Part shown: positions 1 through 64,000 of the stretch, piece after piece
Position numbering within the stretch: position 1 is the stretch's first letter
Layout of the letters: each line of letters opens with the position of its first letter
Source: Rhodanobacteraceae bacterium
Lineage (GTDB): Bacteria; Pseudomonadota; Gammaproteobacteria; Xanthomonadales; SZUA-5
Assembly: GCA_031409855.1 (NCBI GenBank)
Contig: JANNYA010000226.1
Location: 5,192 to 69,191, forward strand
DNA: 64,000 bases
Reading direction: 5' to 3'
Position numbers and translations under genes: made by a program
Notes under the pieces: generated by a model
Told to the model about the DNA's origin: nothing
What the model saw: the letters and a program-made list of their open reading frames with translations, nothing else
The model's database searches: none

Positions 1-1286
1 CCAAGTTGTGCAGAGATTTCGATTTTGCCAGCAGGCTTGATTGCAAGAATCTGAAGCACCCGATTTTTGAGCGGCTGTGACTCTGACTCTGGCTGCGACT
101 CTGGCTGCGACTCTGGCTGCTGCCTATCTTCGCTACCGATTTGACGCCAAACCACCGCACGAAACTGATTCGCCTCGCGTTCGTCAATCAAATCGATCTT
201 CGGCCAAGCTTGCAAAGCCCGTGGAATGCCAGTCCCTAAGCCGCGATACGGCAAAATGTGCGCCGCGTGTTCGGCCAGCACTTTGTTGCGCCGGTTCGAT
301 TGCCCAGCGCGAATCTGCGCCGGTGTCAGCGTGTCGGGCAAGTGCCCTGGACTGATAATTTCTACGCGATCAGAAAATACGAACAGGCGAACGGTAGCAC
401 TAATAAAGAAATCCCTATGCACCAGAGCATTGACCAATAGTTCGACAAACGCGGCCTCCGGTATTTCCAACTGGCCTAGGCTGTTGAAGCCTTGTTCGCC
501 CTGAACATGGTGCAAATTGCGTTTGATGAAGGCCATACCGCGTTGATATTGCTCTTCCAAAGTGCCGTCGATGTTTTCGCTGTCCAGATAGCGGTTGTCG
601 TATAGCACCGTGCCTGGAAAGCACACGGCAGCAATGAAGCACACCTGCAAACGGCGCTGCGGGTGTTTGCCGAACAGCAGCATGCCCGCCAAGTTGGGCA
701 CGTCATTTTGCGCTAGCTCCACATTCTCCAATAAGCGCATTAATGGCAAACCCGTTTGTTCAACGCTTTCGCCGTAGCGGCGCTCAAAATAACGCGCGAA
801 TGCACGTTCGTCGATATCGCTCGCAGTGGCATCGCGAACCGGCACTTGATCCGCCTGCAGCAGCCCGGATTGCTGAAACATGCGCTGCAGCTCCTCGCGC
901 GCCGTAACTTGGCGTTTGTCCGCACCACTTTTCACCCACACACGGCCCTGCAAATCCATGTAAGGCTTGTTGATGCCCTGCGCAACATCGACGACTAGGA
1001 CTAGTCCTTGTTCGGTTCGAATATTCTGGCTGGTAGGATTGAGCGGAGGACGCAAATGTTGGCTTGCCGCGTTGGACAGCAACTGATTGATGCGCCCGAT
1101 ATCCTGCTGCGTCAGGCCAATTAGCTGACCATCGTCGGCAACACCAATCAAGATCTGACCACCCGTGCCATTTGCAAGCGCCGCCAATTCGGCTGCCAGT
1201 GAATCAACGTTGCTGAAGTCACGTTTGAACTGGTGGCGACTATCTTCGCCACGCGCAAGAATGGCGTGCAGTTCAGCGGCGTCCAT
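1..1286 (-). CDS. AlbA_2/Schlafen-type putative DNA-binding domain + HATPase_c_4-like ATP-binding regulator (family often mis-annotated as RecG-like helicase). The 3' end runs off the window.
   Basis: Not in the supplied track because the frame stays open to position 1. Hand translation from the ATG at 1286-1284 gives MDAAELHAILARGEDSRHQFKRDFSNVDSLAAELAALANGTGGQILIGVADDGQLIGL...LVLVVDVAQGINKPYMDLQGRVWVKSGADKRQVT...LVNALVHRDFF...NRRNKVLAEH. This is followed by a PESQ-repeat linker and the start of a wHTH-like tail (LKNRVLQILAIKPAGKIEIS). The start overlaps the upstream stop (1273) by 14 nt. Confidence 0.7.
   Translation of the reverse strand, partial: MDAAELHAILARGEDSRHQFKRDFSNVDSLAAELAALANGTGGQILIGVADDGQLIGLTQQDIGRINQLLSNAASQHLRPPLNPTSQNIRTEQGLVLVVDVAQGINKPYMDLQGRVWVKSGADKRQVTAREELQRMFQQSGLLQADQVPVRDATASDIDERAFARYFERRYGESVEQTGLPLMRLLENVELAQNDVPNLAGMLLFGKHPQRRLQVCFIAAVCFPGTVLYDNRYLDSENIDGTLEEQYQRGMAFIKRNLHHVQGEQGFNSLGQLEIPEAAFVELLVNALVHRDFFISATVRLFVFSDRVEIISPGHLPDTLTPAQIRAGQSNRRNKVLAEHAAHILPYRGLGTGIPRALQAWPKIDLIDEREANQFRAVVWRQIGSEDRQQPESQPESQPESESQPLKNRVLQILAIKPAGKIEISAQL
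79..120. repeat. 12-bp tandem repeat GACTCTGGCTGC, 3 full copies (85-120) plus a partial copy (79-84)
   Basis: Read directly from the sequence. It lies inside the CDS at 1-1286 and encodes QPESQPESQPESES on the minus strand. Confidence 0.9.
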
Positions 1287-3420
1287 GGGCTTCACCGCCA
1301 CGCGGCCAATGCTTGATTTCCACCGGCGTGATCGTATCGGCCGGTTTGAAGCCAAAAATCTGGCCGTAAAAATACAGCTCCGCCTCTTGCGCCCGAATAA
1401 TGTTTTCTGACTTTCTAAAGCCGTGCTGTTCGCCTTCAAATTCAATATAGGCATGCGGCACGCCGCGCTGATCAAGGGCGGCAACAATGGCGCGTGACTG
1501 CGCGGGCGGCACGACTTTGTCCTCGCTGCCTTGCAGGGTAATCAGTGGTTCCGTGAAGCCTGCCAAATGATACAGCGGCGAACGTGCTCGATAGCGTTCT
1601 GCGTTCGGTGGGCCAACCAGGGACACATCATAATGGCGCTCAAACTTGTGGCTGGTGGCTGCCAATGCCGCAATGTCCGCGACGCCGTATAAGTTCGCGC
1701 CCGCTTTAAAGCGATCATGAAACGCCAGCGCCGCCAAGGTGGTGAAGCCGCCCGCACTGCCGCCGCGTATCGCGATGCGGTTCGCATCGACCTTTCCCTC
1801 AGCAATCAAAAAATCCACCGCCGCAATCGCATCGTTAACATCTACGACGCCCCACTCACCATGCAATCGTTCGCGGTAGGCGCGCCCGTAACTGGTGGAT
1901 CCGCCGTAATTCACATCTACCACAGCAAAACCGCGCGTAGTCCAATATTGCCGCGCTAAATTCAACGTCGATCGTGCTACCCCGGTTGGTCCGCCGTGGA
2001 TGGTCACAATTAACGGTGGCAGCTCGCCCTCGGCACCTTGCAGCGTCGCGTGCGTCGGCGGATAAAACCACGCATGCGCAGTGCGCACCAGCTTATCGGC
2101 ACCGGCCACCGTGGCAAATTCAATCGCCTCAGCGCGCGCCAAATAATCCTCCGGCAGCGTATTTTGCTTGGGTTGATGCAATACGCGCCAAACACCGCTC
2201 GCCAACGTGATCTCGATCAATACGCCGGTGTCATCGCTGGCTTGCGCCAAGGCCACCGCGTGCTCCGCATCGAGCAGTTGCACTTCTGAAAACGCGACAA
2301 AGGGCAGATCAAAGGCTTGATAGCGGCCCGTGCTTAAATCGATCACGCCCAACGCATCCATCGCGCTTTTAGTGCTGCGCACCAGCGCCCGGCCATCACT
2401 GGTCAACACATAACTGCTGACGCCCAAATTCCACATCGGCCCCGCAAATTCATGCGGCATCGTGCTAACCGACTGCACAGCGCCATTCTGCCAGCGCTGC
2501 AAATTCCACCAGTCAGCGACAGCGCGGGACTCGCCCAGTGCAGCATGGTCAGCGACAAAATACAGCGTGCCGTCGCTTGCGTATTTCGGCTCCAGCGCCG
2601 CCACCGATTCCGCATCCAGTAGCGTCGCCGCCGCCCCCAAGCCAGTCGCGCTGAGTTTGGCTTGCTTCAAGCGCGTGCGTTCCCACGGCATGTGCGGGTG
2701 ATTCCATTCTACCCACGCCATCATGCCATCAGCGCTGACGCTGGGTGAAGCAACAAAATCCGAGCCGGTGACTAGAATTTGCGCTTCAGCCGCTGCCGAA
2801 CTTGGCAAGGCGAGCGCGACGATTTCATTGCGTTCCTCACCGCCATTTGCGGCCATCGTCGTTGCGCGGTGGTCTTCACGCACCCAAATCATACGTTGAT
2901 GCCGCACATCCAATACTGCATCGGCGAACTGAAAGCCGCCCTCCGTCAAGACCACCGGAGCGTTTGCACCGGCATCAGTTTGTTCTGGGAACGCCTGACT
3001 ATAAAGCCGCTGATCAGCAAAATTGGCAAACACCACGCCGCTATCGGTCACCAAATAAGCGTTGCCGCCATACTCATGCACCCGCGTGCGCACATTAAAT
3101 CCAGCCGGTGTCAGCGCATCCACAGCACCATTGGCATTGCGACGCATCAACACCTGCCGCCCGCCCTCCGCCGGCCGGCTCTCACGCCAAAAAACCGCAC
3201 CCGCATGTGTGCGCAAATCGCTCATAGCCACCGAAGCCTGCGCCAAACTGGCCGCGCTGATCGGGCTCGGCCAACTGCCGTACGGTGCACTGGTTTTAGG
3301 CATGGTATCGCTAACCTTAGAGGGTGAAAGATCGCCCGGCGTGGTCGGTACCGGTGCGCAGGCGCTGAGTAAAAGCCAGGCGTTGAGTAAAAGTAATGGC
3401 AGATAGGTTTTAGCGCGCAT
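1273..3420 (-). CDS. S9 family serine peptidase (prolyl oligopeptidase / dipeptidyl aminopeptidase-acylaminoacyl peptidase type), probable lipoprotein
   Basis: The C-terminal alpha/beta hydrolase part has the nucleophile elbow IRGGSAGGF, then GSEDKVVP and GEQHGF (Ser-Asp-His). The N-terminal part is propeller-like. I place the start at MRAKTYLPLLLLNAWLLLSAC (ATG 3420-3418), which gives a signal peptide plus lipobox. The 55-codon upstream extension in the track has no support. Confidence 0.85.
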   Translation of the reverse strand: MRAKTYLPLLLLNAWLLLSACAPVPTTPGDLSPSKVSDTMPKTSAPYGSWPSPISAASLAQASVAMSDLRTHAGAVFWRESRPAEGGRQVLMRRNANGAVDALTPAGFNVRTRVHEYGGNAYLVTDSGVVFANFADQRLYSQAFPEQTDAGANAPVVLTEGGFQFADAVLDVRHQRMIWVREDHRATTMAANGGEERNEIVALALPSSAAAEAQILVTGSDFVASPSVSADGMMAWVEWNHPHMPWERTRLKQAKLSATGLGAAATLLDAESVAALEPKYASDGTLYFVADHAALGESRAVADWWNLQRWQNGAVQSVSTMPHEFAGPMWNLGVSSYVLTSDGRALVRSTKSAMDALGVIDLSTGRYQAFDLPFVAFSEVQLLDAEHAVALAQASDDTGVLIEITLASGVWRVLHQPKQNTLPEDYLARAEAIEFATVAGADKLVRTAHAWFYPPTHATLQGAEGELPPLIVTIHGGPTGVARSTLNLARQYWTTRGFAVVDVNYGGSTSYGRAYRERLHGEWGVVDVNDAIAAVDFLIAEGKVDANRIAIRGGSAGGFTTLAALAFHDRFKAGANLYGVADIAALAATSHKFERHYDVSLVGPPNAERYRARSPLYHLAGFTEPLITLQGSEDKVVPPAQSRAIVAALDQRGVPHAYIEFEGEQHGFRKSENIIRAQEAELYFYGQIFGFKPADTITPVEIKHWPRGGEAHGRR

Positions 3421-3490
3421 TGGCTTGACTCGGGGGTTTGCTGCGGAGATTAGCCGGGATTCCTTGGCTACGATACATTTAAAAACGTGT

Positions 3491-3501
3491 GACATCATGT
3501 C
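3491..3501. promoter_or_regulatory. Perfect 11-bp palindrome GACATCATGTC in the upstream region of the S9 peptidase gene; possible operator
   Basis: Read directly from the sequence. It sits about 70-80 nt upstream of the 3420 start. A T9 (minus strand: A9) homopolymer lies at 3520-3528. Confidence 0.2.
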
Positions 3502-3673
3502 CAAAAGGCGGAAAGAGGCTTTTTTTTTCTGGGGCAAGGCTCGCTCATACGAAGCCGGACGCGCACCTGCCTTGCTTGCCTCCACATAGGAACGCAGTAC
3601 AGCATTGATACGCGATTGATAGCGCTTGCCTCTGCGCGGAAATTCGATAAGTGCAGCACCGATTGAGCCTTAC

Positions 3674-4654
3674 TCACCCGGCCCGCAACATACCCGCAGC
3701 ACGCATCCAAGCACAGGTATCCCGCACCAATTGCGGCAATGGCGTGACCTGCAGACCAAGCTCAGCCTGTGCTTTACTGATGTCGCAACGCATCGCATGC
3801 GTGACAAACGCCACGGACTCGGGCGTGATATGCGGCTCAACGCCGGTGAACGCGGCGGCAATCACCTTAAGGCGCGCCAGTGCTGCAATCAAAAATGCGG
3901 GGGTCGCGCGGCTGGGCGCTTTGCGGCCTAGCTCGGCGGCGATTAGCTGCACTAATTCCAAAAAACTGGCCTGGACACCGCCCAACAGATAGCTTTCACC
4001 ACTGCGGCCGACTTCAAATGCGCGTAAATGTGCCGCCGCCACTTGCCTGACATCGGCAAATGAGCCCTTTCCCGGCGGTGCACCGGGCAGTTTTTCGGTG
4101 TCCACCAGCTGAATTAGCCGGGCCCAGTTATGCTGATCTTGCGGCCCAAGCAAATGCGTCGGGTTCAGTATTATTGCGTCCAAACCGCTTTCCAGCACCA
4201 ATGCCTGCGCCACAGCCTTGGTGTGCGCATAATTAATCCAGCTATTTAACCCCAGGTGCGGTGAATTTTCGTCAATTGTCTGATCAGTCAAGCCATACAC
4301 CGCCACCGTTGAGGTATCGATAAAGCGCCCGACTTTGCCTTTCGCTGCGGCTAAAACATGGGCAATACCCTGCACATTTACCTGCGTTTGAGCGGCATTG
4401 TTGCGCGCCCACATATTCGTGCTGGCAGCGACATGAAATAGCGCATCCACGGGGGAGCGGAGTGCGCGATTCAGCGAATCGGCATCTACTACATCGCCCA
4501 AATGCACAAACAATTTCGGGTGTTTCGCCAGTTCAGGCTGCAGTTTGCCAGGGTCACGCACTAAAACGGCGACGTCGTGCCCAAGATCCAGCGCCTGCGC
4601 CAGTACATGACCGCCTAAAAAGCCCGTCGCTCCGGTTAAAAATAGCTTTGCCAT
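3674..4654 (-). CDS. NAD(P)-dependent epimerase/dehydratase family (extended SDR) oxidoreductase
   Basis: The N-terminal Rossmann motif is MAKLFLTGATGFLGGHV, and a YxxxK-type segment (YAHTKAVA) is present. The start is set at ATG 4654-4652 at the Rossmann fold. The longer track ORF adds 54 unsupported codons. Confidence 0.8.
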   Translation of the reverse strand: MAKLFLTGATGFLGGHVLAQALDLGHDVAVLVRDPGKLQPELAKHPKLFVHLGDVVDADSLNRALRSPVDALFHVAASTNMWARNNAAQTQVNVQGIAHVLAAAKGKVGRFIDTSTVAVYGLTDQTIDENSPHLGLNSWINYAHTKAVAQALVLESGLDAIILNPTHLLGPQDQHNWARLIQLVDTEKLPGAPPGKGSFADVRQVAAAHLRAFEVGRSGESYLLGGVQASFLELVQLIAAELGRKAPSRATPAFLIAALARLKVIAAAFTGVEPHITPESVAFVTHAMRCDISKAQAELGLQVTPLPQLVRDTCAWMRAAGMLRAG

Positions 4655-4781
4655 ACAGCACTCAAGTTCAAAAATTGATCGTGTGGCGAATATACCCTGG
4701 TGCGACGCAGCGGCGACAAATCGACATTTACTGAATCCAGAAACTGCGCGCCTTTGCATTCGCACGCTACACTTAGCGCCT

Positions 4782-5060
4782 ATGCGAATTTTCATGCAAG
4801 CTTTACCGGCTGCCAACGAGGCACCTAAATATCTTCAGCTCGTGCTGCAGCAAGATTTGCTGGGCGGCTGGACGTTAATCAAAGAATCCGGCCAGCAAGG
4901 CGGCAAAATTCAAGTCAAACGTGAGCTTTTTCTCGACTTGGCGGCGGCGCAAGCGGCACTGACCAGCGCCCGTGATCAGCAGCTCAAAAAGGGCTTCAAT
5001 ATTATGTTTGCCGAGGGCGAAGACCTGCGCGCGCAAGGTGGATTGCGTGCCTATGGCTAG
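4782..5060 (+). CDS. Small WGR-domain-like protein (degenerate WGR motif)
   Basis: KYLQLVLQQDLLGGWTLIKESGQQGGKIQVKRELFLDLAAAQAALTSARDQQLKKGF follows the pattern of small bacterial WGR proteins (FY.L...DLFGGW.L.R.WGRIG..G....F....A...........K.KRGY). WGR itself is replaced by SGQ. The start is ambiguous (ATG 4782 or 4794). Confidence 0.5.
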   Translation: MRIFMQALPAANEAPKYLQLVLQQDLLGGWTLIKESGQQGGKIQVKRELFLDLAAAQAALTSARDQQLKKGFNIMFAEGEDLRAQGGLRAYG

Positions 5061-5649
5061 ATTTTGCTCGGCTGCCCTACTTTTGCTAACCGCAATCGCT
5101 GCAAACGCTGAATCGGAGCGCTGCGTACCGGCGCCAGATGGCCGCTGGCTCTGTGGCAAAGATGTCAGCGAAGCCGATGCCGCGCCCTTGCCCGAGCCCC
5201 AGTCACGGAGCCTACCGCCGGTGATGCTGATCGACCCAGCGCGCTTTGGCGAAGGTGATATTGAGACGGAGTTACCGCCAGATATGCCCGAGGCCGCCAT
5301 TGCTGAAGCGTCAGAAATTGCAAAGCCCGCAACGGCTCAAATGCCGGTAGCTGCGGCAAAGTCAGCCAGCATGGATGAGCGAAGTACAATGCCCACCGCC
5401 CTACCCGAGCTGGCTACAAGCAGCAATTTTGCGGTGCAGCTAGCACTTGCCAGCTCACCGCGCGGTTTTGACGCGTTGCTGGCTAAACTTGGGCTCGCCG
5501 CGCGCAATTCCCAGCGTCGGCAATTGGCAAATGGCAGCTGGGTGCTGCTATTAGGTAGTTTCAATTCAATCGCGCAAGCGCGTGATGCCATTCCGAGCGG
5601 CGTTGACGGTGCTTTCGCGCGTGACACGTCCACGCTAAATTTTAGATAG
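5053..5649 (+). CDS. SPOR domain-containing (peptidoglycan-binding) secreted protein
   Basis: Signal peptide MARFCSAALLLLTAIAANA. The C-terminal SPOR-like segment is NFAVQLALASSPRGFDALLAKLGLAARNSQRRQLANGSWVLLLGSFNSIAQARDAI. The start ATG at 5053 overlaps the WGR-like gene stop by 8 nt. Confidence 0.7.
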   Translation: MARFCSAALLLLTAIAANAESERCVPAPDGRWLCGKDVSEADAAPLPEPQSRSLPPVMLIDPARFGEGDIETELPPDMPEAAIAEASEIAKPATAQMPVAAAKSASMDERSTMPTALPELATSSNFAVQLALASSPRGFDALLAKLGLAARNSQRRQLANGSWVLLLGSFNSIAQARDAIPSGVDGAFARDTSTLNFR

Positions 5650-5658
5650 CCTCTTACT

Positions 5659-5698
5659 TTTAAAGAAACTATGAAAAATTTAAAGAAACTATGAAAAA
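5659..5698. repeat. Perfect 20-bp tandem duplication (TTTAAAGAAACTATGAAAAA x2) spanning the hemE start codon
   Basis: Read directly: 5659-5678 is identical to 5679-5698. Each copy carries an ATG (5671 and 5691). Confidence 0.95.
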
Positions 5699-6761
5699 CA
5701 ATCGATTCTTAGCGGCACTCGCACGCCAGCCAGTAGACCGGGTGCCCGTGTGGCTGATGCGCCAAGCTGGGCGCTATTTACCGGAATATCGCGCCACCCG
5801 CGAACGCGCAGGCAGCTTTTTGGCGCTGGCGCAAAACCCGGAATTCGCCTGCGAAGTAACGCTGCAGCCGCTCGCGCGCTTTCCTCTTGATGCCGCGATT
5901 TTGTTTTCTGACATCCTGACCATTCCCGATGCGTTCGGATTAGGCCTGCACTTTATCGACGGCGAAGGCCCGCGTTTTGCACGCCGAATTGAATCCGCCA
6001 GCGATGTCAGCGCCCTGCCCTCGGCAAACGTCGTGGACTCGTTGCGCTATGTCAGCGATGCGGTTTCGCTGATTCGCAAAGAACTCAACGAGTCCGTGCC
6101 GCTGATTGGCTTTTCCGGGGCGCCGTGGACGCTGTTTTGCTACATGTTAGAGGGCGGCGGCAGCACAAATTATCATCGCGCCAAGCGCTTTATGCTGGAC
6201 GAAGCCAAAGCCGCACACCTGCTACTCGATAAATTGGCCGATGCCGTAATTGAGTACTTAATCATGCAGGCGAAAGCCGGTGCGCAAGTGCTGATGCTGT
6301 TTGACAGCTGGGCCGGGCTATTGGCCGCGCCACACTATCAAGAATTTTGTGAGCGCTATTTGCGCAAAATCACGCACGCGATTAAAGCAGACCCGGCCAG
6401 CGCGAACTTGCCGCTGATTGTGTTTGCCAAGGGCGCAAATATGCACCTGGAAAGCTTGAGCTTGTTGGGCAGTGATGCGCTTGGGCTGGATTGGACGGTG
6501 CCGATTAGCCAGGCGCGTCAATTAACCGGCGGGCGCGTCGCGCTGCAGGGCAATCTCGACCCCGCCGTGCTCTACGCGCAGCCGGATCAAATTCGCGCGG
6601 AAGTGGCGCTGTTGCTGGAAGACGCAACGACGGCACCCGGCCACATTTTCAATCTCGGCCACGGCATGAACCCGGATATGTTGCCCGAGCACGCGGCGGT
6701 TGTGGTTGATGCGGTGCATAGCTACTCCGCCGCGCAACGTGCGCGCATCAGTTTGGCTTAG
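5691..6761 (+). CDS. hemE: Uroporphyrinogen decarboxylase
   Basis: Near-colinear similarity to E. coli HemE as recalled: PVWLMRQAGRYLPEYRATR, LQPLARFPLDAAILFSDILTIPDA, LIGFSGAPWTL, ALQGNLDP, FNLGHG. Confidence 0.95.
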   Translation: MKNNRFLAALARQPVDRVPVWLMRQAGRYLPEYRATRERAGSFLALAQNPEFACEVTLQPLARFPLDAAILFSDILTIPDAFGLGLHFIDGEGPRFARRIESASDVSALPSANVVDSLRYVSDAVSLIRKELNESVPLIGFSGAPWTLFCYMLEGGGSTNYHRAKRFMLDEAKAAHLLLDKLADAVIEYLIMQAKAGAQVLMLFDSWAGLLAAPHYQEFCERYLRKITHAIKADPASANLPLIVFAKGANMHLESLSLLGSDALGLDWTVPISQARQLTGGRVALQGNLDPAVLYAQPDQIRAEVALLLEDATTAPGHIFNLGHGMNPDMLPEHAAVVVDAVHSYSAAQRARISLA

Positions 6762-6776
6762 GCTAGGCGTAGGTCA

Positions 6777-7463
6777 ATGAGCAACCCACATTTCACCCCC
6801 GAGTCGCTGCAATTTCTGCGGGATTTGGCAGAGAACAACAGCCGGGAATGGTTCACCCCGCGCAAGGCGCAATACGAAGCGCTAGTGCGGGATCCATTTT
6901 TGGCGCTGATTGAAGTCATGCAGCCCGCACTTGCGAAAATCAGCCCACACTTTCGCGCCGATCCCAAACCGATTGGCGGCAGCCTATTTCGGCTGTATCG
7001 CGACGCGCGCTTTTCCAACGACAAATCCCCCTACAAACCCTGGGCCGGTGCGCGTTTTTTCCACGAACGCGCAAAGCAAACCCCAGCGCCCAGCTTTTAT
7101 CTGCACATCGCCCCCGGCGATTGCTTTATCGGCGGCGGAATTTGGCACCCGGAACCACCCACTCAGCGCAAAATTCGCGAATTCATCCTGGAAAACCCCA
7201 GCAGCTGGATCGAAGCCACGCAAGTCGCGCCGTTCAACAGCCACTTCACGCTCGGCGGTGACACGCTAGTGCGCCCACCGCGCGGATTCGATGCCACGCA
7301 TCCGCTCGTCAACGACATCAAACGCAAAGACTTCGTTGCGCTAAGGCCCCTAACCGACGCACAAGTTTGTCATAGTGGCCTGCTGACCCAAGTTGCAACC
7401 TGCTTTAGCAGCTGCGCACCGTTGATTGATTATTTGTGTGCGGCGTTGGAATTGGAGTTTTAG
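6777..7463 (+). CDS. DUF2461 (TIGR02453) family protein
   Basis: FTPESLQFLRDLAENNSREWF...GGSLFRLYRDARFSNDKSPYKPW matches the family's typical N-terminal and central motifs. Confidence 0.85.
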   Translation: MSNPHFTPESLQFLRDLAENNSREWFTPRKAQYEALVRDPFLALIEVMQPALAKISPHFRADPKPIGGSLFRLYRDARFSNDKSPYKPWAGARFFHERAKQTPAPSFYLHIAPGDCFIGGGIWHPEPPTQRKIREFILENPSSWIEATQVAPFNSHFTLGGDTLVRPPRGFDATHPLVNDIKRKDFVALRPLTDAQVCHSGLLTQVATCFSSCAPLIDYLCAALELEF

Positions 7464-7482
7464 AGGTTTTCGCGATGTGGAT

Positions 7483-8814
7483 ATGTCGTACGATGCGGCA
7501 TTAAATCAGCAGTACAACCCGACCAGAATGCGGCAAATTGACCTACAACTACCATCCCCAAAACGTGATCGTTCATCGTCCACTGGACGTGCGGGCTGGT
7601 ATCCCTACTATGCAGGTTTTTCGGCTGGTTTTGCGGGCGCAATCATGGATCGCTTTTGCACAAAGCAAGATGCGCGCATTTTGGACTCATGGAACGGCAG
7701 CGGCACGACGACAGCCGTTGCCGCTTCGCGTGGGATAGAGAGTTTTGGCTTTGATCTCAATCCGGTTATGTCTATCGTGGCTAGGGCGCGGTTATTGAGT
7801 AAGCGCGAACGATCCAGTTTGATTTCTTTAGCACGAGCAATTAATTCACTCGCACCAAAGGTCTCGTTTGACCAGTCCGACGCGTTAGCGACTTGGTTCA
7901 AACCAGCAACTGTCACAACGATTCGCAGCATTGAAAGCGCGATTCAACGACTATTCTTTGGTGATGATCGCCTGACGATGGCAACGCATATGCAAGAGCG
8001 CCCATTTTCAGATCTAGCCGCCTTTTTTTATGTCGCTCTATTCCGAACGGTTCGCGGGCTTTTGTCGACGTTGCAAAGCTCCAACCCTACCTGGATGAAG
8101 CGCCCAAAATGCGCCGCTGATCGCATTCAACTGCCCAGAAACTTAATTTTTGACGAATTTTTAGCGAACGCAGTACTTATGGAAGCCGCGCTAGACGCAG
8201 ATGCGTTTGAGATGGATGGCAAAGTGCATATCCAAGTAGCTGCGTCGGCAAATATACCGATGGCATCGAATTCCATCGACTTCGTGCTTACCTCTCCGCC
8301 CTATTGCACCCGAATTGACTACGCAGCAGCAACGCGAATAGAACTCGCAATTCTAGGGATTTCCGATGGCGAGCCTTTTGAGTCCCTGCGTCGAAAGCTT
8401 ATGGGCACAACCACAGTCCCCCGTATTGCGCCAGTACGCAAAGATTCGTGGGGCACCCTTTGCAACGAATTTCTGCAAGCTGTGGAATCCCACTCTTCCC
8501 GAGCATCAGCTGTTTACTATCTGAAAGGCCACTGCCAGTATTTTGATGGTCTTCAAGCATCGGTCAATGAGCTACACCGTTGCCTTAAAACATCTGGGCA
8601 AGTTTGCATGGTCGTGCAAGATTCGTTTTACAAAGACATACATATTGATCTTGCTGGCATTTGCATCGAAATGGCTCAACCATTAGGTATGGAGCTAAGC
8701 TTTCGCCAGGATTTTATTCAATCAAGAAATCGGGCCCAGGCCCATCCAAACGCTAAGCCCTATCGAAACAGCGCGCAAGCGACAGAAAGTGTGTTGGTGC
8801 TTACTAAGCACTGA
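7483..8814 (+). CDS. Amino (N6-adenine or N4-cytosine) DNA methyltransferase with no cognate classical endonuclease
   Basis: The AdoMet-binding motif is ILDSWNGSGTTTAVAASRGIESFGFDLNP (GSGTT at 7696-7710). The catalytic tetrapeptide SPPY lies in DFVLTSPPYCTRIDY (8293-8304). The start is ATG 7483 or the in-frame GTG 7477. The track ORF start at 7426 would overlap the upstream gene. GC is lower than in the flanks. Confidence 0.75.
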   Translation: MSYDAALNQQYNPTRMRQIDLQLPSPKRDRSSSTGRAGWYPYYAGFSAGFAGAIMDRFCTKQDARILDSWNGSGTTTAVAASRGIESFGFDLNPVMSIVARARLLSKRERSSLISLARAINSLAPKVSFDQSDALATWFKPATVTTIRSIESAIQRLFFGDDRLTMATHMQERPFSDLAAFFYVALFRTVRGLLSTLQSSNPTWMKRPKCAADRIQLPRNLIFDEFLANAVLMEAALDADAFEMDGKVHIQVAASANIPMASNSIDFVLTSPPYCTRIDYAAATRIELAILGISDGEPFESLRRKLMGTTTVPRIAPVRKDSWGTLCNEFLQAVESHSSRASAVYYLKGHCQYFDGLQASVNELHRCLKTSGQVCMVVQDSFYKDIHIDLAGICIEMAQPLGMELSFRQDFIQSRNRAQAHPNAKPYRNSAQATESVLVLTKH

Positions 8815-8861
8815 TTCGCCCGAAAGTTGCTGTTAGTCATGACAAGAAAGGAATTTTTATT

Positions 8862-10043
8862 ATGGCAAAGCCCGTCAAAACACCGGCTATTTCATCAAAA
8901 GAAAATCCATCGCTGCGGGAGATAGTAGATCGCACAGCGGTAATGGCTAAGACTCGGCGATTGGATATTTCTTTCAATGAGCTTATGGATATGGCAGAAA
9001 ATGGTGAACTGGAGATACGCCCGGAATTCCAACGAATTTTCGTTTGGACTGAAGCGCAACAGTCCAGATTCATTGAATCGTTATTACTTGAATTACCCGT
9101 GCCTCCGATATATGTAATTGAGCAGGGTGAGGAAGGACACTACCTATTAATTGATGGCTTACAACGACTTTCTACCTACCTACATTTTCGAGGTTGTTTA
9201 ACTAACAAATACCGAGACGTTGAACATGGTCAATATCTAAAACTTGAGTCCTGTGACATCGTTACACAACTTAACGGCATTACATGGGATCAACTCGACA
9301 CGGCGTTACAAATCAGACTCAAGCGTTCATTCATAATTATTCAAGTTATTCGAAAGGAAAGTAACAACGACCTCAAGTTCCATATGTTTAAACGTTTGAA
9401 CGCAGGCGGAGCGAGTTTGTCCCCCCAGCAATCGCGCAATGCATTTATGCGAATACTTCCAAATGGCGATCAAGTCATGGACTTCGCCGAATCAGTTGCT
9501 AAGACTCCCGATTTTATCGCGACTTGCACATCTGTACTTTCGGACAAGCACATGGATGGTCAAAATGATGCGGGCTTTGCCTTAAGATTTTTTGCCTTCA
9601 AAAATGCGCGCGCCAATTACATCCACGACGTCGATTCCTTTATTGATGATTTCGTTGAGGAAATTGCACGTGAAGGTGCATCAAAGAAGACGAGTTTTGA
9701 CTACATAAAAGAGAGAAAACATTTTCTGAAGACCTTTGAAGTACTTAACACTGCAACTGCGGACCGTTCATTTACTTTCCCTAATCGTGACTATACGGAG
9801 TTGACTTTAGGTTTTTCTGTCTATCACTTTGAAGGCGTAACGTTAGGCATTCAGCCTTACCTAGAACACTTGGACGCCACCGATTCGAGACAAATGTTAC
9901 GATTGGGCAGGGCACTGACCGAAGCACGGCTATCTTCTAAGTTCAAAACGGTTTCCGCAGGCGGCGGCAAAAATACGAAACGGCAACTCGACGCGCGTAT
10001 CGCAATAATTGGCTTAGCAGTTAAATCGATGTTGAAATTGTAA
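8862..10043 (+). CDS. DUF262 (ParB/GmrS-like nuclease/NTPase superfamily) protein lacking a DUF1524 tail
   Basis: Signature motifs are RPEFQRIFVW (PEFQR at 9021-9035) and LLIDGLQRLSTY (DGLQR at 9153-9167). GC is about 40% by hand count. An RBS-like AAAGGAA lies upstream. Confidence 0.85.
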   Translation: MAKPVKTPAISSKENPSLREIVDRTAVMAKTRRLDISFNELMDMAENGELEIRPEFQRIFVWTEAQQSRFIESLLLELPVPPIYVIEQGEEGHYLLIDGLQRLSTYLHFRGCLTNKYRDVEHGQYLKLESCDIVTQLNGITWDQLDTALQIRLKRSFIIIQVIRKESNNDLKFHMFKRLNAGGASLSPQQSRNAFMRILPNGDQVMDFAESVAKTPDFIATCTSVLSDKHMDGQNDAGFALRFFAFKNARANYIHDVDSFIDDFVEEIAREGASKKTSFDYIKERKHFLKTFEVLNTATADRSFTFPNRDYTELTLGFSVYHFEGVTLGIQPYLEHLDATDSRQMLRLGRALTEARLSSKFKTVSAGGGKNTKRQLDARIAIIGLAVKSMLKL

Positions 10044-10048
10044 ATATA

Positions 10049-10744
10049 ATGAATGCTGAAGATGCCGCGACTCAATTAGAGGACGATAAGCGCAGTCGGC
10101 TTAATGAGTTGACTTTCCTAGAAAACATCTGCAACTCATTGCCCGACGAAATTCAACAAAACCGTATGCGTAAAGCAGTAATTCTTATGCTCTATGCACA
10201 ATTGGAGGGGTTTACCAAAACGGCCTTAGAAATTTATTGCCGACATATCAACGAGGCAGCATTGAGATGCGGTGATGTATTACCTGAGCTCGCGACCAGC
10301 GCATTTTCCGAAGTTTTTAAGGCATTACAAGGTTCGGATAAAGCTACAAAAAAATTCTTACCTAATGAGCTTCACGAACTGAAAGAAGACTTGCGAACGT
10401 TTGCAATTCAAAAAACATTAGTCTCATTGTGTGCCAATTTTATGCAGGCTGAACTTAAAATTCCCGACAAGTACGTCGATATGGAATCAAATCTAAAGCC
10501 TATGGTGCTTAAGAAAAATCTGTACCGTTTAGCTCTACCGTTCCAAATGTTCAACGAACACATCGGCATATTAGACCGGCTTTTGAATCAGCGAAACACA
10601 ATAGCGCACGGAGGACTGGTAGCCGGAATTGGCGCGGTCGACTATGCAGAAATGCGTCAAGCCGCGTTAAATATAATTGACGCACTTCAGGAAAAAGTTA
10701 TTCAGGCAATTTCAACTCGAAGCTATTTGCGGGACCAGGTTTAA
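10049..10744 (+). CDS. HEPN-like nuclease. Its size and architecture resemble the MAE_28990/MAE_18760 (RiboL-PSP-HEPN) family.
   Basis: A 231-aa helical protein with the C-terminal motif LLNQRNTIAHGG (Rx4H, 10592-10609). It starts 5 nt after the DUF262 stop. GC is about 40%. Confidence 0.65.
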   Translation: MNAEDAATQLEDDKRSRLNELTFLENICNSLPDEIQQNRMRKAVILMLYAQLEGFTKTALEIYCRHINEAALRCGDVLPELATSAFSEVFKALQGSDKATKKFLPNELHELKEDLRTFAIQKTLVSLCANFMQAELKIPDKYVDMESNLKPMVLKKNLYRLALPFQMFNEHIGILDRLLNQRNTIAHGGLVAGIGAVDYAEMRQAALNIIDALQEKVIQAISTRSYLRDQV

Positions 10745-10746
10745 AT

Positions 10747-13032
10747 CTAAACCACCAAAGCCCTAGCCGCCGCCAACACCGTGTCATCCGAAGGCAGCAC
10801 CAACGTCGCCGCACCCGCCAGCGGCGTAAACGTATCAGCACCCACGACGCGCTTGCAGGCTTTGGCGCCTAGGCCGGCTTCAACAATCGCGGTGAATACG
10901 CCTTCACTGATACCGGCGCTTTCACGGCCTTCGTCGACGATCAATACCGCCCTGCATTCGCGCGCGTGTTCGGCGATTTGCTTGGCGTTGAGCGGCTGCA
11001 GCCAGCGTAGGTCCAGCACCCGCACTTTTTTGCCTTCCATCGCTAACTGCTTCGCGGCGCGCAGGCTCATCAATACGCCATTGGCATAGCTAATAATGAG
11101 TAAGTCAGTGGCCTCGCCAAAATAAATTCGGCCTTCGCCTAGTTTCATTGCTTGCGTCGGTGCTGGATAGGCGAACTGCCACTGGCCATCGCCCGGTTCA
11201 TGCAAATCTTTCGTCATGTACAGCGCGATGGGCTCCAAGAATGCGCAGACGCGGCCATCCACATGCGCCAATGCCATCAGCGTACGCAGCATCATCGCTG
11301 CGTCATCGCCCCGGCTGGGGCAGCCGATAACCAATGCCGGAATATCGCGCAGCGCGGTGATCGAGTTATCGTTATGAAAATGCCCACCAAAGCCTTTTTG
11401 ATAGCCTAGGCTGGCCATGCGCATCACCATCGGGTTGCGAAATTGGTTATTGCTGAAAAATTGCAGGCTGGACGCCTCGCCGCGAATTTGATCGCAGGCA
11501 TTATGAAAATACGCCAAATACTGGATTTCCGGCATCGGCAATAGCCCGACATTGGCAAAGCCCTGCGCCAAGCCCAAGATCGTTTGCTCATCCAATAGGG
11601 TATTGAAAACACGGCTGCCTTTGAAGGTTTTGAACAAATTCTTGGTGACCGTGTAAACGCCACCTTTGAGCGCCACGTCTTCGCCAAAGATCACCGAATT
11701 CGGGTATTTCAGCAGTAAATCATGCAGCGCCAAATTGATATTGACGGCCAAATGTTTCGGCGCAGCTGCTTCTGGCAACTGCTCGCCCCACAGTGCAACG
11801 CGCTTATCCGCATAGTCGCAGCGTATGGATTCGGCTTTGACCGCTTCCGGTGTGTAAGGCGCTAACGGTGCCATGACTGCCGCAAGCGTGGTCAATTTCG
11901 GCGACTGATCCGCCGCTTCAGCGGCAGCAAAGCATTTTTTGCGGATCGATTCGTACAGCGCAATCAACTCATCCGGCGTCAACGCACCGGAATCGAGCGC
12001 AAGCGCCGCACTTTTGAGTATAGGATCGGCGGCCTCGCCCGCCAGCACATCCTCAAGCGCGCGATATTCGATTTCAAAATCGGTGCCCGCGTGGCCCATC
12101 AGCCGCACGGTTTTTAAGTGCAAAAAGGTTGGACGACGGCTACTGCGGCAGTGATTGACTGCCGCCTGCACTGCCGAGTACCCCGTGCCCAAGTCCAAGC
12201 CATCGGCATAAAAATAATCCAGCGCATTACGGTTTTTGAAACTCGCCGCGATCCAATTGCTGGGCGAGCGCACGGAAATACCAATGCCGTTGTCTTCACA
12301 GACAAATAAACACGGTGCGCTCAGGCCCTGATACGCAGTCCACTGCGCGGCATTAAAAGCGCCCTGCGCGGTGGAATGGTTGGCGCTGGCGTCGCCAAAG
12401 GAGCAAATTGAAATGCTGTCGTCTGGAATGGGTAGCTTGTGATTCAAGCGTTTCGCAAGCTCAATGCCCAGAGCGGTGCCGTAGGCTTTCGGCAAATGGC
12501 TGGCAATCGTGGACGTTTGTGGCAACACCCATAGCGGTTTCGAGCCCCAAACTTTGTGCCGGCCACCGCTGGCGGGATCTAAGCTCGAGGCAGCAAAGCT
12601 GTAGGCGGAATCCATGATTGGATCCATGCCCGGCAGCTTGCGAAAACGCTCCGCCATAAAACCGCCGGAACGATAGTGCAAAAACGCCGGGTCGGTGTGG
12701 CGCGCAGCACGCGCGACCATCGCGTTACCTTCATGGCCGGAGCTACCAATGGTGTAAAACACTTTATTTTGCACGCGCAACACGCGCGCCATCAAATCTA
12801 GGTGCCGTGAAATCAGCTGCGATTCTAAAAGTTCTAACAAATCAGCAACTTGCAGCGAACCGTCAGCAACTAGATCATGGCGGCCTAAGCGCACAGTAGC
12901 GCCTGCGTGTTGGCGACAAAACGCGAGAAAATTCGCATCGACGGCTTCTGCGCGGTTTACGCCACGGCTTGTGGACAGATAGCTTGGTAAAGGCAGGGGG
13001 CTAGGTAACGGCACGGGGCTAGATAAAGACAT
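10747..13032 (-). CDS. Thiamine-diphosphate-dependent 2-oxoacid dehydrogenase E1 component, fused alpha+beta subunits
   Basis: The N-terminal half is E1-alpha-like (GSSGHEGNAMVA, FGDASANHSTAQGAFN = TPP-binding GDG..N region). The C-terminal half is E1-beta/transketolase-like (FGEDVALKGGVY, LDEQTILG, ASLGYQKGFGGHFHNDN). Confidence 0.85.
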   Translation of the reverse strand: MSLSSPVPLPSPLPLPSYLSTSRGVNRAEAVDANFLAFCRQHAGATVRLGRHDLVADGSLQVADLLELLESQLISRHLDLMARVLRVQNKVFYTIGSSGHEGNAMVARAARHTDPAFLHYRSGGFMAERFRKLPGMDPIMDSAYSFAASSLDPASGGRHKVWGSKPLWVLPQTSTIASHLPKAYGTALGIELAKRLNHKLPIPDDSISICSFGDASANHSTAQGAFNAAQWTAYQGLSAPCLFVCEDNGIGISVRSPSNWIAASFKNRNALDYFYADGLDLGTGYSAVQAAVNHCRSSRRPTFLHLKTVRLMGHAGTDFEIEYRALEDVLAGEAADPILKSAALALDSGALTPDELIALYESIRKKCFAAAEAADQSPKLTTLAAVMAPLAPYTPEAVKAESIRCDYADKRVALWGEQLPEAAAPKHLAVNINLALHDLLLKYPNSVIFGEDVALKGGVYTVTKNLFKTFKGSRVFNTLLDEQTILGLAQGFANVGLLPMPEIQYLAYFHNACDQIRGEASSLQFFSNNQFRNPMVMRMASLGYQKGFGGHFHNDNSITALRDIPALVIGCPSRGDDAAMMLRTLMALAHVDGRVCAFLEPIALYMTKDLHEPGDGQWQFAYPAPTQAMKLGEGRIYFGEATDLLIISYANGVLMSLRAAKQLAMEGKKVRVLDLRWLQPLNAKQIAEHARECRAVLIVDEGRESAGISEGVFTAIVEAGLGAKACKRVVGADTFTPLAGAATLVLPSDDTVLAAARALVV

Positions 13033-13117
13033 GCGTAAGATTTCGTGAAAATTGACAGGCGCGAAGTGTAGCTTGGCTGGCAGGCAGATACAGCCGCACG
13101 CCGATTTACCAGCCTCG

Positions 13118-13153
13118 GCCTTCAGGCCGAACTAGGCACCGCCTTCAGGCCGA
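13118..13153. promoter_or_regulatory. Two copies of the 13-bp direct repeat GCCTTCAGGCCGA (13118-13130 and 13141-13153) in a divergent promoter region
   Basis: Read directly. Each copy contains a short inverted repeat (GGCC-TTCA-GGCC). The repeats lie between the divergent E1 gene and the HEAT-like gene. Confidence 0.25.
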
Positions 13154-13186
13154 TGACACGGAACTGCGCCGTGTTAGCTTAGTCAC

Positions 13187-15214
13187 ATGCGTTTCGCAGC
13201 ATTCATCAAACAAACAGGGCTTCAGATGACCATTCCGCTAATCCGGTTTCAACTAGGACACCATCGAAGACTCGCAGCGCTGCTGTTCGCGCTGAGCGTT
13301 GCACCCGCGAGCTTTGCCAAGATGTTGATTCCAATGCCTATCAATTTGGATTCACTAGCGAATGTGGAGGATAAAGGACTGTGCTTGATCGCTGGCTGCG
13401 ATGACTTTGGCTCGTCGGTACGCCTACCGCCGCATGAAGTGGCGCAAATGCCACTTTGGAAAACCGATTCGCGGGCGTGGGCGCGGGCACTATTTTGGTT
13501 TTGCAATGCCGATGGTTATTGCGCAAAGTCAAATGATCAGGTGCCTCCTGTGGGCGCATGGGGCGAAATAAACGTGCCAATTCCTGCAAAAGAAAATCTG
13601 ATCGTACACTTGCCATACTCACTACTGTCGTCGGTGTTGAAGGATCCGGCGCCGCAAGTTCGCGCCGCCGCGTTAATGCGTATGGATCTAACCAGCCCGG
13701 GCGCACGCATAGCCGCCGAAGCGTTGCTGAGCGACGCCGCTTGGGTTGAACCGCTGGCGCACACAGTGGCAGACCACGCCTATTCGGTGCTGAATGCCGC
13801 GTTTCCAGAGCGCTTTTCGACGCGCGGCAAAATCGCGCTAAACCGGGAGCGTGGCATTAAAGCCCTGGCCGACATACGCATGCCCTACGCCAAACTAGCG
13901 ACCGATTGGTCAAGCAAAATTGCGAACTACCCGCACACGACCGGTGTGAACGCGACGCCTGACTGGGCGCAAAAAAACGTCACCAGCTTTTGGCTAGATC
14001 GCGGCGCGCTGGCAGGGTTTTGGCATTTAGCCAGCCCACAGCAACTGGAGGCGGCGCTTGCGCATCAAGATCCAACGATACGCCTGACGGCATTCGACGC
14101 CTTGTCGATCCGCGAACGGCGTAAAGACTTAAGCGCACTTGCGATTCGAGCTAACAAATTAGGTGGCGCGAGCAGTATCGGCAGCTGCATTCCCCAAATG
14201 CAATCGATTGGCTTTGATTTGTTCACTGCGATCCTGCAAAGCGGTCAAATGCATGAAACAACGCTGTTTATGGACTCCTTGGACTATCAAACCAAAACGC
14301 GTTTATCGTTAGAGCTTGCCGGCAACCCAGTCACAGAAATCGCTGCGTATTTGACTCAACATCCGAACAATGCAGCGCAGTTCGCGCCGATTCTGCGCCG
14401 CTGGGCGCAGGCAGACACACGATATTCAGTGTCAGCACTGGCCGCTGCGGGCTTGAGCGCAGACTTGCCACGTTTGAAAACCGTTGCCGACGCCGGTGAC
14501 TTTTCCCAGCTGCTGGGGCGCGATGATGCAGCGATCTATCAATCAGCACAGTCATACTATGTGGCGCGGCGCACCTTTGATTCGACGCAAAAGCGCAGCG
14601 AAATCGACAATCAGAGCAGGCGCGAGGGCGTTTCTAGCCAATGGTTCCAATACGCGTATTCCTTAGCAGATGATAAGGCTGCGGCGCTGTTCGCCGAAAT
14701 TTTTGCAGCTGCCACCCCCAAGGCCGCACGTACGGAACAATTGCGCACCTTGCATGCGGCACTTATTTACTCGGCAAACCGAAAGTCCATGAATGCATTG
14801 CTTTGGCGGCAGCACGAAATCTTGCTGCCGCAACACGCTGCAGCGATCTTGGCGGCAGACCCAAACGCAGCGAAAACTGCCTTGCGGTTGCTCAGCAACA
14901 CAGAGTGGTCAAGTCAAATCACCGATCTAGCGAAGCTACAAACGACGGACTATTGCTATGACTACGCTAGCATCATGACGCCACTGATGAACCTGCTACC
15001 ACTCAAACCACAAGAAACCTATCTGCTGTATGCACTAGACAACGAACCGGCGTGCGCGATTGCAAGTTATCTAACAAGCGCCAATGTAAAACCGCTCACC
15101 GCAGCTCAGGTGTTGAGCGCACGCATCGCGCGCGAACGTGGGAAGAGTCAGGTGCTGCTGGCAGCGGCACTTCAGACGGCACGTTACCAATGGCCGGAAC
15201 TGGACGGGCGCTAG
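13187..15214 (+). CDS. Hypothetical secreted alpha-helical protein with HEAT/ARM-like repeats
   Basis: The signal peptide is clearest from the alternative start at 13226 (MTIPLIRFQLGHHRRLAALLFALSVAPASFA). HEAT-like segments are DPAPQVRAAALMRM and HQDPTIRLTAFDAL. I recognised no catalytic motif. Confidence 0.55.
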   Translation: MRFAAFIKQTGLQMTIPLIRFQLGHHRRLAALLFALSVAPASFAKMLIPMPINLDSLANVEDKGLCLIAGCDDFGSSVRLPPHEVAQMPLWKTDSRAWARALFWFCNADGYCAKSNDQVPPVGAWGEINVPIPAKENLIVHLPYSLLSSVLKDPAPQVRAAALMRMDLTSPGARIAAEALLSDAAWVEPLAHTVADHAYSVLNAAFPERFSTRGKIALNRERGIKALADIRMPYAKLATDWSSKIANYPHTTGVNATPDWAQKNVTSFWLDRGALAGFWHLASPQQLEAALAHQDPTIRLTAFDALSIRERRKDLSALAIRANKLGGASSIGSCIPQMQSIGFDLFTAILQSGQMHETTLFMDSLDYQTKTRLSLELAGNPVTEIAAYLTQHPNNAAQFAPILRRWAQADTRYSVSALAAAGLSADLPRLKTVADAGDFSQLLGRDDAAIYQSAQSYYVARRTFDSTQKRSEIDNQSRREGVSSQWFQYAYSLADDKAAALFAEIFAAATPKAARTEQLRTLHAALIYSANRKSMNALLWRQHEILLPQHAAAILAADPNAAKTALRLLSNTEWSSQITDLAKLQTTDYCYDYASIMTPLMNLLPLKPQETYLLYALDNEPACAIASYLTSANVKPLTAAQVLSARIARERGKSQVLLAAALQTARYQWPELDGR

Positions 15215-15340
15215 GCGCGCGCGCTGTATACTTATTCATCTATCGTCGGACGATGCCGCCCATTCATGACGATTCACAAAACTTCGGGCCTGCTATTAAA
15301 CCTGCGAGTGGGTTAAAGTGAGGAAAGGGAAATTAATTGG

Positions 15341-18300
15341 ATGGGATCTGAAATGCGCGATAAATTCGCTCGACGTTTTCAATATTTGCGTGTGGCACTG
15401 CTGACATTAGGCATGGTGGGAACGGCGATGGGTCAGTCGTTCACGCTTTCCGTGCCTGCAAACCCAAATGGATTGCCAGTAGCAGCCGGTGCAGACGTCG
15501 GTTTTAGCGTCGGTGGGGCGACTGCAGGTGTTTCAATAATCATTAACAAAAGCGCAGACGTTACCTATCTCGCGAGCTTAACCACTCCTGGCTGGACTTG
15601 CACTGGTAGCGTTGCTTTGGTCTGCTCCGGCCCTGGTAACGGTTTCAATTTTACCTTGACAATGCCGCCGGAAGCCCCGTTAAACCCAATCACTTCAGCA
15701 ACTGGTGTGCGCACCATAACTGCAGGCCAGGGAACGGTTTCGGCTTCCAAGGATGTAACCTACAGCGTAGTCAGCGATATCGTCATCCAGCCCCCAACTG
15801 TTGCTGCACTTGCCGTTGGTGCATCCTCCCAGCTAAATTTTGTCGTCATTAATGGCGGGCCTGCCGCACCCTACAACTGGTTTTACCAAACGCGCGTGCT
15901 TTTTACCTTGCCGAGCGATCTCGTTTACGCCGGTTCCAACACCGCGCCTTGGTCTTGCACTGCTGCAGGTGCAAACGTTACTTGCTTGCTTGATGAAGCA
16001 TCGACGCCTAGCCCAGTGTCCCGCCCAATCCCTTTGACAGTGCGCCGAAGTTCCGCGCCAGCAGGGCAGTCGCTCATCAGTTATTCGGTAGGCACGTTAA
16101 ATAATGACCCCAACCCCAGCAATAATCAGGGTTCGGTTTTGGTGCCGCTTGGCGTGGCGGCAACGGTAGATTTACGCCTGGCCGGTACTAATCCTGGCCC
16201 ACAGGACAGCGGCACAGCTTTTACAACACGCTTTACACTTGATGCTGTGCAAGGCCCAGGGGCGGCGAATACCGAGGTTCGCTTTAGTCAACCCAGCAGT
16301 TCGACCCAGCAAATTCAGGCCGTTAGTGCTTCGTCCTCTCAGTTTACCTGCTCCGTCGATGTGGGCGGCCTCGGCGGCAATTGCGTCGCCAGTGTTTATG
16401 GCACTTTGGGCGTTACAACCACGCCAGCACCGGTTGAGTTTAGCGTCACCGGAGTTGCGCCGGTCGTAGCGACATCCCAGTCGAATTCAATCGTATTGCG
16501 TGGCGTCGTCAGCAGCGCAACGTCGGATACAAATCCTGGCAATAACGCTGCTGATGTCGGCATTACGGTCCTTGGGCCAGCGCCAGTCGCCGCGCAGTTA
16601 CAAATTAGCAAAAACGCTAGCGCAAGTTCGGTCAGCAGTGGCCAGGAATTCACCTATGCCTTAAATGTTTCAAACGTTGGTTCTGTGCCCGCGACTAGCG
16701 TAATTCTTGAAGATCAATTGGCTTCAAGTTTGACCTTTCTAGCCATAGAACAAGCGTCGGCAGGGCTTAGCTGCAACCAATCTGCGGGCCTAGTGCGCTG
16801 TATACAAACCCAGTTGAATCAGGGCGCACAAGCCACAGTAACTTTGCGTGTCCGCGCGCCAACGGCTCTGGGAACCATCGCCAATACCGCCACCGTCACT
16901 TCCAACAACTCAAGCGCGAGTCAATCGGCCAGCGCGAACGTGCAAGTCAGCTCAGGCCTAGATTTGGTATTGGTAAAATCAGACAGCGTTGATCCGGTCA
17001 ATGTCGGCGGCGAGTTTGACTATTTATTAAGCGTTAGCAACCAAGGCACAAGTGTTGCTAGGTCGCTGATTTTGAGCGATGACTTGCCTAACTCAACAAG
17101 TTTTGTTTCCGCAAATGGCGGCGGTTTTAGCTGCAGTGGCGGGCAGAATCTGCGTTGCACTTTAAGCAGCCTTGCGGCAGGCGCAACTGCCACGGTTCAG
17201 GTAAGAGTGCGTGCATTATCAGCAGGTCAAGCACTCAACACAGCCAGTGTCACGACGCCAGATGTAGAAGTTACTTTGGCAAATAATTCTGATTCTGAAA
17301 CAACTACATTCGCCATCGTTAGCGTCGATACCGACCTAGTGCTAACCGCACCCAGCACGCAAAATGCAACGGTCGGCAGTGATACCGCCGTCATCTACAC
17401 CGTGCGCAATGCGGGGCCAGCGAATTCCAACTGCGGCACATTAAATTTATCGCTGAGTGGCGGCGTTGCCGCCGCTTTTTCACTGAAATCGGTGTCCGGA
17501 TTAGGCGCAACTTGCTCCGTCGCCGGTAGCACAGCGACTTGTCAGCTGCCGCCTATTAATGCATTCGCGCAAACGCAAATAAGCGCCACTTTGGGCGCAA
17601 TTGGCGCGGCAAGCTCGACGCTGACTGCCACGCTTAACTGTGCGACCGACACAAATCCAAGCAACAACACCGCCACCACGGCGCTTACCGGCATTTTGGC
17701 GCCCGGCGCAGATTTAAAGTTGACCGTACGCGATGACGATCCAGTTGTTCTTGCTAGTGAATACAACTATGTCGTCAGCGCGGATAACTTTGGCCCCGAG
17801 GAAGCGCGCGGAGTCGCTGTCAAATTCACCCTACCCGAAGGCACGGATTTTGTCAGCTTCACGGGCGCTAACTTTAGCTGTTTGGCGCAAGCTCAAATCA
17901 TTACGTGCCCGTATTCCGTAAATTTAAGCGCGTTGGCAACCCAACGCACCGCGCGTCTGACCGTTCGGGTTCGTGCGCGTGCCGAAGTGGGTCAAGTGAC
18001 GGCAGTTATTGAACTCAGCAGTGTAAGTCGTGACTCAAATCCCAGTGACAATACGATCCGCGAAACCACGCAAATCAATGCCAAAGACGCAGAACAAGTG
18101 GCCGGCGTGATTTTACCGCAACTTACCGATCAATTTGCACTTGATGCAGCACCCGTGGTGGCCGATATTTGTGCAAAGCCCGTGCCTGAACTCGTCGCGC
18201 AATGTGAAGCCATTATCGATGCGGCTTTGGATCGCGACATCGGCGCATTGCAGAGTGGTCTACGCGCGGTATTCCCGGAAGAGGTTCTATCTGAACGTCT

Positions 18301-19357
18301 AGCCCTGATTCAGCAGTCCGCGACCCAGTTTAGTAACGTTGATTCCCGCCTGAGCGAGTTGCAAAACGGCGGTGGTTCGGGTTTGAGTTTGAGCGGACTT
18401 AACTTGGCGTTTGGCAAAACACTGATACCGCTGGGCCTGCTGCAACCCTTGTTAGACGACGACGACGAAGCCGAGGTCGGCGGCAGCGGTGATCTTATTT
18501 CACCGTGGGGTTTCTTTGTCAACGGCACTTACAGCCGTGGCGATCAAACCCTAGACCGTACGCTTCGCACCGTCAGCTCGGATTTCAGCAACATTGGCGT
18601 CACTGCCGGTGTCGATTACCGTCTGAGCATCCGTACCGTGCTCGGTGCGGCATTAGGGTATTCCAAGTTCGACACGGATCTTTCCGATGACGGAAGCACC
18701 AGCAGCAAAGCGATCACGCTGACCGGCTATGGCTCGCACTACTTTACAGACAATTTATACGCCGATGCTCGCATCACCCTTGGCAACGCAAGTTTTGATT
18801 CGATTCGTAGGATTCGTTTTAACTATCAAAACTTCAGCGTTGATAAAACCGCGTTAGGCAGCAACGATGCGCGTCAGTATGCTCTTGCGGTTGGTATGGG
18901 CTACAACCTGCAAAAAGGTGCCTGGTCGATTACCCCGAATGCGAACATTCGATACTTCCGCAGCAATGTCGACGGCTACACTGAAACCGGTGCCGGTGCA
19001 AACAACGTGATATTCGACGACCAGCAGGTTAGCTCGTTGCAATATAACTTGGGCGTCCAGGTGTCGCGTCCGATTAGCATGAGCCACGGGGTCTTAGCGC
19101 CACAGTTTGACATCAGCTTCGGACATGAGTCCCAAGACGCAAATTTTGCGCTAAATGCACGATTGGTCGATGCCACCGCGACTCAGGTCTTCGTAGTGCG
19201 CGCGCAAGAACCGGATAAGAGCTTTGGCAACATCGGTTTGGGCTTTGTCTACGTTACCAGCAATGGCCGTCAGGGTTATTTGACGTACCGAAGGTTATTC
19301 GGGAATGACTCGATTCAACGCGACTCCATTAATTTGGGTGCCCGCTTTGATTTTTAG
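15341..19357 (+). CDS. Autotransporter (type Va) with a DUF11-type repeat passenger
   Basis: Signal peptide LRVALLTLGMVGTAMG. The passenger carries repeated modules of the DUF11 type, for example LQISKNASASSVSSGQEFTYALNVSNVGSVPATSVILEDQL and LVLVKSDSVDPVNVGGEFDYLLSVSNQGTSVARSLILSDDLP (about 16590-18060). The C-terminal ~285 aa (about 18500-19354) is beta-barrel-like with alternating hydrophobics and ends in ...INLGARFDF. Confidence 0.8.
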   Translation: MGSEMRDKFARRFQYLRVALLTLGMVGTAMGQSFTLSVPANPNGLPVAAGADVGFSVGGATAGVSIIINKSADVTYLASLTTPGWTCTGSVALVCSGPGNGFNFTLTMPPEAPLNPITSATGVRTITAGQGTVSASKDVTYSVVSDIVIQPPTVAALAVGASSQLNFVVINGGPAAPYNWFYQTRVLFTLPSDLVYAGSNTAPWSCTAAGANVTCLLDEASTPSPVSRPIPLTVRRSSAPAGQSLISYSVGTLNNDPNPSNNQGSVLVPLGVAATVDLRLAGTNPGPQDSGTAFTTRFTLDAVQGPGAANTEVRFSQPSSSTQQIQAVSASSSQFTCSVDVGGLGGNCVASVYGTLGVTTTPAPVEFSVTGVAPVVATSQSNSIVLRGVVSSATSDTNPGNNAADVGITVLGPAPVAAQLQISKNASASSVSSGQEFTYALNVSNVGSVPATSVILEDQLASSLTFLAIEQASAGLSCNQSAGLVRCIQTQLNQGAQATVTLRVRAPTALGTIANTATVTSNNSSASQSASANVQVSSGLDLVLVKSDSVDPVNVGGEFDYLLSVSNQGTSVARSLILSDDLPNSTSFVSANGGGFSCSGGQNLRCTLSSLAAGATATVQVRVRALSAGQALNTASVTTPDVEVTLANNSDSETTTFAIVSVDTDLVLTAPSTQNATVGSDTAVIYTVRNAGPANSNCGTLNLSLSGGVAAAFSLKSVSGLGATCSVAGSTATCQLPPINAFAQTQISATLGAIGAASSTLTATLNCATDTNPSNNTATTALTGILAPGADLKLTVRDDDPVVLASEYNYVVSADNFGPEEARGVAVKFTLPEGTDFVSFTGANFSCLAQAQIITCPYSVNLSALATQRTARLTVRVRARAEVGQVTAVIELSSVSRDSNPSDNTIRETTQINAKDAEQVAGVILPQLTDQFALDAAPVVADICAKPVPELVAQCEAIIDAALDRDIGALQSGLRAVFPEEVLSERLALIQQSATQFSNVDSRLSELQNGGGSGLSLSGLNLAFGKTLIPLGLLQPLLDDDDEAEVGGSGDLISPWGFFVNGTYSRGDQTLDRTLRTVSSDFSNIGVTAGVDYRLSIRTVLGAALGYSKFDTDLSDDGSTSSKAITLTGYGSHYFTDNLYADARITLGNASFDSIRRIRFNYQNFSVDKTALGSNDARQYALAVGMGYNLQKGAWSITPNANIRYFRSNVDGYTETGAGANNVIFDDQQVSSLQYNLGVQVSRPISMSHGVLAPQFDISFGHESQDANFALNARLVDATATQVFVVRAQEPDKSFGNIGLGFVYVTSNGRQGYLTYRRLFGNDSIQRDSINLGARFDF

Positions 19358-19462
19358 GGTCTAAGCTTTCCAAGTAGTTTGTTTGCAATCGCAAACAAAT
19401 GGATGAAAGACTTATTCGAACATTTGAAGTATTTTTTGGTGAAGTTTTTTAGGAGTGCGACA

Positions 19463-21451
19463 ATGTTTCAAATCGGTAAATTGCAGACGATGGTTCTGGC
19501 TTTTTCAATCGCCATTTTGGCTGCATGGCCAAGTTCGGCGAAAAAATTGACCGGCGCGGATATTCCTGAAGGCGCAATCAAAATCGACGATTTGATGATT
19601 GTAGACTGCTTATTGCCCGGCCAAGTGCGGCAAATGGGCACAGAGTTTACCTACTTGTCCGCGCGTCGCCCGATCCGCACTAGCGCCAAAGACTGCGCTA
19701 TACGCGGCGGCGAATACGTTGCGTTTGATCGCGCTAATTACGGCACCGCATTAAAAATTTGGCTGCCAGCGGCGAATCAAAACGACGCCAACGCGATGAA
19801 TTACGTCGGTGAAATCTATGAAAAAGGCTTGGGCGTGGCGCCGGATTACGCGCTCGCAAAAAGTTGGTATGAAAAGTCAGCCGCGAAAGGCAATTCCAGT
19901 GCAATGATCAATTTGGGCTCCATGTTTGAGCGCGGCCAGGGTGTCAGCGCCGATATGGTGCAGGCGATGAACTGGTACCGCAAGGCATCGGGCTTAAAAG
20001 GCTCTGATCTGGAAGTGGTGACTGAGGCTGATCGAGTATCGCGGCGCGCGCAAGCGGAAGAACTCGATCAGTTGCGTATTCAAACGCTTGATTTAAAGCA
20101 ACAGTTAAGCGATGCGCGCGGCGCTCTAAAAGCCAAACAAGATTTATTGGCGGCAACGCAAGCGACGCTGGGTGCGACGCAAGCCAAAGTCGCGACCCTG
20201 AAAGCTGCAAGCGCAGAAGCGCAGGCGGCGCGCACACAAATTGCGGCGTTGCAAACCCAGCTCGCCGAACAACAAAGCTCGGTCGACACCGCACGCATGA
20301 GCACCGGCGTGGCGCTGTCAAAATTAGGCGTAGATTTCAGCAAAACCGGCGCTGCACCTCCGGGCACAAAGCCTACGATCAACGTTATTTCGCCCAAATT
20401 GGCACTTACTCGGGGCGGTGTACTTGCGGCACCGCTATTGACGCAGTTACCAACCTACCAAATTATCGGCCGCGTCTACCCTTCCAAAGGGCTGCGCGCG
20501 CTGAAAGTCAATGACCAAAACGTATTGGACAAAATTGACGAGGACGGTATTTTTGAAGTCACCGTCAGTGTCGCGAACGCCAATCAGCCGGTCGCCATCG
20601 ACGCCGTGGCACAAGATGGTTTAGAAACCACCGAAAGTTTTGTACTGACCTCTGAATCCCAAGCGGCTGCCACCGCAAAACGCGTCACCAGCAAAATGTT
20701 TGCGCGCCGCATGCGTGGCGATTTGGGCAATTTTCAGGCGCTGGTGATTGGCAACGACAATTATGACGGCTTTGCCAAACTTGCCTCAGCCAGTTCCGAT
20801 GCGACTGAAATTGGCAGCATTCTAAGCACGCGCTATGGCTTTAAGGTCGACGTGTTAACCAACGCGACGCGCGCACAGTTGCTGCTGAAGCTTTCAACGC
20901 TCGCCACCACACTCAAAGCAAATGACAATTTGGTCATATATTATGCCGGCCATGGGCAAATCGATACCGCCGGAAAGGGCTATTGGGTGCCGATTGATGG
21001 TAAAGAAAATGACCCGACAAGCTGGGTGGGCAACGATGTAATCACCGACTTTTTAGGTGCGGCGCTTGCCAAACACGTCATGGTGATTGCAGATTCCTGC
21101 TATTCAGGAACGCTTAGCGGTGCAGCCACCCGGCCCATTCCAGCCACCGCAAAGGATGAAGACGTCCTGTTTATCTCGCGCGTCAAGTCGCGAACGGTGC
21201 TGGCCTCGGGTGGCTTGGCACCCGTATTAGACAGCGGTGGCAACGGCCATTCGATTTTTGCGTCCGCCTTTATCAGAGCGTTAAACACTGGCGACGGTTT
21301 GATGGACGGCTACCGATTATTTGAAGATATCAACACGCAAGTAGTGCAGCGATCCGCAGCCGCACGTCTGCCGCAGCGCCCGCAGTATTCGGCGCTGAAA
21401 CACGCCGGGCATGAAGGCAGCGAATTCTTCTTCTTACCGAAAGATGCATGA
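19463..21451 (+). CDS. Secreted Sel1-repeat / coiled-coil / caspase-like (peptidase C14, orthocaspase) protein
   Basis: An AGGAG RBS at 19451-19455 lies 8 nt before ATG 19463. The signal peptide is MFQIGKLQTMVLAFSIAILAAWPSSA. Sel1 repeats are NAMNYVGEIYEKGLGVAPDYALAKSWYEKSAAKGNSSAMINLGSMFERGQGVSADMVQAMNWYRKA. An Ala/Gln-rich coiled coil spans about 20055-20300. The C14 domain runs from about 20730, with the catalytic His in YYAGHG (cat 20951-20953) and Cys in ADSCYSG (tgc 21098-21100). Confidence 0.85.
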   Translation: MFQIGKLQTMVLAFSIAILAAWPSSAKKLTGADIPEGAIKIDDLMIVDCLLPGQVRQMGTEFTYLSARRPIRTSAKDCAIRGGEYVAFDRANYGTALKIWLPAANQNDANAMNYVGEIYEKGLGVAPDYALAKSWYEKSAAKGNSSAMINLGSMFERGQGVSADMVQAMNWYRKASGLKGSDLEVVTEADRVSRRAQAEELDQLRIQTLDLKQQLSDARGALKAKQDLLAATQATLGATQAKVATLKAASAEAQAARTQIAALQTQLAEQQSSVDTARMSTGVALSKLGVDFSKTGAAPPGTKPTINVISPKLALTRGGVLAAPLLTQLPTYQIIGRVYPSKGLRALKVNDQNVLDKIDEDGIFEVTVSVANANQPVAIDAVAQDGLETTESFVLTSESQAAATAKRVTSKMFARRMRGDLGNFQALVIGNDNYDGFAKLASASSDATEIGSILSTRYGFKVDVLTNATRAQLLLKLSTLATTLKANDNLVIYYAGHGQIDTAGKGYWVPIDGKENDPTSWVGNDVITDFLGAALAKHVMVIADSCYSGTLSGAATRPIPATAKDEDVLFISRVKSRTVLASGGLAPVLDSGGNGHSIFASAFIRALNTGDGLMDGYRLFEDINTQVVQRSAAARLPQRPQYSALKHAGHEGSEFFFLPKDA

Positions 21452-21477
21452 TCAGCCGTTAGCCCGTAGGACTAAGT

Positions 21478-21525
21478 AGTTCTGGTGCCCCGATTAGCCC
21501 CGACGGCATCAGAACTAGGTTTTAA
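21478..21525 (+). terminator. Candidate rho-independent terminator after the caspase gene
   Basis: A 12-bp stem, AGTTCTGGTGCC (21478-21489) with GGCATCAGAACT (21505-21516), contains one G-U pair and has a 15-nt loop. It is followed by AGGTTTTAAAT. The loop is large and the U-tract is short, so confidence is low. Confidence 0.3.
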
Positions 21526-21695
21526 ATCCCGCCCGGCCGCCCTGGAATCGTTTGGCATTAATTGTGATCGCCTAGGCCAGCGTCTGCCTTGCTGCACTGA
21601 GTGCTACTTTGGGGTGCTACACTTGATCGTCTTAATCTTGTGAATTATCTTGCCAAGCGTGCTTTTAAATTGCTCAAACCAACTCGCGCCAGCCT

Positions 21696-24359
21696 ATGAC
21701 GCTTCCTGAAATTCCCGGCTACCAGCTTGAGCGAGAAATTGGCGTGGGCGGGATGGCACGCGTCTATTTAGCTATTCATACCGCACTAGACCGGCGCGTG
21801 GCTATGAAGGTTATGGCACCTGCGCTAGTGGCTGACCCGGCATTTTCCAAGCGGTTTTTACGTGAAGCACGTACCTTAGCTGGGCTGACGCACCCGAACA
21901 TCGTTGCGGTTTACGATGTTGGCGCGACGGATGCGCTGCTGCATTACTTTGCGATGCAGCACCTAGAAAACGGTGATATGTCCGCGCGCATCACGCGCGG
22001 CATCCCGGAAACAGAGGTCGTGCGGATTATTTCAGTGATCGCCAAAGCACTGGGCTTCGCGCATCAGCGGGGCGTGATCCATCGCGACGTGACACCCGGC
22101 AACATTATGTTTGATGGTGCGAATAATCCGGTCTTGACGGATTTCGGTATCGCACGCAGCGAACATGGCTCGACACGCATCACCCAAACCGGCGTCAGTA
22201 TCGGCACGTCAAGCTATATGAGCCCCGAGCAAGCGCGTGGTGGTGAAATTGACCAGCGCAGCGATTTGTACAGTTTGGGCGCGTTGACTTTTGAAGCTCT
22301 CACGGGGCATCCACCGTACAAAGGTGCTGATGGCTTTGCCGTGGCTTATGCACACGTGTTTGAGCCCATACCTAGATTGCCCGCCTATGTTTCACATTGG
22401 CAGTCTTTCATAAATAAGGTGCTTGCCAAAGACCCAAACGAACGCTTTGACAATGCTGAGCAATTCGCCATGGGCTTAAGCGATGTCGGCGTCAGCGCGC
22501 AGCGCATCGTGCCGCAACGGGTGTTGAATAAAGTCTCGCCAGCGATGCCCGTTACTGCCGCAAATTTGCCGCGACCGGCTGCGTTGCAAAAGCCGCTCAA
22601 TGTCGATGCGCGCGCACTTGCGCCAATTAAACAAGTGATCGCACCGAGCGCTAGTACGGCAGATCGACCTACCCTGCCATTGCGCGCTATGCCAATGCCA
22701 GCACAAAGGAACACCGAACAAATCGCTGACAACCAAGTCGCATCTAAACGTGCGATTTGGCCATTGGCCCTGGCTGCATTAACCGCGATCGGTCTAGGTG
22801 TCGGCGGATGGTGGCTACAACAGCAAAAGCCAAACAAGGAATTCGATCCGATTGTGGCTGAAGCGGATCCCGGATCGATTAAAACTGAACTTGATCGAAC
22901 AGCCATCACCAGTCCCACATTGGATAAAGATTCAGACAGTGTCGACCCATTAGCTACCGACCCCAGAGCTACCGACCCTAGCGCGCCTGAGTTTACGGAT
23001 CCGCTTGATCCAATGGCGTCAGATTTAGTGGATGGCGCGGAAGCACTTGATCCTGCGGCGGGCCCACCGTTGGCCTCGCAATTTGGCCCACCCACACGCG
23101 CGACTTTTGTTAAACCTTGGCTCTTTACCGGCGCTGCATTGGCAAAAAAGAATCAGTGTTTTCTGGTGCGCAGTGGCGCGGTTGATTTCTATCGCTTGGC
23201 ACTATCGATCGATACCTACTCTAGCATTGCACAAAAAGGTATTGCCGATTGTTTTGCCACGATTACGCCCAAAATTGATGCGCTGCTGGCGCAAGATGCA
23301 CCCGACGTTGTTGCATTTTTAGCCGAGCTAAGCTTGATCGAAAAATCAGCGTTGGCCGCAGGCACTGGTTCGAAAGAAGCGCTCCTGCTGGCCTCGGAGC
23401 GCAAACGAATCGTTACGTCCTTGCTTGCCCGTGGCAAACCGCTTGAAGTTAAATGGCAGGGCAGTGCGGCCGAGAAGCTGTATCAGAACGTATTGCTATT
23501 AGAACCAACGAACGCGGTTGCACTGGCAGGCGTAAAACGCGCGCCTGGCATTGGCAAACCTGGCTTTGCTTTTAGCGATAGCATGAAATCAGGCGGAAAA
23601 TCATCGGCCATGAGCATCATTGGCGCTGGCGAGGTAATCCTACGCGACGCCAAGGGTGGCACTGCCAGGGTTATAATTTCAGATAATTTTGCGGTTGCCA
23701 GATCTGAAGTGACCTTTGGCGAGTACCGCCGGTTTGCCCAAGCCAGTGGTTATCGCGGTAGCACGCAGGGTTGCAAGAACATCGAAGGTTTTGCCTTATT
23801 TGTCTCGAAAGATCGCACTTGGCAAAAGCCGGGGTTTGAGCAGACTGATCGACATCCCGTAGTTTGTGTGGATTTTGCCGATGCCCAAGCCTATGCGCGC
23901 TGGTTGAGCAAGGAAACCGGCGAAAATTATCGCCTGCTCAGCGAAGCTGAGTGGCAGTTGCTTGCGAAAGCGGCTCCGGCACCTGGCTGTCGCAGTGGCA
24001 ACATCGGTGATAGCAAATTTGGCACGCAATTTGATGAGCGTAAAGTTTATGGCTGTAGCGACAATTTTGCTGCCACAGCGCCTGCTGGCAATTTTGGCGC
24101 AGATCGCAATAATTTGGTTGATTTAACCGGCAACGCGCGCGAATGGGTTGAAGATTGCTGGAACCCCAGCCTAGCCCTACACCCTAAAGGCGGTGCCGCG
24201 TGGCAAACCGGTCGTTGCGGCAATCGCATCGCCATGGGCACATCGTGGATAAGCACGCCATCAGAAACCAGCACGGTCATTCGTACGTCCTTTGATAGCG
24301 ATGCGCGCAATAATACCGTTGGATTTAGGGTGGCGCGCACAGTTGCACAAATCCCATAA
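21696..24359 (+). CDS. Hanks-type Ser/Thr protein kinase - TM - periplasmic FGE-sulfatase (SUMF1/formylglycine-generating-enzyme-like) domain fusion
   Basis: Kinase motifs are GVGGMARVY, VAMKV, HRDVTPGN (22080-22103), DFGIA and YMSPEQ. A TM helix AIWPLALAALTAIGLGVGGWW spans about 22755-22817. The C-terminal FGE-like domain (about 23605-24356) has FAVARSEVTFGEYRRF, HPVVCVDFADAQAYARWLS, YRLLSEAEW, GNAREWVEDCW and NTVGFRVAR. Confidence 0.9.
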   Translation: MTLPEIPGYQLEREIGVGGMARVYLAIHTALDRRVAMKVMAPALVADPAFSKRFLREARTLAGLTHPNIVAVYDVGATDALLHYFAMQHLENGDMSARITRGIPETEVVRIISVIAKALGFAHQRGVIHRDVTPGNIMFDGANNPVLTDFGIARSEHGSTRITQTGVSIGTSSYMSPEQARGGEIDQRSDLYSLGALTFEALTGHPPYKGADGFAVAYAHVFEPIPRLPAYVSHWQSFINKVLAKDPNERFDNAEQFAMGLSDVGVSAQRIVPQRVLNKVSPAMPVTAANLPRPAALQKPLNVDARALAPIKQVIAPSASTADRPTLPLRAMPMPAQRNTEQIADNQVASKRAIWPLALAALTAIGLGVGGWWLQQQKPNKEFDPIVAEADPGSIKTELDRTAITSPTLDKDSDSVDPLATDPRATDPSAPEFTDPLDPMASDLVDGAEALDPAAGPPLASQFGPPTRATFVKPWLFTGAALAKKNQCFLVRSGAVDFYRLALSIDTYSSIAQKGIADCFATITPKIDALLAQDAPDVVAFLAELSLIEKSALAAGTGSKEALLLASERKRIVTSLLARGKPLEVKWQGSAAEKLYQNVLLLEPTNAVALAGVKRAPGIGKPGFAFSDSMKSGGKSSAMSIIGAGEVILRDAKGGTARVIISDNFAVARSEVTFGEYRRFAQASGYRGSTQGCKNIEGFALFVSKDRTWQKPGFEQTDRHPVVCVDFADAQAYARWLSKETGENYRLLSEAEWQLLAKAAPAPGCRSGNIGDSKFGTQFDERKVYGCSDNFAATAPAGNFGADRNNLVDLTGNAREWVEDCWNPSLALHPKGGAAWQTGRCGNRIAMGTSWISTPSETSTVIRTSFDSDARNNTVGFRVARTVAQIP

Positions 24360-24433
24360 ACAGACACAATGCGAAACACGCGCTGTATTCACTCAATAAC
24401 CTGTATTCACGTCGCAACCTGATCGAGAAGCCC

Positions 24434-25264
24434 ATGAGACTCCTTTTCCCGAATGCCGAACATGCGCAAATTGAACTTGGCAATGGTTTGCACACCATCG
24501 GCAGCGCTCCAGGCGCCAAAGTCAAGCTTTTTGCCCCAGGCGTATTGGCAAATCACTGCGAACTGCAGGTCAACGGCGAAACCGGGATGCTCTCGCCGGT
24601 GCCTGGTGCCGCATTAACGCTCAATGGCGCGCCAATCACCCGCAGCACTGAAGTTCGCGCTGGCGACGTCATTCAAGTAGCAGACGTGCGGGTGCGCATT
24701 GTCGCCGTTGATAAGGCCGGGGCATCTGCAGTGCCCATGGTGCAAAAGCGCCAGGAAGAAGCGGATGATGGCCGCACCCGCGTGCGCTCGGCGCTACCAA
24801 AATTCATGCTGCGCGGCGTTTCTGGTGCAACGTTTGGCAAAGTGTTCCCACTCACGGGGGTTACCGTGATTGGTCGCAACCCGGAATGCGACATTTCAAT
24901 TCCGACTGATGAAGTTTCACGACGCCACGCCGAGCTGCGCCCTAGTCAAGATGGCGTCATGGTTGAAGATTTGGGCTCGGCGAATGGCACTTTTGTCAAT
25001 GATCGCCGGGTAACGCGCGAGCTGCTTAAACATGGTGATGAGCTGCGCTTTGATCAATTACGGTTTCAACTCATTTCACCGGGGCGCGAGATGATGGGCG
25101 GCGCGGGTGCCAGCACAGGTTCCGCATCGTCGAACTCGTCGTCAAACTCAAATTCGGCTGTCCCTGCGTCTAACGGCGGTATCTCCACTACGGTATGGAT
25201 CGTGCTACTAGTGGTTGCATTGGCGCTGCTGCTCGGTGCGATGAAATTTGCCGGAGTGTTTTGA
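24434..25264 (+). CDS. Tandem FHA-domain protein with a C-terminal membrane anchor
   Basis: FHA2 is canonical: VIGRNPECDISIPTDEVSRRHAEL...LGSANGTFVN. The N-terminal FHA-like domain is degenerate: TIGSAP...LANHCEL...LTLNGAPI. A Ser/Asn-rich linker follows, then the TM helix TTVWIVLLVVALALLLGAMKFAGVF. Confidence 0.85.
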   Translation: MRLLFPNAEHAQIELGNGLHTIGSAPGAKVKLFAPGVLANHCELQVNGETGMLSPVPGAALTLNGAPITRSTEVRAGDVIQVADVRVRIVAVDKAGASAVPMVQKRQEEADDGRTRVRSALPKFMLRGVSGATFGKVFPLTGVTVIGRNPECDISIPTDEVSRRHAELRPSQDGVMVEDLGSANGTFVNDRRVTRELLKHGDELRFDQLRFQLISPGREMMGGAGASTGSASSNSSSNSNSAVPASNGGISTTVWIVLLVVALALLLGAMKFAGVF

Positions 25265-26280
25265 TGTCGGGTGATCCAGCATCCTCTGACGCTTCTGCTT
25301 CGTTCCACGCTTTTCGTATTCACAATGATAGCCAAGGCTACCGGGCAGATATTGAATCGCTAGTGCTGGATGATTTGAATGCGGGTGAAGTCACGATCAA
25401 AACGGCCTTTTCATCGGTCAATTTTAAAGATGCCCTCGCTGGTACCGGCAAGGGCAAAATTTTGCGCCAGTTCCCGCTAGTTGGCGGTATCGATATCGCC
25501 GGACACGTTAGCGAAAGCCGCGATGCACGTTTTCGTGAAGGTGATGCGGTTTTAGTGACCGGCTGCGGGCTTTCCGAAACCCGCGACGGTGGTTACTCAC
25601 AAGTGCAAAGGCTGGATGCAAATTGGGTCGTACACTTGCCAGCGGGGCTGACGCTGCGGGACGCGATGGCTTTAGGTACTGCAGGCTTCACCGCCGCTTT
25701 GAGCCTTTGGCGCATGCTGGCAAATGGTCAGCGCCCTGAAATGGGGCCGGTGGTGGTTACCGGTGCAACGGGTGGTGTCGGCTCCCTCGCGATTGATTTA
25801 TTCACGGTTGCTGGTTTTGAGATGCATGCTATTACGGGAAAAATCGAGCAGTTCGATTTCCTTAAACAAATTGGTGCTCGCCAGTGTGTTGCCCGGAGTG
25901 GTTTAAGTTTTGGTGGTCGTCCGCTCGAAGCCGCGTCCTGGTCGGGTGCGGTGGATAATGTCGGCGGCGAAATGCTCGACATGCTCACCCGCGTGATTCA
26001 GCCCTGGGGCAATATCGCCAGCTGCGGTATGGCCGGTGGGCACGAGCTACACACGACCGTGATGCCCTTTATTATTCGCGGCATCTCCCTGCTTGGCATC
26101 AATTCTGCCAACACCCCCTACCCGCTACGTGCGCAAATCTGGCAGCGCCTAGCCAGCGATTGGAAGCCAAAGCATTTGGAATTGATCGCCGCTAAAGAGA
26201 TCACGCTGGATCAGCTTCAGGACACGTTCGCGACGATGCTCGCGGGTGGTGCACTCGGGCGCACGGTGGTTCGGCTTTAG
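25264..26280 (+). CDS. acuI: Acrylyl-CoA reductase AcuI / YhdH-type MDR quinone oxidoreductase
   Basis: Colinear with E. coli YhdH as recalled: SSVNFKDALAGTGKGKILRQFPLVGGIDIAGHV, GTAGFTAALS, VVVTGATGGVGS, TTVMPFIIRGISLLGI, GRTVVRL. The start ATG at 25264 overlaps the FHA stop (TGATG). Confidence 0.85.
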   Translation: MSGDPASSDASASFHAFRIHNDSQGYRADIESLVLDDLNAGEVTIKTAFSSVNFKDALAGTGKGKILRQFPLVGGIDIAGHVSESRDARFREGDAVLVTGCGLSETRDGGYSQVQRLDANWVVHLPAGLTLRDAMALGTAGFTAALSLWRMLANGQRPEMGPVVVTGATGGVGSLAIDLFTVAGFEMHAITGKIEQFDFLKQIGARQCVARSGLSFGGRPLEAASWSGAVDNVGGEMLDMLTRVIQPWGNIASCGMAGGHELHTTVMPFIIRGISLLGINSANTPYPLRAQIWQRLASDWKPKHLELIAAKEITLDQLQDTFATMLAGGALGRTVVRL

Positions 26281-26307
26281 CAGATTTTAGCGCTATTGCG
26301 AGCCCAA

Positions 26308-29300
26308 TTAATCCTTGCTAGGGTGTTTTTCTTGGCTCCTCTCCTGTTCGCGAAATTTTGCTGGCCCTGAGCTAATTTTTATCGCTGTTGTTATTTCAAC
26401 TAGCTCTGCGCGATTTCGCCCGGCTTGTTTGGCTTGATATAGCGCGGCATCAGCAGTACGAATCACCTGTTCGAAGTGACTAGCCTGTGCTTGATTTTCT
26501 GTGTGCTCGGAGGGCGGAGAAAAACACGCGGCGCCGATGGAAGTAGTGACACGAATTTTTTGCCCACCCAAATCAAATTCTTGCAGGGAGATTAAGCGCA
26601 GAATTTTTTCTAGTAGCGCCTGTTGCGCAGGTGCCGATTCCGCGAACTCCAAAATCATGAACTCTTCACCGCCCATGCGAAATACCGGTTTACAGGCTTG
26701 CTGCAAACGCAAAGCAAATTGCACCAGCACGGCATCACCACCAGCGTGCCCAAACTCGTCATTTATTTTTTTGAAATAATCAATATCAAGCAAAATAATC
26801 AACAACGGCTTATTTTGCGGCACGTGCAAATAGCGCTCATAAAAACATCGGCGGTTATAACAACCCGTCAATGGGTCAGTCAGCGCAAGTGTTTCAAGTT
26901 GGACGTTGGCATCAGCAAGCTCTTGCGTGCGGGTGCGCACTTGCGCTTCTAGTGATTGTGCCAAATTGAGTGCTTTACGTTTGAGCGCATCTGCCCGCAG
27001 ACGGCCCAGCCATGTGCCGGAATAAATTAAAGCCACCGCCGCGATCACTGCTAGCCACGGGTTACGCCACCACGGCAGCATGACTGAGAAGGAATGCTCA
27101 ATCGGACCATAAGGGCGACCCAAAGCATCTTGCGCCCAGACTTTAAGGACATATTCGCCGCCAGGTAGTCGGGCAAAATTACGGCTCGCGTCGGCCGTCC
27201 AAACACTGGGCATCGCCTCAAGCCCTAGCAGCTGGGTGCGATAGCGAATTCGCGATTCACGCGAATACGAAAGCAGCCGATAGCGTGCATGCAATTCGGC
27301 ACCGTTGGGTAGAACTTCATTCGCTAAATAGGCTTTATTTGCCACTCGCAGCGCAGTGAAAATTAGCGGCGCGTTTGGCTGCAAATTAGCTTGCGGCTTA
27401 GGATCAAAAATTGCAGCACCACCGACATTTGATGCCCAAATTCGCCCGTAGTTGTCCAACATTACACCCCGATTAAATTCCAAATCCGGCAAGCCATCGA
27501 CTTGGTCAAAACGCTCAATTTGCAACTTTTTAAGCGGATTTTCCCGGCCACTGCCGCGCTGCAGATCCGGCTCAAGGGCGTTCAACGCCGCAACTTGCAG
27601 GCGCAGTGCACCGTTGTAGCCGAACGCATATAAGTCTCCACGTGCGTCAAATTTGACCTCGAAAATCCAGTTAGATCCTAGCGTCGCCGCATCAATTTGA
27701 TCACACTGAATCGTTACATCATGCGGGCGCAAATCCGGCTTGGACGAATCACCTTGACCAGGGTCAAATCGCAGCCGACTAATACCGGCGCGGCCGCCTA
27801 CCCAAATCTCAACTGGCTTGCCAACGGCAGGCGCTGCCAACGCCATCGAATAAATTGCCGGATGCGCCAAACACGGCTGGCGAATCACTTGAATACTGCC
27901 ATCGCCCTTGATCCAGCGCAGCCTATCCATTCCTGCAACAAACATAGAGCCGCCTGCAAGAGCGTCCACATAGAGCAAGTTGCGCGCACCGGCGGCGCCT
28001 TCAATAGCGCTGACTTGATCTCCCTCAATTTTTGCCAAGCCATGCCGCAGCGCCAACCAGAGCGCACCCGTCTTGCCATTTTGCTCGATGTCCAACACCG
28101 TAAACCCCGGAAGGTCGGAGTTGTCAGAGGAAAACTTATTGAGTGTCTTGCCATCCCAATTAAATAAGCCGACGTCACTTGCCAGCCAAAGGCCTCCAGC
28201 AATTCGCGGCGCAATATCATAAATCGGGCGCGCCGCAATTGCGCTCGGTAAAAAAGCTTGCCAACGCCCATTTTCAAGCCTGACAGCGCCGGAAATTGTG
28301 CCCAGCCAATAGCTTTCCACGCCGTCTGGAAAGCGTGCTTTGCCGACACCAATAACCGAGCGATGCGGCAAACCGTGGCGTTCGGTGTAGGCCACCCACG
28401 CCCCAGGATCCGCGCGTGCTATGCCACTGCTTGCGGTGCCGATCCAAATCGGCCCGGCACCTGGAGATTGCAGCAAACTGCGCAGATGATTTTCCGGTAA
28501 CCCTTGCGCCACGGTAAGCGCGCTCCAGCGATCCTGAGCATCCATCTGGATTAGGCCACCACCGAATGTCGCAGCATGCAATATCGGCCGTTGTTGCGAA
28601 TCTAGACTGGGCAATAGATCAAATACACCGGCTGCGATTGCGGAATCATCACGGCCCCATAAAGTCATTTCGTCTTGGCCAGCCGCATCTTGGCGCAATC
28701 TTGACAAGCCGCGCCCGGTTCCGATCCACAGCGCGCCTTGCCAATTCGCCAGCGCGCGTATCAAGGTATTCCCTAACCCTTGCGCGATGCCAAATTTGGC
28801 TTTGACTGCCGCCAAATTTGCGTCAGGCGTGATCTCAAAAGCCAATACTCCCTGATCTTCAGCGGCAACCCAAAGCACCGCTTGATTGTGATATCGACCT
28901 TCTAATATTTCCGGCACATCCAAACCTGCCGTAACCTGCTGAAATACGCAATTGTGGCCCGTGCAACGAAACACGCCCGCCGTTGTCGCAACCCAAACGC
29001 CACCGCCGCTGCGGGTTCTAATCCCGGTTACGCCGATTGTCGCAGTTGCAGTCTGAGTCGCACTAGCGGTTACGCTCCGCGCGCCAACTTCAAACGCGCC
29101 ATTCAATGCAATTTTTTGCCAACGCTCGCCATCGCCATGCCAGAGCCCCGCTTCATCCGTGCCGACCCAAATCTGCGCGCCAAGCACAGCAATGGCGTTC
29201 ACCGCGGCCGGCATTTCGGCTTCGCGCGGTGCTTGCGTCAGGCTTAAGCGCGTAAAACCAACACCGTCAAAACGCGAAAGCCCATCCTCTGTGCCCACAT

Positions 29301-29562
29301 AAATACGTCCATCCGGGCCAGTTGCCATGGCGTAAACCGTATTTTGCGGCAGGCCATCTGTGGAATTAAGCACCCGATAGGGGCTAAGCAAGGCACTATT
29401 GGGTGTTGCTGCGGCCCCCTGCAGCACGACAACTTCATTGGCAAATGCAGAGCAAGAAAGCAAACACCCCAGAAAAGCAAAAATTAGCGCGCCTACACGG
29501 TTAATTCGGCGCTGAGTCCGAATGACAGTGTTACAGACGACTCCTTTTTTCCAGCGCTGCAT
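26308..29562 (-). CDS. Ligand-binding sensor diguanylate cyclase (two-component-regulator propeller repeats + Y_Y_Y-like region + TM + GGDEF)
   Basis: Periplasmic propeller repeats are of the type GLPQNTVYAMATGPDGRIYVGTEDGLSRFDG. A TM helix WLAVIAAVALIYSGTWLG follows. The C-terminal GGDEF domain has DPLTGCYNRR, DIDYFKKINDEFGHAGGD and the active-site GGEEF. Confidence 0.85.
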   Translation of the reverse strand: MQRWKKGVVCNTVIRTQRRINRVGALIFAFLGCLLSCSAFANEVVVLQGAAATPNSALLSPYRVLNSTDGLPQNTVYAMATGPDGRIYVGTEDGLSRFDGVGFTRLSLTQAPREAEMPAAVNAIAVLGAQIWVGTDEAGLWHGDGERWQKIALNGAFEVGARSVTASATQTATATIGVTGIRTRSGGGVWVATTAGVFRCTGHNCVFQQVTAGLDVPEILEGRYHNQAVLWVAAEDQGVLAFEITPDANLAAVKAKFGIAQGLGNTLIRALANWQGALWIGTGRGLSRLRQDAAGQDEMTLWGRDDSAIAAGVFDLLPSLDSQQRPILHAATFGGGLIQMDAQDRWSALTVAQGLPENHLRSLLQSPGAGPIWIGTASSGIARADPGAWVAYTERHGLPHRSVIGVGKARFPDGVESYWLGTISGAVRLENGRWQAFLPSAIAARPIYDIAPRIAGGLWLASDVGLFNWDGKTLNKFSSDNSDLPGFTVLDIEQNGKTGALWLALRHGLAKIEGDQVSAIEGAAGARNLLYVDALAGGSMFVAGMDRLRWIKGDGSIQVIRQPCLAHPAIYSMALAAPAVGKPVEIWVGGRAGISRLRFDPGQGDSSKPDLRPHDVTIQCDQIDAATLGSNWIFEVKFDARGDLYAFGYNGALRLQVAALNALEPDLQRGSGRENPLKKLQIERFDQVDGLPDLEFNRGVMLDNYGRIWASNVGGAAIFDPKPQANLQPNAPLIFTALRVANKAYLANEVLPNGAELHARYRLLSYSRESRIRYRTQLLGLEAMPSVWTADASRNFARLPGGEYVLKVWAQDALGRPYGPIEHSFSVMLPWWRNPWLAVIAAVALIYSGTWLGRLRADALKRKALNLAQSLEAQVRTRTQELADANVQLETLALTDPLTGCYNRRCFYERYLHVPQNKPLLIILLDIDYFKKINDEFGHAGGDAVLVQFALRLQQACKPVFRMGGEEFMILEFAESAPAQQALLEKILRLISLQEFDLGGQKIRVTTSIGAACFSPPSEHTENQAQASHFEQVIRTADAALYQAKQAGRNRAELVEITTAIKISSGPAKFREQERSQEKHPSKD

Positions 29563-29648
29563 CAGCTTCCAGTGAACGTCGAACGGAATTGCACCCGCTG
29601 AGCATACAATTCACAGCATCACACCGCTATGCGCGCTGCACTTTAACC

Positions 29649-30134
29649 CTACAACAAATTTAGATTTTCATCGGCAAGCGCCACCATCACTGCTTCGCCG
29701 CTATCAGGATCCAAGCGAAACGCGCCAAAGCGCGCGGCTTCGTATTTTTTTGCGCTGCCTTCTTCAAAAAAATAGCCGTTGGTGCCCAGCCAAATCTGCT
29801 CGCCACGCAGTTTGTAGCGCAGCGCTGGTTTGGCGTTTGCCACATTAGAAAGTACAGCAATACCGCGTTGATCAATTTGCAACGGCGCCCGGAACGTGCC
29901 GCCCCGCTGCCGCTGGGTATCGGTCAATACTGCGCTGAGCTTGCGCGCCAATTCAAAGTTCAGCGTCATGTAGTCGCCCTGCATCAGCGATCTCGGATCC
30001 ACCGGTGCCAGGCCTAAAAAAATCAGCTGCCCGTGCGCGCGAATTCCTTCTTTGTGCGCGATCAAGTAATGCACTTGCCCGAGCACCAACAGCCCGGCTG
30101 CAACGATGGCAGCTCGCATCCAAACTAGCTTCAT
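29649..30134 (-). CDS. GDYXXLXY domain-containing protein
   Basis: An N-terminal TM helix is present, and the eponymous motif lies in SLMQGDYMTLNFEL. There is an ATGA overlap with the upstream gene. Confidence 0.85.
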   Translation of the reverse strand: MKLVWMRAAIVAAGLLVLGQVHYLIAHKEGIRAHGQLIFLGLAPVDPRSLMQGDYMTLNFELARKLSAVLTDTQRQRGGTFRAPLQIDQRGIAVLSNVANAKPALRYKLRGEQIWLGTNGYFFEEGSAKKYEAARFGAFRLDPDSGEAVMVALADENLNLL

Positions 30135-31132
30135 AATGCCCCCGAGTTTTGCTGACTGACAGCAGATTCAGTGCGTGAACGCCCGAGCGCAAACGACAGT
30201 AACAGCGCCAGCACGCCTATAGCCACGGCCCAGGCGGATTTCTGCAACAAGCTGTTTCCTAAGGCGTAATACAAACTCAACAGATTAAAAAATGCGCAGG
30301 CGAAGGCAAACGCCATGAGCCAGTTCGTACGCAATTGATACGCCGCCACCGCACCAAAAAGTGCGCATACGATGCCTATGATCGGTACGCTACTGCTCAT
30401 GTATTTTAGCTCGCCAAAAAATTCAGCCGACAGGAATAAAATGCCGGGCAGCAATGCCACGGCGATCACCAATGCCTGCATCAAGGGGCGCATGACAACG
30501 GCGTAACCCTCGGCAATCCAATCCGCCTCGCGCTGCAACAGCAGTGTCAGCAAAGCTAGCATCGGGAAAATTGCAATGCCCATGCGTATATGGGTGCTGG
30601 CAAAGCTGATCGCGCGCGTTGAGGTGTCCCAATTTTGATCCCAGAAGCGCACGGCGCAAGTCCACGCAGTCGCAGCAAACAAAAAGCTCAAAACACGGTG
30701 CACTCGATACGGCAGCAGCAGTCCCAACAACAGCTGAAATGCAAACAGCTGGGCGAAAAACAGGCTGGGCTGCTGATCCCCGGCGTATTCAAACATCGGC
30801 CAACACATTAATCCCTGCGCCGTCAAACTCAGGGCAAAGGCCACTTGCTGCAGGAAAAATACATGGCGCGCCTGGACCATCAGCAGTGCTGCGATAACCA
30901 GTAACAAAATGGCAATCACGCCTGCAGCTCCCGGGCTTTCCGGGCGCACCGCCAAGGCCACAAAGAACAGCAAAAACACCGCTGAAAACCACGCGCTCAA
31001 CGCCAGAATCAACGTCAAATACCACGGCCGTTCACCCGCATCAGCCGCCATCAACGCCGTCGCATCGACCGCATGGCCTGCGCCGCGCAAAACCTCGAGC
31101 CAATCCCGCCCCGTGTTTGCATTTGTGCTCAT
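30131..31132 (-). CDS. Polytopic membrane protein, DUF4401-like
   Basis: It has about 9 hydrophobic helices. It occupies the middle position of the recurrent DUF2157 / DUF4401 / GDYXXLXY gene trio. The family assignment is by synteny and topology only. Confidence 0.65.
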   Translation of the reverse strand: MSTNANTGRDWLEVLRGAGHAVDATALMAADAGERPWYLTLILALSAWFSAVFLLFFVALAVRPESPGAAGVIAILLLVIAALLMVQARHVFFLQQVAFALSLTAQGLMCWPMFEYAGDQQPSLFFAQLFAFQLLLGLLLPYRVHRVLSFLFAATAWTCAVRFWDQNWDTSTRAISFASTHIRMGIAIFPMLALLTLLLQREADWIAEGYAVVMRPLMQALVIAVALLPGILFLSAEFFGELKYMSSSVPIIGIVCALFGAVAAYQLRTNWLMAFAFACAFFNLLSLYYALGNSLLQKSAWAVAIGVLALLLSFALGRSRTESAVSQQNSGAL

Positions 31133-32148
31133 GACTGTTTACTCCACGCCCGGTGCCAGCCGGTCAGTACCGTGACTGAAACCCAGGCGCTCGCCAAAAT
31201 CCAAATTCCGGCCAGCAAGGCACCGCCTATGTCAAAATTGGGTACCAGCTTCACCAGCCAAACGGTGCTCAGTACAATCCAACTTGCCGCCAACATTGCT
31301 AATACGGCTAACGCGCGTTTTTGCTGTGCCCAATAGGCAAAGGCAATGTAGACGGCGGTTTGCAGGATGAATAGCAACGGGTTTATGGATGCCCATGGCC
31401 GTGTGGCACGCTCCGCAAAATGCACGCCTTCCAATGTCGCAAACGTAATCGCCGTCGCGATCGCTATTTGCGTCATGCGCGCCCGCACATCGCGCGGCAC
31501 GATGCGATCCGAAATAAAGGCGAACAGCGCCGCCATGGCCGTACAAATCAGGCCCGGCACCAGCCAATGCAGTTGCAGCCGGCCGGCATCAGAGGGCCAG
31601 AACCCAAACACCAAATGCGCGGGCGCATACAACACCATCGCCACTACCAATACCACCCACCAAAGCAACCAAGCCGACAGCGCACGCGCCAGTATCACCA
31701 AAGGTACGCCGAGCGCGGCCCAGCCAAAAAATAGCTCGTAGGTATTGGCACCGGTTTGATAAGTCATACCAAAAAGCGCCAACATTGCCCCGGTCACCAC
31801 AAAAGCAACCGTCAGCGCAGAACGCCCCAGCACATGTTGATGCCGAGAGTGCTGCCAAGGCAGCACGTGCATCGGCGGGCGCCAGCAGGCCAAGCCGATG
31901 CAGGTAATTAGCAGCGCATCAAGGGCAAAAAATTTGACCATGGCACCAAAATGCTGCCAATTTGCCGCAATCCAAAAAATCACCGCCGCCGACAAAGACA
32001 CGATGCCCACGCCGCGCAGCACCCGCACACCAAATTGCCGCCAGCCTGCAAGTGTGGGCCACGCCTGACTCGCAACGAGCAAAGTGCGCACAGCAGGCGC
32101 ACTGAGCCGATAGTGCTCAGCAAATCGATCCAACTCTAAACGTTCCAT
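31129..32148 (-). CDS. Polytopic membrane protein, DUF2157-like
   Basis: Multi-pass membrane protein and the first gene of the trio. There is an ATGA overlap with the next gene. The family assignment is by synteny and topology only. Confidence 0.65.
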   Translation of the reverse strand: MERLELDRFAEHYRLSAPAVRTLLVASQAWPTLAGWRQFGVRVLRGVGIVSLSAAVIFWIAANWQHFGAMVKFFALDALLITCIGLACWRPPMHVLPWQHSRHQHVLGRSALTVAFVVTGAMLALFGMTYQTGANTYELFFGWAALGVPLVILARALSAWLLWWVVLVVAMVLYAPAHLVFGFWPSDAGRLQLHWLVPGLICTAMAALFAFISDRIVPRDVRARMTQIAIATAITFATLEGVHFAERATRPWASINPLLFILQTAVYIAFAYWAQQKRALAVLAMLAASWIVLSTVWLVKLVPNFDIGGALLAGIWILASAWVSVTVLTGWHRAWSKQS

Positions 32149-32333
32149 GCGACCTCCAGGTAATGCTTGGATGCTAGCAAAGTTAGGGGCTGCGGCTGAT
32201 TGGTTTGCAGAAGCGGTCTAATTGAGGCCGCACGGTATTACTTATTGCGACGCTTCTTGGGCTTGGTGACAGAACCCTTCATACGCTCGTCCCTAGTAGA
32301 CTTGTGTCGTCACGATCAGCACGCTGAAATCAC

Positions 32334-32840
32334 ATGTCAGAAACGCATCAACCTCCAATTTGGCTTACGCTGCTCGGTTGCGGCGTCGCGGGATTAATCT
32401 GTGGCTCGCCGCATGGGGGATTTATGCTGTGGATGCTGGCGCCATTTGTCTGTTTTTGGCTGGTGCGCTGCGGCTACTTTTTTTTGACCGACGCACGACA
32501 GGACGAAACGAAGCCAAAGCGTGCGCGGCTTGCAAGCTTGAAGCTTGGGCTTTGGCTATCAACGATAGGCGTTTGCTTGTGTCTGCATTTGTATTATGCA
32601 AAATCGGCGCGAACAGCTGCGAATGCTTTGCGCGCGCAGATTGAAAGTTATCGAAACACGCATGGCGTCTATCCCAAAACGATAGCGGCGCTACGCTCAC
32701 CAGCAAGACCAAATCGTTGGCGCATTATGTATTTCTATCACAACGGCGAACCGTCGCTGCTATATCCAGCGACGTCTATTATCTTTGACACCTACAAATA
32801 TAACTTTGAGACTCGCCAATGGGACTATTGGGCTGACTAA
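32334..32840 (+). CDS. Hypothetical small membrane protein
   Basis: Three predicted hydrophobic helices are followed by a soluble C-terminal ~80 aa. I recognised no motif. Confidence 0.5.
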   Translation: MSETHQPPIWLTLLGCGVAGLICGSPHGGFMLWMLAPFVCFWLVRCGYFFLTDARQDETKPKRARLASLKLGLWLSTIGVCLCLHLYYAKSARTAANALRAQIESYRNTHGVYPKTIAALRSPARPNRWRIMYFYHNGEPSLLYPATSIIFDTYKYNFETRQWDYWAD

Positions 32841-32966
32841 ACCTCAGGCGCTGAGTCTGAGGGCTTCTAAGCTACTTTGGCCGATTTGTGACCGCTTTTG
32901 ACCAATGAAGCGCGGCGCACTGTTCAGCAGGTCGCACGACTATTTTGTGCGCCATGTTTGCGCTAA

Positions 32967-35423
32967 CTACCTCGCCCGAATCGAAAACGCTCGGTGAATT
33001 TTGGCGTTGCGTTCAAAGTCTGGCGGGATGCTTTTGGCACTGAAATCCTCGACGGAAAAGTGCTCGGCGATGACGGGGTCAAGCTTGAAGCGCTGCGCGT
33101 TGGTAACAAATAGCAGTTCGCCTTGCTTGCTCAGCAAAGTCATACAGAGTGCAATCATGCTGGCGTGATCGCGTTGAATATCCAGCACGCTGTCGGTGCG
33201 TTTGGAATTGCTAAACGTCGGCGGATCCAGATAAATCAAATCGAACGCGCCCTTGGCGTTCGGCTGGGCAGCGGCCCAATCCAACCACGCCAGCGCGTCC
33301 GCCTGCTCAATCACATGCGCGTCCTGATCGATCTGGTTCAGCTCAAAATTCTGCGCCGCCCAGTGCGTGTAGGTTGGCGACAAATCAATCGAAAGCGAAC
33401 TCACCGCGCCGCCGTTGGCGGCATATACGCTGGCGCTGGCGGTGTAGCAAAACAAGTTCAGAAAGCGCTTGCCGTTACATGATTTGGCAATGCGCTGGCG
33501 CAACATTCGGGAATCCAAAAACAGGCCGGAGTCCAAATAGTCATCCAAATTCACCCAGAATTTCTGCGCGCCTTCACTGACTTCAAAGTATTCGCCGGTT
33601 GCTTGGCGATCACGCCGATATTTGCCGCCGCCTTTTTCCCGGCGTCGAGTCTTCAAATAGACAAACTCCCGCCCGAGGCCAAACGCGGCTTGCGCACCCG
33701 CCACCAATTCGCGCAAACGCCCCGCCGCAACGTCTTCCGGGATATCCATCGGGGCCAAATACTCTTGAATGTGCAGCCTGCCTTCGTACACATCAATCGC
33801 TGCGGAATATTCCGGTAAATCCGCATCATAGGCGCGAAAACAGCTGAGACGGTGATCAGCCAAATAGCTTTTCAAGCGCCGCAAATTTTTCTCAATACGA
33901 TTCGCCACCATCTGCGCGCCGGGGCTTAACGGTGGGCCGGATTTTGTTGGACTGGGCTTGGTTTGAGCCGACTTCACCGGTTCCAACAATGCCGTTTCGC
34001 TGCGCGCCTGTTTGCTGCGCACGGACTCATCGCTTTGCGTTTCCCTGGCATTAAATTCGCTCAAAGTCAGCATGAGGTCTTTAGGTAAATCCAGGTTTTC
34101 TAGGGCCGCCGGTACAAGTTTTGCGGAAGCGGGCTTGGCAGCGGCGGGCTTAGCGGGCGATTCGCTAACTGCCTTGGTTGCCAGCGGCGTCGGTTTAGGC
34201 TCAGTCGAATCTTCCGGCAACGCACGCTGGCCTCGGCTGGCATCAAAAAGCGCCAGCGTGCAGTCCAGCGCGCCGTTTTTTACCGCATAGCGCTTAATAA
34301 TGGGCAAATTGACTGCGGTTAATAGCTCAACATCGCTACTGATCAAGGCCGCGCCAAAGCTAGGGAATTCGCGTGCCAGCATGGCACCAACGGCACGATA
34401 CACCGGTACCAAGGCACGCGCATTGCCCATCCGCTCGCCATACGGTGGATTGCCCAAAACTAAACCGGCGCTCACATTCGGCGGGCACTTTAAGGTGCGG
34501 GCATCAGCAACGCTTAAGCGCACAAAGCCAGAAAAACCGGCGGCTTGCAAATTGCGCTTGGCAATTGCGATTAGGCTGGCGTCGTCATCGAAGCCATAAA
34601 AGCGTGGCTCAACACTCAATGCTTTCAAACCCGCAGCCGCCACAGTTTTTGCTGCAGCAAGCTCAATTTCTTCCGCGTCCCGGGTATAACTTGGGTGCGC
34701 GTAATAGCCAAAGTTGCCGTCTTCAGCGCGCTTTAGGCCGGGCGCAACGTTTGCTGCGATTGCCACCGCTTCCAATAAAATGGTGCCCGCGCCGCACATC
34801 GGGTCAATGAAGCATTCACCGCGTGCGGCACGTTCAGGCCATTTGGCGCGCAGCAGCAGCGCCGCCGCTAAGTTTTCCTTGATTGGTGCTTCGCCCTGCC
34901 CTGTGCGCCAACCGCGTTCGTGCAGCGCATGGCCGCATAAGTCCCACATAATCGCCGCTTCGTGCGGATGCAAATACAAACGCAGGCGCACCGCCGGGTT
35001 TTCCGGGTCGATATTCGGCCGTTCGACGCTATGATCACGATGCTGATCGATAATCGCGTCTTTCACCCGCAGTGCGGCAAAGCCAGTATGTGCAATACCC
35101 GGCGCACTGCCGCTGACGTCGACAATAAAACTGTGCTTTGGCCCCAGCCATTCCTGCCAGGGCAGCTTTTTCGCGGCTTCATATAGCGCGTCGGTGTCGG
35201 GCGCGGAAAAGCGCGTCAACACCACCAAAATGCGCGACGCCAAACGCGAATGCAGGCAGGCGCGCATCGCGAATTGAAAATCGCCGCTGAATTTCACCCC
35301 GGCCAGTGCCTCACGCGCATCCGGCGCACCAAGCGCAATCAACTCGTCGCGCAACAGATATTCCAGGCCTTTTGGACAGGGCGCGAACAGCTCTAAGCCG
35401 TGTTTGTGCGAGCTTCGGCTCAT
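32967..35423 (-). CDS. rlmL: Bifunctional 23S rRNA m2G2445 / m7G2069 methyltransferase RlmL/RlmK (RlmKL)
   Basis: The N-terminal THUMP + MTase part has DPMCGAGTILLEA and the NPPYGER motif. The C-terminal SAM-MTase part has RFLNLFCYTASASVYAA and LDPPTFSNSK. A low-complexity A/K/P-rich linker lies between the halves. Confidence 0.9.
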   Translation of the reverse strand: MSRSSHKHGLELFAPCPKGLEYLLRDELIALGAPDAREALAGVKFSGDFQFAMRACLHSRLASRILVVLTRFSAPDTDALYEAAKKLPWQEWLGPKHSFIVDVSGSAPGIAHTGFAALRVKDAIIDQHRDHSVERPNIDPENPAVRLRLYLHPHEAAIMWDLCGHALHERGWRTGQGEAPIKENLAAALLLRAKWPERAARGECFIDPMCGAGTILLEAVAIAANVAPGLKRAEDGNFGYYAHPSYTRDAEEIELAAAKTVAAAGLKALSVEPRFYGFDDDASLIAIAKRNLQAAGFSGFVRLSVADARTLKCPPNVSAGLVLGNPPYGERMGNARALVPVYRAVGAMLAREFPSFGAALISSDVELLTAVNLPIIKRYAVKNGALDCTLALFDASRGQRALPEDSTEPKPTPLATKAVSESPAKPAAAKPASAKLVPAALENLDLPKDLMLTLSEFNARETQSDESVRSKQARSETALLEPVKSAQTKPSPTKSGPPLSPGAQMVANRIEKNLRRLKSYLADHRLSCFRAYDADLPEYSAAIDVYEGRLHIQEYLAPMDIPEDVAAGRLRELVAGAQAAFGLGREFVYLKTRRREKGGGKYRRDRQATGEYFEVSEGAQKFWVNLDDYLDSGLFLDSRMLRQRIAKSCNGKRFLNLFCYTASASVYAANGGAVSSLSIDLSPTYTHWAAQNFELNQIDQDAHVIEQADALAWLDWAAAQPNAKGAFDLIYLDPPTFSNSKRTDSVLDIQRDHASMIALCMTLLSKQGELLFVTNAQRFKLDPVIAEHFSVEDFSAKSIPPDFERNAKIHRAFSIRAR

Positions 35424-35950
35424 GGTGTTTTACTCTTTTCAGATTCAAGCTCAGAAAGAAACAGCGCGAATTCATGCTCGATCGCGGCCATCGAATTTTT
35501 TAGCCGGTGATCATCGTTCAGCAGCACCAATTTGGCACCGTATGCACGCGCAAAGCCAATCACTTCACTGGGGTCAATCAGCTCGTCCTTCCAGCCATGA
35601 ATGATCGTGACCGTGGCGCAACGCATACGCATCGGGGGTTCTGTGCCGCGAAAAAAGATTGGCGGTGCTAATAAAAATAACCCGGCCACGTCGACCTGAA
35701 GCGATGCCATCGCGCTGATGTAGGCGCCCATGCTGGACCCAACTAGCACCCGATTCGCCTCGCCGGCACTACACAAGTTTAGTAATTTTTCGATGCGTTC
35801 TGGAGCGCCCGCCTCAGTGCCGTAATCTGGCCGCTGGCAGCGGTAATTGCGCGCGCTGGCGATCTCGTCCAAACGCGTAATTTTCGTTGCATTTGGGCCC
35901 GATTCGCTGCCATGCGACAGGATCATTTGGTTAAGGCTGGCTTGCTTCAC
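35420..35950 (-). CDS. Small alpha/beta-fold hydrolase (YqiA/esterase-like)
   Basis: The nucleophile elbow is VGSSMGAY. It is 176 aa. A C-terminal DDH segment (LLNDDHRL) is present. The alternative start is MILSHG at 35923. There is a 4-nt overlap with rlmL. Confidence 0.55.
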   Translation of the reverse strand: MKQASLNQMILSHGSESGPNATKITRLDEIASARNYRCQRPDYGTEAGAPERIEKLLNLCSAGEANRVLVGSSMGAYISAMASLQVDVAGLFLLAPPIFFRGTEPPMRMRCATVTIIHGWKDELIDPSEVIGFARAYGAKLVLLNDDHRLKNSMAAIEHEFALFLSELESEKSKTP

Positions 35951-35960
35951 TTATTCGTCC

Positions 35961-36521
35961 TTAAAGTGGCGCAACAGGCACCAATGCCAACATGATTTGC
36001 TGCAGGCCCAGCGCACCCAACTGATGCACCACGGTCAGCGTCAACATCAACACGCCAACCGATAAATCCAGCGGCCCAATCGGTGGAATCAGGCGACGAA
36101 ACGGCACCAGCATGGGCTTTACCAGGGCGTTAACCACGTGCATAACTTCGTTATGCGGGCTGGCTTGAACAAAGCTGGCGATTACAAACACCACCAGCAG
36201 CAAAAACAACAGCCAGTAAAGCGATTGCCAGACTAAAACTGTACCCAGCACCAGCGATAGCAGGCCAAAACTCATACTCAAAGCCGAGGCCCAAATTACC
36301 CCAACAAGCACGACCAGAAAAGCCGCTGAAATATTGAAATTGCCATAGCGCGGAATAACTTTCTCAAACGGGCGCAGTACCGGCGCTAACGCCATATACA
36401 AAGCCTGCACAAAGGAATTATTGAACGGTGCCCGTGCAAGCTGCAGCAGCAGACGCAGCAGTAGCAACCAAACCACGGTGCCAAACACGAAATTAATTAC
36501 CAAAGCGTAAATACCGTACAT
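35961..36521 (-). CDS. yggT: YggT family membrane protein
   Basis: It has two YggT-like repeats (LLLRLLLQLARAPFNNSFVQALYMALAPVLRPFEKVIP ... VVNALVKPMLVPFRRLIPPIGPLDLS). It occupies the conserved position downstream of proC. The start is set at ATG 36521. The track ORF extension overlaps proC. Confidence 0.8.
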   Translation of the reverse strand: MYGIYALVINFVFGTVVWLLLLRLLLQLARAPFNNSFVQALYMALAPVLRPFEKVIPRYGNFNISAAFLVVLVGVIWASALSMSFGLLSLVLGTVLVWQSLYWLLFLLLVVFVIASFVQASPHNEVMHVVNALVKPMLVPFRRLIPPIGPLDLSVGVLMLTLTVVHQLGALGLQQIMLALVPVAPL

Positions 36522-36552
36522 AGGATTCCTGTAATTGCGACTGGCGTATTCA

Positions 36553-37371
36553 TCAGCCAAATTGTGCTGACAACGTCTTGCCGCGTGCCGTTGCCGCAGC
36601 GATTGCATCACTAACATGGCTGCGAAAACCCACTTGCTCAAACACCGCCAACGCCGCTGCCGTGGTACCACCCGGGCTAGTCACGCGCTCCCTTAAAATG
36701 CTGGCGGGCTCGTCACTTTCAAGCGCCATTTTAGCCGCACCATAAGCGGTATTCAGCACCAGCGCGCGCGCCACCGCGGGGCTTAGTCCTTGCGCCATCG
36801 CCGCCGCCTGCATCGCTTCGATCAACAAAAAGAAATACGCCGGGCCCGAGCCCGAGGTTGCGGTTACCGCGTCCATCAACGCCTCGGCGTCCACCCAAAC
36901 GCTGGCACCGGCAGCATTCAGCAAATTTTGTGCGCTGCTGCGCTGCTCGGCGTTGACATCATTTTCCGCAAATAACGCGGTGATTCCCGCACCAATCAGC
37001 GCCGGCGTGTTGGGCATGCTGCGCACCAGTTTCGCCTTCGGCCCTAGCCACTCGCGCAAACTCGCTAGCGAAATCCCCGCCGCAATTGAAATTACCAGTG
37101 GCTCAGCTGCCTCGACCTGCGCGCGCAAGCTTTCGCAGACTTCGCGCATCATTTGCGGCTTAACCGCCAGCAGCCAAATACCCTTTCCTGCAACCGCCGA
37201 AGCACTGTCGCTATGCACCGCGACGCCAAAATCCCGTGCCAAAGCCTCTGCGGTGGCGGCAAAAGGCTCCGCAACCGCAATGCTCGCGGCCGTCTGCCCA
37301 CGCTTGAGCAAGCCGCCAATAAGCGAGCGCGCCATATTGCCACCGCCGATAAATGCAATAGTTGTGTTCAT
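36553..37371 (-). CDS. proC: Pyrroline-5-carboxylate reductase
   Basis: IAFIGGGNMARSLIGGL (Rossmann), VRSMPNTPALIG and SPGGTTAAAL are classical ProC motifs. Confidence 0.92.
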   Translation of the reverse strand: MNTTIAFIGGGNMARSLIGGLLKRGQTAASIAVAEPFAATAEALARDFGVAVHSDSASAVAGKGIWLLAVKPQMMREVCESLRAQVEAAEPLVISIAAGISLASLREWLGPKAKLVRSMPNTPALIGAGITALFAENDVNAEQRSSAQNLLNAAGASVWVDAEALMDAVTATSGSGPAYFFLLIEAMQAAAMAQGLSPAVARALVLNTAYGAAKMALESDEPASILRERVTSPGGTTAAALAVFEQVGFRSHVSDAIAAATARGKTLSAQFG

Positions 37372-37470
37372 AGTTCACGCACCAAATTTACAGCGCGCGA
37401 GTGTGCCACGTGCACCGCAGATCGCGCTGGTTTTGGCTAAATGTGTTTTGATGCAAGCGAAAATGGCGCA

Positions 37471-38352
37471 CTACTCATCAGCCCCTGCATAAATTACACG
37501 CCGACTAACACCCGTCAGTTTCGCCGCCAACTTCGCTGCCTGACTTTTCGACATGGATTCGCTGAGGATGGCAAAAGTGCGCCGGGCTTGAACTTCGGCG
37601 TCACTTTTTTCCGGTGCGCCTTGAATGATCACAACAAATTCGCCGCGCTGCAGATTGCTGTCGCTGGCGATTTTCTCAGCAATGACGGATGCTGGGCCGG
37701 TAAACGCGTTTTCAAAGTGCTTGGTGATTTCTTTTACTACCGAAATGGCGCGATCCGCACCGAAAACCGCAACAACATCGGCCAACATCTCAGTAATTCG
37801 GTGCGTAGACTCATAAAACACTAGCGTCCGTGGTTCGTCTTGCAGCGCGGTCAATTTGTCGCGGCGGCCTTTATTATTCGCAGGCAAAAAACCTTCAAAG
37901 CAAAAGCGCTCGCAGGGCAAGCCACAAATGCTCAACGCCGCAATCAGCGCACATGGGCCTGGCACCGCGCGGACGGTAAATCCAGCCGCGCGCGCAGCGG
38001 CAACTAAAATATAGCCTGGGTCACTGATGAGCGGGGTACCGGCGTCGCTAATCAACGCCAGCGTTTGCCCGGCTTCCAGTTTTTGCAATATCCCAGTGGT
38101 TTTATGGGTTTCGTTGTAGTCGTGCAAAGAACTTAGCTTGGCTTGGATACCGTAATGGCGCAAAAGCACATTAGAAGTACGAGTGTCCTCACACAAAATT
38201 TCATGTGCACTGCGCAAAACCTCCAGCGCACGCGGTGATATGTCATGCAAATGCCCGATCGGCGTGGCCACAATGTAGAGCGTGGGCGTGCCAGAAACGC
38301 TTTGCGCTGTATGATCCAGCGCAGTTTCACTAGATTGTTGAGTTGAGTTCAT
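37471..38352 (-). CDS. rsmI: 16S rRNA (cytidine1402-2'-O)-methyltransferase
   Basis: LYIVATPIGHLHDISPRALEVL, CEDTR, SDAGTPLISDPG and FCFEGFLP are RsmI signatures. The gene is divergent from lpoA, as in E. coli. Confidence 0.92.
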   Translation of the reverse strand: MNSTQQSSETALDHTAQSVSGTPTLYIVATPIGHLHDISPRALEVLRSAHEILCEDTRTSNVLLRHYGIQAKLSSLHDYNETHKTTGILQKLEAGQTLALISDAGTPLISDPGYILVAAARAAGFTVRAVPGPCALIAALSICGLPCERFCFEGFLPANNKGRRDKLTALQDEPRTLVFYESTHRITEMLADVVAVFGADRAISVVKEITKHFENAFTGPASVIAEKIASDSNLQRGEFVVIIQGAPEKSDAEVQARRTFAILSESMSKSQAAKLAAKLTGVSRRVIYAGADE

Positions 38353-38395
38353 GCGGATAGTCCTAAATTCTAGCGGCCCGGTTTTGCGCGGCGCA

Positions 38396-40264
38396 ATGTT
38401 GATGGCAAAGAATGCGCGGGCAGTTACGCTTGCCGCGATGCTGCTAGTGGCGCTTGCGGGTTGTGGGAGTATGCCGCTACTCGGGCCATCTGTAGATGAG
38501 TCGGGTGCAAAAGTGTTGATGGATAACGGCCAATTTCGCGATGCGGCAGCCGCATATCAGCGTCTTGCACGAAAAAATGGTGAGCAACGCGCGCGCTATC
38601 AATTGTTAAGCGCGGATGCCTGGCGTGAAGAAGGTGACTTTAATAGCGTGCAAACGGCGTTAAAAGCGATTGATCGCAATGGCCTGACGAGCAATCAATC
38701 GGTACAGTTTGACTTACTCGACGCGGAAATTTTATTGAGCCGTGGCGATGCACAGGGCGCACTGAATTTATTAGTCGCGGACCCGCAAAAATTGCCGCCA
38801 GAACTTGCTTCATCGTATTTCGAGCTGCGCGCGCAAGCGTTTGAAAAAAATTCCGATTTCGCCGACGCAGCGTCCGAGCGCGCGTCGTTGAACAGCCTGC
38901 TTGACCCGGTAGAACGTGCAGCGAATGAACATGATTTACGCGCGCTTTTGCAAAAACTTAAACTTGATGAGCGTCGGAATTTGATGCGAGCCACAGCGCG
39001 CACCAATCCCCTATTCCCTTTTTTGGCAGCACTCGGTGGCACTGCGCGTGAAGGCAGTGCAAGTTCCTATACAGATTCGGTCACGGCGGCACCCGCCGCA
39101 TCAAGAACCACCCGTTTGAGTGGTGCTGCGCGCGAGAACATCAGCAAAATCGCCCTACTTCTACCAAGTACCGGGCCAATTGCGCCTGCTGCGCGCGCAG
39201 TACAGGACGGTATTTTTGCCGCTTATTTTTCCGATACTTCGGAAACTCGCCCAGAATTGGCGATTATAGACAGCGGCCTGAGCGCAGCCAGCGGCAAAGC
39301 CGCCTATGACAAGGCGATAGCCGATGGCTTTGATCACGTGATTGGCCCCTTACAGCGTGATCAGGTCACCGCGATTTTTCAGTCCAATACAGCAATTTTG
39401 CCCACGCTTGCGTTGAACTTTGCCGACTCGCCTACCCTGCCACCGAAAGGCAGTCTGCAATTTGCGCTATTGCCAGAAGAGGAAGCCGTTGCCGCTGCCG
39501 AACATATGGCACAAAGAGGCTTAAAGCGTGTCGCGGTGCTGGTACCAGACGATGAATTCGGTCGCCGCTCGGCAGAAGCGTTTGAGGCGCGTTTCACTGC
39601 CTTAGGTGGCGAAATCGGTGAACGCGCGTTTTTTTCCATCACCGGCACAGATAAATCGGCCGCCATCCAGAGCGCCATGGGCGTGACAGAAAGCCAGGCG
39701 CGCATCCAGCTCGTACGTGGCATCGTTGGCATCCCTTTTACTGCGCTAGCGGCGCGGCGATATGATCTAGAAGGCATTTTCCTAGCGGCAAAACCACCGC
39801 AAGGACGTTTACTGTTGCCGCAATTGCGCGCGTTTGACGCCGAAGACTGGCCCATTGTTGCCACCAGCAATATCTATGCGGGCAGCCCAAATACAGCATT
39901 AGATCGGGATTTAAACGGGCTAGAATTTTGCGATGCGCCGTGGGTATTGAACGCCAATGCCGGTGATGATGTGCCAACGCGTGAAAGCATCCGCAGTTTG
40001 AATAGCACGGTGGGTGCTGGCGCACGCCTAGTCGCGTTCGGCATTGATGCGTATCGCACGCTGACGCACTTAAGTTGGCTCGAAAGCAATCCAGACACCG
40101 CCATTTCCGGCGCGACTGGCCTGTTGAGTGTCGATCAAAACGGCAGCGTGCGCCGCAAACCCAGCTGGGCGGTGATGCGGGCAGGCATACCGGTGGTTAT
40201 TGCTGCCGATGCAAATGCCGAAGACACGGCTGTCGTCTCGCCTGATCGGCGAGACTTAAACTAG
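38396..40264 (+). CDS. lpoA: Penicillin-binding protein activator LpoA (LppC/YraM family lipoprotein)
   Basis: A lipobox lies in MLMAKNARAVTLAAMLLVALAGC. The N-terminal part is TPR-like, and the C-terminal part resembles a periplasmic-binding-protein domain. The rsmI<>lpoA-yraN synteny is conserved. Confidence 0.8.
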   Translation: MLMAKNARAVTLAAMLLVALAGCGSMPLLGPSVDESGAKVLMDNGQFRDAAAAYQRLARKNGEQRARYQLLSADAWREEGDFNSVQTALKAIDRNGLTSNQSVQFDLLDAEILLSRGDAQGALNLLVADPQKLPPELASSYFELRAQAFEKNSDFADAASERASLNSLLDPVERAANEHDLRALLQKLKLDERRNLMRATARTNPLFPFLAALGGTAREGSASSYTDSVTAAPAASRTTRLSGAARENISKIALLLPSTGPIAPAARAVQDGIFAAYFSDTSETRPELAIIDSGLSAASGKAAYDKAIADGFDHVIGPLQRDQVTAIFQSNTAILPTLALNFADSPTLPPKGSLQFALLPEEEAVAAAEHMAQRGLKRVAVLVPDDEFGRRSAEAFEARFTALGGEIGERAFFSITGTDKSAAIQSAMGVTESQARIQLVRGIVGIPFTALAARRYDLEGIFLAAKPPQGRLLLPQLRAFDAEDWPIVATSNIYAGSPNTALDRDLNGLEFCDAPWVLNANAGDDVPTRESIRSLNSTVGAGARLVAFGIDAYRTLTHLSWLESNPDTAISGATGLLSVDQNGSVRRKPSWAVMRAGIPVVIAADANAEDTAVVSPDRRDLN

Positions 40265-40265
40265 C

Positions 40266-40628
40266 GTGCATAACACGCGCGATATCGGTCAGGCGCATGA
40301 AAGTCGGGCGTTAGCGCATTTGCAAAACGCTGGCTTGAGCCTGGTTGTGCGTAACTACACAGCAAAAGTGGGCGAAATTGATTTAATCATGGCGCAACAA
40401 GAAACCCTGGTGTTCGTGGAAGTGCGCTTTCGCTCGGCCGGTAGTTTCGTTGATGGCTTAAGCACCGTTGGTGACAGCAAACGCAAGCGTTTTATTAAAG
40501 CCGTCAAATACTATTTACTGACGCATCCGAAAGACGCGCAACGGGTGCTGCGTTTCGATGTAATGAGTATGAGCATGCAAGATATCGACTGGCATCAAAA
40601 CGCATTTGATGCGGGTAGCGGCTGGTAG
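40266..40628 (+). CDS. yraN: YraN family (UPF0102) endonuclease-like protein
   Basis: GEIDLIM...LVFVEVRFR is the PD-(D/E)xK-like YraN core. The start is GTG at 40266. The gene sits immediately after lpoA. Confidence 0.8.
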   Translation: MHNTRDIGQAHESRALAHLQNAGLSLVVRNYTAKVGEIDLIMAQQETLVFVEVRFRSAGSFVDGLSTVGDSKRKRFIKAVKYYLLTHPKDAQRVLRFDVMSMSMQDIDWHQNAFDAGSGW

Positions 40629-40635
40629 CCAAGCT

Positions 40636-41565
40636 ATGCTGCAGTCCACGATGTCGGCGATGCGCGCACGCTTCAAACTCTATCGGATAATTCGCGACTA
40701 TTTCGCGCAGCGCGGTGTGTCGGAAGTTGAAACGCCAATCCTAGCCAGCAGTGGCAATACCGATCCGGCGATTGATAGCTTTATAACGTTTGATGCGCAC
40801 GAGCAAGCGCACTGGCTGCGCACCTCGCCCGAATTTTTTCATAAGCGCCTGCTCAGTGCCGGCTCGGGGGATATTTTTGAGATTGCCAAGGTATTTCGGC
40901 GTGGCGAAGTGTCCACGCGCCATCGCCAAGAATTCAGCATGCTGGAATTTTACCGGCTTGGCATGGATGAGTTTGCCCTAATCGATGATTTAACCCGCCT
41001 TATTTCGGCGGTTTTTAGCGGCTTTGGCCGAACGCCACCCGCGTGTGAACGATTGAGCTATTGCACTTGGTTCGAGCGTGACGCAGGTTTCCAGCCACTC
41101 GCCATTGCCATGGAGCCGCTGCGCGCGCGCATTGCGGAGCTTGGTGTGATTAAGCCTGCAGGCGTGGAATTCAACCGCGACGATTGCCTAGATTTGATCC
41201 GCACACACCAGCTTGAAGCGCTGCTGCCCGCCGATCAATTGAGCTTTATCTATGACTTCCCAGCCAGCCAGGCCGCACTCGCACAGCTCAACACCGATGG
41301 CAAAACTGCACGCCGCTTCGAGCTATTCGTCGGCGGATTTGAGCTTGCGAATGGCTATTTTGAATTGACCGATGCCGCCGAGCAAACTCAACGCTTTAGC
41401 CGCGATTGCGCGCTGCGTGCGGAGCGCGGCATGCCGGCGGTGAAAATGGATCAGGATTTGCTTGAATCATTAAACAGTGGCTTACCAAGCTGTGCGGGCG
41501 TTGCTGTTGGGCTAGACCGGCTGTTGATGGTTTTGCTGGGCGTGCGCGACATCAACCAAGTTTGA
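40636..41565 (+). CDS. epmA: Elongation factor P--(R)-beta-lysine ligase (EpmA/PoxA/GenX)
   Basis: Colinear with E. coli EpmA as recalled: RGVSEVETPIL, TSPEFFHKRLL, RRGEVSTRHRQEFSMLEFYR, YDFPASQAALAQ, RFELFVGGFELANGYFELTD, LPSCAGVAVGLDRLLM. The start is set at ATG 40636. Confidence 0.88.
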   Translation: MLQSTMSAMRARFKLYRIIRDYFAQRGVSEVETPILASSGNTDPAIDSFITFDAHEQAHWLRTSPEFFHKRLLSAGSGDIFEIAKVFRRGEVSTRHRQEFSMLEFYRLGMDEFALIDDLTRLISAVFSGFGRTPPACERLSYCTWFERDAGFQPLAIAMEPLRARIAELGVIKPAGVEFNRDDCLDLIRTHQLEALLPADQLSFIYDFPASQAALAQLNTDGKTARRFELFVGGFELANGYFELTDAAEQTQRFSRDCALRAERGMPAVKMDQDLLESLNSGLPSCAGVAVGLDRLLMVLLGVRDINQV

Positions 41566-41624
41566 TTACTTGATCGTGTCGCACCAAAGGTGGCCCCAAG
41601 TTTCTGAAGCCGAAGAAGCTCTAG

Positions 41625-44531
41625 CTACTCAAAGCCGTTCTTTAGCAGTGCGTCACGGAAATAAGCTGGCCCGCCGCGAAATAGAATGCCACTGGTGCCA
41701 GAGCGATAGCTTCCTAACTGCCCGGCGTTGATGGTCAAACGCCAACGTTCGCTATCTAGGCGCTGTGCACCAGCAAACGTGTACCAATCAAGCGTGCTGT
41801 CATTGCCAGGGGTCGTCGGGCCGTAGTTGCGCCAAGTCCAATCTGCGGGATTGGTGAAAAAGCCATCATGAAAGCGCACCACGACATCGGTACGGGCGCA
41901 TCCTGGCAGCTCAAAACTGATGATCCCGCGATCAGAGGTGTCGTAGTTTTCGCCCAGCGGGCCGATGTCTTCTGGATAAATACGCGAATCAATGCCGTAT
42001 ACATCAACAAACTGATCGCAGCTGGCACCGCCGCGCAGCAACACATTTTCGCCGGTGGTCGAGGTGTGATTGGAACGACCGAGCGCATTTTCCGTGGCGC
42101 GCGCGGGTGCATCCGCCGACAAACCCTGGGTGCGAATCAGAAAGCCGGTGACGAATCGCTGCGTGCTGTCCAAAATGCCGTCACTGTTGCTATCGCCCGC
42201 ATTTGGGCCGGCGTTTTCCACCGTGTCCAGCGAGCCATCATTGTCCGTGTCGGGCAGTTGTTCAAACTCGTACACACCGGCGTTGGTGCCGGCACGAATG
42301 ACCGCTCCAGGCCCATCTTGCAGGGCAAACACCGCATCTGCTGGCAATCCGGTACTGATCGAACGCCAAATACCGCCGCCATTGGTGGTGCGAAAGACAC
42401 CACCGGGGTTGGAATAGGTGCCGGTGCCTGCAGCAACTAAAGTGTCGGGAAGCGAACTATCCACCGCAAGCGAAGTGATTGAGGCGCCCAACAGACCATT
42501 GCTGACATTAGTCCAGTTCGCACCGGCGTCCGTGCTTTTATAAACGCCGTTGAGGGGTGAGCCATCAATAATACCGGTACCGGTTGCGGCATAAATAGTG
42601 TTCGAGTTCGCCATGACCAAGGCGTAAACATTCACGGTGCTTCCGGCAAATGGGCCGCTCGTAAAGGTGGGTAAGCCGTTACTCGAATGCGTCCAATTTG
42701 TGCCACGGTTGCTGCTTTTGAAGACGCCGTTCAAATGCACGGTAGGTGTCCCCGTGCCGGAGCCGGAAAGATTGGTGGCCAGATACAGCGTTTGCGTCGC
42801 GAATACATGGGTCGTCAAAACTTTTCCCTGCAGCCTGGCATTGCTGGCAGCCGGGGATTGCGGCAAGCCAACATTCGCCAGGGCGAAGCGCGCCCCTGCA
42901 TCCGTCGATTTGTAGACGATCAGCGCATTGCCCGCAGTGACGCCGCCGCCGTTTCCCGTGTTGACGAGATACACCGTTTCCAAAGTGTTGCCAGTAGCGC
43001 ACGCCCCAATGATTGGCGGTGCAGCGCAGGACCTTGGGTCTAATTTGACATCGCTGACGATGCCCATTGGTGACACTGAGCCGACCATCGCTGGCAGGCC
43101 GCTGTCCAAAATACTCCAGCTAGATCCGCCATTCACGGATTTGTAGACGCCTTGGTTACCCGTCATCAGTCGCGATTCGGAAAAACCGACGGCGTAAAGA
43201 GTCTGGCCAGTCAGCGGGGTGGTAAAATCCACGGCAATCGCACGTATCAAACCAGCGCGGACGCTGCTTAAGTTGAGCTCACTCCAGCTTGAGCCAGCGT
43301 TGGTCGATTTGAAAACACCGTGGCTTTGCGCGGAACTGTCTGATTGCGCAGCGTAGAGCGTGGTGGACGTGGGGCTAGCGCTTGCGATTGCATAAACGCC
43401 CACCGAATTAAAGCCGGCGTTGATCGGCGTGAATGAAACGCCATTGTTGGTTGATTTAAACAAACCCGAAGCCTGCGAGGCCGAATACAGCACGTTGCTG
43501 CCGGGGTAGCCATTGTCACCGCTGATATCGGACATTTGCGGCTGTGTATTGGTGGGGCCCAACACCGAGGTAAAAGTAACGCCTGAATTGCTGGAGCGAT
43601 CCACGACGCTGACAAAACCATCGGTTGGATTATCGGTTTGCAATTGCAGAATACTGGTCGAGCTGACTGGGGAGATCCAGTTCACCGCGACTAGATTGCT
43701 GGTCAGCCAATTGGCACCAAAATCATTGCTGAAAAAACCGAGCGTTCCACCGCTTGCACGCAGGCTTGCGTAAAGTTTGCCCGCAGGGCTTGCCGAGATA
43801 GGCGCGAACTGCAGCGAAAAGACAGCAGACGCGGTACTGGGCGCGGTAAAGCTTGGACTAAAGTTCAGGCCATTGTTGCTGCTGCGATAAAACTGCACCG
43901 GCGCGGGCGCGGAACTGATGAGCGCCATATCGTTCGCTAGCCACGCCACTTTGGAAACCGTTGCGGTGCCCGGATAGCCACTGAATGCTGTGGGGAAGCT
44001 AAACGTGGAGCCGCCGTTTCGGCTAATCGCTAAACTCGCATTGCCGGTCGTGCTGGACAAAATCGCAACACCCACGACACCGGTGCTTTGCACGGTGACG
44101 GCGATATCCCGCACCGATGTGGCACCCGATGGCAAAGTGAAACGCGTGCGAGCCCAGCGATCGCCGCGGTTGGAACTGACAAACACTTGATTGATTGGAT
44201 CAGGGCTGCTGCGCCTAATGTTTAATGCAAGCACATCGCCGTTGTTTGGTGCGAGCGTAAAAAAGCCAGTCCAGCGAACCCCAGCAGGCAAACCAGCCTC
44301 AATGCGTTTCCAACTTAGGCCTGCGTTGTCCGAGCGAAACATGCCGCTTTGGCCCAAGGCATAAACCACATTGTTATTGCTCGGGTGCACCAAAATTTGC
44401 GCGGAAACGCCGCCGAAAGGACCGTTTCCTGTCCAAACGCCAGCGCCAGCATTGGCCCGCTCGACGGGAAAAATCAGCAACAGTGCCAAAACTAACGAAA
44501 CCAGATAGGCGCGAAACATGGTGAACTCCAA
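41625..44531 (-). CDS. Secreted BNR/Asp-box (sortilin-Vps10 / Ycf48-like) multi-propeller repeat protein with a TSP3-like Ca-binding segment and an unassigned C-terminal domain
   Basis: Signal peptide MFRAYLVSLVLALLLIFPVERANA. There are at least 8 Asp-box-type repeats, for example MFRSDNAGLSWKRIEAGLP, GVFKSTNAGSSWSELN, GVYKSVNGGSSWSILDSGLP, GVFKSSNRGTNWTHSSNGLP, GVYKSTDAGANWTNVSNGL and GVFRTTNGGGIWRSISTGLP. These are followed by DTDNDGSLDTVENAGPNAGDSNSDGILD. Confidence 0.75.
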   Translation of the reverse strand: MEFTMFRAYLVSLVLALLLIFPVERANAGAGVWTGNGPFGGVSAQILVHPSNNNVVYALGQSGMFRSDNAGLSWKRIEAGLPAGVRWTGFFTLAPNNGDVLALNIRRSSPDPINQVFVSSNRGDRWARTRFTLPSGATSVRDIAVTVQSTGVVGVAILSSTTGNASLAISRNGGSTFSFPTAFSGYPGTATVSKVAWLANDMALISSAPAPVQFYRSSNNGLNFSPSFTAPSTASAVFSLQFAPISASPAGKLYASLRASGGTLGFFSNDFGANWLTSNLVAVNWISPVSSTSILQLQTDNPTDGFVSVVDRSSNSGVTFTSVLGPTNTQPQMSDISGDNGYPGSNVLYSASQASGLFKSTNNGVSFTPINAGFNSVGVYAIASASPTSTTLYAAQSDSSAQSHGVFKSTNAGSSWSELNLSSVRAGLIRAIAVDFTTPLTGQTLYAVGFSESRLMTGNQGVYKSVNGGSSWSILDSGLPAMVGSVSPMGIVSDVKLDPRSCAAPPIIGACATGNTLETVYLVNTGNGGGVTAGNALIVYKSTDAGARFALANVGLPQSPAASNARLQGKVLTTHVFATQTLYLATNLSGSGTGTPTVHLNGVFKSSNRGTNWTHSSNGLPTFTSGPFAGSTVNVYALVMANSNTIYAATGTGIIDGSPLNGVYKSTDAGANWTNVSNGLLGASITSLAVDSSLPDTLVAAGTGTYSNPGGVFRTTNGGGIWRSISTGLPADAVFALQDGPGAVIRAGTNAGVYEFEQLPDTDNDGSLDTVENAGPNAGDSNSDGILDSTQRFVTGFLIRTQGLSADAPARATENALGRSNHTSTTGENVLLRGGASCDQFVDVYGIDSRIYPEDIGPLGENYDTSDRGIISFELPGCARTDVVVRFHDGFFTNPADWTWRNYGPTTPGNDSTLDWYTFAGAQRLDSERWRLTINAGQLGSYRSGTSGILFRGGPAYFRDALLKNGFE

Positions 44532-44650
44532 TTTTCAGCCGATTCTGCGAAGCCTAAACCTGCTCGCACAACTAAAGCTAAGGACAATTGCGCAAGTGTA
44601 GAGCACCGCTTGGTTCCGCTATACCTGAAAACTGGGGTCATTTAGGCGCG

Positions 44651-47600
44651 CTAGCGCGGTGCGGTTTGCCGTAAACGTTGCTGCAGCTCCGTTAGCAGTT
44701 CCCGCGCACGGGCGAGATCTTTTGCGGGCTCAAGCAATGTCTGCGCCTGTGCAAGCAATGCGCGTTTTTGCGCCGCATCACTTGCCAGATCAGCGGCAAG
44801 CATACGCAGCGCTGCGCGTTCCGTGCGCAAGCGCAAATCGCGCGCATCGGCGGTGGCAATCACACTTTCGCCAAATTCCAGCCAACGTTGGCTTTCGGCT
44901 CGATCATTTAACCTTAAATTGACTTCTGCCAAGCGCGCCGCAGCAGCAGCAAGCGAGGGATGGCGCTCGCCGACGCGCGTTTGGGCAAATGCCAGCGCTT
45001 GCGCCAGGGTGGTACGTGCCGCCGCTAGCTCCGTGTCGCTGTGCGCGTTGAGCAGCGCCAGCCGCCCTAGCCCAAGTAACGCGCCCGATTGCTGTGGGCT
45101 GTCGACGCCAAACATGGCCTTTTGTGCTGCCCAAGCCGATTGATAAAGCCGCTCGGCACGCGGCAAATCGCGTTCCAGCATTGCACACGCAGCGCGATTT
45201 GTCGCCAACGAGGCAAACAAAGGATGCGGTTGGGTGGCATCGAGCAGCTTGCGCAAAATGACTTCGGCGGCGTCATAGTGCGTGCGCGCGGCGCTAAATT
45301 GCCCTAGATCGCGCTCAACGTTGCCAAGATTCATCTGGGCGATGGCGAGTTCGGTGTGCAGCGGACCAAGCAGCTTTTGTCGCTTCTCTAATACCGCTAA
45401 AAAATGCAGGCGCGCGTCTTTGGCACGCCCCATTTGTAGCAGCGCAAAACCCAAGTTATTGTGTGCGGTAACAATATCGACTTCGCTGGCGCCGTTTTGC
45501 CGCAGCGCCAGAGTTTGCTCAAGTAATGGTGCGGCTTCGGCGTAGCGATTTTGGTCGTTATAAATGCTGGCAATAATGTTCATGGTTACCGCCCGTGCAA
45601 GCGGCGCCGCACGATTTTCTGCCTGCATCGCACGCACGCGTTCCAACACCGCAAGCGCTTCCTCAGGGCGCGCTAAATCGGCCAATATCCGCCCGCGCTC
45701 CAGCCCAAGTTCGCTGACTAGCTCCGCTTGAGTGCGATCCTGCTGCAAAATGCCGAGCGCTTTTTGTGCCTGATCCAGTGCGGCAAGTGAACGCTCAAGC
45801 TTACCCAGTGAGCGCAGGCTTTGGCTCATCTGCAACAGCAGCTTCGCTTGAACTGCAGGCGTTTCTGAAAGCAGCGCGGCTTTGTCAATGCCTAGCTCTA
45901 AAACTTCCTTCACCGTCGGGTCGCGGCCTTTGGCTTGGTTTGGATCTGCGGTGGCAAATAGGCTGCGCCAAAATTCGCTCAGCGCATTCGCGCTGCGCGC
46001 TTCGACATTGGCCCGATCCGTTTGCACCTGCAGCGCTTTTCCGCGCTCGTTCAAGCGCGCGGTTTGCCACACAGCAACCGCAAGAATCAATGACAGCAAG
46101 GCGGCAATCCAGCGCAAACGGCGCTTGCTGCGGGAATCCGCATCGGCACGCTCAAGCGCGGCGCGAGCGATCTTGCGCTCCTGCTCGGCCAAGGCTTGGG
46201 CTTGCATTAGTTCGCGCTCATTTCGCTCGCGCGCCATTTCTGCAGCAGCCTGCTCGTGCGCAAAGCTTGCGTCCAAAAATTGTGTCTCAGGCTCGGTCAA
46301 ACGTACCAAGCCACGCTCCCGTACCGGCAGATACTGTGCCAGCCGCGCACTGCTCGCTAAAAATCCAGCCGCGTCTTTGCCCTCAGCAGGTGCTTCTTGC
46401 CACTGCTTGGTCGCCTCGGCTAGCTGGCGTTGAAGGCGCAAATCCGCACGTGAGCCGGCCAGCCAATCTTGCAGCAGCGGCCAACTGCGCAGCAGCGCCT
46501 CGTGCGCTACTTCTACAGTCGCTAGCCTTTCGCCCTGGAATTCATTGGCGATCAGCGCACTGGCCTGATCGCGATCATGGCTCAGCAAACGCGCGTCGGA
46601 GTAAGCATTGATCGCTTTCTGTAGCGGCGTGGGGTCGGTGAACAGGGCATTGAGTTCATGCAAAAAAGCGCGTCTGCGGGTGTCTTCACGGCCTTCGCCA
46701 AGCGTGGTCAAACGCAGAAAAAGCTGTTGCGTGGCCAACTGCGCCGGTGCATCTAAAGCTTCAAACGTCGATTGCGCACGATTTGCCAGCGCGCCGCGAA
46801 TGCCGCCCATTTGGCGAAACGCGCTGAGCGTCAGCTCGAACCCAGCTCGGCGGCGAAAAAGCTCCGCGAGCGAGTACTGCAGCATCGGCAAAGCGCTCGC
46901 TTGCCCGCCCATGTCGGCCAAAATTGCCGCGACTAACCCTGGCTCAAAAACTAAGCCTGCACGTTTGGCGGGTCCAACGATCGCGCGCTCCAGCTCCTCC
47001 ATCGTCATCGCCGGAATCATTTCGGTACGCGCGCGCAACAACTCGGCTAAGTCCACATGCTGGAGCGGGCGATCAAGAAAATCTGCGCGCAGGGTAAACA
47101 CCGCGCGCAGCCTAGAATACGGCTCCAGCAGCGCGTTACAAAGCTGGGCAATAAAAAGTTCACGTTCACTGGTGTCTGTGCACAGCGTGAAAAGCTCTTC
47201 AAATTGATCAATCACCAACAGCAGCTCAGTTCCCGGTGCCAGGCTGCGATCTATCGCGCGGGAAAAACCGGTGCGTTCTTGCATCAAGGCATCAAGCCCA
47301 TCGGGCGCGATCGAGGCCACCCGCAGCAGGGCCGCCTGCAGCGCCTGCAAAGGCTGTGCGCCGGGCATGAAGGTGCTAATCAACCACCGATCCGCACCTT
47401 TGATCTGACCCGCACGCAGTGCCGGGATTAAGCCCGCGCGAACCACCGATGACTTTCCGCTGCCCGAGGCGCCGACGACAAAAAGCGCACGCGAAAGCCC
47501 CTGGGCGCGCGCCTCGACACTTTCGCGCAGGCGATCCAACAAGCACTCAATCATCGCTTCGCGGCCGAAAAATTGCCGCGCATTGCTTTCATCGAAGGCG

Positions 47601-48934
47601 GACAAACCCACGAAAGGGTTGTCCTGTTCGCTCAGCTCAGCTGAAATTGATGTGGTCAGCCCGGAATTTCCGGCATCATCGTGGGTGCCCATCCAGCCGG
47701 ATTTGGCCCCGCGCATTTCCGCTTCAAGCTCGATGACAAAACTGGTGGCGTCGGAAAAGCGATCCTCAGGGCTTTTTGCCAACGCTTTTTTCAACACTGC
47801 ATCCACGCGCTCTGACAGCTGCGGGGAAAACTCACGCACACTCGGTGGCGGCTGATTTAGATGTTGATAGATGATTGCCTCGCGCGTGCTGCCAGAAAAT
47901 GGCCGCCGCCCGGTAAACAGCTCAAACGCCAGCAGCCCGAGCGCGTAAATATCACTGCTCGCGTTGACCACAGTGCCGCGCAGCTGTTCGGGTGAGCAAT
48001 AGGCGATGGAACCTACAATCTCGCCAATTTGCGTGCGTCCACTATCGTTATCTAGTTTTTTCGCCACGCCAAAATCAGCCAGACAGCAATTACCTAGTTC
48101 ATCCAGCAAGACATTGGCAGGCTTGAGATCGCGATGCACGACACAAGCTTTGTGCGCGGTGCTCAGCGCCATCGCAACTTGACGCAAAATGGCCAGCGGA
48201 TTTGCCAGCGGCGTTGCTTTTTGCAGCGCTTGCGCGAGCGAGCCGCCCTTGAGCAGGCGCATCACCATAAAAGCAGCACCCGGTTCGCGCCAAAAATCAT
48301 AGAGCGGCACAATGCACGGGTGTTCAAGCTGGTCGACGAGCTCAGCTTCCGCTTCGAAGCGACAAATGAATTCGGGATCGTCGGCAAGCTCGGGATTAAT
48401 CACCTTAATCGCGACATCGCGCCCAACGCTGAGCTGCCTAGCGCGAAACACCGAACCAAAACCGCCTCGGCCGATTTCCTCGTCAAAGCGGTAGCCGCGT
48501 CGGGTCGTGCCGAGCAGGTGCACTTCGGCGTTCTGCGCTGGGCCAGCCAACGTGTGTTCTGCCAGGAAATCTGGTGCAACGTTGCCCGCAAAAGACTTGG
48601 CTGATGCCGGCTCGTGCTGGATCAGCGTAGTTGCACCGTCGTAGTCCGTGGCAAACCGTGCACTGTTGCGCGGCACCACGCGCGGAAAATGCCTTGGCGC
48701 ATCGGTTAAAAGCTGTTCATCTGCAAGCACATTCGCTAAGCGCGCCTGCACTTCTGGCTCAGGCTCAAGCTCAGCTTGCTCAAGCTTGCGCAACAAAAGC
48801 AAGACCACCTCAGCACGCTTGGCTAGCTCTTGCTGCGTAAGCCCCAACCGCGCACGTGCTGCGATCAAACGGCTAGCAAAACTCTCAGTGCCAGCTGGAT
48901 TAAAGGGGTGAATAGAGGTGGACAGTATCGACAT
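44651..48934 (-). CDS. HTH(XRE-like) - Hanks Ser/Thr kinase - STAND P-loop NTPase (nSTAND/NACHT-like) - TM - TPR multi-domain signalling protein
   Basis: The HTH is RLIAARARLGLTQQELAKRA (about 48719-48880). The kinase has IGRGGFGSVF, VAIKV, HRDLKPANVLL, DFGVAK and CSPEQ (about 47720-48496). The STAND N-terminal signature is NPFVGLSAFDESNARQFFGRE. Walker A is VVGASGSGKSS (47450-47473) and Walker B is LLLVIDQFEELF (47195-47224). The TM helix is RWIAALLSLILAVAVWQT (46061-46114). About 440 aa of TPR-like repeats follow to the C-terminus. Confidence 0.85.
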   Translation of the reverse strand: MSILSTSIHPFNPAGTESFASRLIAARARLGLTQQELAKRAEVVLLLLRKLEQAELEPEPEVQARLANVLADEQLLTDAPRHFPRVVPRNSARFATDYDGATTLIQHEPASAKSFAGNVAPDFLAEHTLAGPAQNAEVHLLGTTRRGYRFDEEIGRGGFGSVFRARQLSVGRDVAIKVINPELADDPEFICRFEAEAELVDQLEHPCIVPLYDFWREPGAAFMVMRLLKGGSLAQALQKATPLANPLAILRQVAMALSTAHKACVVHRDLKPANVLLDELGNCCLADFGVAKKLDNDSGRTQIGEIVGSIAYCSPEQLRGTVVNASSDIYALGLLAFELFTGRRPFSGSTREAIIYQHLNQPPPSVREFSPQLSERVDAVLKKALAKSPEDRFSDATSFVIELEAEMRGAKSGWMGTHDDAGNSGLTTSISAELSEQDNPFVGLSAFDESNARQFFGREAMIECLLDRLRESVEARAQGLSRALFVVGASGSGKSSVVRAGLIPALRAGQIKGADRWLISTFMPGAQPLQALQAALLRVASIAPDGLDALMQERTGFSRAIDRSLAPGTELLLVIDQFEELFTLCTDTSERELFIAQLCNALLEPYSRLRAVFTLRADFLDRPLQHVDLAELLRARTEMIPAMTMEELERAIVGPAKRAGLVFEPGLVAAILADMGGQASALPMLQYSLAELFRRRAGFELTLSAFRQMGGIRGALANRAQSTFEALDAPAQLATQQLFLRLTTLGEGREDTRRRAFLHELNALFTDPTPLQKAINAYSDARLLSHDRDQASALIANEFQGERLATVEVAHEALLRSWPLLQDWLAGSRADLRLQRQLAEATKQWQEAPAEGKDAAGFLASSARLAQYLPVRERGLVRLTEPETQFLDASFAHEQAAAEMARERNERELMQAQALAEQERKIARAALERADADSRSKRRLRWIAALLSLILAVAVWQTARLNERGKALQVQTDRANVEARSANALSEFWRSLFATADPNQAKGRDPTVKEVLELGIDKAALLSETPAVQAKLLLQMSQSLRSLGKLERSLAALDQAQKALGILQQDRTQAELVSELGLERGRILADLARPEEALAVLERVRAMQAENRAAPLARAVTMNIIASIYNDQNRYAEAAPLLEQTLALRQNGASEVDIVTAHNNLGFALLQMGRAKDARLHFLAVLEKRQKLLGPLHTELAIAQMNLGNVERDLGQFSAARTHYDAAEVILRKLLDATQPHPLFASLATNRAACAMLERDLPRAERLYQSAWAAQKAMFGVDSPQQSGALLGLGRLALLNAHSDTELAAARTTLAQALAFAQTRVGERHPSLAAAAARLAEVNLRLNDRAESQRWLEFGESVIATADARDLRLRTERAALRMLAADLASDAAQKRALLAQAQTLLEPAKDLARARELLTELQQRLRQTAPR

Positions 48935-48980
48935 TGCGCGAGCTTAGCCCATGCGCATTACCCTGAACACCACGGGCAAC

Positions 48981-51900
48981 TTACCGAACCCGCATTGCCG
49001 GATCCCCAAACAGCGTAATTGAATAATTCGATTCCATATGTTCCGGCGCATTCGTTGCTAAATCTGCCTTCGCCGCCTGCAATGACTCGCCTAAGGTATT
49101 AATTGCCACGCCGCCGCGATCATCAATACGGCCATCCTCGATCAGATCAAAAAAGCGTGTGCCCAGTGCCAAATGGCTGGCGTCTTCCGCCAAGCTGGTC
49201 GAGCCGATTACCGCTGCCGCCAGTTGATTGCTGCGCAGCATCAGCGCGTGGCTCATGGTGTCAAGATTCGGCATCACGAAATAGCTGTTCCAGCAGCCCC
49301 ACTGGCTGACGATGGCGGGCAAGCCGCTGCGCTGTAGGCTTGCTAACTGCGTGGTGTCGAGCAGATTTTGCGCAGCCCAGCGATTCGGGCTGGAGTGGCC
49401 GAGATAGTTGATCCAATCGCTGCCGCCTGCTAACGCGGCTTTGGCGGAAATTCGCGCATCGTTGATGCCAATCTCATCGCTCAAACCAAACTCCACGGTT
49501 TGATTTTGACGTAGATAACTCAGCAGTGCGCGGCTGTGCACGGCGAAATGTTCGCTAGCATTGGAGCCGCCCGCGCTGGCGAAAAATTTGGCTGCGGGTG
49601 TATCGCCGCGCTGCACGATTGAGCTGATAGCGCGGCGTAGCTCTTCCACCGTGCGCGCCGGAATGCGCCCGAGCGCGCGCTCAGGAATGCCATCGCTGTT
49701 GGCATCCGCAAATAGTGCATCGCTGGCGGCAAAACGCACGATCAGGCTAGCCACGCGATAAAAGGTAGGAAGATAACTTTGTGAGCCAGCGCCTAAATTG
49801 TCGTCATAGTCGTAACTATCACCACCGACCAGCAGCACGAACTTGGGATTGACTTGCGCTATTGCTTCGCGAATGGCTTGTGGGCTGCGTTGATGCGCGC
49901 TGCTTGCGGCATAGATCGCGTCGGTGCGCATGACTTTCACGCTGTAGCCTCGGCTTTGCTGTAGCGCGATTATTGGTGCCAATTCGGCCTCAAATAGCGG
50001 ATGCGTGACGATCAAATAATCTACCGGGGCAAAGTCGATTTGCGGCGCTGCGGCTGGCGCAAGCGCAGGCGTTTGCAGGTGCGCCAGATCACTGACATAC
50101 GCAGCGCTCACGCGAAGGTCGAGCGCGGCATTCGCAGCCACTTGATCGCGCTTAATCGTGCCATCAACTTGGCTCCAGATCGTGCTGGCGGTGTTGATGC
50201 CGGTGAGCGCAAAGCCGCTGACGGACTCAAAACTATTTCGCATCAGCGCATCGCCCGCGCTGTTGGCGCTGAAGCTGCCGAACGCCAATTCGCCGTCGCT
50301 CATGCTGGTGCTGCGCGTGTAGCTGACGCTAAAACCATCCAGCAGCACAACATCGGCGGCGTAGCCGGTATCGCCCAACACGCGCAGAGTCAGCGTGTTA
50401 TTTGCCTGCAGCTGGGCCGCGCTTAAGCTCAGCGTGATCGTTTGTAAGCTCAGGCCATCAAAACGGCGCTCGGCGATTGTTTCGCCGTTGAGCAAGAGCG
50501 CAACGCTGTGATCTGGCGTGTTGCCCGGGTAGTCAAGTCCGCCCCACAAATTCACTTTCAAATTCACCGCGCCGACAGTGCGCGCGGGCAAGCTAAAGCT
50601 GCGTGTCAATGCAACCGGTGCTGTGGTCGCGACTAGGCGTTGGTCAAACCAAGGGTCGTTACCCGGTGCGCTAAAAGTATATTCGCGATTCGGCGCTTGT
50701 TTGATTTCGGCACTCACGGTGCGCGCAAGCACAGCGCCATCAACAACCGCGCCAGAGCCCACATTTTGCGCCGCTGCCGCATCGTGCTTGATTTCATAAA
50801 CTCGTTCGCTGCCGTACAAGCTTGGCCGCGTGCTCGCAAGCCATTCCACGCTGCAGCCGGGGCCAAACGTTGCGCTTAAGCAATCGACAAAGCGCGGCAC
50901 AGGCACACTATTTTCTATGACCGCGATCTCGCCCGTATTTACGCCGCTAGCAAAACCCGCCGCGCTCATTTGCGCAAAGCTCACGCGTTGAATACCGGTT
51001 TTGCGCACGCTGGCAAGCACCGACGTCGCAGCCGTTCCGCGCGCACTGCGCACCGGCGTGGCGGCATTTGAGGCGCGAATTGCGGCCCAATTCAGCGGTT
51101 GATCGAGCGCTGGTGCGCCTACCGAGGCAGCGCCATTGGCGTCTGGTTTGATTTCTGGGTGAAAGCGCGAAACGCCTGTTAAATCAATATCTTCCAGACG
51201 AATTTCGGTGATGCCAGCGGCTTCAACAGTGCGCTGATAGGACTTCGCTGACATGCCATCGCCAGTACGATTGACAATCAAATCCTCATGCAGCGCGCGC
51301 CAGTCTTTCGTGCTATCCGCCCTGCCCCACAACCGATAACCCAAATGCCCGGCTTCGGTGGCGCTGCCAAATTGCACATTGAGCTGGGTGCCCGAACGGG
51401 TGGTGTTGACGAACGCTAGGCTGACGGGTGTGGTGGCAAACTCGCCACCAAAAATCGCAGTGCCGACAGTTTCTAGCGTGGTGTGACTGCGATCCGAACT
51501 TAGATCCGCATCTTCATCCACCCGCACCGTCATACTGACATTGGTGCCGCTCGCATTGCCCAAAGCGCAGCGCCGCAGCCAGCCGCCGTCATCCTCACCA
51601 CGGCTCATCAAGCCCGCAAAACCACGCAAATTCGCAGCCACCGTCGCGGTGCCCGCCGGGAACGCCAAATCAATGATCGAGCAGCTGCCGTTCACCACAT
51701 TGGCACTACTGATACTGGCACTGGTCGCAAGGCCAACCAAGCTGCCACCGGAAACCGCTAGCTGCGTGGAAACACCGGATTCAATCGCGATATAGCCAAT
51801 GGTTTCCGGGTTGAGCAGGCCGGGAATCGTGCCACCCGTATCGTCTGAGCTGGAACTTTCCAGCGCCGCTTCAAAACCGCTGCTGGACGCGTTGCGTATC

Positions 51901-54900
51901 GCCGTGGTTAGCCAAATTCTGGACACGCCGTTCAACGCCGGAATCCCGGGCAATGCGGGTACATTCAAGTTGCTGCCTTCATTCGGCAAACCCCAGCTTT
52001 GCAGCGTGCTCAACACCACCGGTGTCGCGCTAAAGTCAAAGCCCGCAAGTGTCGGGAAGTTCACGGTTTCCCAGCCCGCCGTTGGGTAACCCGCAAAACC
52101 GCCAAAGGTCGTGGCGCGTTGACTAGCTGAGCTGAGCACACTGCCAACTTTGACTAGCACGCCCGTGCCAGGAACATTAGGTGCAAGGCCGCGCATCGCC
52201 ACATCATTCGGTAAGCGATAGCTGCCCGGCAAAGCCGCCAACCAATGCACCGACATCGTGCCACCCGCACCCGTACAGCCGGCGCAACCTTGCGGCTCGA
52301 CTTGCGAGACATCGAAACTGCTGGCGTTGATATTGCTCAAGCGCACGGCTTTAGGATCGGCGTCGGTGTTATCCGGCTGCACAATCACAATTGGCGTGGC
52401 GCTAAAAGGCTGCGGGAAAAACACGCGCGTGGCGGCGTTTGCACCGGCACCGGTGGCGGGCAAAGTAATTGCGCCGACCGCCAATTTACGGCTCACCGGT
52501 GGCGTGCTGGTGCGTGCGATGAAATTGCCGATGGCGTACACCAAATCGGTGGCCTCACCCCCCATGTTAATGGTGGCGACTGTCGTCATGCCAAGTGTTT
52601 CCAGCACGGTCATGGTGCCATTGTTATTGCCGACGTAAACGCGACTACCGTTCGGGTGTATATCGACCCCTAGTGCCTTGCCGCCAGTGCTGCCGGTGGC
52701 AAGCACGCTTAAGCTCGCGGCGTCGATTTGCGACACGGACAACCCGTTGAAATTGCTGGCATAAATTCGCGTGCCATCGCTACTCACATTGACCGCAAGC
52801 GGTGTGTTGCCGATGCTGGCGCTGCCAACAATGGTATCGGTGGCGGTATTGAGCGCGGTCAAGCGCCCGGTGGCCTGACCATTGACGAAATACACACGGC
52901 TGCCATCTGGACTGATCGCCAAAGCATGACTGGTTGTTGCCACGTTCACTTGCGTGACCACGTTGCCTGGCAAGCTAACCACAGAAACATTCGTGGTGTT
53001 TGCGCTGCCGACATAGAGCTTGCTGCCATCGGGCGTGACGGCTAAACCCGTTGGTGCCGCGGCCACGCCAAACGTTGCCAGCACAGTATTGCTAGCGGTA
53101 TCAATCACCGACACTGTGCTGGCATTGCGATTGCTGACATACAGCCGCGTGCTGTTCGCCGATACCACGCCGCTCCAAGGCCCGGCACCCACGGCAATCG
53201 AAGTAATCAGGGTTTTCGTGGCGGTATTAATCACCTTCACGCTATTGCTTGCCTGATCAATGGCATAAGCGCGCAGGCCATTGGGCGCTACCGCCGCACC
53301 GATACCGGCACCACCGCTAATCGAATGGGTAATGCTGTTGGTGCCCAAATCCAGCACCGCCATTTGTCCGGTGTTATTGCGCGGCACATACGCAAAGGGG
53401 CCAACCAGCGTTTGCCCGCCCGGCGTGACGCTGTTGGAGGCTTGCGATGCGACACTATCGCCAACCGAATTGCGCGCGATCACAGTGCAACTCACCGGGA
53501 CGCCATTCGCCAGCCCTGTCACGGTGACCGGTGCTGTGTTGCTAAAGATGCTGGATGCGCCGCAGGTCACGGTATAGCCAATAATCGCGGCACCGCCGTT
53601 GTCGCTTGGTGCAATGAAACTCAAACGCACTTCGCCATTGCCAGCGGTGGCGGTGCCAATGTTTGGCGCACGCGGCACGATCGGTAAAACCGTGTGGATC
53701 ACCGCAGGCGAAACTGACGCACCGTGGCGTAAATCACCGCTGAAAGTCGCGGTTAAAGTTTTTGCCCCGACCGTCGTTGGCGTCAACAAGCATTGCCCAA
53801 GCCCGGTACCGTTCGTCATTGTACCTTCGCAGAAATCGGTGCCATCGCTAATGCGCATGCTGCCGGTGGTTGGTGCATTGCCACTGCTGGGGAGAACTTC
53901 GGCCTGAACTAAATACGCTTGGTCACGCGGCGAGGGGTTCGGTGCGTGGGTGATGATCGTGTTGGTGGTGGCAATCGGCGCGCTCAATGTGTATCGGTTC
54001 AAAAACACATCGCTCAGCGCGTCATTATTAGCGGCAATTAAATTGCTGCTATCGCTGCTAAACACGAGTTCACCGGTATCAGAAATGGCACGCGCGCTCA
54101 TTGTGGACAGGGCATTCGCTTGCGTTCCCAATTCGGTCATCGAGCCGCGCGCAATGGTGCCGGTCACCTGATCTTTCACGAACGCATCCGCGAGCCCATT
54201 GCTGTCGCCGCTGACCAAGTTGGTCATGGCGCAAACAAAGCCTAGGTTGCGCCCGTTGCTGCTGATTGAAGGCGCGCTGCAATCGCCGCCCAGCCCTTCG
54301 GCGCCGCCTGCATCGGTGCTGACGCGGGTGGTGGTATTGAGCGTTAAATCACGGACAAAAATATCGGTCACGCCGTTGCTGTCGCCAGCCACCAAATTGC
54401 TGGCGGCTGAGCTAAACGCGACAAAGCGGCCATCGTGGCTAAGTGCGGGGCTATCGCTTGCTGCGTTTGCCTGCGCCCCGAGCGTTGAGATACTGACGCG
54501 CACAAGTGTGCCGTCGCTTAGGGTTTTTACATAGATATCGCGCACGCCGTTGCTATCGCTGGCGATCAAGTTGGTCGATTCAGAAACGAACGCCACGCGG
54601 CTGGCGTCATCGCTGATTTGCGCGCTCAGGTTATTGCCATCGCCCAATCCGCCAGCAGCGTTGGTGCTGATGATTGTGGTGGCGTTGGTGCTGCGGTTTT
54701 TCAGGAACACATCTTCTCTCAGATTGTTGTCACCCGCGACCAAAGTGCTATCGGCGCTGTGGAAAATGACTAGATTGCCATCGCTGCTGATCGAGGTGCC
54801 TGCGCGCAACGCCGTACTGCTGATCTGTGTGCCCGCGCTGCTGGAGCTGACTAGATCAATCGTGCCAGTCACGCGCTGCTTGACGAACACATCGAATGCG

Positions 54901-57900
54901 CCGTTGCCATCGCTGGCCACCAAATTGCTGGCGGTACTGCGAAAGACCACCGACAGGCCATCGCCGCTAACGGTCGGGAAATCGCTAGCGGCATTGGCCG
55001 CCACCGCGCTCGCGCTTTGACTGATGCGGATGTTGCTGCCATCGTTTCGGTCGGTCAGGAAAACATCGCTGGACAGATTGGTATCGCCATTGATGAGCGT
55101 GCTGGACGCTGACGAATAACTAACAAAGCGGCCATCGCGGCTAATGCTGGCATCCATACTTGCGCCCTCGCTGCGTGCGCCAGGATTGGCGGCACTGGCA
55201 CGCACGCTGGCAACGCTCAAGCGATCCCGCACAAATATATCCACCTGCGCATTGCTGTCATTTGCCACCAAATCAGTCGCCGCAGACTGATAGCTAATGA
55301 ATCTTCCATCGGCGCTGATTGCGGGGAATTCGCTCAGTCCACTCAAGGTTTGCGTGCCATTCGCCAACACATTGATGCGTGTGGTCGCATTGGTTTGCCG
55401 ATCTTTGAGAAAGATATCGCTTAAAACGTTGGTATCACCTGGGACCAGATTATTTGCACTGCTGTAGAAAGCAATATAGCGCGCATCGCTGCTCATGGAT
55501 GCCAGCTGCGAGCCTGCCACACCATACACACCGGTGCTATTAGTGCTCACCATCGCAATCGCGCCGGTATTCATATCTTTCAAAAAAACGTCGTAGTTGT
55601 TGTTGACGTCATTGACTACCAAGCGCCGATTCAGCGAACTAAACGCGACATAGCGGCCATCGGCACTGATGGCGGGGCGGCCAAAACTCGGATCTGTGGG
55701 GTTTGCCCCGCCAACACCAGCGGCGTCGACGCTAACAATTTGGATCGCGCGGGTGAGTCGATCTTTGCGAAAAATGTCCACGGTATCGTTGCTGTCGCCA
55801 ACGTAAAAATTGAACGCCTGCGACTGGAACGCGACATAGCGGCCATCGGCACTCAGCACCGGATTGAAACTGCGAAAGTCGCCTAAAACGTCCGCGCTGT
55901 TGCTGCTGACGATATCGAGCGTGTTGCCCAGCAAGTCACGCACATAAATGTCATTGTGGATGCTGGTGTCACTGGGTAAAAGTTGCCCACCGGTTTGAAA
56001 CGCGACAAAGCGGCCGTCGGCGCTTAAACTTGGTGCCAACTGGTCAAAACCTGCACCCGTATTTGGCGTGCTGTCTTGGTTGCCGTTGGACTTCAGCGTG
56101 GCGCGCACGATGCTGCCGTCGCTTAAGTCTTTAACAAAAACATCGACCACATTATTGGTATCGCCAGACACCAAATTGCTAGCTAACGAACTAAATGCAA
56201 CAAAACGGCCATTCGCGCTTATCACAGGCTCAGCGCTGGCACCGTCGCTTTGCAGGCCGCCAGCGCTGGTACTAATTCGACGCACTAGACCGCTGCGCTG
56301 ATCGCGAATGAAAATATCCCGCAGCGCATTGCTATCATTAAGCACCAAGTCGCTGGCGCTGCTCGCAAAGACTACAAAGCGGCCATCCCCACTTAAGCTG
56401 AGCGCGTTGTTCACCGATGCACCGTTGCTTTCGCTGTAGCCCAATCGCGGGTTTGAAATAAGCACTGGGTAGCTTTCCGGCAAAACCGTTTGCACTACGG
56501 GTATTGAGGTACGCGGCGCATAATTTGCATCGCCCGGCCAGTTTGCGATCAAATTGCGCGCACCTGACGTGCTGGCGCTCCAGAAACATTGATTCGCAGG
56601 CAGCACGATCAGGCATTGATCGACGCCATCGCTGACCGTGATCGTGCCGGTTGGCGCTGGCGTGCTTAGGAAACTTGACACGTCCAAATCCACCGTAATG
56701 TGCACGCCTTGGCGCAAGCGGCTGGTAGCAGGCATATTGCGGACAATGGCAAAGTTCGCGACCGCTTGCGTGGCGGACACCTGACTGGCTGCCCAAATGC
56801 CGCTGGCGCTGTAGCTGGCAGTCAAGCTGCGCGTGCCAGCACGCAATGGCTGCAGCGTGCAGCTGCCTACTTCAGCTGCAGTCCCAACTAAAGCGACGCT
56901 ACAGCGCGCGGTTAATGGATCACTGGCTGGGCCGTCAAGAACCTGCACCGCGCCGCTTGGGAAATCGCCCAAATCCGGCGTTTCCCGCACGTTGAGTTGC
57001 ACCACAACCGGTGCCAGCGGCAGCGAAGGATTCGGCAAATTGCTGCTGATGCTGGTGGTTGTAGCGCGGCCGGCATTGACCAGATGACTGGTGCTCGCCA
57101 TTGCCGCCGGATGCGCGCCATCGCCGGAATAACACAGCTGCAGCGTCTTGTTGCCGACGCTGTTAAAGCTGATGGCGCAACTATTGCCGGGCAAAGTCAC
57201 CGTGCACTGATGCGCCGGATCAATCGGCGCACTGGCGCAATCGACAGCCTCTTTTACTGTGACGGTGCCAGTGGCAGAGGCGGCTGGATTTCCCGCTGGC
57301 GGCGCTAAAGTCCAACTCAAGGTGATCGGTGCACCATTGACCGACGGATCAGGTGTGTCATTGATGGCGCTGAACTCCACCGCGCCAGTGCTGATGTGGG
57401 TTTCGCTGTCGCTACCGCCATCAAAACCACCGTAGCCCAAGTAATCTGCCACCAGAGTTTTATTGCCGGTGCGCAACGGCGTCAAAATACATTCGCCGAT
57501 TTCGCCCGGTGTACCCAAAAGTGTCATCGTACAAAAAGCTGTTGTTGCCTCGTGGCGCGGGCCATCGCGCACTTCTACTAAACCTTTTGGCAAGGCCGCA
57601 ATCGGGTTGCCCGCGGTTTTGACCACCTGCGCGCGCACCGTGATCGGCGCTAGCAAACTCGAAGAATCGGGCAAGTCCGAAATGATGGTGGTGACGGTGT
57701 TTGGGCCGGGGCTCATGTACCAATTGACCGCCGGGTTAAAACGTATTCGCGCTTCAAACAGCGCCCAGTGATTTGGCGTTGCGGTGGATAACCTAAAGCT
57801 GCCCAAACTCGTCGTTGCAAATCCAGTGGAGTTATCAAAGCGCACCGCGATGGAGCAGGCAACGCCCTGTGGATTGACCACTCGGCCACGATATACCAAT

Positions 57901-58715
57901 AGCGTGCGGTAATCATCCGCTGTGCCCTGCACGCCATCTAGCCCTGCCCGGGTGAAGCGCAAAGTGGCCAAATCATCATGTTGCAGATGCCGTTGCGCCT
58001 CATCGGCGCCTGCGCCCTGCTGCATAACCGCCTCAGCATTCGCAAAGCCCAGCGCTGCCAGCACTTGCTGGCCGGCATTGGCGGCGTACAGGTGGCCTGC
58101 GGGCAAAAAGCTCAAGCTGCGCGCATACGTCGACTCATCAATAATGCTTGGCAGCAGGCCAGGATTATTGACACCCTTGCCATACCAGTGCAGGTTTTGA
58201 TCGTCACCGCGAACATCGTCACTGGAGCCGTGTAGGCCATCCACACCTGCGCCTTGGTCAAACACATTGTTCGGGCCATTCGCGCTTTTCGTGCCGTCGT
58301 TCAACGGGCTTGGCAAACCCGATTCACTGGCGTGATTCGGATGCGCCAAGCCTTGCCCGTGCAGCATTTCGTGCAGCAGCACCGATTCGAAATCATACTG
58401 GCCGCTTGGCACGTCGGTTTGCGCGCTGAGGGCTTTGGTTTGCTCAGCCAATGATCGAAAGCGATTAATGGTGGCAATCGCTTTGAGCAATGCTGGCTCT
58501 GCTGACTCAGCCAAAGCCTGATTCGCGCCTATATCCAAACACACGCGAATCGAGCTTAGCTCGCCACCGTTGCCGTCAAAGTTGTGCGGATGCGTGCGAA
58601 TATCGGGAAAGCTTTCGTCAGCCACCACATAAGCACCCGGGCTGCAAATACTCGGCAGCGCTAAGGCGACGCTCAGCAGGCTCAGTTTACAGAACTGACT
58701 GATTACGCGGCTCAT
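48981..58715 (-). CDS. Giant (3244 aa) secreted multidomain protein: N-terminal metzincin-like Zn-protease, Ig-like modules, 14 PD40/TolB-like blades, FN3, YVTN beta-propeller, lectin-like modules, C-terminal peptidase C25 (gingipain-like) domain
   Basis: A signal peptide is present. The Zn motif is HEMLHGQGLAH (58341-58373). There are five Ig-like modules, each with a conserved Cys pair. Fourteen ~57-aa repeats of the type SADGRFVAFSSLASNLVSGDTNNVVDVFVKDL span about 53990-56410. An FN3 domain (GEVRLSFIAPSDNGGAAIIGYTVTC) follows. YVTN repeats (LYVSNRNASTVSVIDTASNTVLATFGVAAAPTGLAVTPDGSKLYV) span about 52470-53500. The C25-like domain (about 48981-50030) has VDYLIVTHPLF, VLLVGGDSYDYDD, GRIPART, the catalytic His in INYLGHSSP (about 49395-49397) and Cys in SQWGCWNSYF (49293-49295). 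Confidence 0.85.
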   Translation of the reverse strand: MSRVISQFCKLSLLSVALALPSICSPGAYVVADESFPDIRTHPHNFDGNGGELSSIRVCLDIGANQALAESAEPALLKAIATINRFRSLAEQTKALSAQTDVPSGQYDFESVLLHEMLHGQGLAHPNHASESGLPSPLNDGTKSANGPNNVFDQGAGVDGLHGSSDDVRGDDQNLHWYGKGVNNPGLLPSIIDESTYARSLSFLPAGHLYAANAGQQVLAALGFANAEAVMQQGAGADEAQRHLQHDDLATLRFTRAGLDGVQGTADDYRTLLVYRGRVVNPQGVACSIAVRFDNSTGFATTSLGSFRLSTATPNHWALFEARIRFNPAVNWYMSPGPNTVTTIISDLPDSSSLLAPITVRAQVVKTAGNPIAALPKGLVEVRDGPRHEATTAFCTMTLLGTPGEIGECILTPLRTGNKTLVADYLGYGGFDGGSDSETHISTGAVEFSAINDTPDPSVNGAPITLSWTLAPPAGNPAASATGTVTVKEAVDCASAPIDPAHQCTVTLPGNSCAISFNSVGNKTLQLCYSGDGAHPAAMASTSHLVNAGRATTTSISSNLPNPSLPLAPVVVQLNVRETPDLGDFPSGAVQVLDGPASDPLTARCSVALVGTAAEVGSCTLQPLRAGTRSLTASYSASGIWAASQVSATQAVANFAIVRNMPATSRLRQGVHITVDLDVSSFLSTPAPTGTITVSDGVDQCLIVLPANQCFWSASTSGARNLIANWPGDANYAPRTSIPVVQTVLPESYPVLISNPRLGYSESNGASVNNALSLSGDGRFVVFASSASDLVLNDSNALRDIFIRDQRSGLVRRISTSAGGLQSDGASAEPVISANGRFVAFSSLASNLVSGDTNNVVDVFVKDLSDGSIVRATLKSNGNQDSTPNTGAGFDQLAPSLSADGRFVAFQTGGQLLPSDTSIHNDIYVRDLLGNTLDIVSSNSADVLGDFRSFNPVLSADGRYVAFQSQAFNFYVGDSNDTVDIFRKDRLTRAIQIVSVDAAGVGGANPTDPSFGRPAISADGRYVAFSSLNRRLVVNDVNNNYDVFLKDMNTGAIAMVSTNSTGVYGVAGSQLASMSSDARYIAFYSSANNLVPGDTNVLSDIFLKDRQTNATTRINVLANGTQTLSGLSEFPAISADGRFISYQSAATDLVANDSNAQVDIFVRDRLSVASVRASAANPGARSEGASMDASISRDGRFVSYSSASSTLINGDTNLSSDVFLTDRNDGSNIRISQSASAVAANAASDFPTVSGDGLSVVFRSTASNLVASDGNGAFDVFVKQRVTGTIDLVSSSSAGTQISSTALRAGTSISSDGNLVIFHSADSTLVAGDNNLREDVFLKNRSTNATTIISTNAAGGLGDGNNLSAQISDDASRVAFVSESTNLIASDSNGVRDIYVKTLSDGTLVRVSISTLGAQANAASDSPALSHDGRFVAFSSAASNLVAGDSNGVTDIFVRDLTLNTTTRVSTDAGGAEGLGGDCSAPSISSNGRNLGFVCAMTNLVSGDSNGLADAFVKDQVTGTIARGSMTELGTQANALSTMSARAISDTGELVFSSDSSNLIAANNDALSDVFLNRYTLSAPIATTNTIITHAPNPSPRDQAYLVQAEVLPSSGNAPTTGSMRISDGTDFCEGTMTNGTGLGQCLLTPTTVGAKTLTATFSGDLRHGASVSPAVIHTVLPIVPRAPNIGTATAGNGEVRLSFIAPSDNGGAAIIGYTVTCGASSIFSNTAPVTVTGLANGVPVSCTVIARNSVGDSVASQASNSVTPGGQTLVGPFAYVPRNNTGQMAVLDLGTNSITHSISGGAGIGAAVAPNGLRAYAIDQASNSVKVINTATKTLITSIAVGAGPWSGVVSANSTRLYVSNRNASTVSVIDTASNTVLATFGVAAAPTGLAVTPDGSKLYVGSANTTNVSVVSLPGNVVTQVNVATTSHALAISPDGSRVYFVNGQATGRLTALNTATDTIVGSASIGNTPLAVNVSSDGTRIYASNFNGLSVSQIDAASLSVLATGSTGGKALGVDIHPNGSRVYVGNNNGTMTVLETLGMTTVATINMGGEATDLVYAIGNFIARTSTPPVSRKLAVGAITLPATGAGANAATRVFFPQPFSATPIVIVQPDNTDADPKAVRLSNINASSFDVSQVEPQGCAGCTGAGGTMSVHWLAALPGSYRLPNDVAMRGLAPNVPGTGVLVKVGSVLSSASQRATTFGGFAGYPTAGWETVNFPTLAGFDFSATPVVLSTLQSWGLPNEGSNLNVPALPGIPALNGVSRIWLTTAIRNASSSGFEAALESSSSDDTGGTIPGLLNPETIGYIAIESGVSTQLAVSGGSLVGLATSASISSANVVNGSCSIIDLAFPAGTATVAANLRGFAGLMSRGEDDGGWLRRCALGNASGTNVSMTVRVDEDADLSSDRSHTTLETVGTAIFGGEFATTPVSLAFVNTTRSGTQLNVQFGSATEAGHLGYRLWGRADSTKDWRALHEDLIVNRTGDGMSAKSYQRTVEAAGITEIRLEDIDLTGVSRFHPEIKPDANGAASVGAPALDQPLNWAAIRASNAATPVRSARGTAATSVLASVRKTGIQRVSFAQMSAAGFASGVNTGEIAVIENSVPVPRFVDCLSATFGPGCSVEWLASTRPSLYGSERVYEIKHDAAAAQNVGSGAVVDGAVLARTVSAEIKQAPNREYTFSAPGNDPWFDQRLVATTAPVALTRSFSLPARTVGAVNLKVNLWGGLDYPGNTPDHSVALLLNGETIAERRFDGLSLQTITLSLSAAQLQANNTLTLRVLGDTGYAADVVLLDGFSVSYTRSTSMSDGELAFGSFSANSAGDALMRNSFESVSGFALTGINTASTIWSQVDGTIKRDQVAANAALDLRVSAAYVSDLAHLQTPALAPAAAPQIDFAPVDYLIVTHPLFEAELAPIIALQQSRGYSVKVMRTDAIYAASSAHQRSPQAIREAIAQVNPKFVLLVGGDSYDYDDNLGAGSQSYLPTFYRVASLIVRFAASDALFADANSDGIPERALGRIPARTVEELRRAISSIVQRGDTPAAKFFASAGGSNASEHFAVHSRALLSYLRQNQTVEFGLSDEIGINDARISAKAALAGGSDWINYLGHSSPNRWAAQNLLDTTQLASLQRSGLPAIVSQWGCWNSYFVMPNLDTMSHALMLRSNQLAAAVIGSTSLAEDASHLALGTRFFDLIEDGRIDDRGGVAINTLGESLQAAKADLATNAPEHMESNYSITLFGDPAMRVR

Positions 58716-59260
58716 GGCGCACTCACTTTCACAGCGTCAGCCCGCGTTTCTAAGGCCAGCAGCGCCTGCACCATCACACTCATCGCCTGCAAATCGGCGT
58801 TATCGGGCTGAACTTCGGCACCGGCGAGCACGCCGAATGCACTCTGTTTGATCGCATCCGCGCCAACGCCCGCTTCCAACACATACAAATCGGCGTCCTG
58901 CACCTGGAAAACCTCAACCCGCGCCACACTGCTGCGCGCATTTGCCGATGCCATTAACGCCGCGCGATCAATATGCCGCACCCGCTCCGGCGTGATGACT
59001 TGCCGCAACCCCGTCAGTTCGGTAGCCGTTAGCGTGACGCGAAAATCCCCGGCCGCGCGATAAAAGCTGGGCCGATGCAGCGCCACGCAGCCATTATCGT
59101 AAACCTGCAGCGTCAGCGTGCGATCCGCAACGCTGACTTGCGCTGCGGTAACACTCAACGCCAAAGTCGGCGCACCGATGGGCGTGCACGCGGCGAACGC
59201 CGACTTATACAAACCGAGCAAAATAATTGCGGATAGACAGCGGAACAGTGTTTGCGACAT
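58712..59260 (-). CDS. Hypothetical small secreted protein / probable lipoprotein; first gene of the giant-protein operon
   Basis: The signal peptide with Cys is MSQTLFRCLSAIILLGLYKSAFAAC. There is an ATGA overlap with the giant gene start (58712-58715). I recognised no family. Confidence 0.6.
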   Translation of the reverse strand: MSQTLFRCLSAIILLGLYKSAFAACTPIGAPTLALSVTAAQVSVADRTLTLQVYDNGCVALHRPSFYRAAGDFRVTLTATELTGLRQVITPERVRHIDRAALMASANARSSVARVEVFQVQDADLYVLEAGVGADAIKQSAFGVLAGAEVQPDNADLQAMSVMVQALLALETRADAVKVSAP

Positions 59261-59435
59261 GGCACAAGCCTCAATAATCCAGGCCGAAAGTTGGCCTTGA
59301 TGGGGCTTGCGTATTTTTTAGGGGGAAACTGTCAGGGGGTTGGAAAAAATATTTTCGCGGTCAGCGGGAACGCGTGCAAAATCCAGGAAACTGCGGGCCA
59401 ACAATGGATCATCGCGTGAGAAAGAAGCGAAACTG

Positions 59436-59687
59436 TCAATTCCCCAAGACTCCACGGGCGCGGCCGACTGCGGCGGTTCTGCTGAATGGTTGTAACAAGC
59501 CAGTTTCAGTCAACAGTTTTAGCTAGCGATGCAGAGAGCCAACAGAAACATCGGTCAAACGGGCGATCGCGCGCAGATAAAAATTTTCGTCAGGACGCAG
59601 CAGCAGCAATGCGAGTATCTTGCGGCGGTAGGCACCGAACAAAATCTCAATGAGCTGTGGGACTTCGGCAGTTTCAATTGATCTCAT
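59436..59687 (-). pseudogene. Small winged-helix (ArsR/MarR-like) transcriptional regulator interrupted by an in-frame TAG
   Basis: Hand translation from ATG 59687-59685 gives MRSIETAEVPQLIEILFGAYRRKILALLLLRPDENFYLRAIARLTDVSVGSLHR*LKLLTETGLLQPFSRTAAVGRARGVLGN*. The TAG (59523-59525) sits where wHTH proteins of this type normally have E or Q (..RELKRL.E.GLL..). The homology-like pattern continues in the same frame after the stop. Confidence 0.5.
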
Positions 59688-59757
59688 AATGAGAATAATC
59701 GTAGCAAAAATGAGAACAATTAGAGAGTGCGTGCAACTTTCCGCTTAACCACAATCT

Positions 59758-61050
59758 TCATTGCGCCAAACGATAGTCCACCTGCACCGATCGCGCTGGC
59801 CCGGCATTGGTGCTGGGCAAACTTAAGATTGCACGTGCTGGTGGTGATTCGCTGATCACTTTGCCTGCCCGCAAAACATGGGTGCGGGTGGCGCGTAGCC
59901 GAATCGCTTCAATCGCATTCGCAGCGTCCAAAATCACCAGATCCGCATTGCAGCCTGGCCTGATGCCGTAATTTTGCAGGCCTAAAATGCGCGCAGGGTT
60001 TTCGGTTACTGCTGCAAAACACTGCCGCATCGCCGCTTGCCCGGTCATTTGCGCCACGTGCAGGCCCATGTGCGCCACTTCCAGCATATCGCCCGAGCCT
60101 AGGCTATACCAAGGATCCATCGCGCAGTCTTGCCCAAACGCCACTTCAATCCCCATCGCTAACATCTCGGGCACACGCGTCATGCCACGCCGTTTTGGAT
60201 AGCTATCGTGGCGGCCTTGCAGCGTGATATTGATCAATGGATTGGCAATTGCGGCAACACCGGCTTCTTTGATTAAGGGCAGCAATTTGCTGACGTAATA
60301 GTTGTCCATCGAATGCATGGATGTTAGGTGCGAACCGGTCACCCTGCCCTGCATGCCTAAGCGCTGCGCCTGATATGCCAAAGTTTCGATGTGTCTGGAC
60401 ATGGGATCGTCGGACTCATCACAGTGCATATCAACGCGCAAACCGCGCTCGGCGGCGAATTCGCACAAGAGCCGAACCGATTCCGCACCTTCGGCACTGG
60501 TACGTTCAAAATGGGGAATGCCGCCAACTACATCCACGCCCAAGCTGATCGCTCGCGCCAAGTTTTCGAACGCGGTTTTGCTGCGCAAGATGCCGTCTTG
60601 CGGAAATGCGACTAGCTGTAAGTCCAGATACGGCGCGACCTGCTTTTTGACCTGCAGCAGCGCTTCGACAGCAAGCAGGCGGTCGTCACAAATATCCACA
60701 TGCGAGCGGATCGCTAACAAACCGCGCGCGACTGCCCAATCGCAATAATGCAGGGCGCGCGCAATCAGCGCGTCCTGGGTCAGCGATGGTTTCAGCTCGC
60801 CCCACAGCGCAATGCCTTCCAGCAAAGTGCCGGATTGATTCACACGCGGCAAACCGTAGCTTAAGGTCGCGTCCATATGAAAATGCGCGTCGACAAACGG
60901 TGGCGTAACCAAATTGCCAGCGGCGTCAATCTCAGCCAGCGCGGAGGCTTGAATCGCGGGCTCGACGGCAATAATGCGGCCATCCTGAATCGCAATATCA
61001 ACGCCCTCGGTGCCATCAGGCAAGTTGGCATTACGAATGATTAAATCCAT
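59758..61050 (-). CDS. codA: Cytosine deaminase-family amidohydrolase (CodA-like)
   Basis: Strongly colinear with E. coli CodA as recalled: PPFVDAHFHMD, NQSGTLLEGI, LQLVAFPQDGIL, VVGGIPHFE, VDMHCDESDD, TGSHLTSMHS, ANPLINITLQGRHDSYPKRRGMTRV, DPWYSLGSGDMLEVAHMGLHV. The HDD segment reads QDC here. Confidence 0.8.
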   Translation of the reverse strand: MDLIIRNANLPDGTEGVDIAIQDGRIIAVEPAIQASALAEIDAAGNLVTPPFVDAHFHMDATLSYGLPRVNQSGTLLEGIALWGELKPSLTQDALIARALHYCDWAVARGLLAIRSHVDICDDRLLAVEALLQVKKQVAPYLDLQLVAFPQDGILRSKTAFENLARAISLGVDVVGGIPHFERTSAEGAESVRLLCEFAAERGLRVDMHCDESDDPMSRHIETLAYQAQRLGMQGRVTGSHLTSMHSMDNYYVSKLLPLIKEAGVAAIANPLINITLQGRHDSYPKRRGMTRVPEMLAMGIEVAFGQDCAMDPWYSLGSGDMLEVAHMGLHVAQMTGQAAMRQCFAAVTENPARILGLQNYGIRPGCNADLVILDAANAIEAIRLRATRTHVLRAGKVISESPPARAILSLPSTNAGPARSVQVDYRLAQ

Positions 61051-61053
61051 CAG

Positions 61054-62307
61054 CTAAGCCGCAACCTTAGCTAAATTCAACATTGCATGCAGCAAAACAT
61101 TACAGCCCGCTTCCAGATGTTCCGGCTTGGCATCTTCGATCTCGTTGTGGCTAATGCCATCTTTGCACGGCACGAAAATCATTCCCGAAGGCGCTAAGCG
61201 CGCGGTATAGATTGCATCGTGCCCAGCGCCGGAAACCACGTCCATGTTCGAATAACCCAAGGCAGCAGTGGCACTGCGAACTGCGTCCACACAATCAACA
61301 TGAAACGGACAGGGCGGATAGTAAGAAACGCGCTCAATGGTAATTTTCAGGCCGCTTTCAAGCGCCGTTTTTTCAACAAAGGCCAAAATGGCTTCATGCA
61401 TCGTGGATAAAAGTTCGCTATTGATATTGCGTAGGTCAATACTAAATTTGACCTCGCCCGGAATCACGTTGCGGCTGTTCGGAAACACCTGCACCATGCC
61501 CACCGTGCCACGGCCATAGGGCGGATAGCGATTTCCGATGTGCACGACTTCCTGCATGATTTTGGTCGCCACCTGCAGCGCATCTTTACGCAAATGCATG
61601 GGCGTTGGCCCGGCGTGCGCCTCCATACCCGTGACTACACAGTCGTACCAGGAAAGCCCCATAACCGCCGGTACGACGCCAATCACTTTATCGGCATCTT
61701 CCAACACCGGCCCCTGTTCGATATGGGTTTCAAAATACGCGCCGATCGGGTGCTGACCCGGCACTTGCGTGCCTAGATAACCTATGCGGGTCAGTTCGTC
61801 CTTGACCGTTTTACCGTCCACATCTTTCGCCGCATACGCATGTTCAAGGCTAAACGCGCCGCAAAAAACTCCAGAGCCCATCATCACCGGCACAAAGCGG
61901 CTGCCCTCTTCATTGGTCCAAAACGCCACTTCAATCGGCGCCTGCGTCTGAATTTGATGCTCGTTGAGCGTGCGCACCACTTCTAAGGCCGCCAACACGC
62001 CGTAATTGCCGTCAAACTTACCGCCGGTCGGCTGAGTATCAATATGGCTGCCGGAAACGATCGGCGGCAAATTCGGATCGCAGCCTTCGCGGCGCATAAA
62101 GACGTTGCCAATCTGATCGACGGTGATGCTTAAGCCCGCCTCTTTCCCCCATTGCAGCACCAAATCCCGCCCCTGTTTATCCAAATCCGTCAACGCCAGC
62201 CGTTTGACTCCACCCTTCGGCGTGGCACCAATTTGCGCCAGAGTCATTAAAGAACCCCAAAGTCGGGAGCCGCTGATGCGCAGATTTTGAGGTTTCACGG
62301 AGTTCAT
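61054..62307 (-). CDS. M20-family Zn-dependent amidase (allantoate amidohydrolase / N-carbamoyl-L-amino-acid or beta-ureidopropionase type)
   Basis: LWGSLMTLAQIGATPKGGVKRLALTD, SGSHIDTQPTGGKFDGNYGVLAALEV, FWTNEEGSRF and SGAGHDA are hallmarks of the AmaB/AllC group. The start is set at ATG 62307 (MNSVKPQNLRISGSRLW). The track ORF adds 64 unsupported codons. Confidence 0.85.
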   Translation of the reverse strand: MNSVKPQNLRISGSRLWGSLMTLAQIGATPKGGVKRLALTDLDKQGRDLVLQWGKEAGLSITVDQIGNVFMRREGCDPNLPPIVSGSHIDTQPTGGKFDGNYGVLAALEVVRTLNEHQIQTQAPIEVAFWTNEEGSRFVPVMMGSGVFCGAFSLEHAYAAKDVDGKTVKDELTRIGYLGTQVPGQHPIGAYFETHIEQGPVLEDADKVIGVVPAVMGLSWYDCVVTGMEAHAGPTPMHLRKDALQVATKIMQEVVHIGNRYPPYGRGTVGMVQVFPNSRNVIPGEVKFSIDLRNINSELLSTMHEAILAFVEKTALESGLKITIERVSYYPPCPFHVDCVDAVRSATAALGYSNMDVVSGAGHDAIYTARLAPSGMIFVPCKDGISHNEIEDAKPEHLEAGCNVLLHAMLNLAKVAA

Positions 62308-62670
62308 TGGACTTTGGCTCAGCTGATGGGGTGGGTAGATGTTTGATCTTAATCGCAAAACACACCGAATGAGCGCATTGAAACTTCGCCTGATTTGATG
62401 GCTAGACTTTGCATGCAGTTGAAATAACTGTGGAGTTTGCCCTCCCCCGGAATCAGAGGGTTTTGCCCTGAGTACGGGCACGCTATCGTTTGCCAACATC
62501 TATGCTCACGGAGCAAATTCAACCCGCAACTTGAAGAGGGCGAGCTACGCGACATCCCGATTACCGGAGCCTGCATGACGTTCATTGATGACATTTTCTG
62601 CAATGGCTATGAGGGTGCGCCATAGCGGTGTCTACCCTTTGGCCTACAACGCCCCATTTCGCTATTAATC

Positions 62671-62710
62671 AAGCCAGTTCTACATAAATTTCGGGTTACT
62701 GGCTTTTTCC
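62671..62710 (+). terminator. Terminator-like hairpin with an 8-bp stem (AAGCCAGT / ACTGGCTT) followed by a T-run, in a long intergenic region
   Basis: Read directly. The stem is 62671-62678 with 62698-62705, and the loop is 19 nt. The sequence GGCTTTTTCC follows. No + strand gene lies upstream to terminate. Confidence 0.25.
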
Positions 62711-62771
62711 GTGGCACTTAGGCGAACATCACTTTATTATGACGCATCTTTTACGCGCTTGAGACTGCCTT

Positions 62772-64000: not shown

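Follow-up and report, generated by a model that had tools for sequence, protein, structure and literature searches.

The window analysed here, a stretch of 64,000 nt from a Rhodanobacteraceae bacterium, contains on its reverse strand (-), where all features described below are also located, an open reading frame (ORF) of 3244 aa plus stop at 48981..58715. The first-pass annotation described this region as one ORF, and translation confirms it, with 0 internal stops. The extreme length of the ORF is the sole reason to suspect an assembly or frameshift artefact merging several genes, and nothing was found in favour of such an origin. GC content is uniform along the gene, and seven orthologue clusters (P0002-P0008), recovered from different projects, span its full length with 60-67% identity and 99-100% coverage, repeating both its length (3247-3313 aa) and its architecture. 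A further copy of the same architecture is present at locus L011, and full-length orthologues are found in at least eight independent assemblies. The giant gene is therefore not a chimera, and the probability that we assign to the artefact is negligible; it is an authentic, undivided gene from a Rhodanobacteraceae/Lysobacterales-type soil or water gammaproteobacterium.

The encoded protein starts with a Sec-type signal peptide (residues 1-26, 58638..58715), read from the sequence with an inferred cleavage site. The residues predicted to open the mature protein, G-A-Y, are conserved throughout the family of the zincin domain that follows (G27 in 70 of 83 aligned members). Of the Cys of the protein, 24 constitute 12 sequence-adjacent pairs, all of them kept in 8/8 orthologues, a pattern that fits the oxidising compartment proposed earlier; the catalytic C3141 is the sole conserved Cys without a pair. 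Conservation among orthologues is highest at the two protease ends, whose mean column identities are 0.79 and 0.83, against 0.50-0.72 for the intervening segments. The initial description of a giant protein with a Sec signal and two unrelated peptidase domains is thus supported, both domains being intact and the residues of both catalytic centres being conserved in the orthologues and in distant relatives.

The N-terminal zincin domain (residues 27-335, 57711..58637), delimited with family alignments A1 and A2 and an AF2 model with a pLDDT of 89.7, has no propeptide. Its zinc-binding motif, HEMLHGQGLAH (residues 115-125; H115, E116, H119, G122, H125), lies exactly where it was first reported (58341..58373) and presents the extended metzincin signature HExxHxxGxxH/D. 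Each of the three His ligands is conserved in 82/83 family members, E116 in 81/83 and G122 in 83/83, and an invariant acidic cluster (D159, D166, D167, R169, D171, D172) is located between the third His and the candidate Met-turn Met. The family comprises roughly 500-700 clusters and has no dedicated Pfam model; 493 representatives are found at E<=1e-30, and the domain is N-terminal in 221/223 proteins. Some of these relatives carry PEP-CTERM or T9SS tails, and such sorting tails indicate that the zincin family is extracytoplasmic.

The domain had been called metzincin-like, a designation that holds only at the level of the motif. The Pfam M10 model (PF00413) scores the window domain at 14.4 bits, below its cutoff of 24, and is passed by 5/8 zincin relatives (25-31 bits) solely over profile positions ~102-129, the zinc helix; at E<=0.01, PF00413 matches were seen in 37/39 zincin family members. 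Searches of the PDB with the single sequence and a first profile of the N-terminal domain returned only chance matches to MHC and Fab chains, and a deeper profile matched MMPs at the motif level only; the weak profile matches were metzincins in 56/56 cases (52 MMP sequences, 3 karilysin, 1 ADAM 33). The AF2 model used here was built on a 39-sequence alignment (an earlier alignment of 15 close sequences gave a pLDDT of 51), and a Foldseek search with it yielded 0 matches at E<1, the nearest entries being meprin alpha (E 1.8) and karilysin (E 4.5) with TM <=0.15. The candidate Met-turn Met, M231, is Met in 52 of 83 family members (A 24, V 3, L 2), and is thus replaced in 29/83 relatives. Given this replacement and the lack of a solved fold neighbour, what is known of the metzincin mechanism may not apply in detail to this family.

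Between the two protease ends, four Big_3_5 Ig-like modules identified with Pfam (residues 336-765, 56421..57710) are followed by 14 PD40/TolB-type blades (residues 766-1585, 53961..56420), delimited by Pfam PD40 matches and blade count, and by a fifth Big_3_5 module (Pfam match 1589-1676, 53676..53960). These assignments agree with the original description: the five Ig modules each contain a Cys pair conserved in 8/8 orthologues, and the blades recur with a period of ~58 aa, scoring 51.8 bits against a cutoff of 20.9 for PD40 (PF07676) and being numerous enough for two 7-bladed propellers. An FN3-like module (53421..53675) has a Pfam match at residues 1692-1761, as anticipated, but this match remains below threshold in the window protein (PF00041, 21.5 bits vs 25); relatives and paralogues have a precomputed PF00041 match. 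The subsequent YVTN/YncE-type beta-propeller (residues ~1766-2060, 52536..53420) is confirmed by a profile match to TIGR02276 over residues 1774-2055 (70.2 bits, cutoff 27.85). The three H-type-lectin-like modules proposed after it, in contrast, were largely lost on analysis: only the first (residues 2096-2137) is borderline (PF09458, 23.4 bits vs 24), copies 2 and 3 went undetected at E<=1 by profile HMMs built from the orthologue modules, and an internal-repeat test on the three putative modules gave no repeat signal.

The C-terminal part of the protein consists of a pre-C25 region (residues 2427-2890, 50046..51437) and a C25 catalytic domain (residues 2891-3244, 48984..50045) that ends in GDPAMRVR-stop. 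Pfam Peptidase_C25 (PF01364) matches residues 2900-3243 over its entire profile (1-374/374; 158.5 bits vs 23, E 3.6e-46) and likewise matches 13/13 diverse C25 units. The motifs first read from the sequence are all present (VDYLIVTHP, VLLVGGDSYDYDD and GRIPART), and the catalytic His3107 of YLGHSS (49395-49397) and Cys3141 of QWGCWN (49293-49295) fall at the exact coordinates. NYLGHSS aligns to NYTGHGS of RgpB (H211) and WGCWN to ACVNG (C244), and this dyad is invariant in 13 relatives with identities down to 25%, as well as in alignment A4. Membership in the C25 family therefore stands, but the qualifier gingipain-like is less apt, since a profile built on the C-terminal 818 aa has its stronger match in PorU, the T9SS C-terminal signal peptidase/sortase of Porphyromonas gingivalis (6ZA2, MEROPS family C25; E 1.6e-28), and a weaker one in RgpB (E 1.7e-14), the latter over the catalytic core only. 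The PorU alignment pairs profile positions 132-535 with PorU 35-461 (i-E 1.9e-07) and 597-820 with 546-785 (i-E 8.3e-18), and the NCBIfam PorU model (NF033707) gives a partial match over profile positions 161-516 of 1095, its 101.3 bits falling short of the cutoff of 420. The region described as propeptide-like is indeed present before the catalytic domain, and profile alignment shows it to be collinear with the N-terminal, pre-catalytic region of PorU; it forms the start of an 818-aa unit conserved in all distant relatives. It also contains an internal motif, LMRNSFES (residues 2824-2831, 50223..50246), that resembles the C-terminal F-x-x-G-F-E ends of C25-less paralogues.

Both halves of the protein are found separately, and on this basis the window protein is a fusion of two mobile cassettes that also occur alone, with boundaries at residues ~2427 and ~2070. 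The first cassette combines a small secreted partner ORF with the arrangement zincin-Ig x4-PD40 x14-Ig-FN3, and is found without any C25 in ~25 paralogous giants, which do not share the pre-C25 region when tested for it and which end in a motif of the type F-[RG]-x-G-F-[EQDN] in 25/25 cases. The second is the PorU-like C25 unit (~818-1170 aa), which serves as a C-terminal cassette on ~90 ORFs with host proteins of 750-3500 aa, occupies the very C-terminal end of essentially all full-length ORFs (76 loci), and is represented by several paralogues or tandem copies per genome. Its heads are unrelated to one another, those of close paralogues including Peptidase_S8, M12B (Reprolysin), P-domain, FG-GAP, BNR and propellers. 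The YVTN propeller marks the junction, most close paralogues starting to align after it, at residue ~2066-2078, and residues 2066-2426 (51438..52520) open the ~1170-aa C-terminal cassette that these paralogues have in common, with no domain assigned in them apart from the borderline H-lectin match. In a further protein, P0032, the zincin half is joined to a C25 unit of just 31% identity, suggesting that the two protease types were fused a second time, independently. The coexistence of two proteases on one chain had been regarded as unusual; the two domains are there, but the architecture is not a singular oddity and represents a recurring design. The literature yielded nothing linking C25/gingipain-like peptidases to Lysobacterales or describing the architecture of the window protein.

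The first-pass annotation missed a conserved, translationally coupled ORF at 58712..59260. This partner ORF encodes 182 aa with a signal peptide, two Cys (C25/C58) and an HRP motif, and its stop overlaps the ATG of the giant gene by 4 nt (ATGA). A homologous ORF with the identical 4-nt overlap is present at 11/12 zincin loci examined, including those of stand-alone zincins in Halomonas, and none was found at the C25-only loci examined. Its conservation at zincin loci suggests that it is a dedicated partner of the zincin. The partner family comprises 48 clusters; it has no Pfam match, informative name or PDB relative, and sequence comparison links it neither to Inh nor to any Pfam, NCBIfam, PADLOC or PDB entry. 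A search for fusions of the partner to a zincin found none, the P0064 match looking like a miscalled start.

Peptidase_M20 and amidohydrolase genes lie directly upstream of the giant gene locus on the same strand, a weak context, and Ser/Thr-kinase-TPR and ECF-sigma genes adjoin several orthologues. The downstream HTH-kinase-nSTAND1-TPR gene was considered as part of the system and rejected, as it is not conserved beside orthologues, and PADLOC returned only generic kinase-domain matches for the neighbour genes. A promoter/terminator scan was uninformative, predicting fewer sites than in shuffled sequences and none in the interval from the giant gene to the kinase gene downstream. No secretion system genes were found near the giant gene. 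In agreement with the original statement that no secretion signal beyond Sec is apparent, Pfam and NCBIfam detected no autotransporter, RTX or T9SS-tail model in the protein, and Por_Secre_tail has no match, the C-terminus being the C25 domain itself.

On balance, we favour, with moderate confidence, the interpretation of the window protein as an exported, disulfide-rich, multi-catalytic protease that arose by cassette fusion, carries two peptidases that appear catalytically intact from their residues, and is probably autoprocessed. The protein would be exported via Sec and would act as an extracellular or cell-surface protease, with the Ig modules and three propellers as putative spacers and substrate-binding or gating surfaces. 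The co-translated small partner, which on the basis of gene linkage could be a dedicated inhibitor or chaperone, might keep the propeptide-less zincin harmless in the periplasm or assist its folding there. Gingipain polyproteins are autoprocessed during maturation, and the polyprotein analysed here would probably be cut into fragments by its own proteases in a similar manner. Two points speak against this interpretation: no secretion system genes lie near the gene of so large a protein, and the C25 cassette keeps strictly to the C-terminus behind many unrelated heads, an arrangement that would suit sorting or processing as well.

Two other readings of the intact gene assign different roles to its protease domains. 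We consider it unlikely that the PorU-like cassette works in cis at the C-terminus, as a module for processing or attachment, instead of serving as a digestive protease. After export, the cassette might cleave itself, possibly at or near a conserved F-x-D/N-G-F-E linker, and the zincin-propeller passenger would then be released or transpeptidated onto a surface acceptor, by analogy with the action of PorU on T9SS cargo, yet with the enzyme built into the cargo. [quoted passage not shown] The terminal motifs of the 25 C25-less zincin giants are also suggestive, as C25-bearing giants hold a look-alike at residue 2824; this internal motif, however, sits in a loop missing from distant units. Many relatives, moreover, have no passenger and consist of just a signal peptide and the 818-aa unit (L047, L055), which makes the unit a self-standing enzyme. 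The NCBIfam PorU score of 101 bits is far under the cutoff of 420, no acceptor or partner genes were found, and the protein lacks a T9SS CTD and belongs to a lineage outside Bacteroidota, to which T9SS is confined (PMC5445135, PMC11285876).

The giant protein could also be a periplasmic or envelope-retained scaffold devoted to binding, with one or both protease domains regulatory or pseudo-enzymatic, a reading that we deem very unlikely. PD40 repeats typically occur in periplasmic TolB and in gated peptidases, and the failure of Pfam and NCBIfam to reveal an outer-membrane export signal is in line with retention in the envelope. Every catalytic residue is nonetheless conserved under strong purifying selection, and members of the zincin family bear cell-surface sorting tails. 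The kinase-TPR and ECF-sigma genes beside several orthologues could hint at a regulatory role, but kinase genes are common in the genomes of this group and the window carries another one.

Several implications follow for the two cassettes. The zincin family is large, has neither a dedicated Pfam model nor a solved neighbour, and is accompanied by a small secreted partner of its own that is co-translated with it. PorU-type C25 units are widespread outside Bacteroidota, where they occur without a T9SS and always C-terminally on very different passengers, raising the question of their role. A more far-reaching joint proposal, which we regard as quite improbable, is that the C25 cassette constitutes a T9SS-independent, cargo-embedded sorting system in Gammaproteobacteria, Acidobacteriota and Chloroflexota, and that the partner is the founding member of a new inhibitor or chaperone family for a propeptide-less zincin. 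If this were true, the cassette would cleave at F-x-[DN]-G-F-E, releasing or covalently anchoring the passenger ahead of it, and stand-alone C25 units would act in trans on proteins ending in ...F-R-x-G-F-E-COOH. Nothing as yet suggests a categorically new mechanism. Lysobacterales-type bacteria appear to shuffle cassettes into giant multi-protease proteins, which bears on protein degradation or attack on other cells by environmental bacteria.

Comparison with characterized systems places these features in context. Like the matrixin/karilysin group of MEROPS M10 peptidases, the window zincin carries HExxHxxGxxH on a predicted helix, and the succession of M231 and a helix bearing a DD motif is reminiscent of the Met-turn and helix C of metzincins (clan MA(M)). 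Its matches to that group, however, span only ~25 residues around the zinc motif, it has no propeptide, and ~105 residues separate the third His from the Met. Secreted proteases and lipases are known to be paired with periplasmic inhibitors or foldases, as in serralysin/AprA with Inh/AprI and lipase with Lif. The small signal-peptide protein coupled here to an exported hydrolase through a 4-nt overlap resembles such pairs by analogy only, the window partner having no sequence similarity to Inh. With the gingipains RgpB, RgpA and Kgp the window protein shares the C25 His-Cys core and the organization as a large multidomain polyprotein in which protease and Ig/adhesin-like modules are combined, but the domain order is reversed, with the catalytic domain last, and neither a Propeptide_C25 match nor a CTD is present. 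Opposite Asp163 of RgpB, the S1 residue, the alignment shows no clear Asp, in a region where its confidence is low. Among solved structures PorU remains the best match to the C-terminal 818 aa, both proteins having the GH and GDP motifs in common. The window protein differs from it in ending with the catalytic domain, without the equivalent of PorU ~786-1158 and its T9SS CTD, in placing the C25 unit behind a 2400-aa passenger, and in its gammaproteobacterial host lineage, with C25 relatives in Lysobacterales.

No stop codon interrupts the 3244 codons of the giant gene (48981..58715, minus strand), which form a single open reading frame of uniform GC content. Seven clusters of full-length orthologues from different assemblies (3247-3313 aa, 60-67% identity, 99-100% coverage) and an additional locus, L011, reproduce its architecture, and an assembly chimera or frameshift, which the first-pass annotation had named as a possible refutation, is therefore excluded. 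The motif coordinates in that annotation were all exact on recheck: the zinc motif HEMLHGQGLAH spans residues 115-125 (nt 58341-58373, minus strand), and the C-terminal catalytic residues are His3107 of YLGHSS and Cys3141 of QWGCWN (nt 49293-49295), both on the minus strand. The nearest named relatives are Rhodanobacteraceae and Lysobacterales MAGs; the orthologues are named only "C25 family cysteine peptidase" or "YVTN family beta-propeller protein" in databases, and a literature search found no paper on the architecture, the zincin family or its small partner.

Analysis with Pfam identifies Peptidase_C25 at residues 2900-3243 (entire profile, E 3.6e-46), five Big_3_5 modules, PD40 repeats and a YncE/lactonase-type propeller. 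The five Ig-like modules, the YVTN-type propeller (NCBIfam YVTN repeat, 70 bits vs a cutoff of 27.85) and the 14 PD40/TolB-like blades (about 58 aa each by count, residues 766-1585) read from the sequence at first pass are thus borne out. The FN3 domain is matched, but below threshold (21.5 bits vs 25), and the three proposed H-type-lectin-like modules are unsupported, because HMMs built for them from the orthologues do not recognize one another; H-lectin yields a single borderline match (23.4 bits vs 24). All 25 cysteines following the signal peptide are kept in 8/8 orthologues, and 24 of them form 12 sequence-adjacent pairs, leaving the catalytic C3141 as the sole unpaired residue. This pattern fits the oxidizing compartment proposed earlier and argues strongly, if indirectly, that the protein is extracytoplasmic and disulfide-bonded, with a single free thiol, that of the active site.

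Judged from its homologies, the giant protein is a fusion of two independently circulating cassettes. Residues 1-1765 share 44-55% identity with about 25 giants of 2146-2550 aa, all of them without C25, residues ~2070-3244 constitute a common C25 cassette, and the YVTN propeller lies at the junction. Conservation among orthologues is highest in the C25 (0.83) and zincin (0.79) segments, with intervening segments at 0.50-0.72. Scanning species-representative genomes for the C25 cassette returned 76 loci, with multiple or tandem copies in several genomes. The C25 domain runs almost to the stop codon, to within a few residues, in essentially all full-length ORFs (~750-3500 aa), and its His, Cys, GRxP and GDP are invariant in 13 relatives with identity down to 25%. 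Distant relatives (Arenicella, Alcanivoracaceae, Acidobacteriota, Chloroflexota) are consistently homologous from residue ~2427 onward, the shortest consisting of a signal peptide and the resulting 818-aa unit. For close paralogues (52-67% identity) the shared part mostly starts at residue ~2070, and L024 consists of this ~1170-aa cassette alone. The heads of the close paralogues comprise 13 FG-GAP repeats, Peptidase_S8, Reprolysin M12B, Sortilin/BNR, DUF5122 propellers with TIG and Calx-beta, and a proprotein-convertase P-domain. The S8 and M12B heads make the two-protease design, initially deemed unusual, a recurrent one, not unique to this gene. Moreover, in the 2411-aa protein P0032 the zincin half is joined to a C25 unit that shares only 31% identity with that of the giant protein, so zincin and C25 have been combined at least twice. 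The PorU-like C25 family appears to be expanding through cassette shuffling. Tandem genes (two or three, of different lengths) occur at L023, L028, L032, L036, L040, L045, L046 and L053, and MAG JANOQN01 holds four dispersed paralogues (L012, L013, L014, L016).

The zincin domain of the window has no significant match in Pfam (M10, 14 bits vs a cutoff of 24) or, by sequence, in the PDB. Its family is nonetheless well defined: HExxHxxGxxH is kept in 34/34 giants of the first search, near residues 111-118 (at 173 in orthologue P0005). Exhaustive HMMER searching puts the family at 493 representatives for a cutoff of E<=1e-30 and at 718 for E<=1e-10, with the domain N-terminal in 221/223 proteins compared; a profile search identified stand-alone relatives of ~340-600 aa in Halomonas, Myxococcota and Bacteroidota, some ending in PEP-CTERM or T9SS tails. 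The catalytic residues are conserved: H115, H119 and H125 are each present in 82/83 members and E116 in 81/83. D159, D166, D167, R169, D171 and D172 are present in all 83, and the candidate Met-turn M231 is Met in only 52, being replaced by Ala in 24, Val in 3 and Leu in 2. Cys is kept at each of the positions of C59 and C287 in ~70 of the 83, which suggests a disulfide between them. M10 matches at E<=0.01 occur in 37/39 members and its threshold is passed by 5/8 tested, coverage being restricted to profile positions ~102-129; the 56 weak PDB matches of the zincin profile, all metzincins (52 MMP sequences, three karilysin, one ADAM 33), align over the same helix. An AF2 model from 39 sequences (pLDDT 89.7, pTM 0.87) retrieved nothing from the PDB at E<1 with Foldseek, the top three including meprin alpha (E 1.8) and karilysin (E 4.5) at TM <=0.15. 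The domain is accordingly described as a zincin with a metzincin-type extended motif; the motif behind the "metzincin-like" label stands, but membership is not established at fold level. Two acidic motifs, DGxxGSxDDxRxDD (residues 159-172) and DGxxGxxDDY (258-269), are invariant or nearly so in the 83 members, exceeding the zinc ligands in conservation, and may serve as calcium sites or in substrate binding.

A small partner ORF of 182 aa (58712..59260, minus strand) overlaps the start of the giant gene through its terminal ATGA. Every orthologue locus carries a homologous ORF (167-214 aa) with the identical 4-nt overlap, as do a Pseudolysobacter C25-less paralogue, P0032, and the stand-alone zincins of Halomonas denitrificans and another MAG; it is missing beside one distant PEP-CTERM member. 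An HMM search for the partner was positive at 11/12 zincin loci and negative at all C25-only loci. Besides a signal peptide, the protein carries a conserved HRP motif and two Cys, both absent from the Halomonas copy, and its family of 48 clusters, "hypothetical" wherever named, has no relative in Pfam, NCBIfam, PADLOC or the PDB. Since the zincin domain lacks a propeptide, we infer from gene linkage that the partner may be its dedicated periplasmic inhibitor or chaperone.

Several neighboring genes deserve mention. A 1427-aa HTH, Ser/Thr kinase, nSTAND1 and TPR gene (44651-48934, minus strand) lies 46 nt downstream, its PADLOC matches confined to the kinase domain; orthologue loci (L001-L004, L009) instead have ECF-sigma and kinase-TPR pairs or a Trans_reg_C-kinase-TPR gene within a few kb. 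These kinases could reflect a regulatory link or the mere high kinase density of these genomes. Two genes downstream lies a 968-aa Sortilin/BNR protein (41625-44531, minus strand), and the same domain type heads C25 paralogue L017, which hints at local exchange of heads and cassettes. Directly upstream on the same strand are genes for an amidohydrolase (430 aa) and a Peptidase_M20 protein (481 aa) (59758-62499, minus strand), and a Peptidase_S9 gene lies at 1273-3585; these neighbors lend weak contextual support to a role in peptide catabolism. A short intergenic ORF upstream of the partner gene (~59520-59690, minus strand) resembles the N-terminal portion of a winged-helix (HTH) regulator, interrupted by a stop codon (MRSIETAEVPQLIEILFGAYRRKILALLLL...SLHR*) and may be a pseudogene remnant. 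A four-gene plus-strand cluster (15341-25264) with the look of a signalling or conflict system encodes a DUF11-repeat autotransporter (1338 aa), a Sel1-repeat and caspase C14 protein (690 aa), a protein with kinase and FGE-sulfatase domains (887 aa) and an FHA-domain protein.

A conserved motif, ...[IVL]F[RG]x[GS][FL][EQDN], marks the C-termini of P0009-P0034 and of many short members of the zincin family. By a strict pattern, at least 59/225 zincin-family proteins have it at the C-terminus or close to it, 32 of them as their final residues; in relaxed form it is present in all 25 C25-less giants. Other members carry a PEP-CTERM or T9SS tail in its place, and the motif may therefore be an undescribed sorting or processing signal. 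An internal look-alike lies upstream of the C25 core of the giant protein (residues 2824-2831, nt 50223-50246).

We lean slightly towards the giant protein being an exported multi-catalytic protease, in which propellers and Ig modules would provide binding surfaces, the partner would protect or fold the zincin domain, and autoprocessing would be likely; no secretion machinery is adjacent to the gene. A less probable explanation, to which we assign a minor share, is that the PorU-like cassette acts in cis as a C-terminal processing or anchoring module. The strictly C-terminal position of this cassette on unrelated heads favors such a role, as does a striking regularity: the terminal motif is present in all 25 C25-less giants, at the C-terminus or ~10 residues before it, while C25-bearing proteins hold the look-alike DALMRNSFES (residue 2824) between pre-domain and catalytic core. 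However, stand-alone C25 units without a passenger are common, and the loop holding the internal motif is absent from distant units.

In the T9SS, PorU acts as C-terminal signal peptidase and sortase; its CTD spans residues 1054-1158 (PMC11285876). Unlike PorU, the giant protein has no CTD, as the first-pass annotation had noted, and terminates with its catalytic domain. The "gingipain-like" assignment of that annotation holds for family and catalytic dyad, His3107 and Cys3141 aligning with H211 and C244 of RgpB, but PorU (6ZA2) fits better, matching the 818-aa unit profile at E 1.6e-28 collinearly over the pre-catalytic region and catalytic domain, whereas gingipains match at 1.7e-14 over the catalytic core only.
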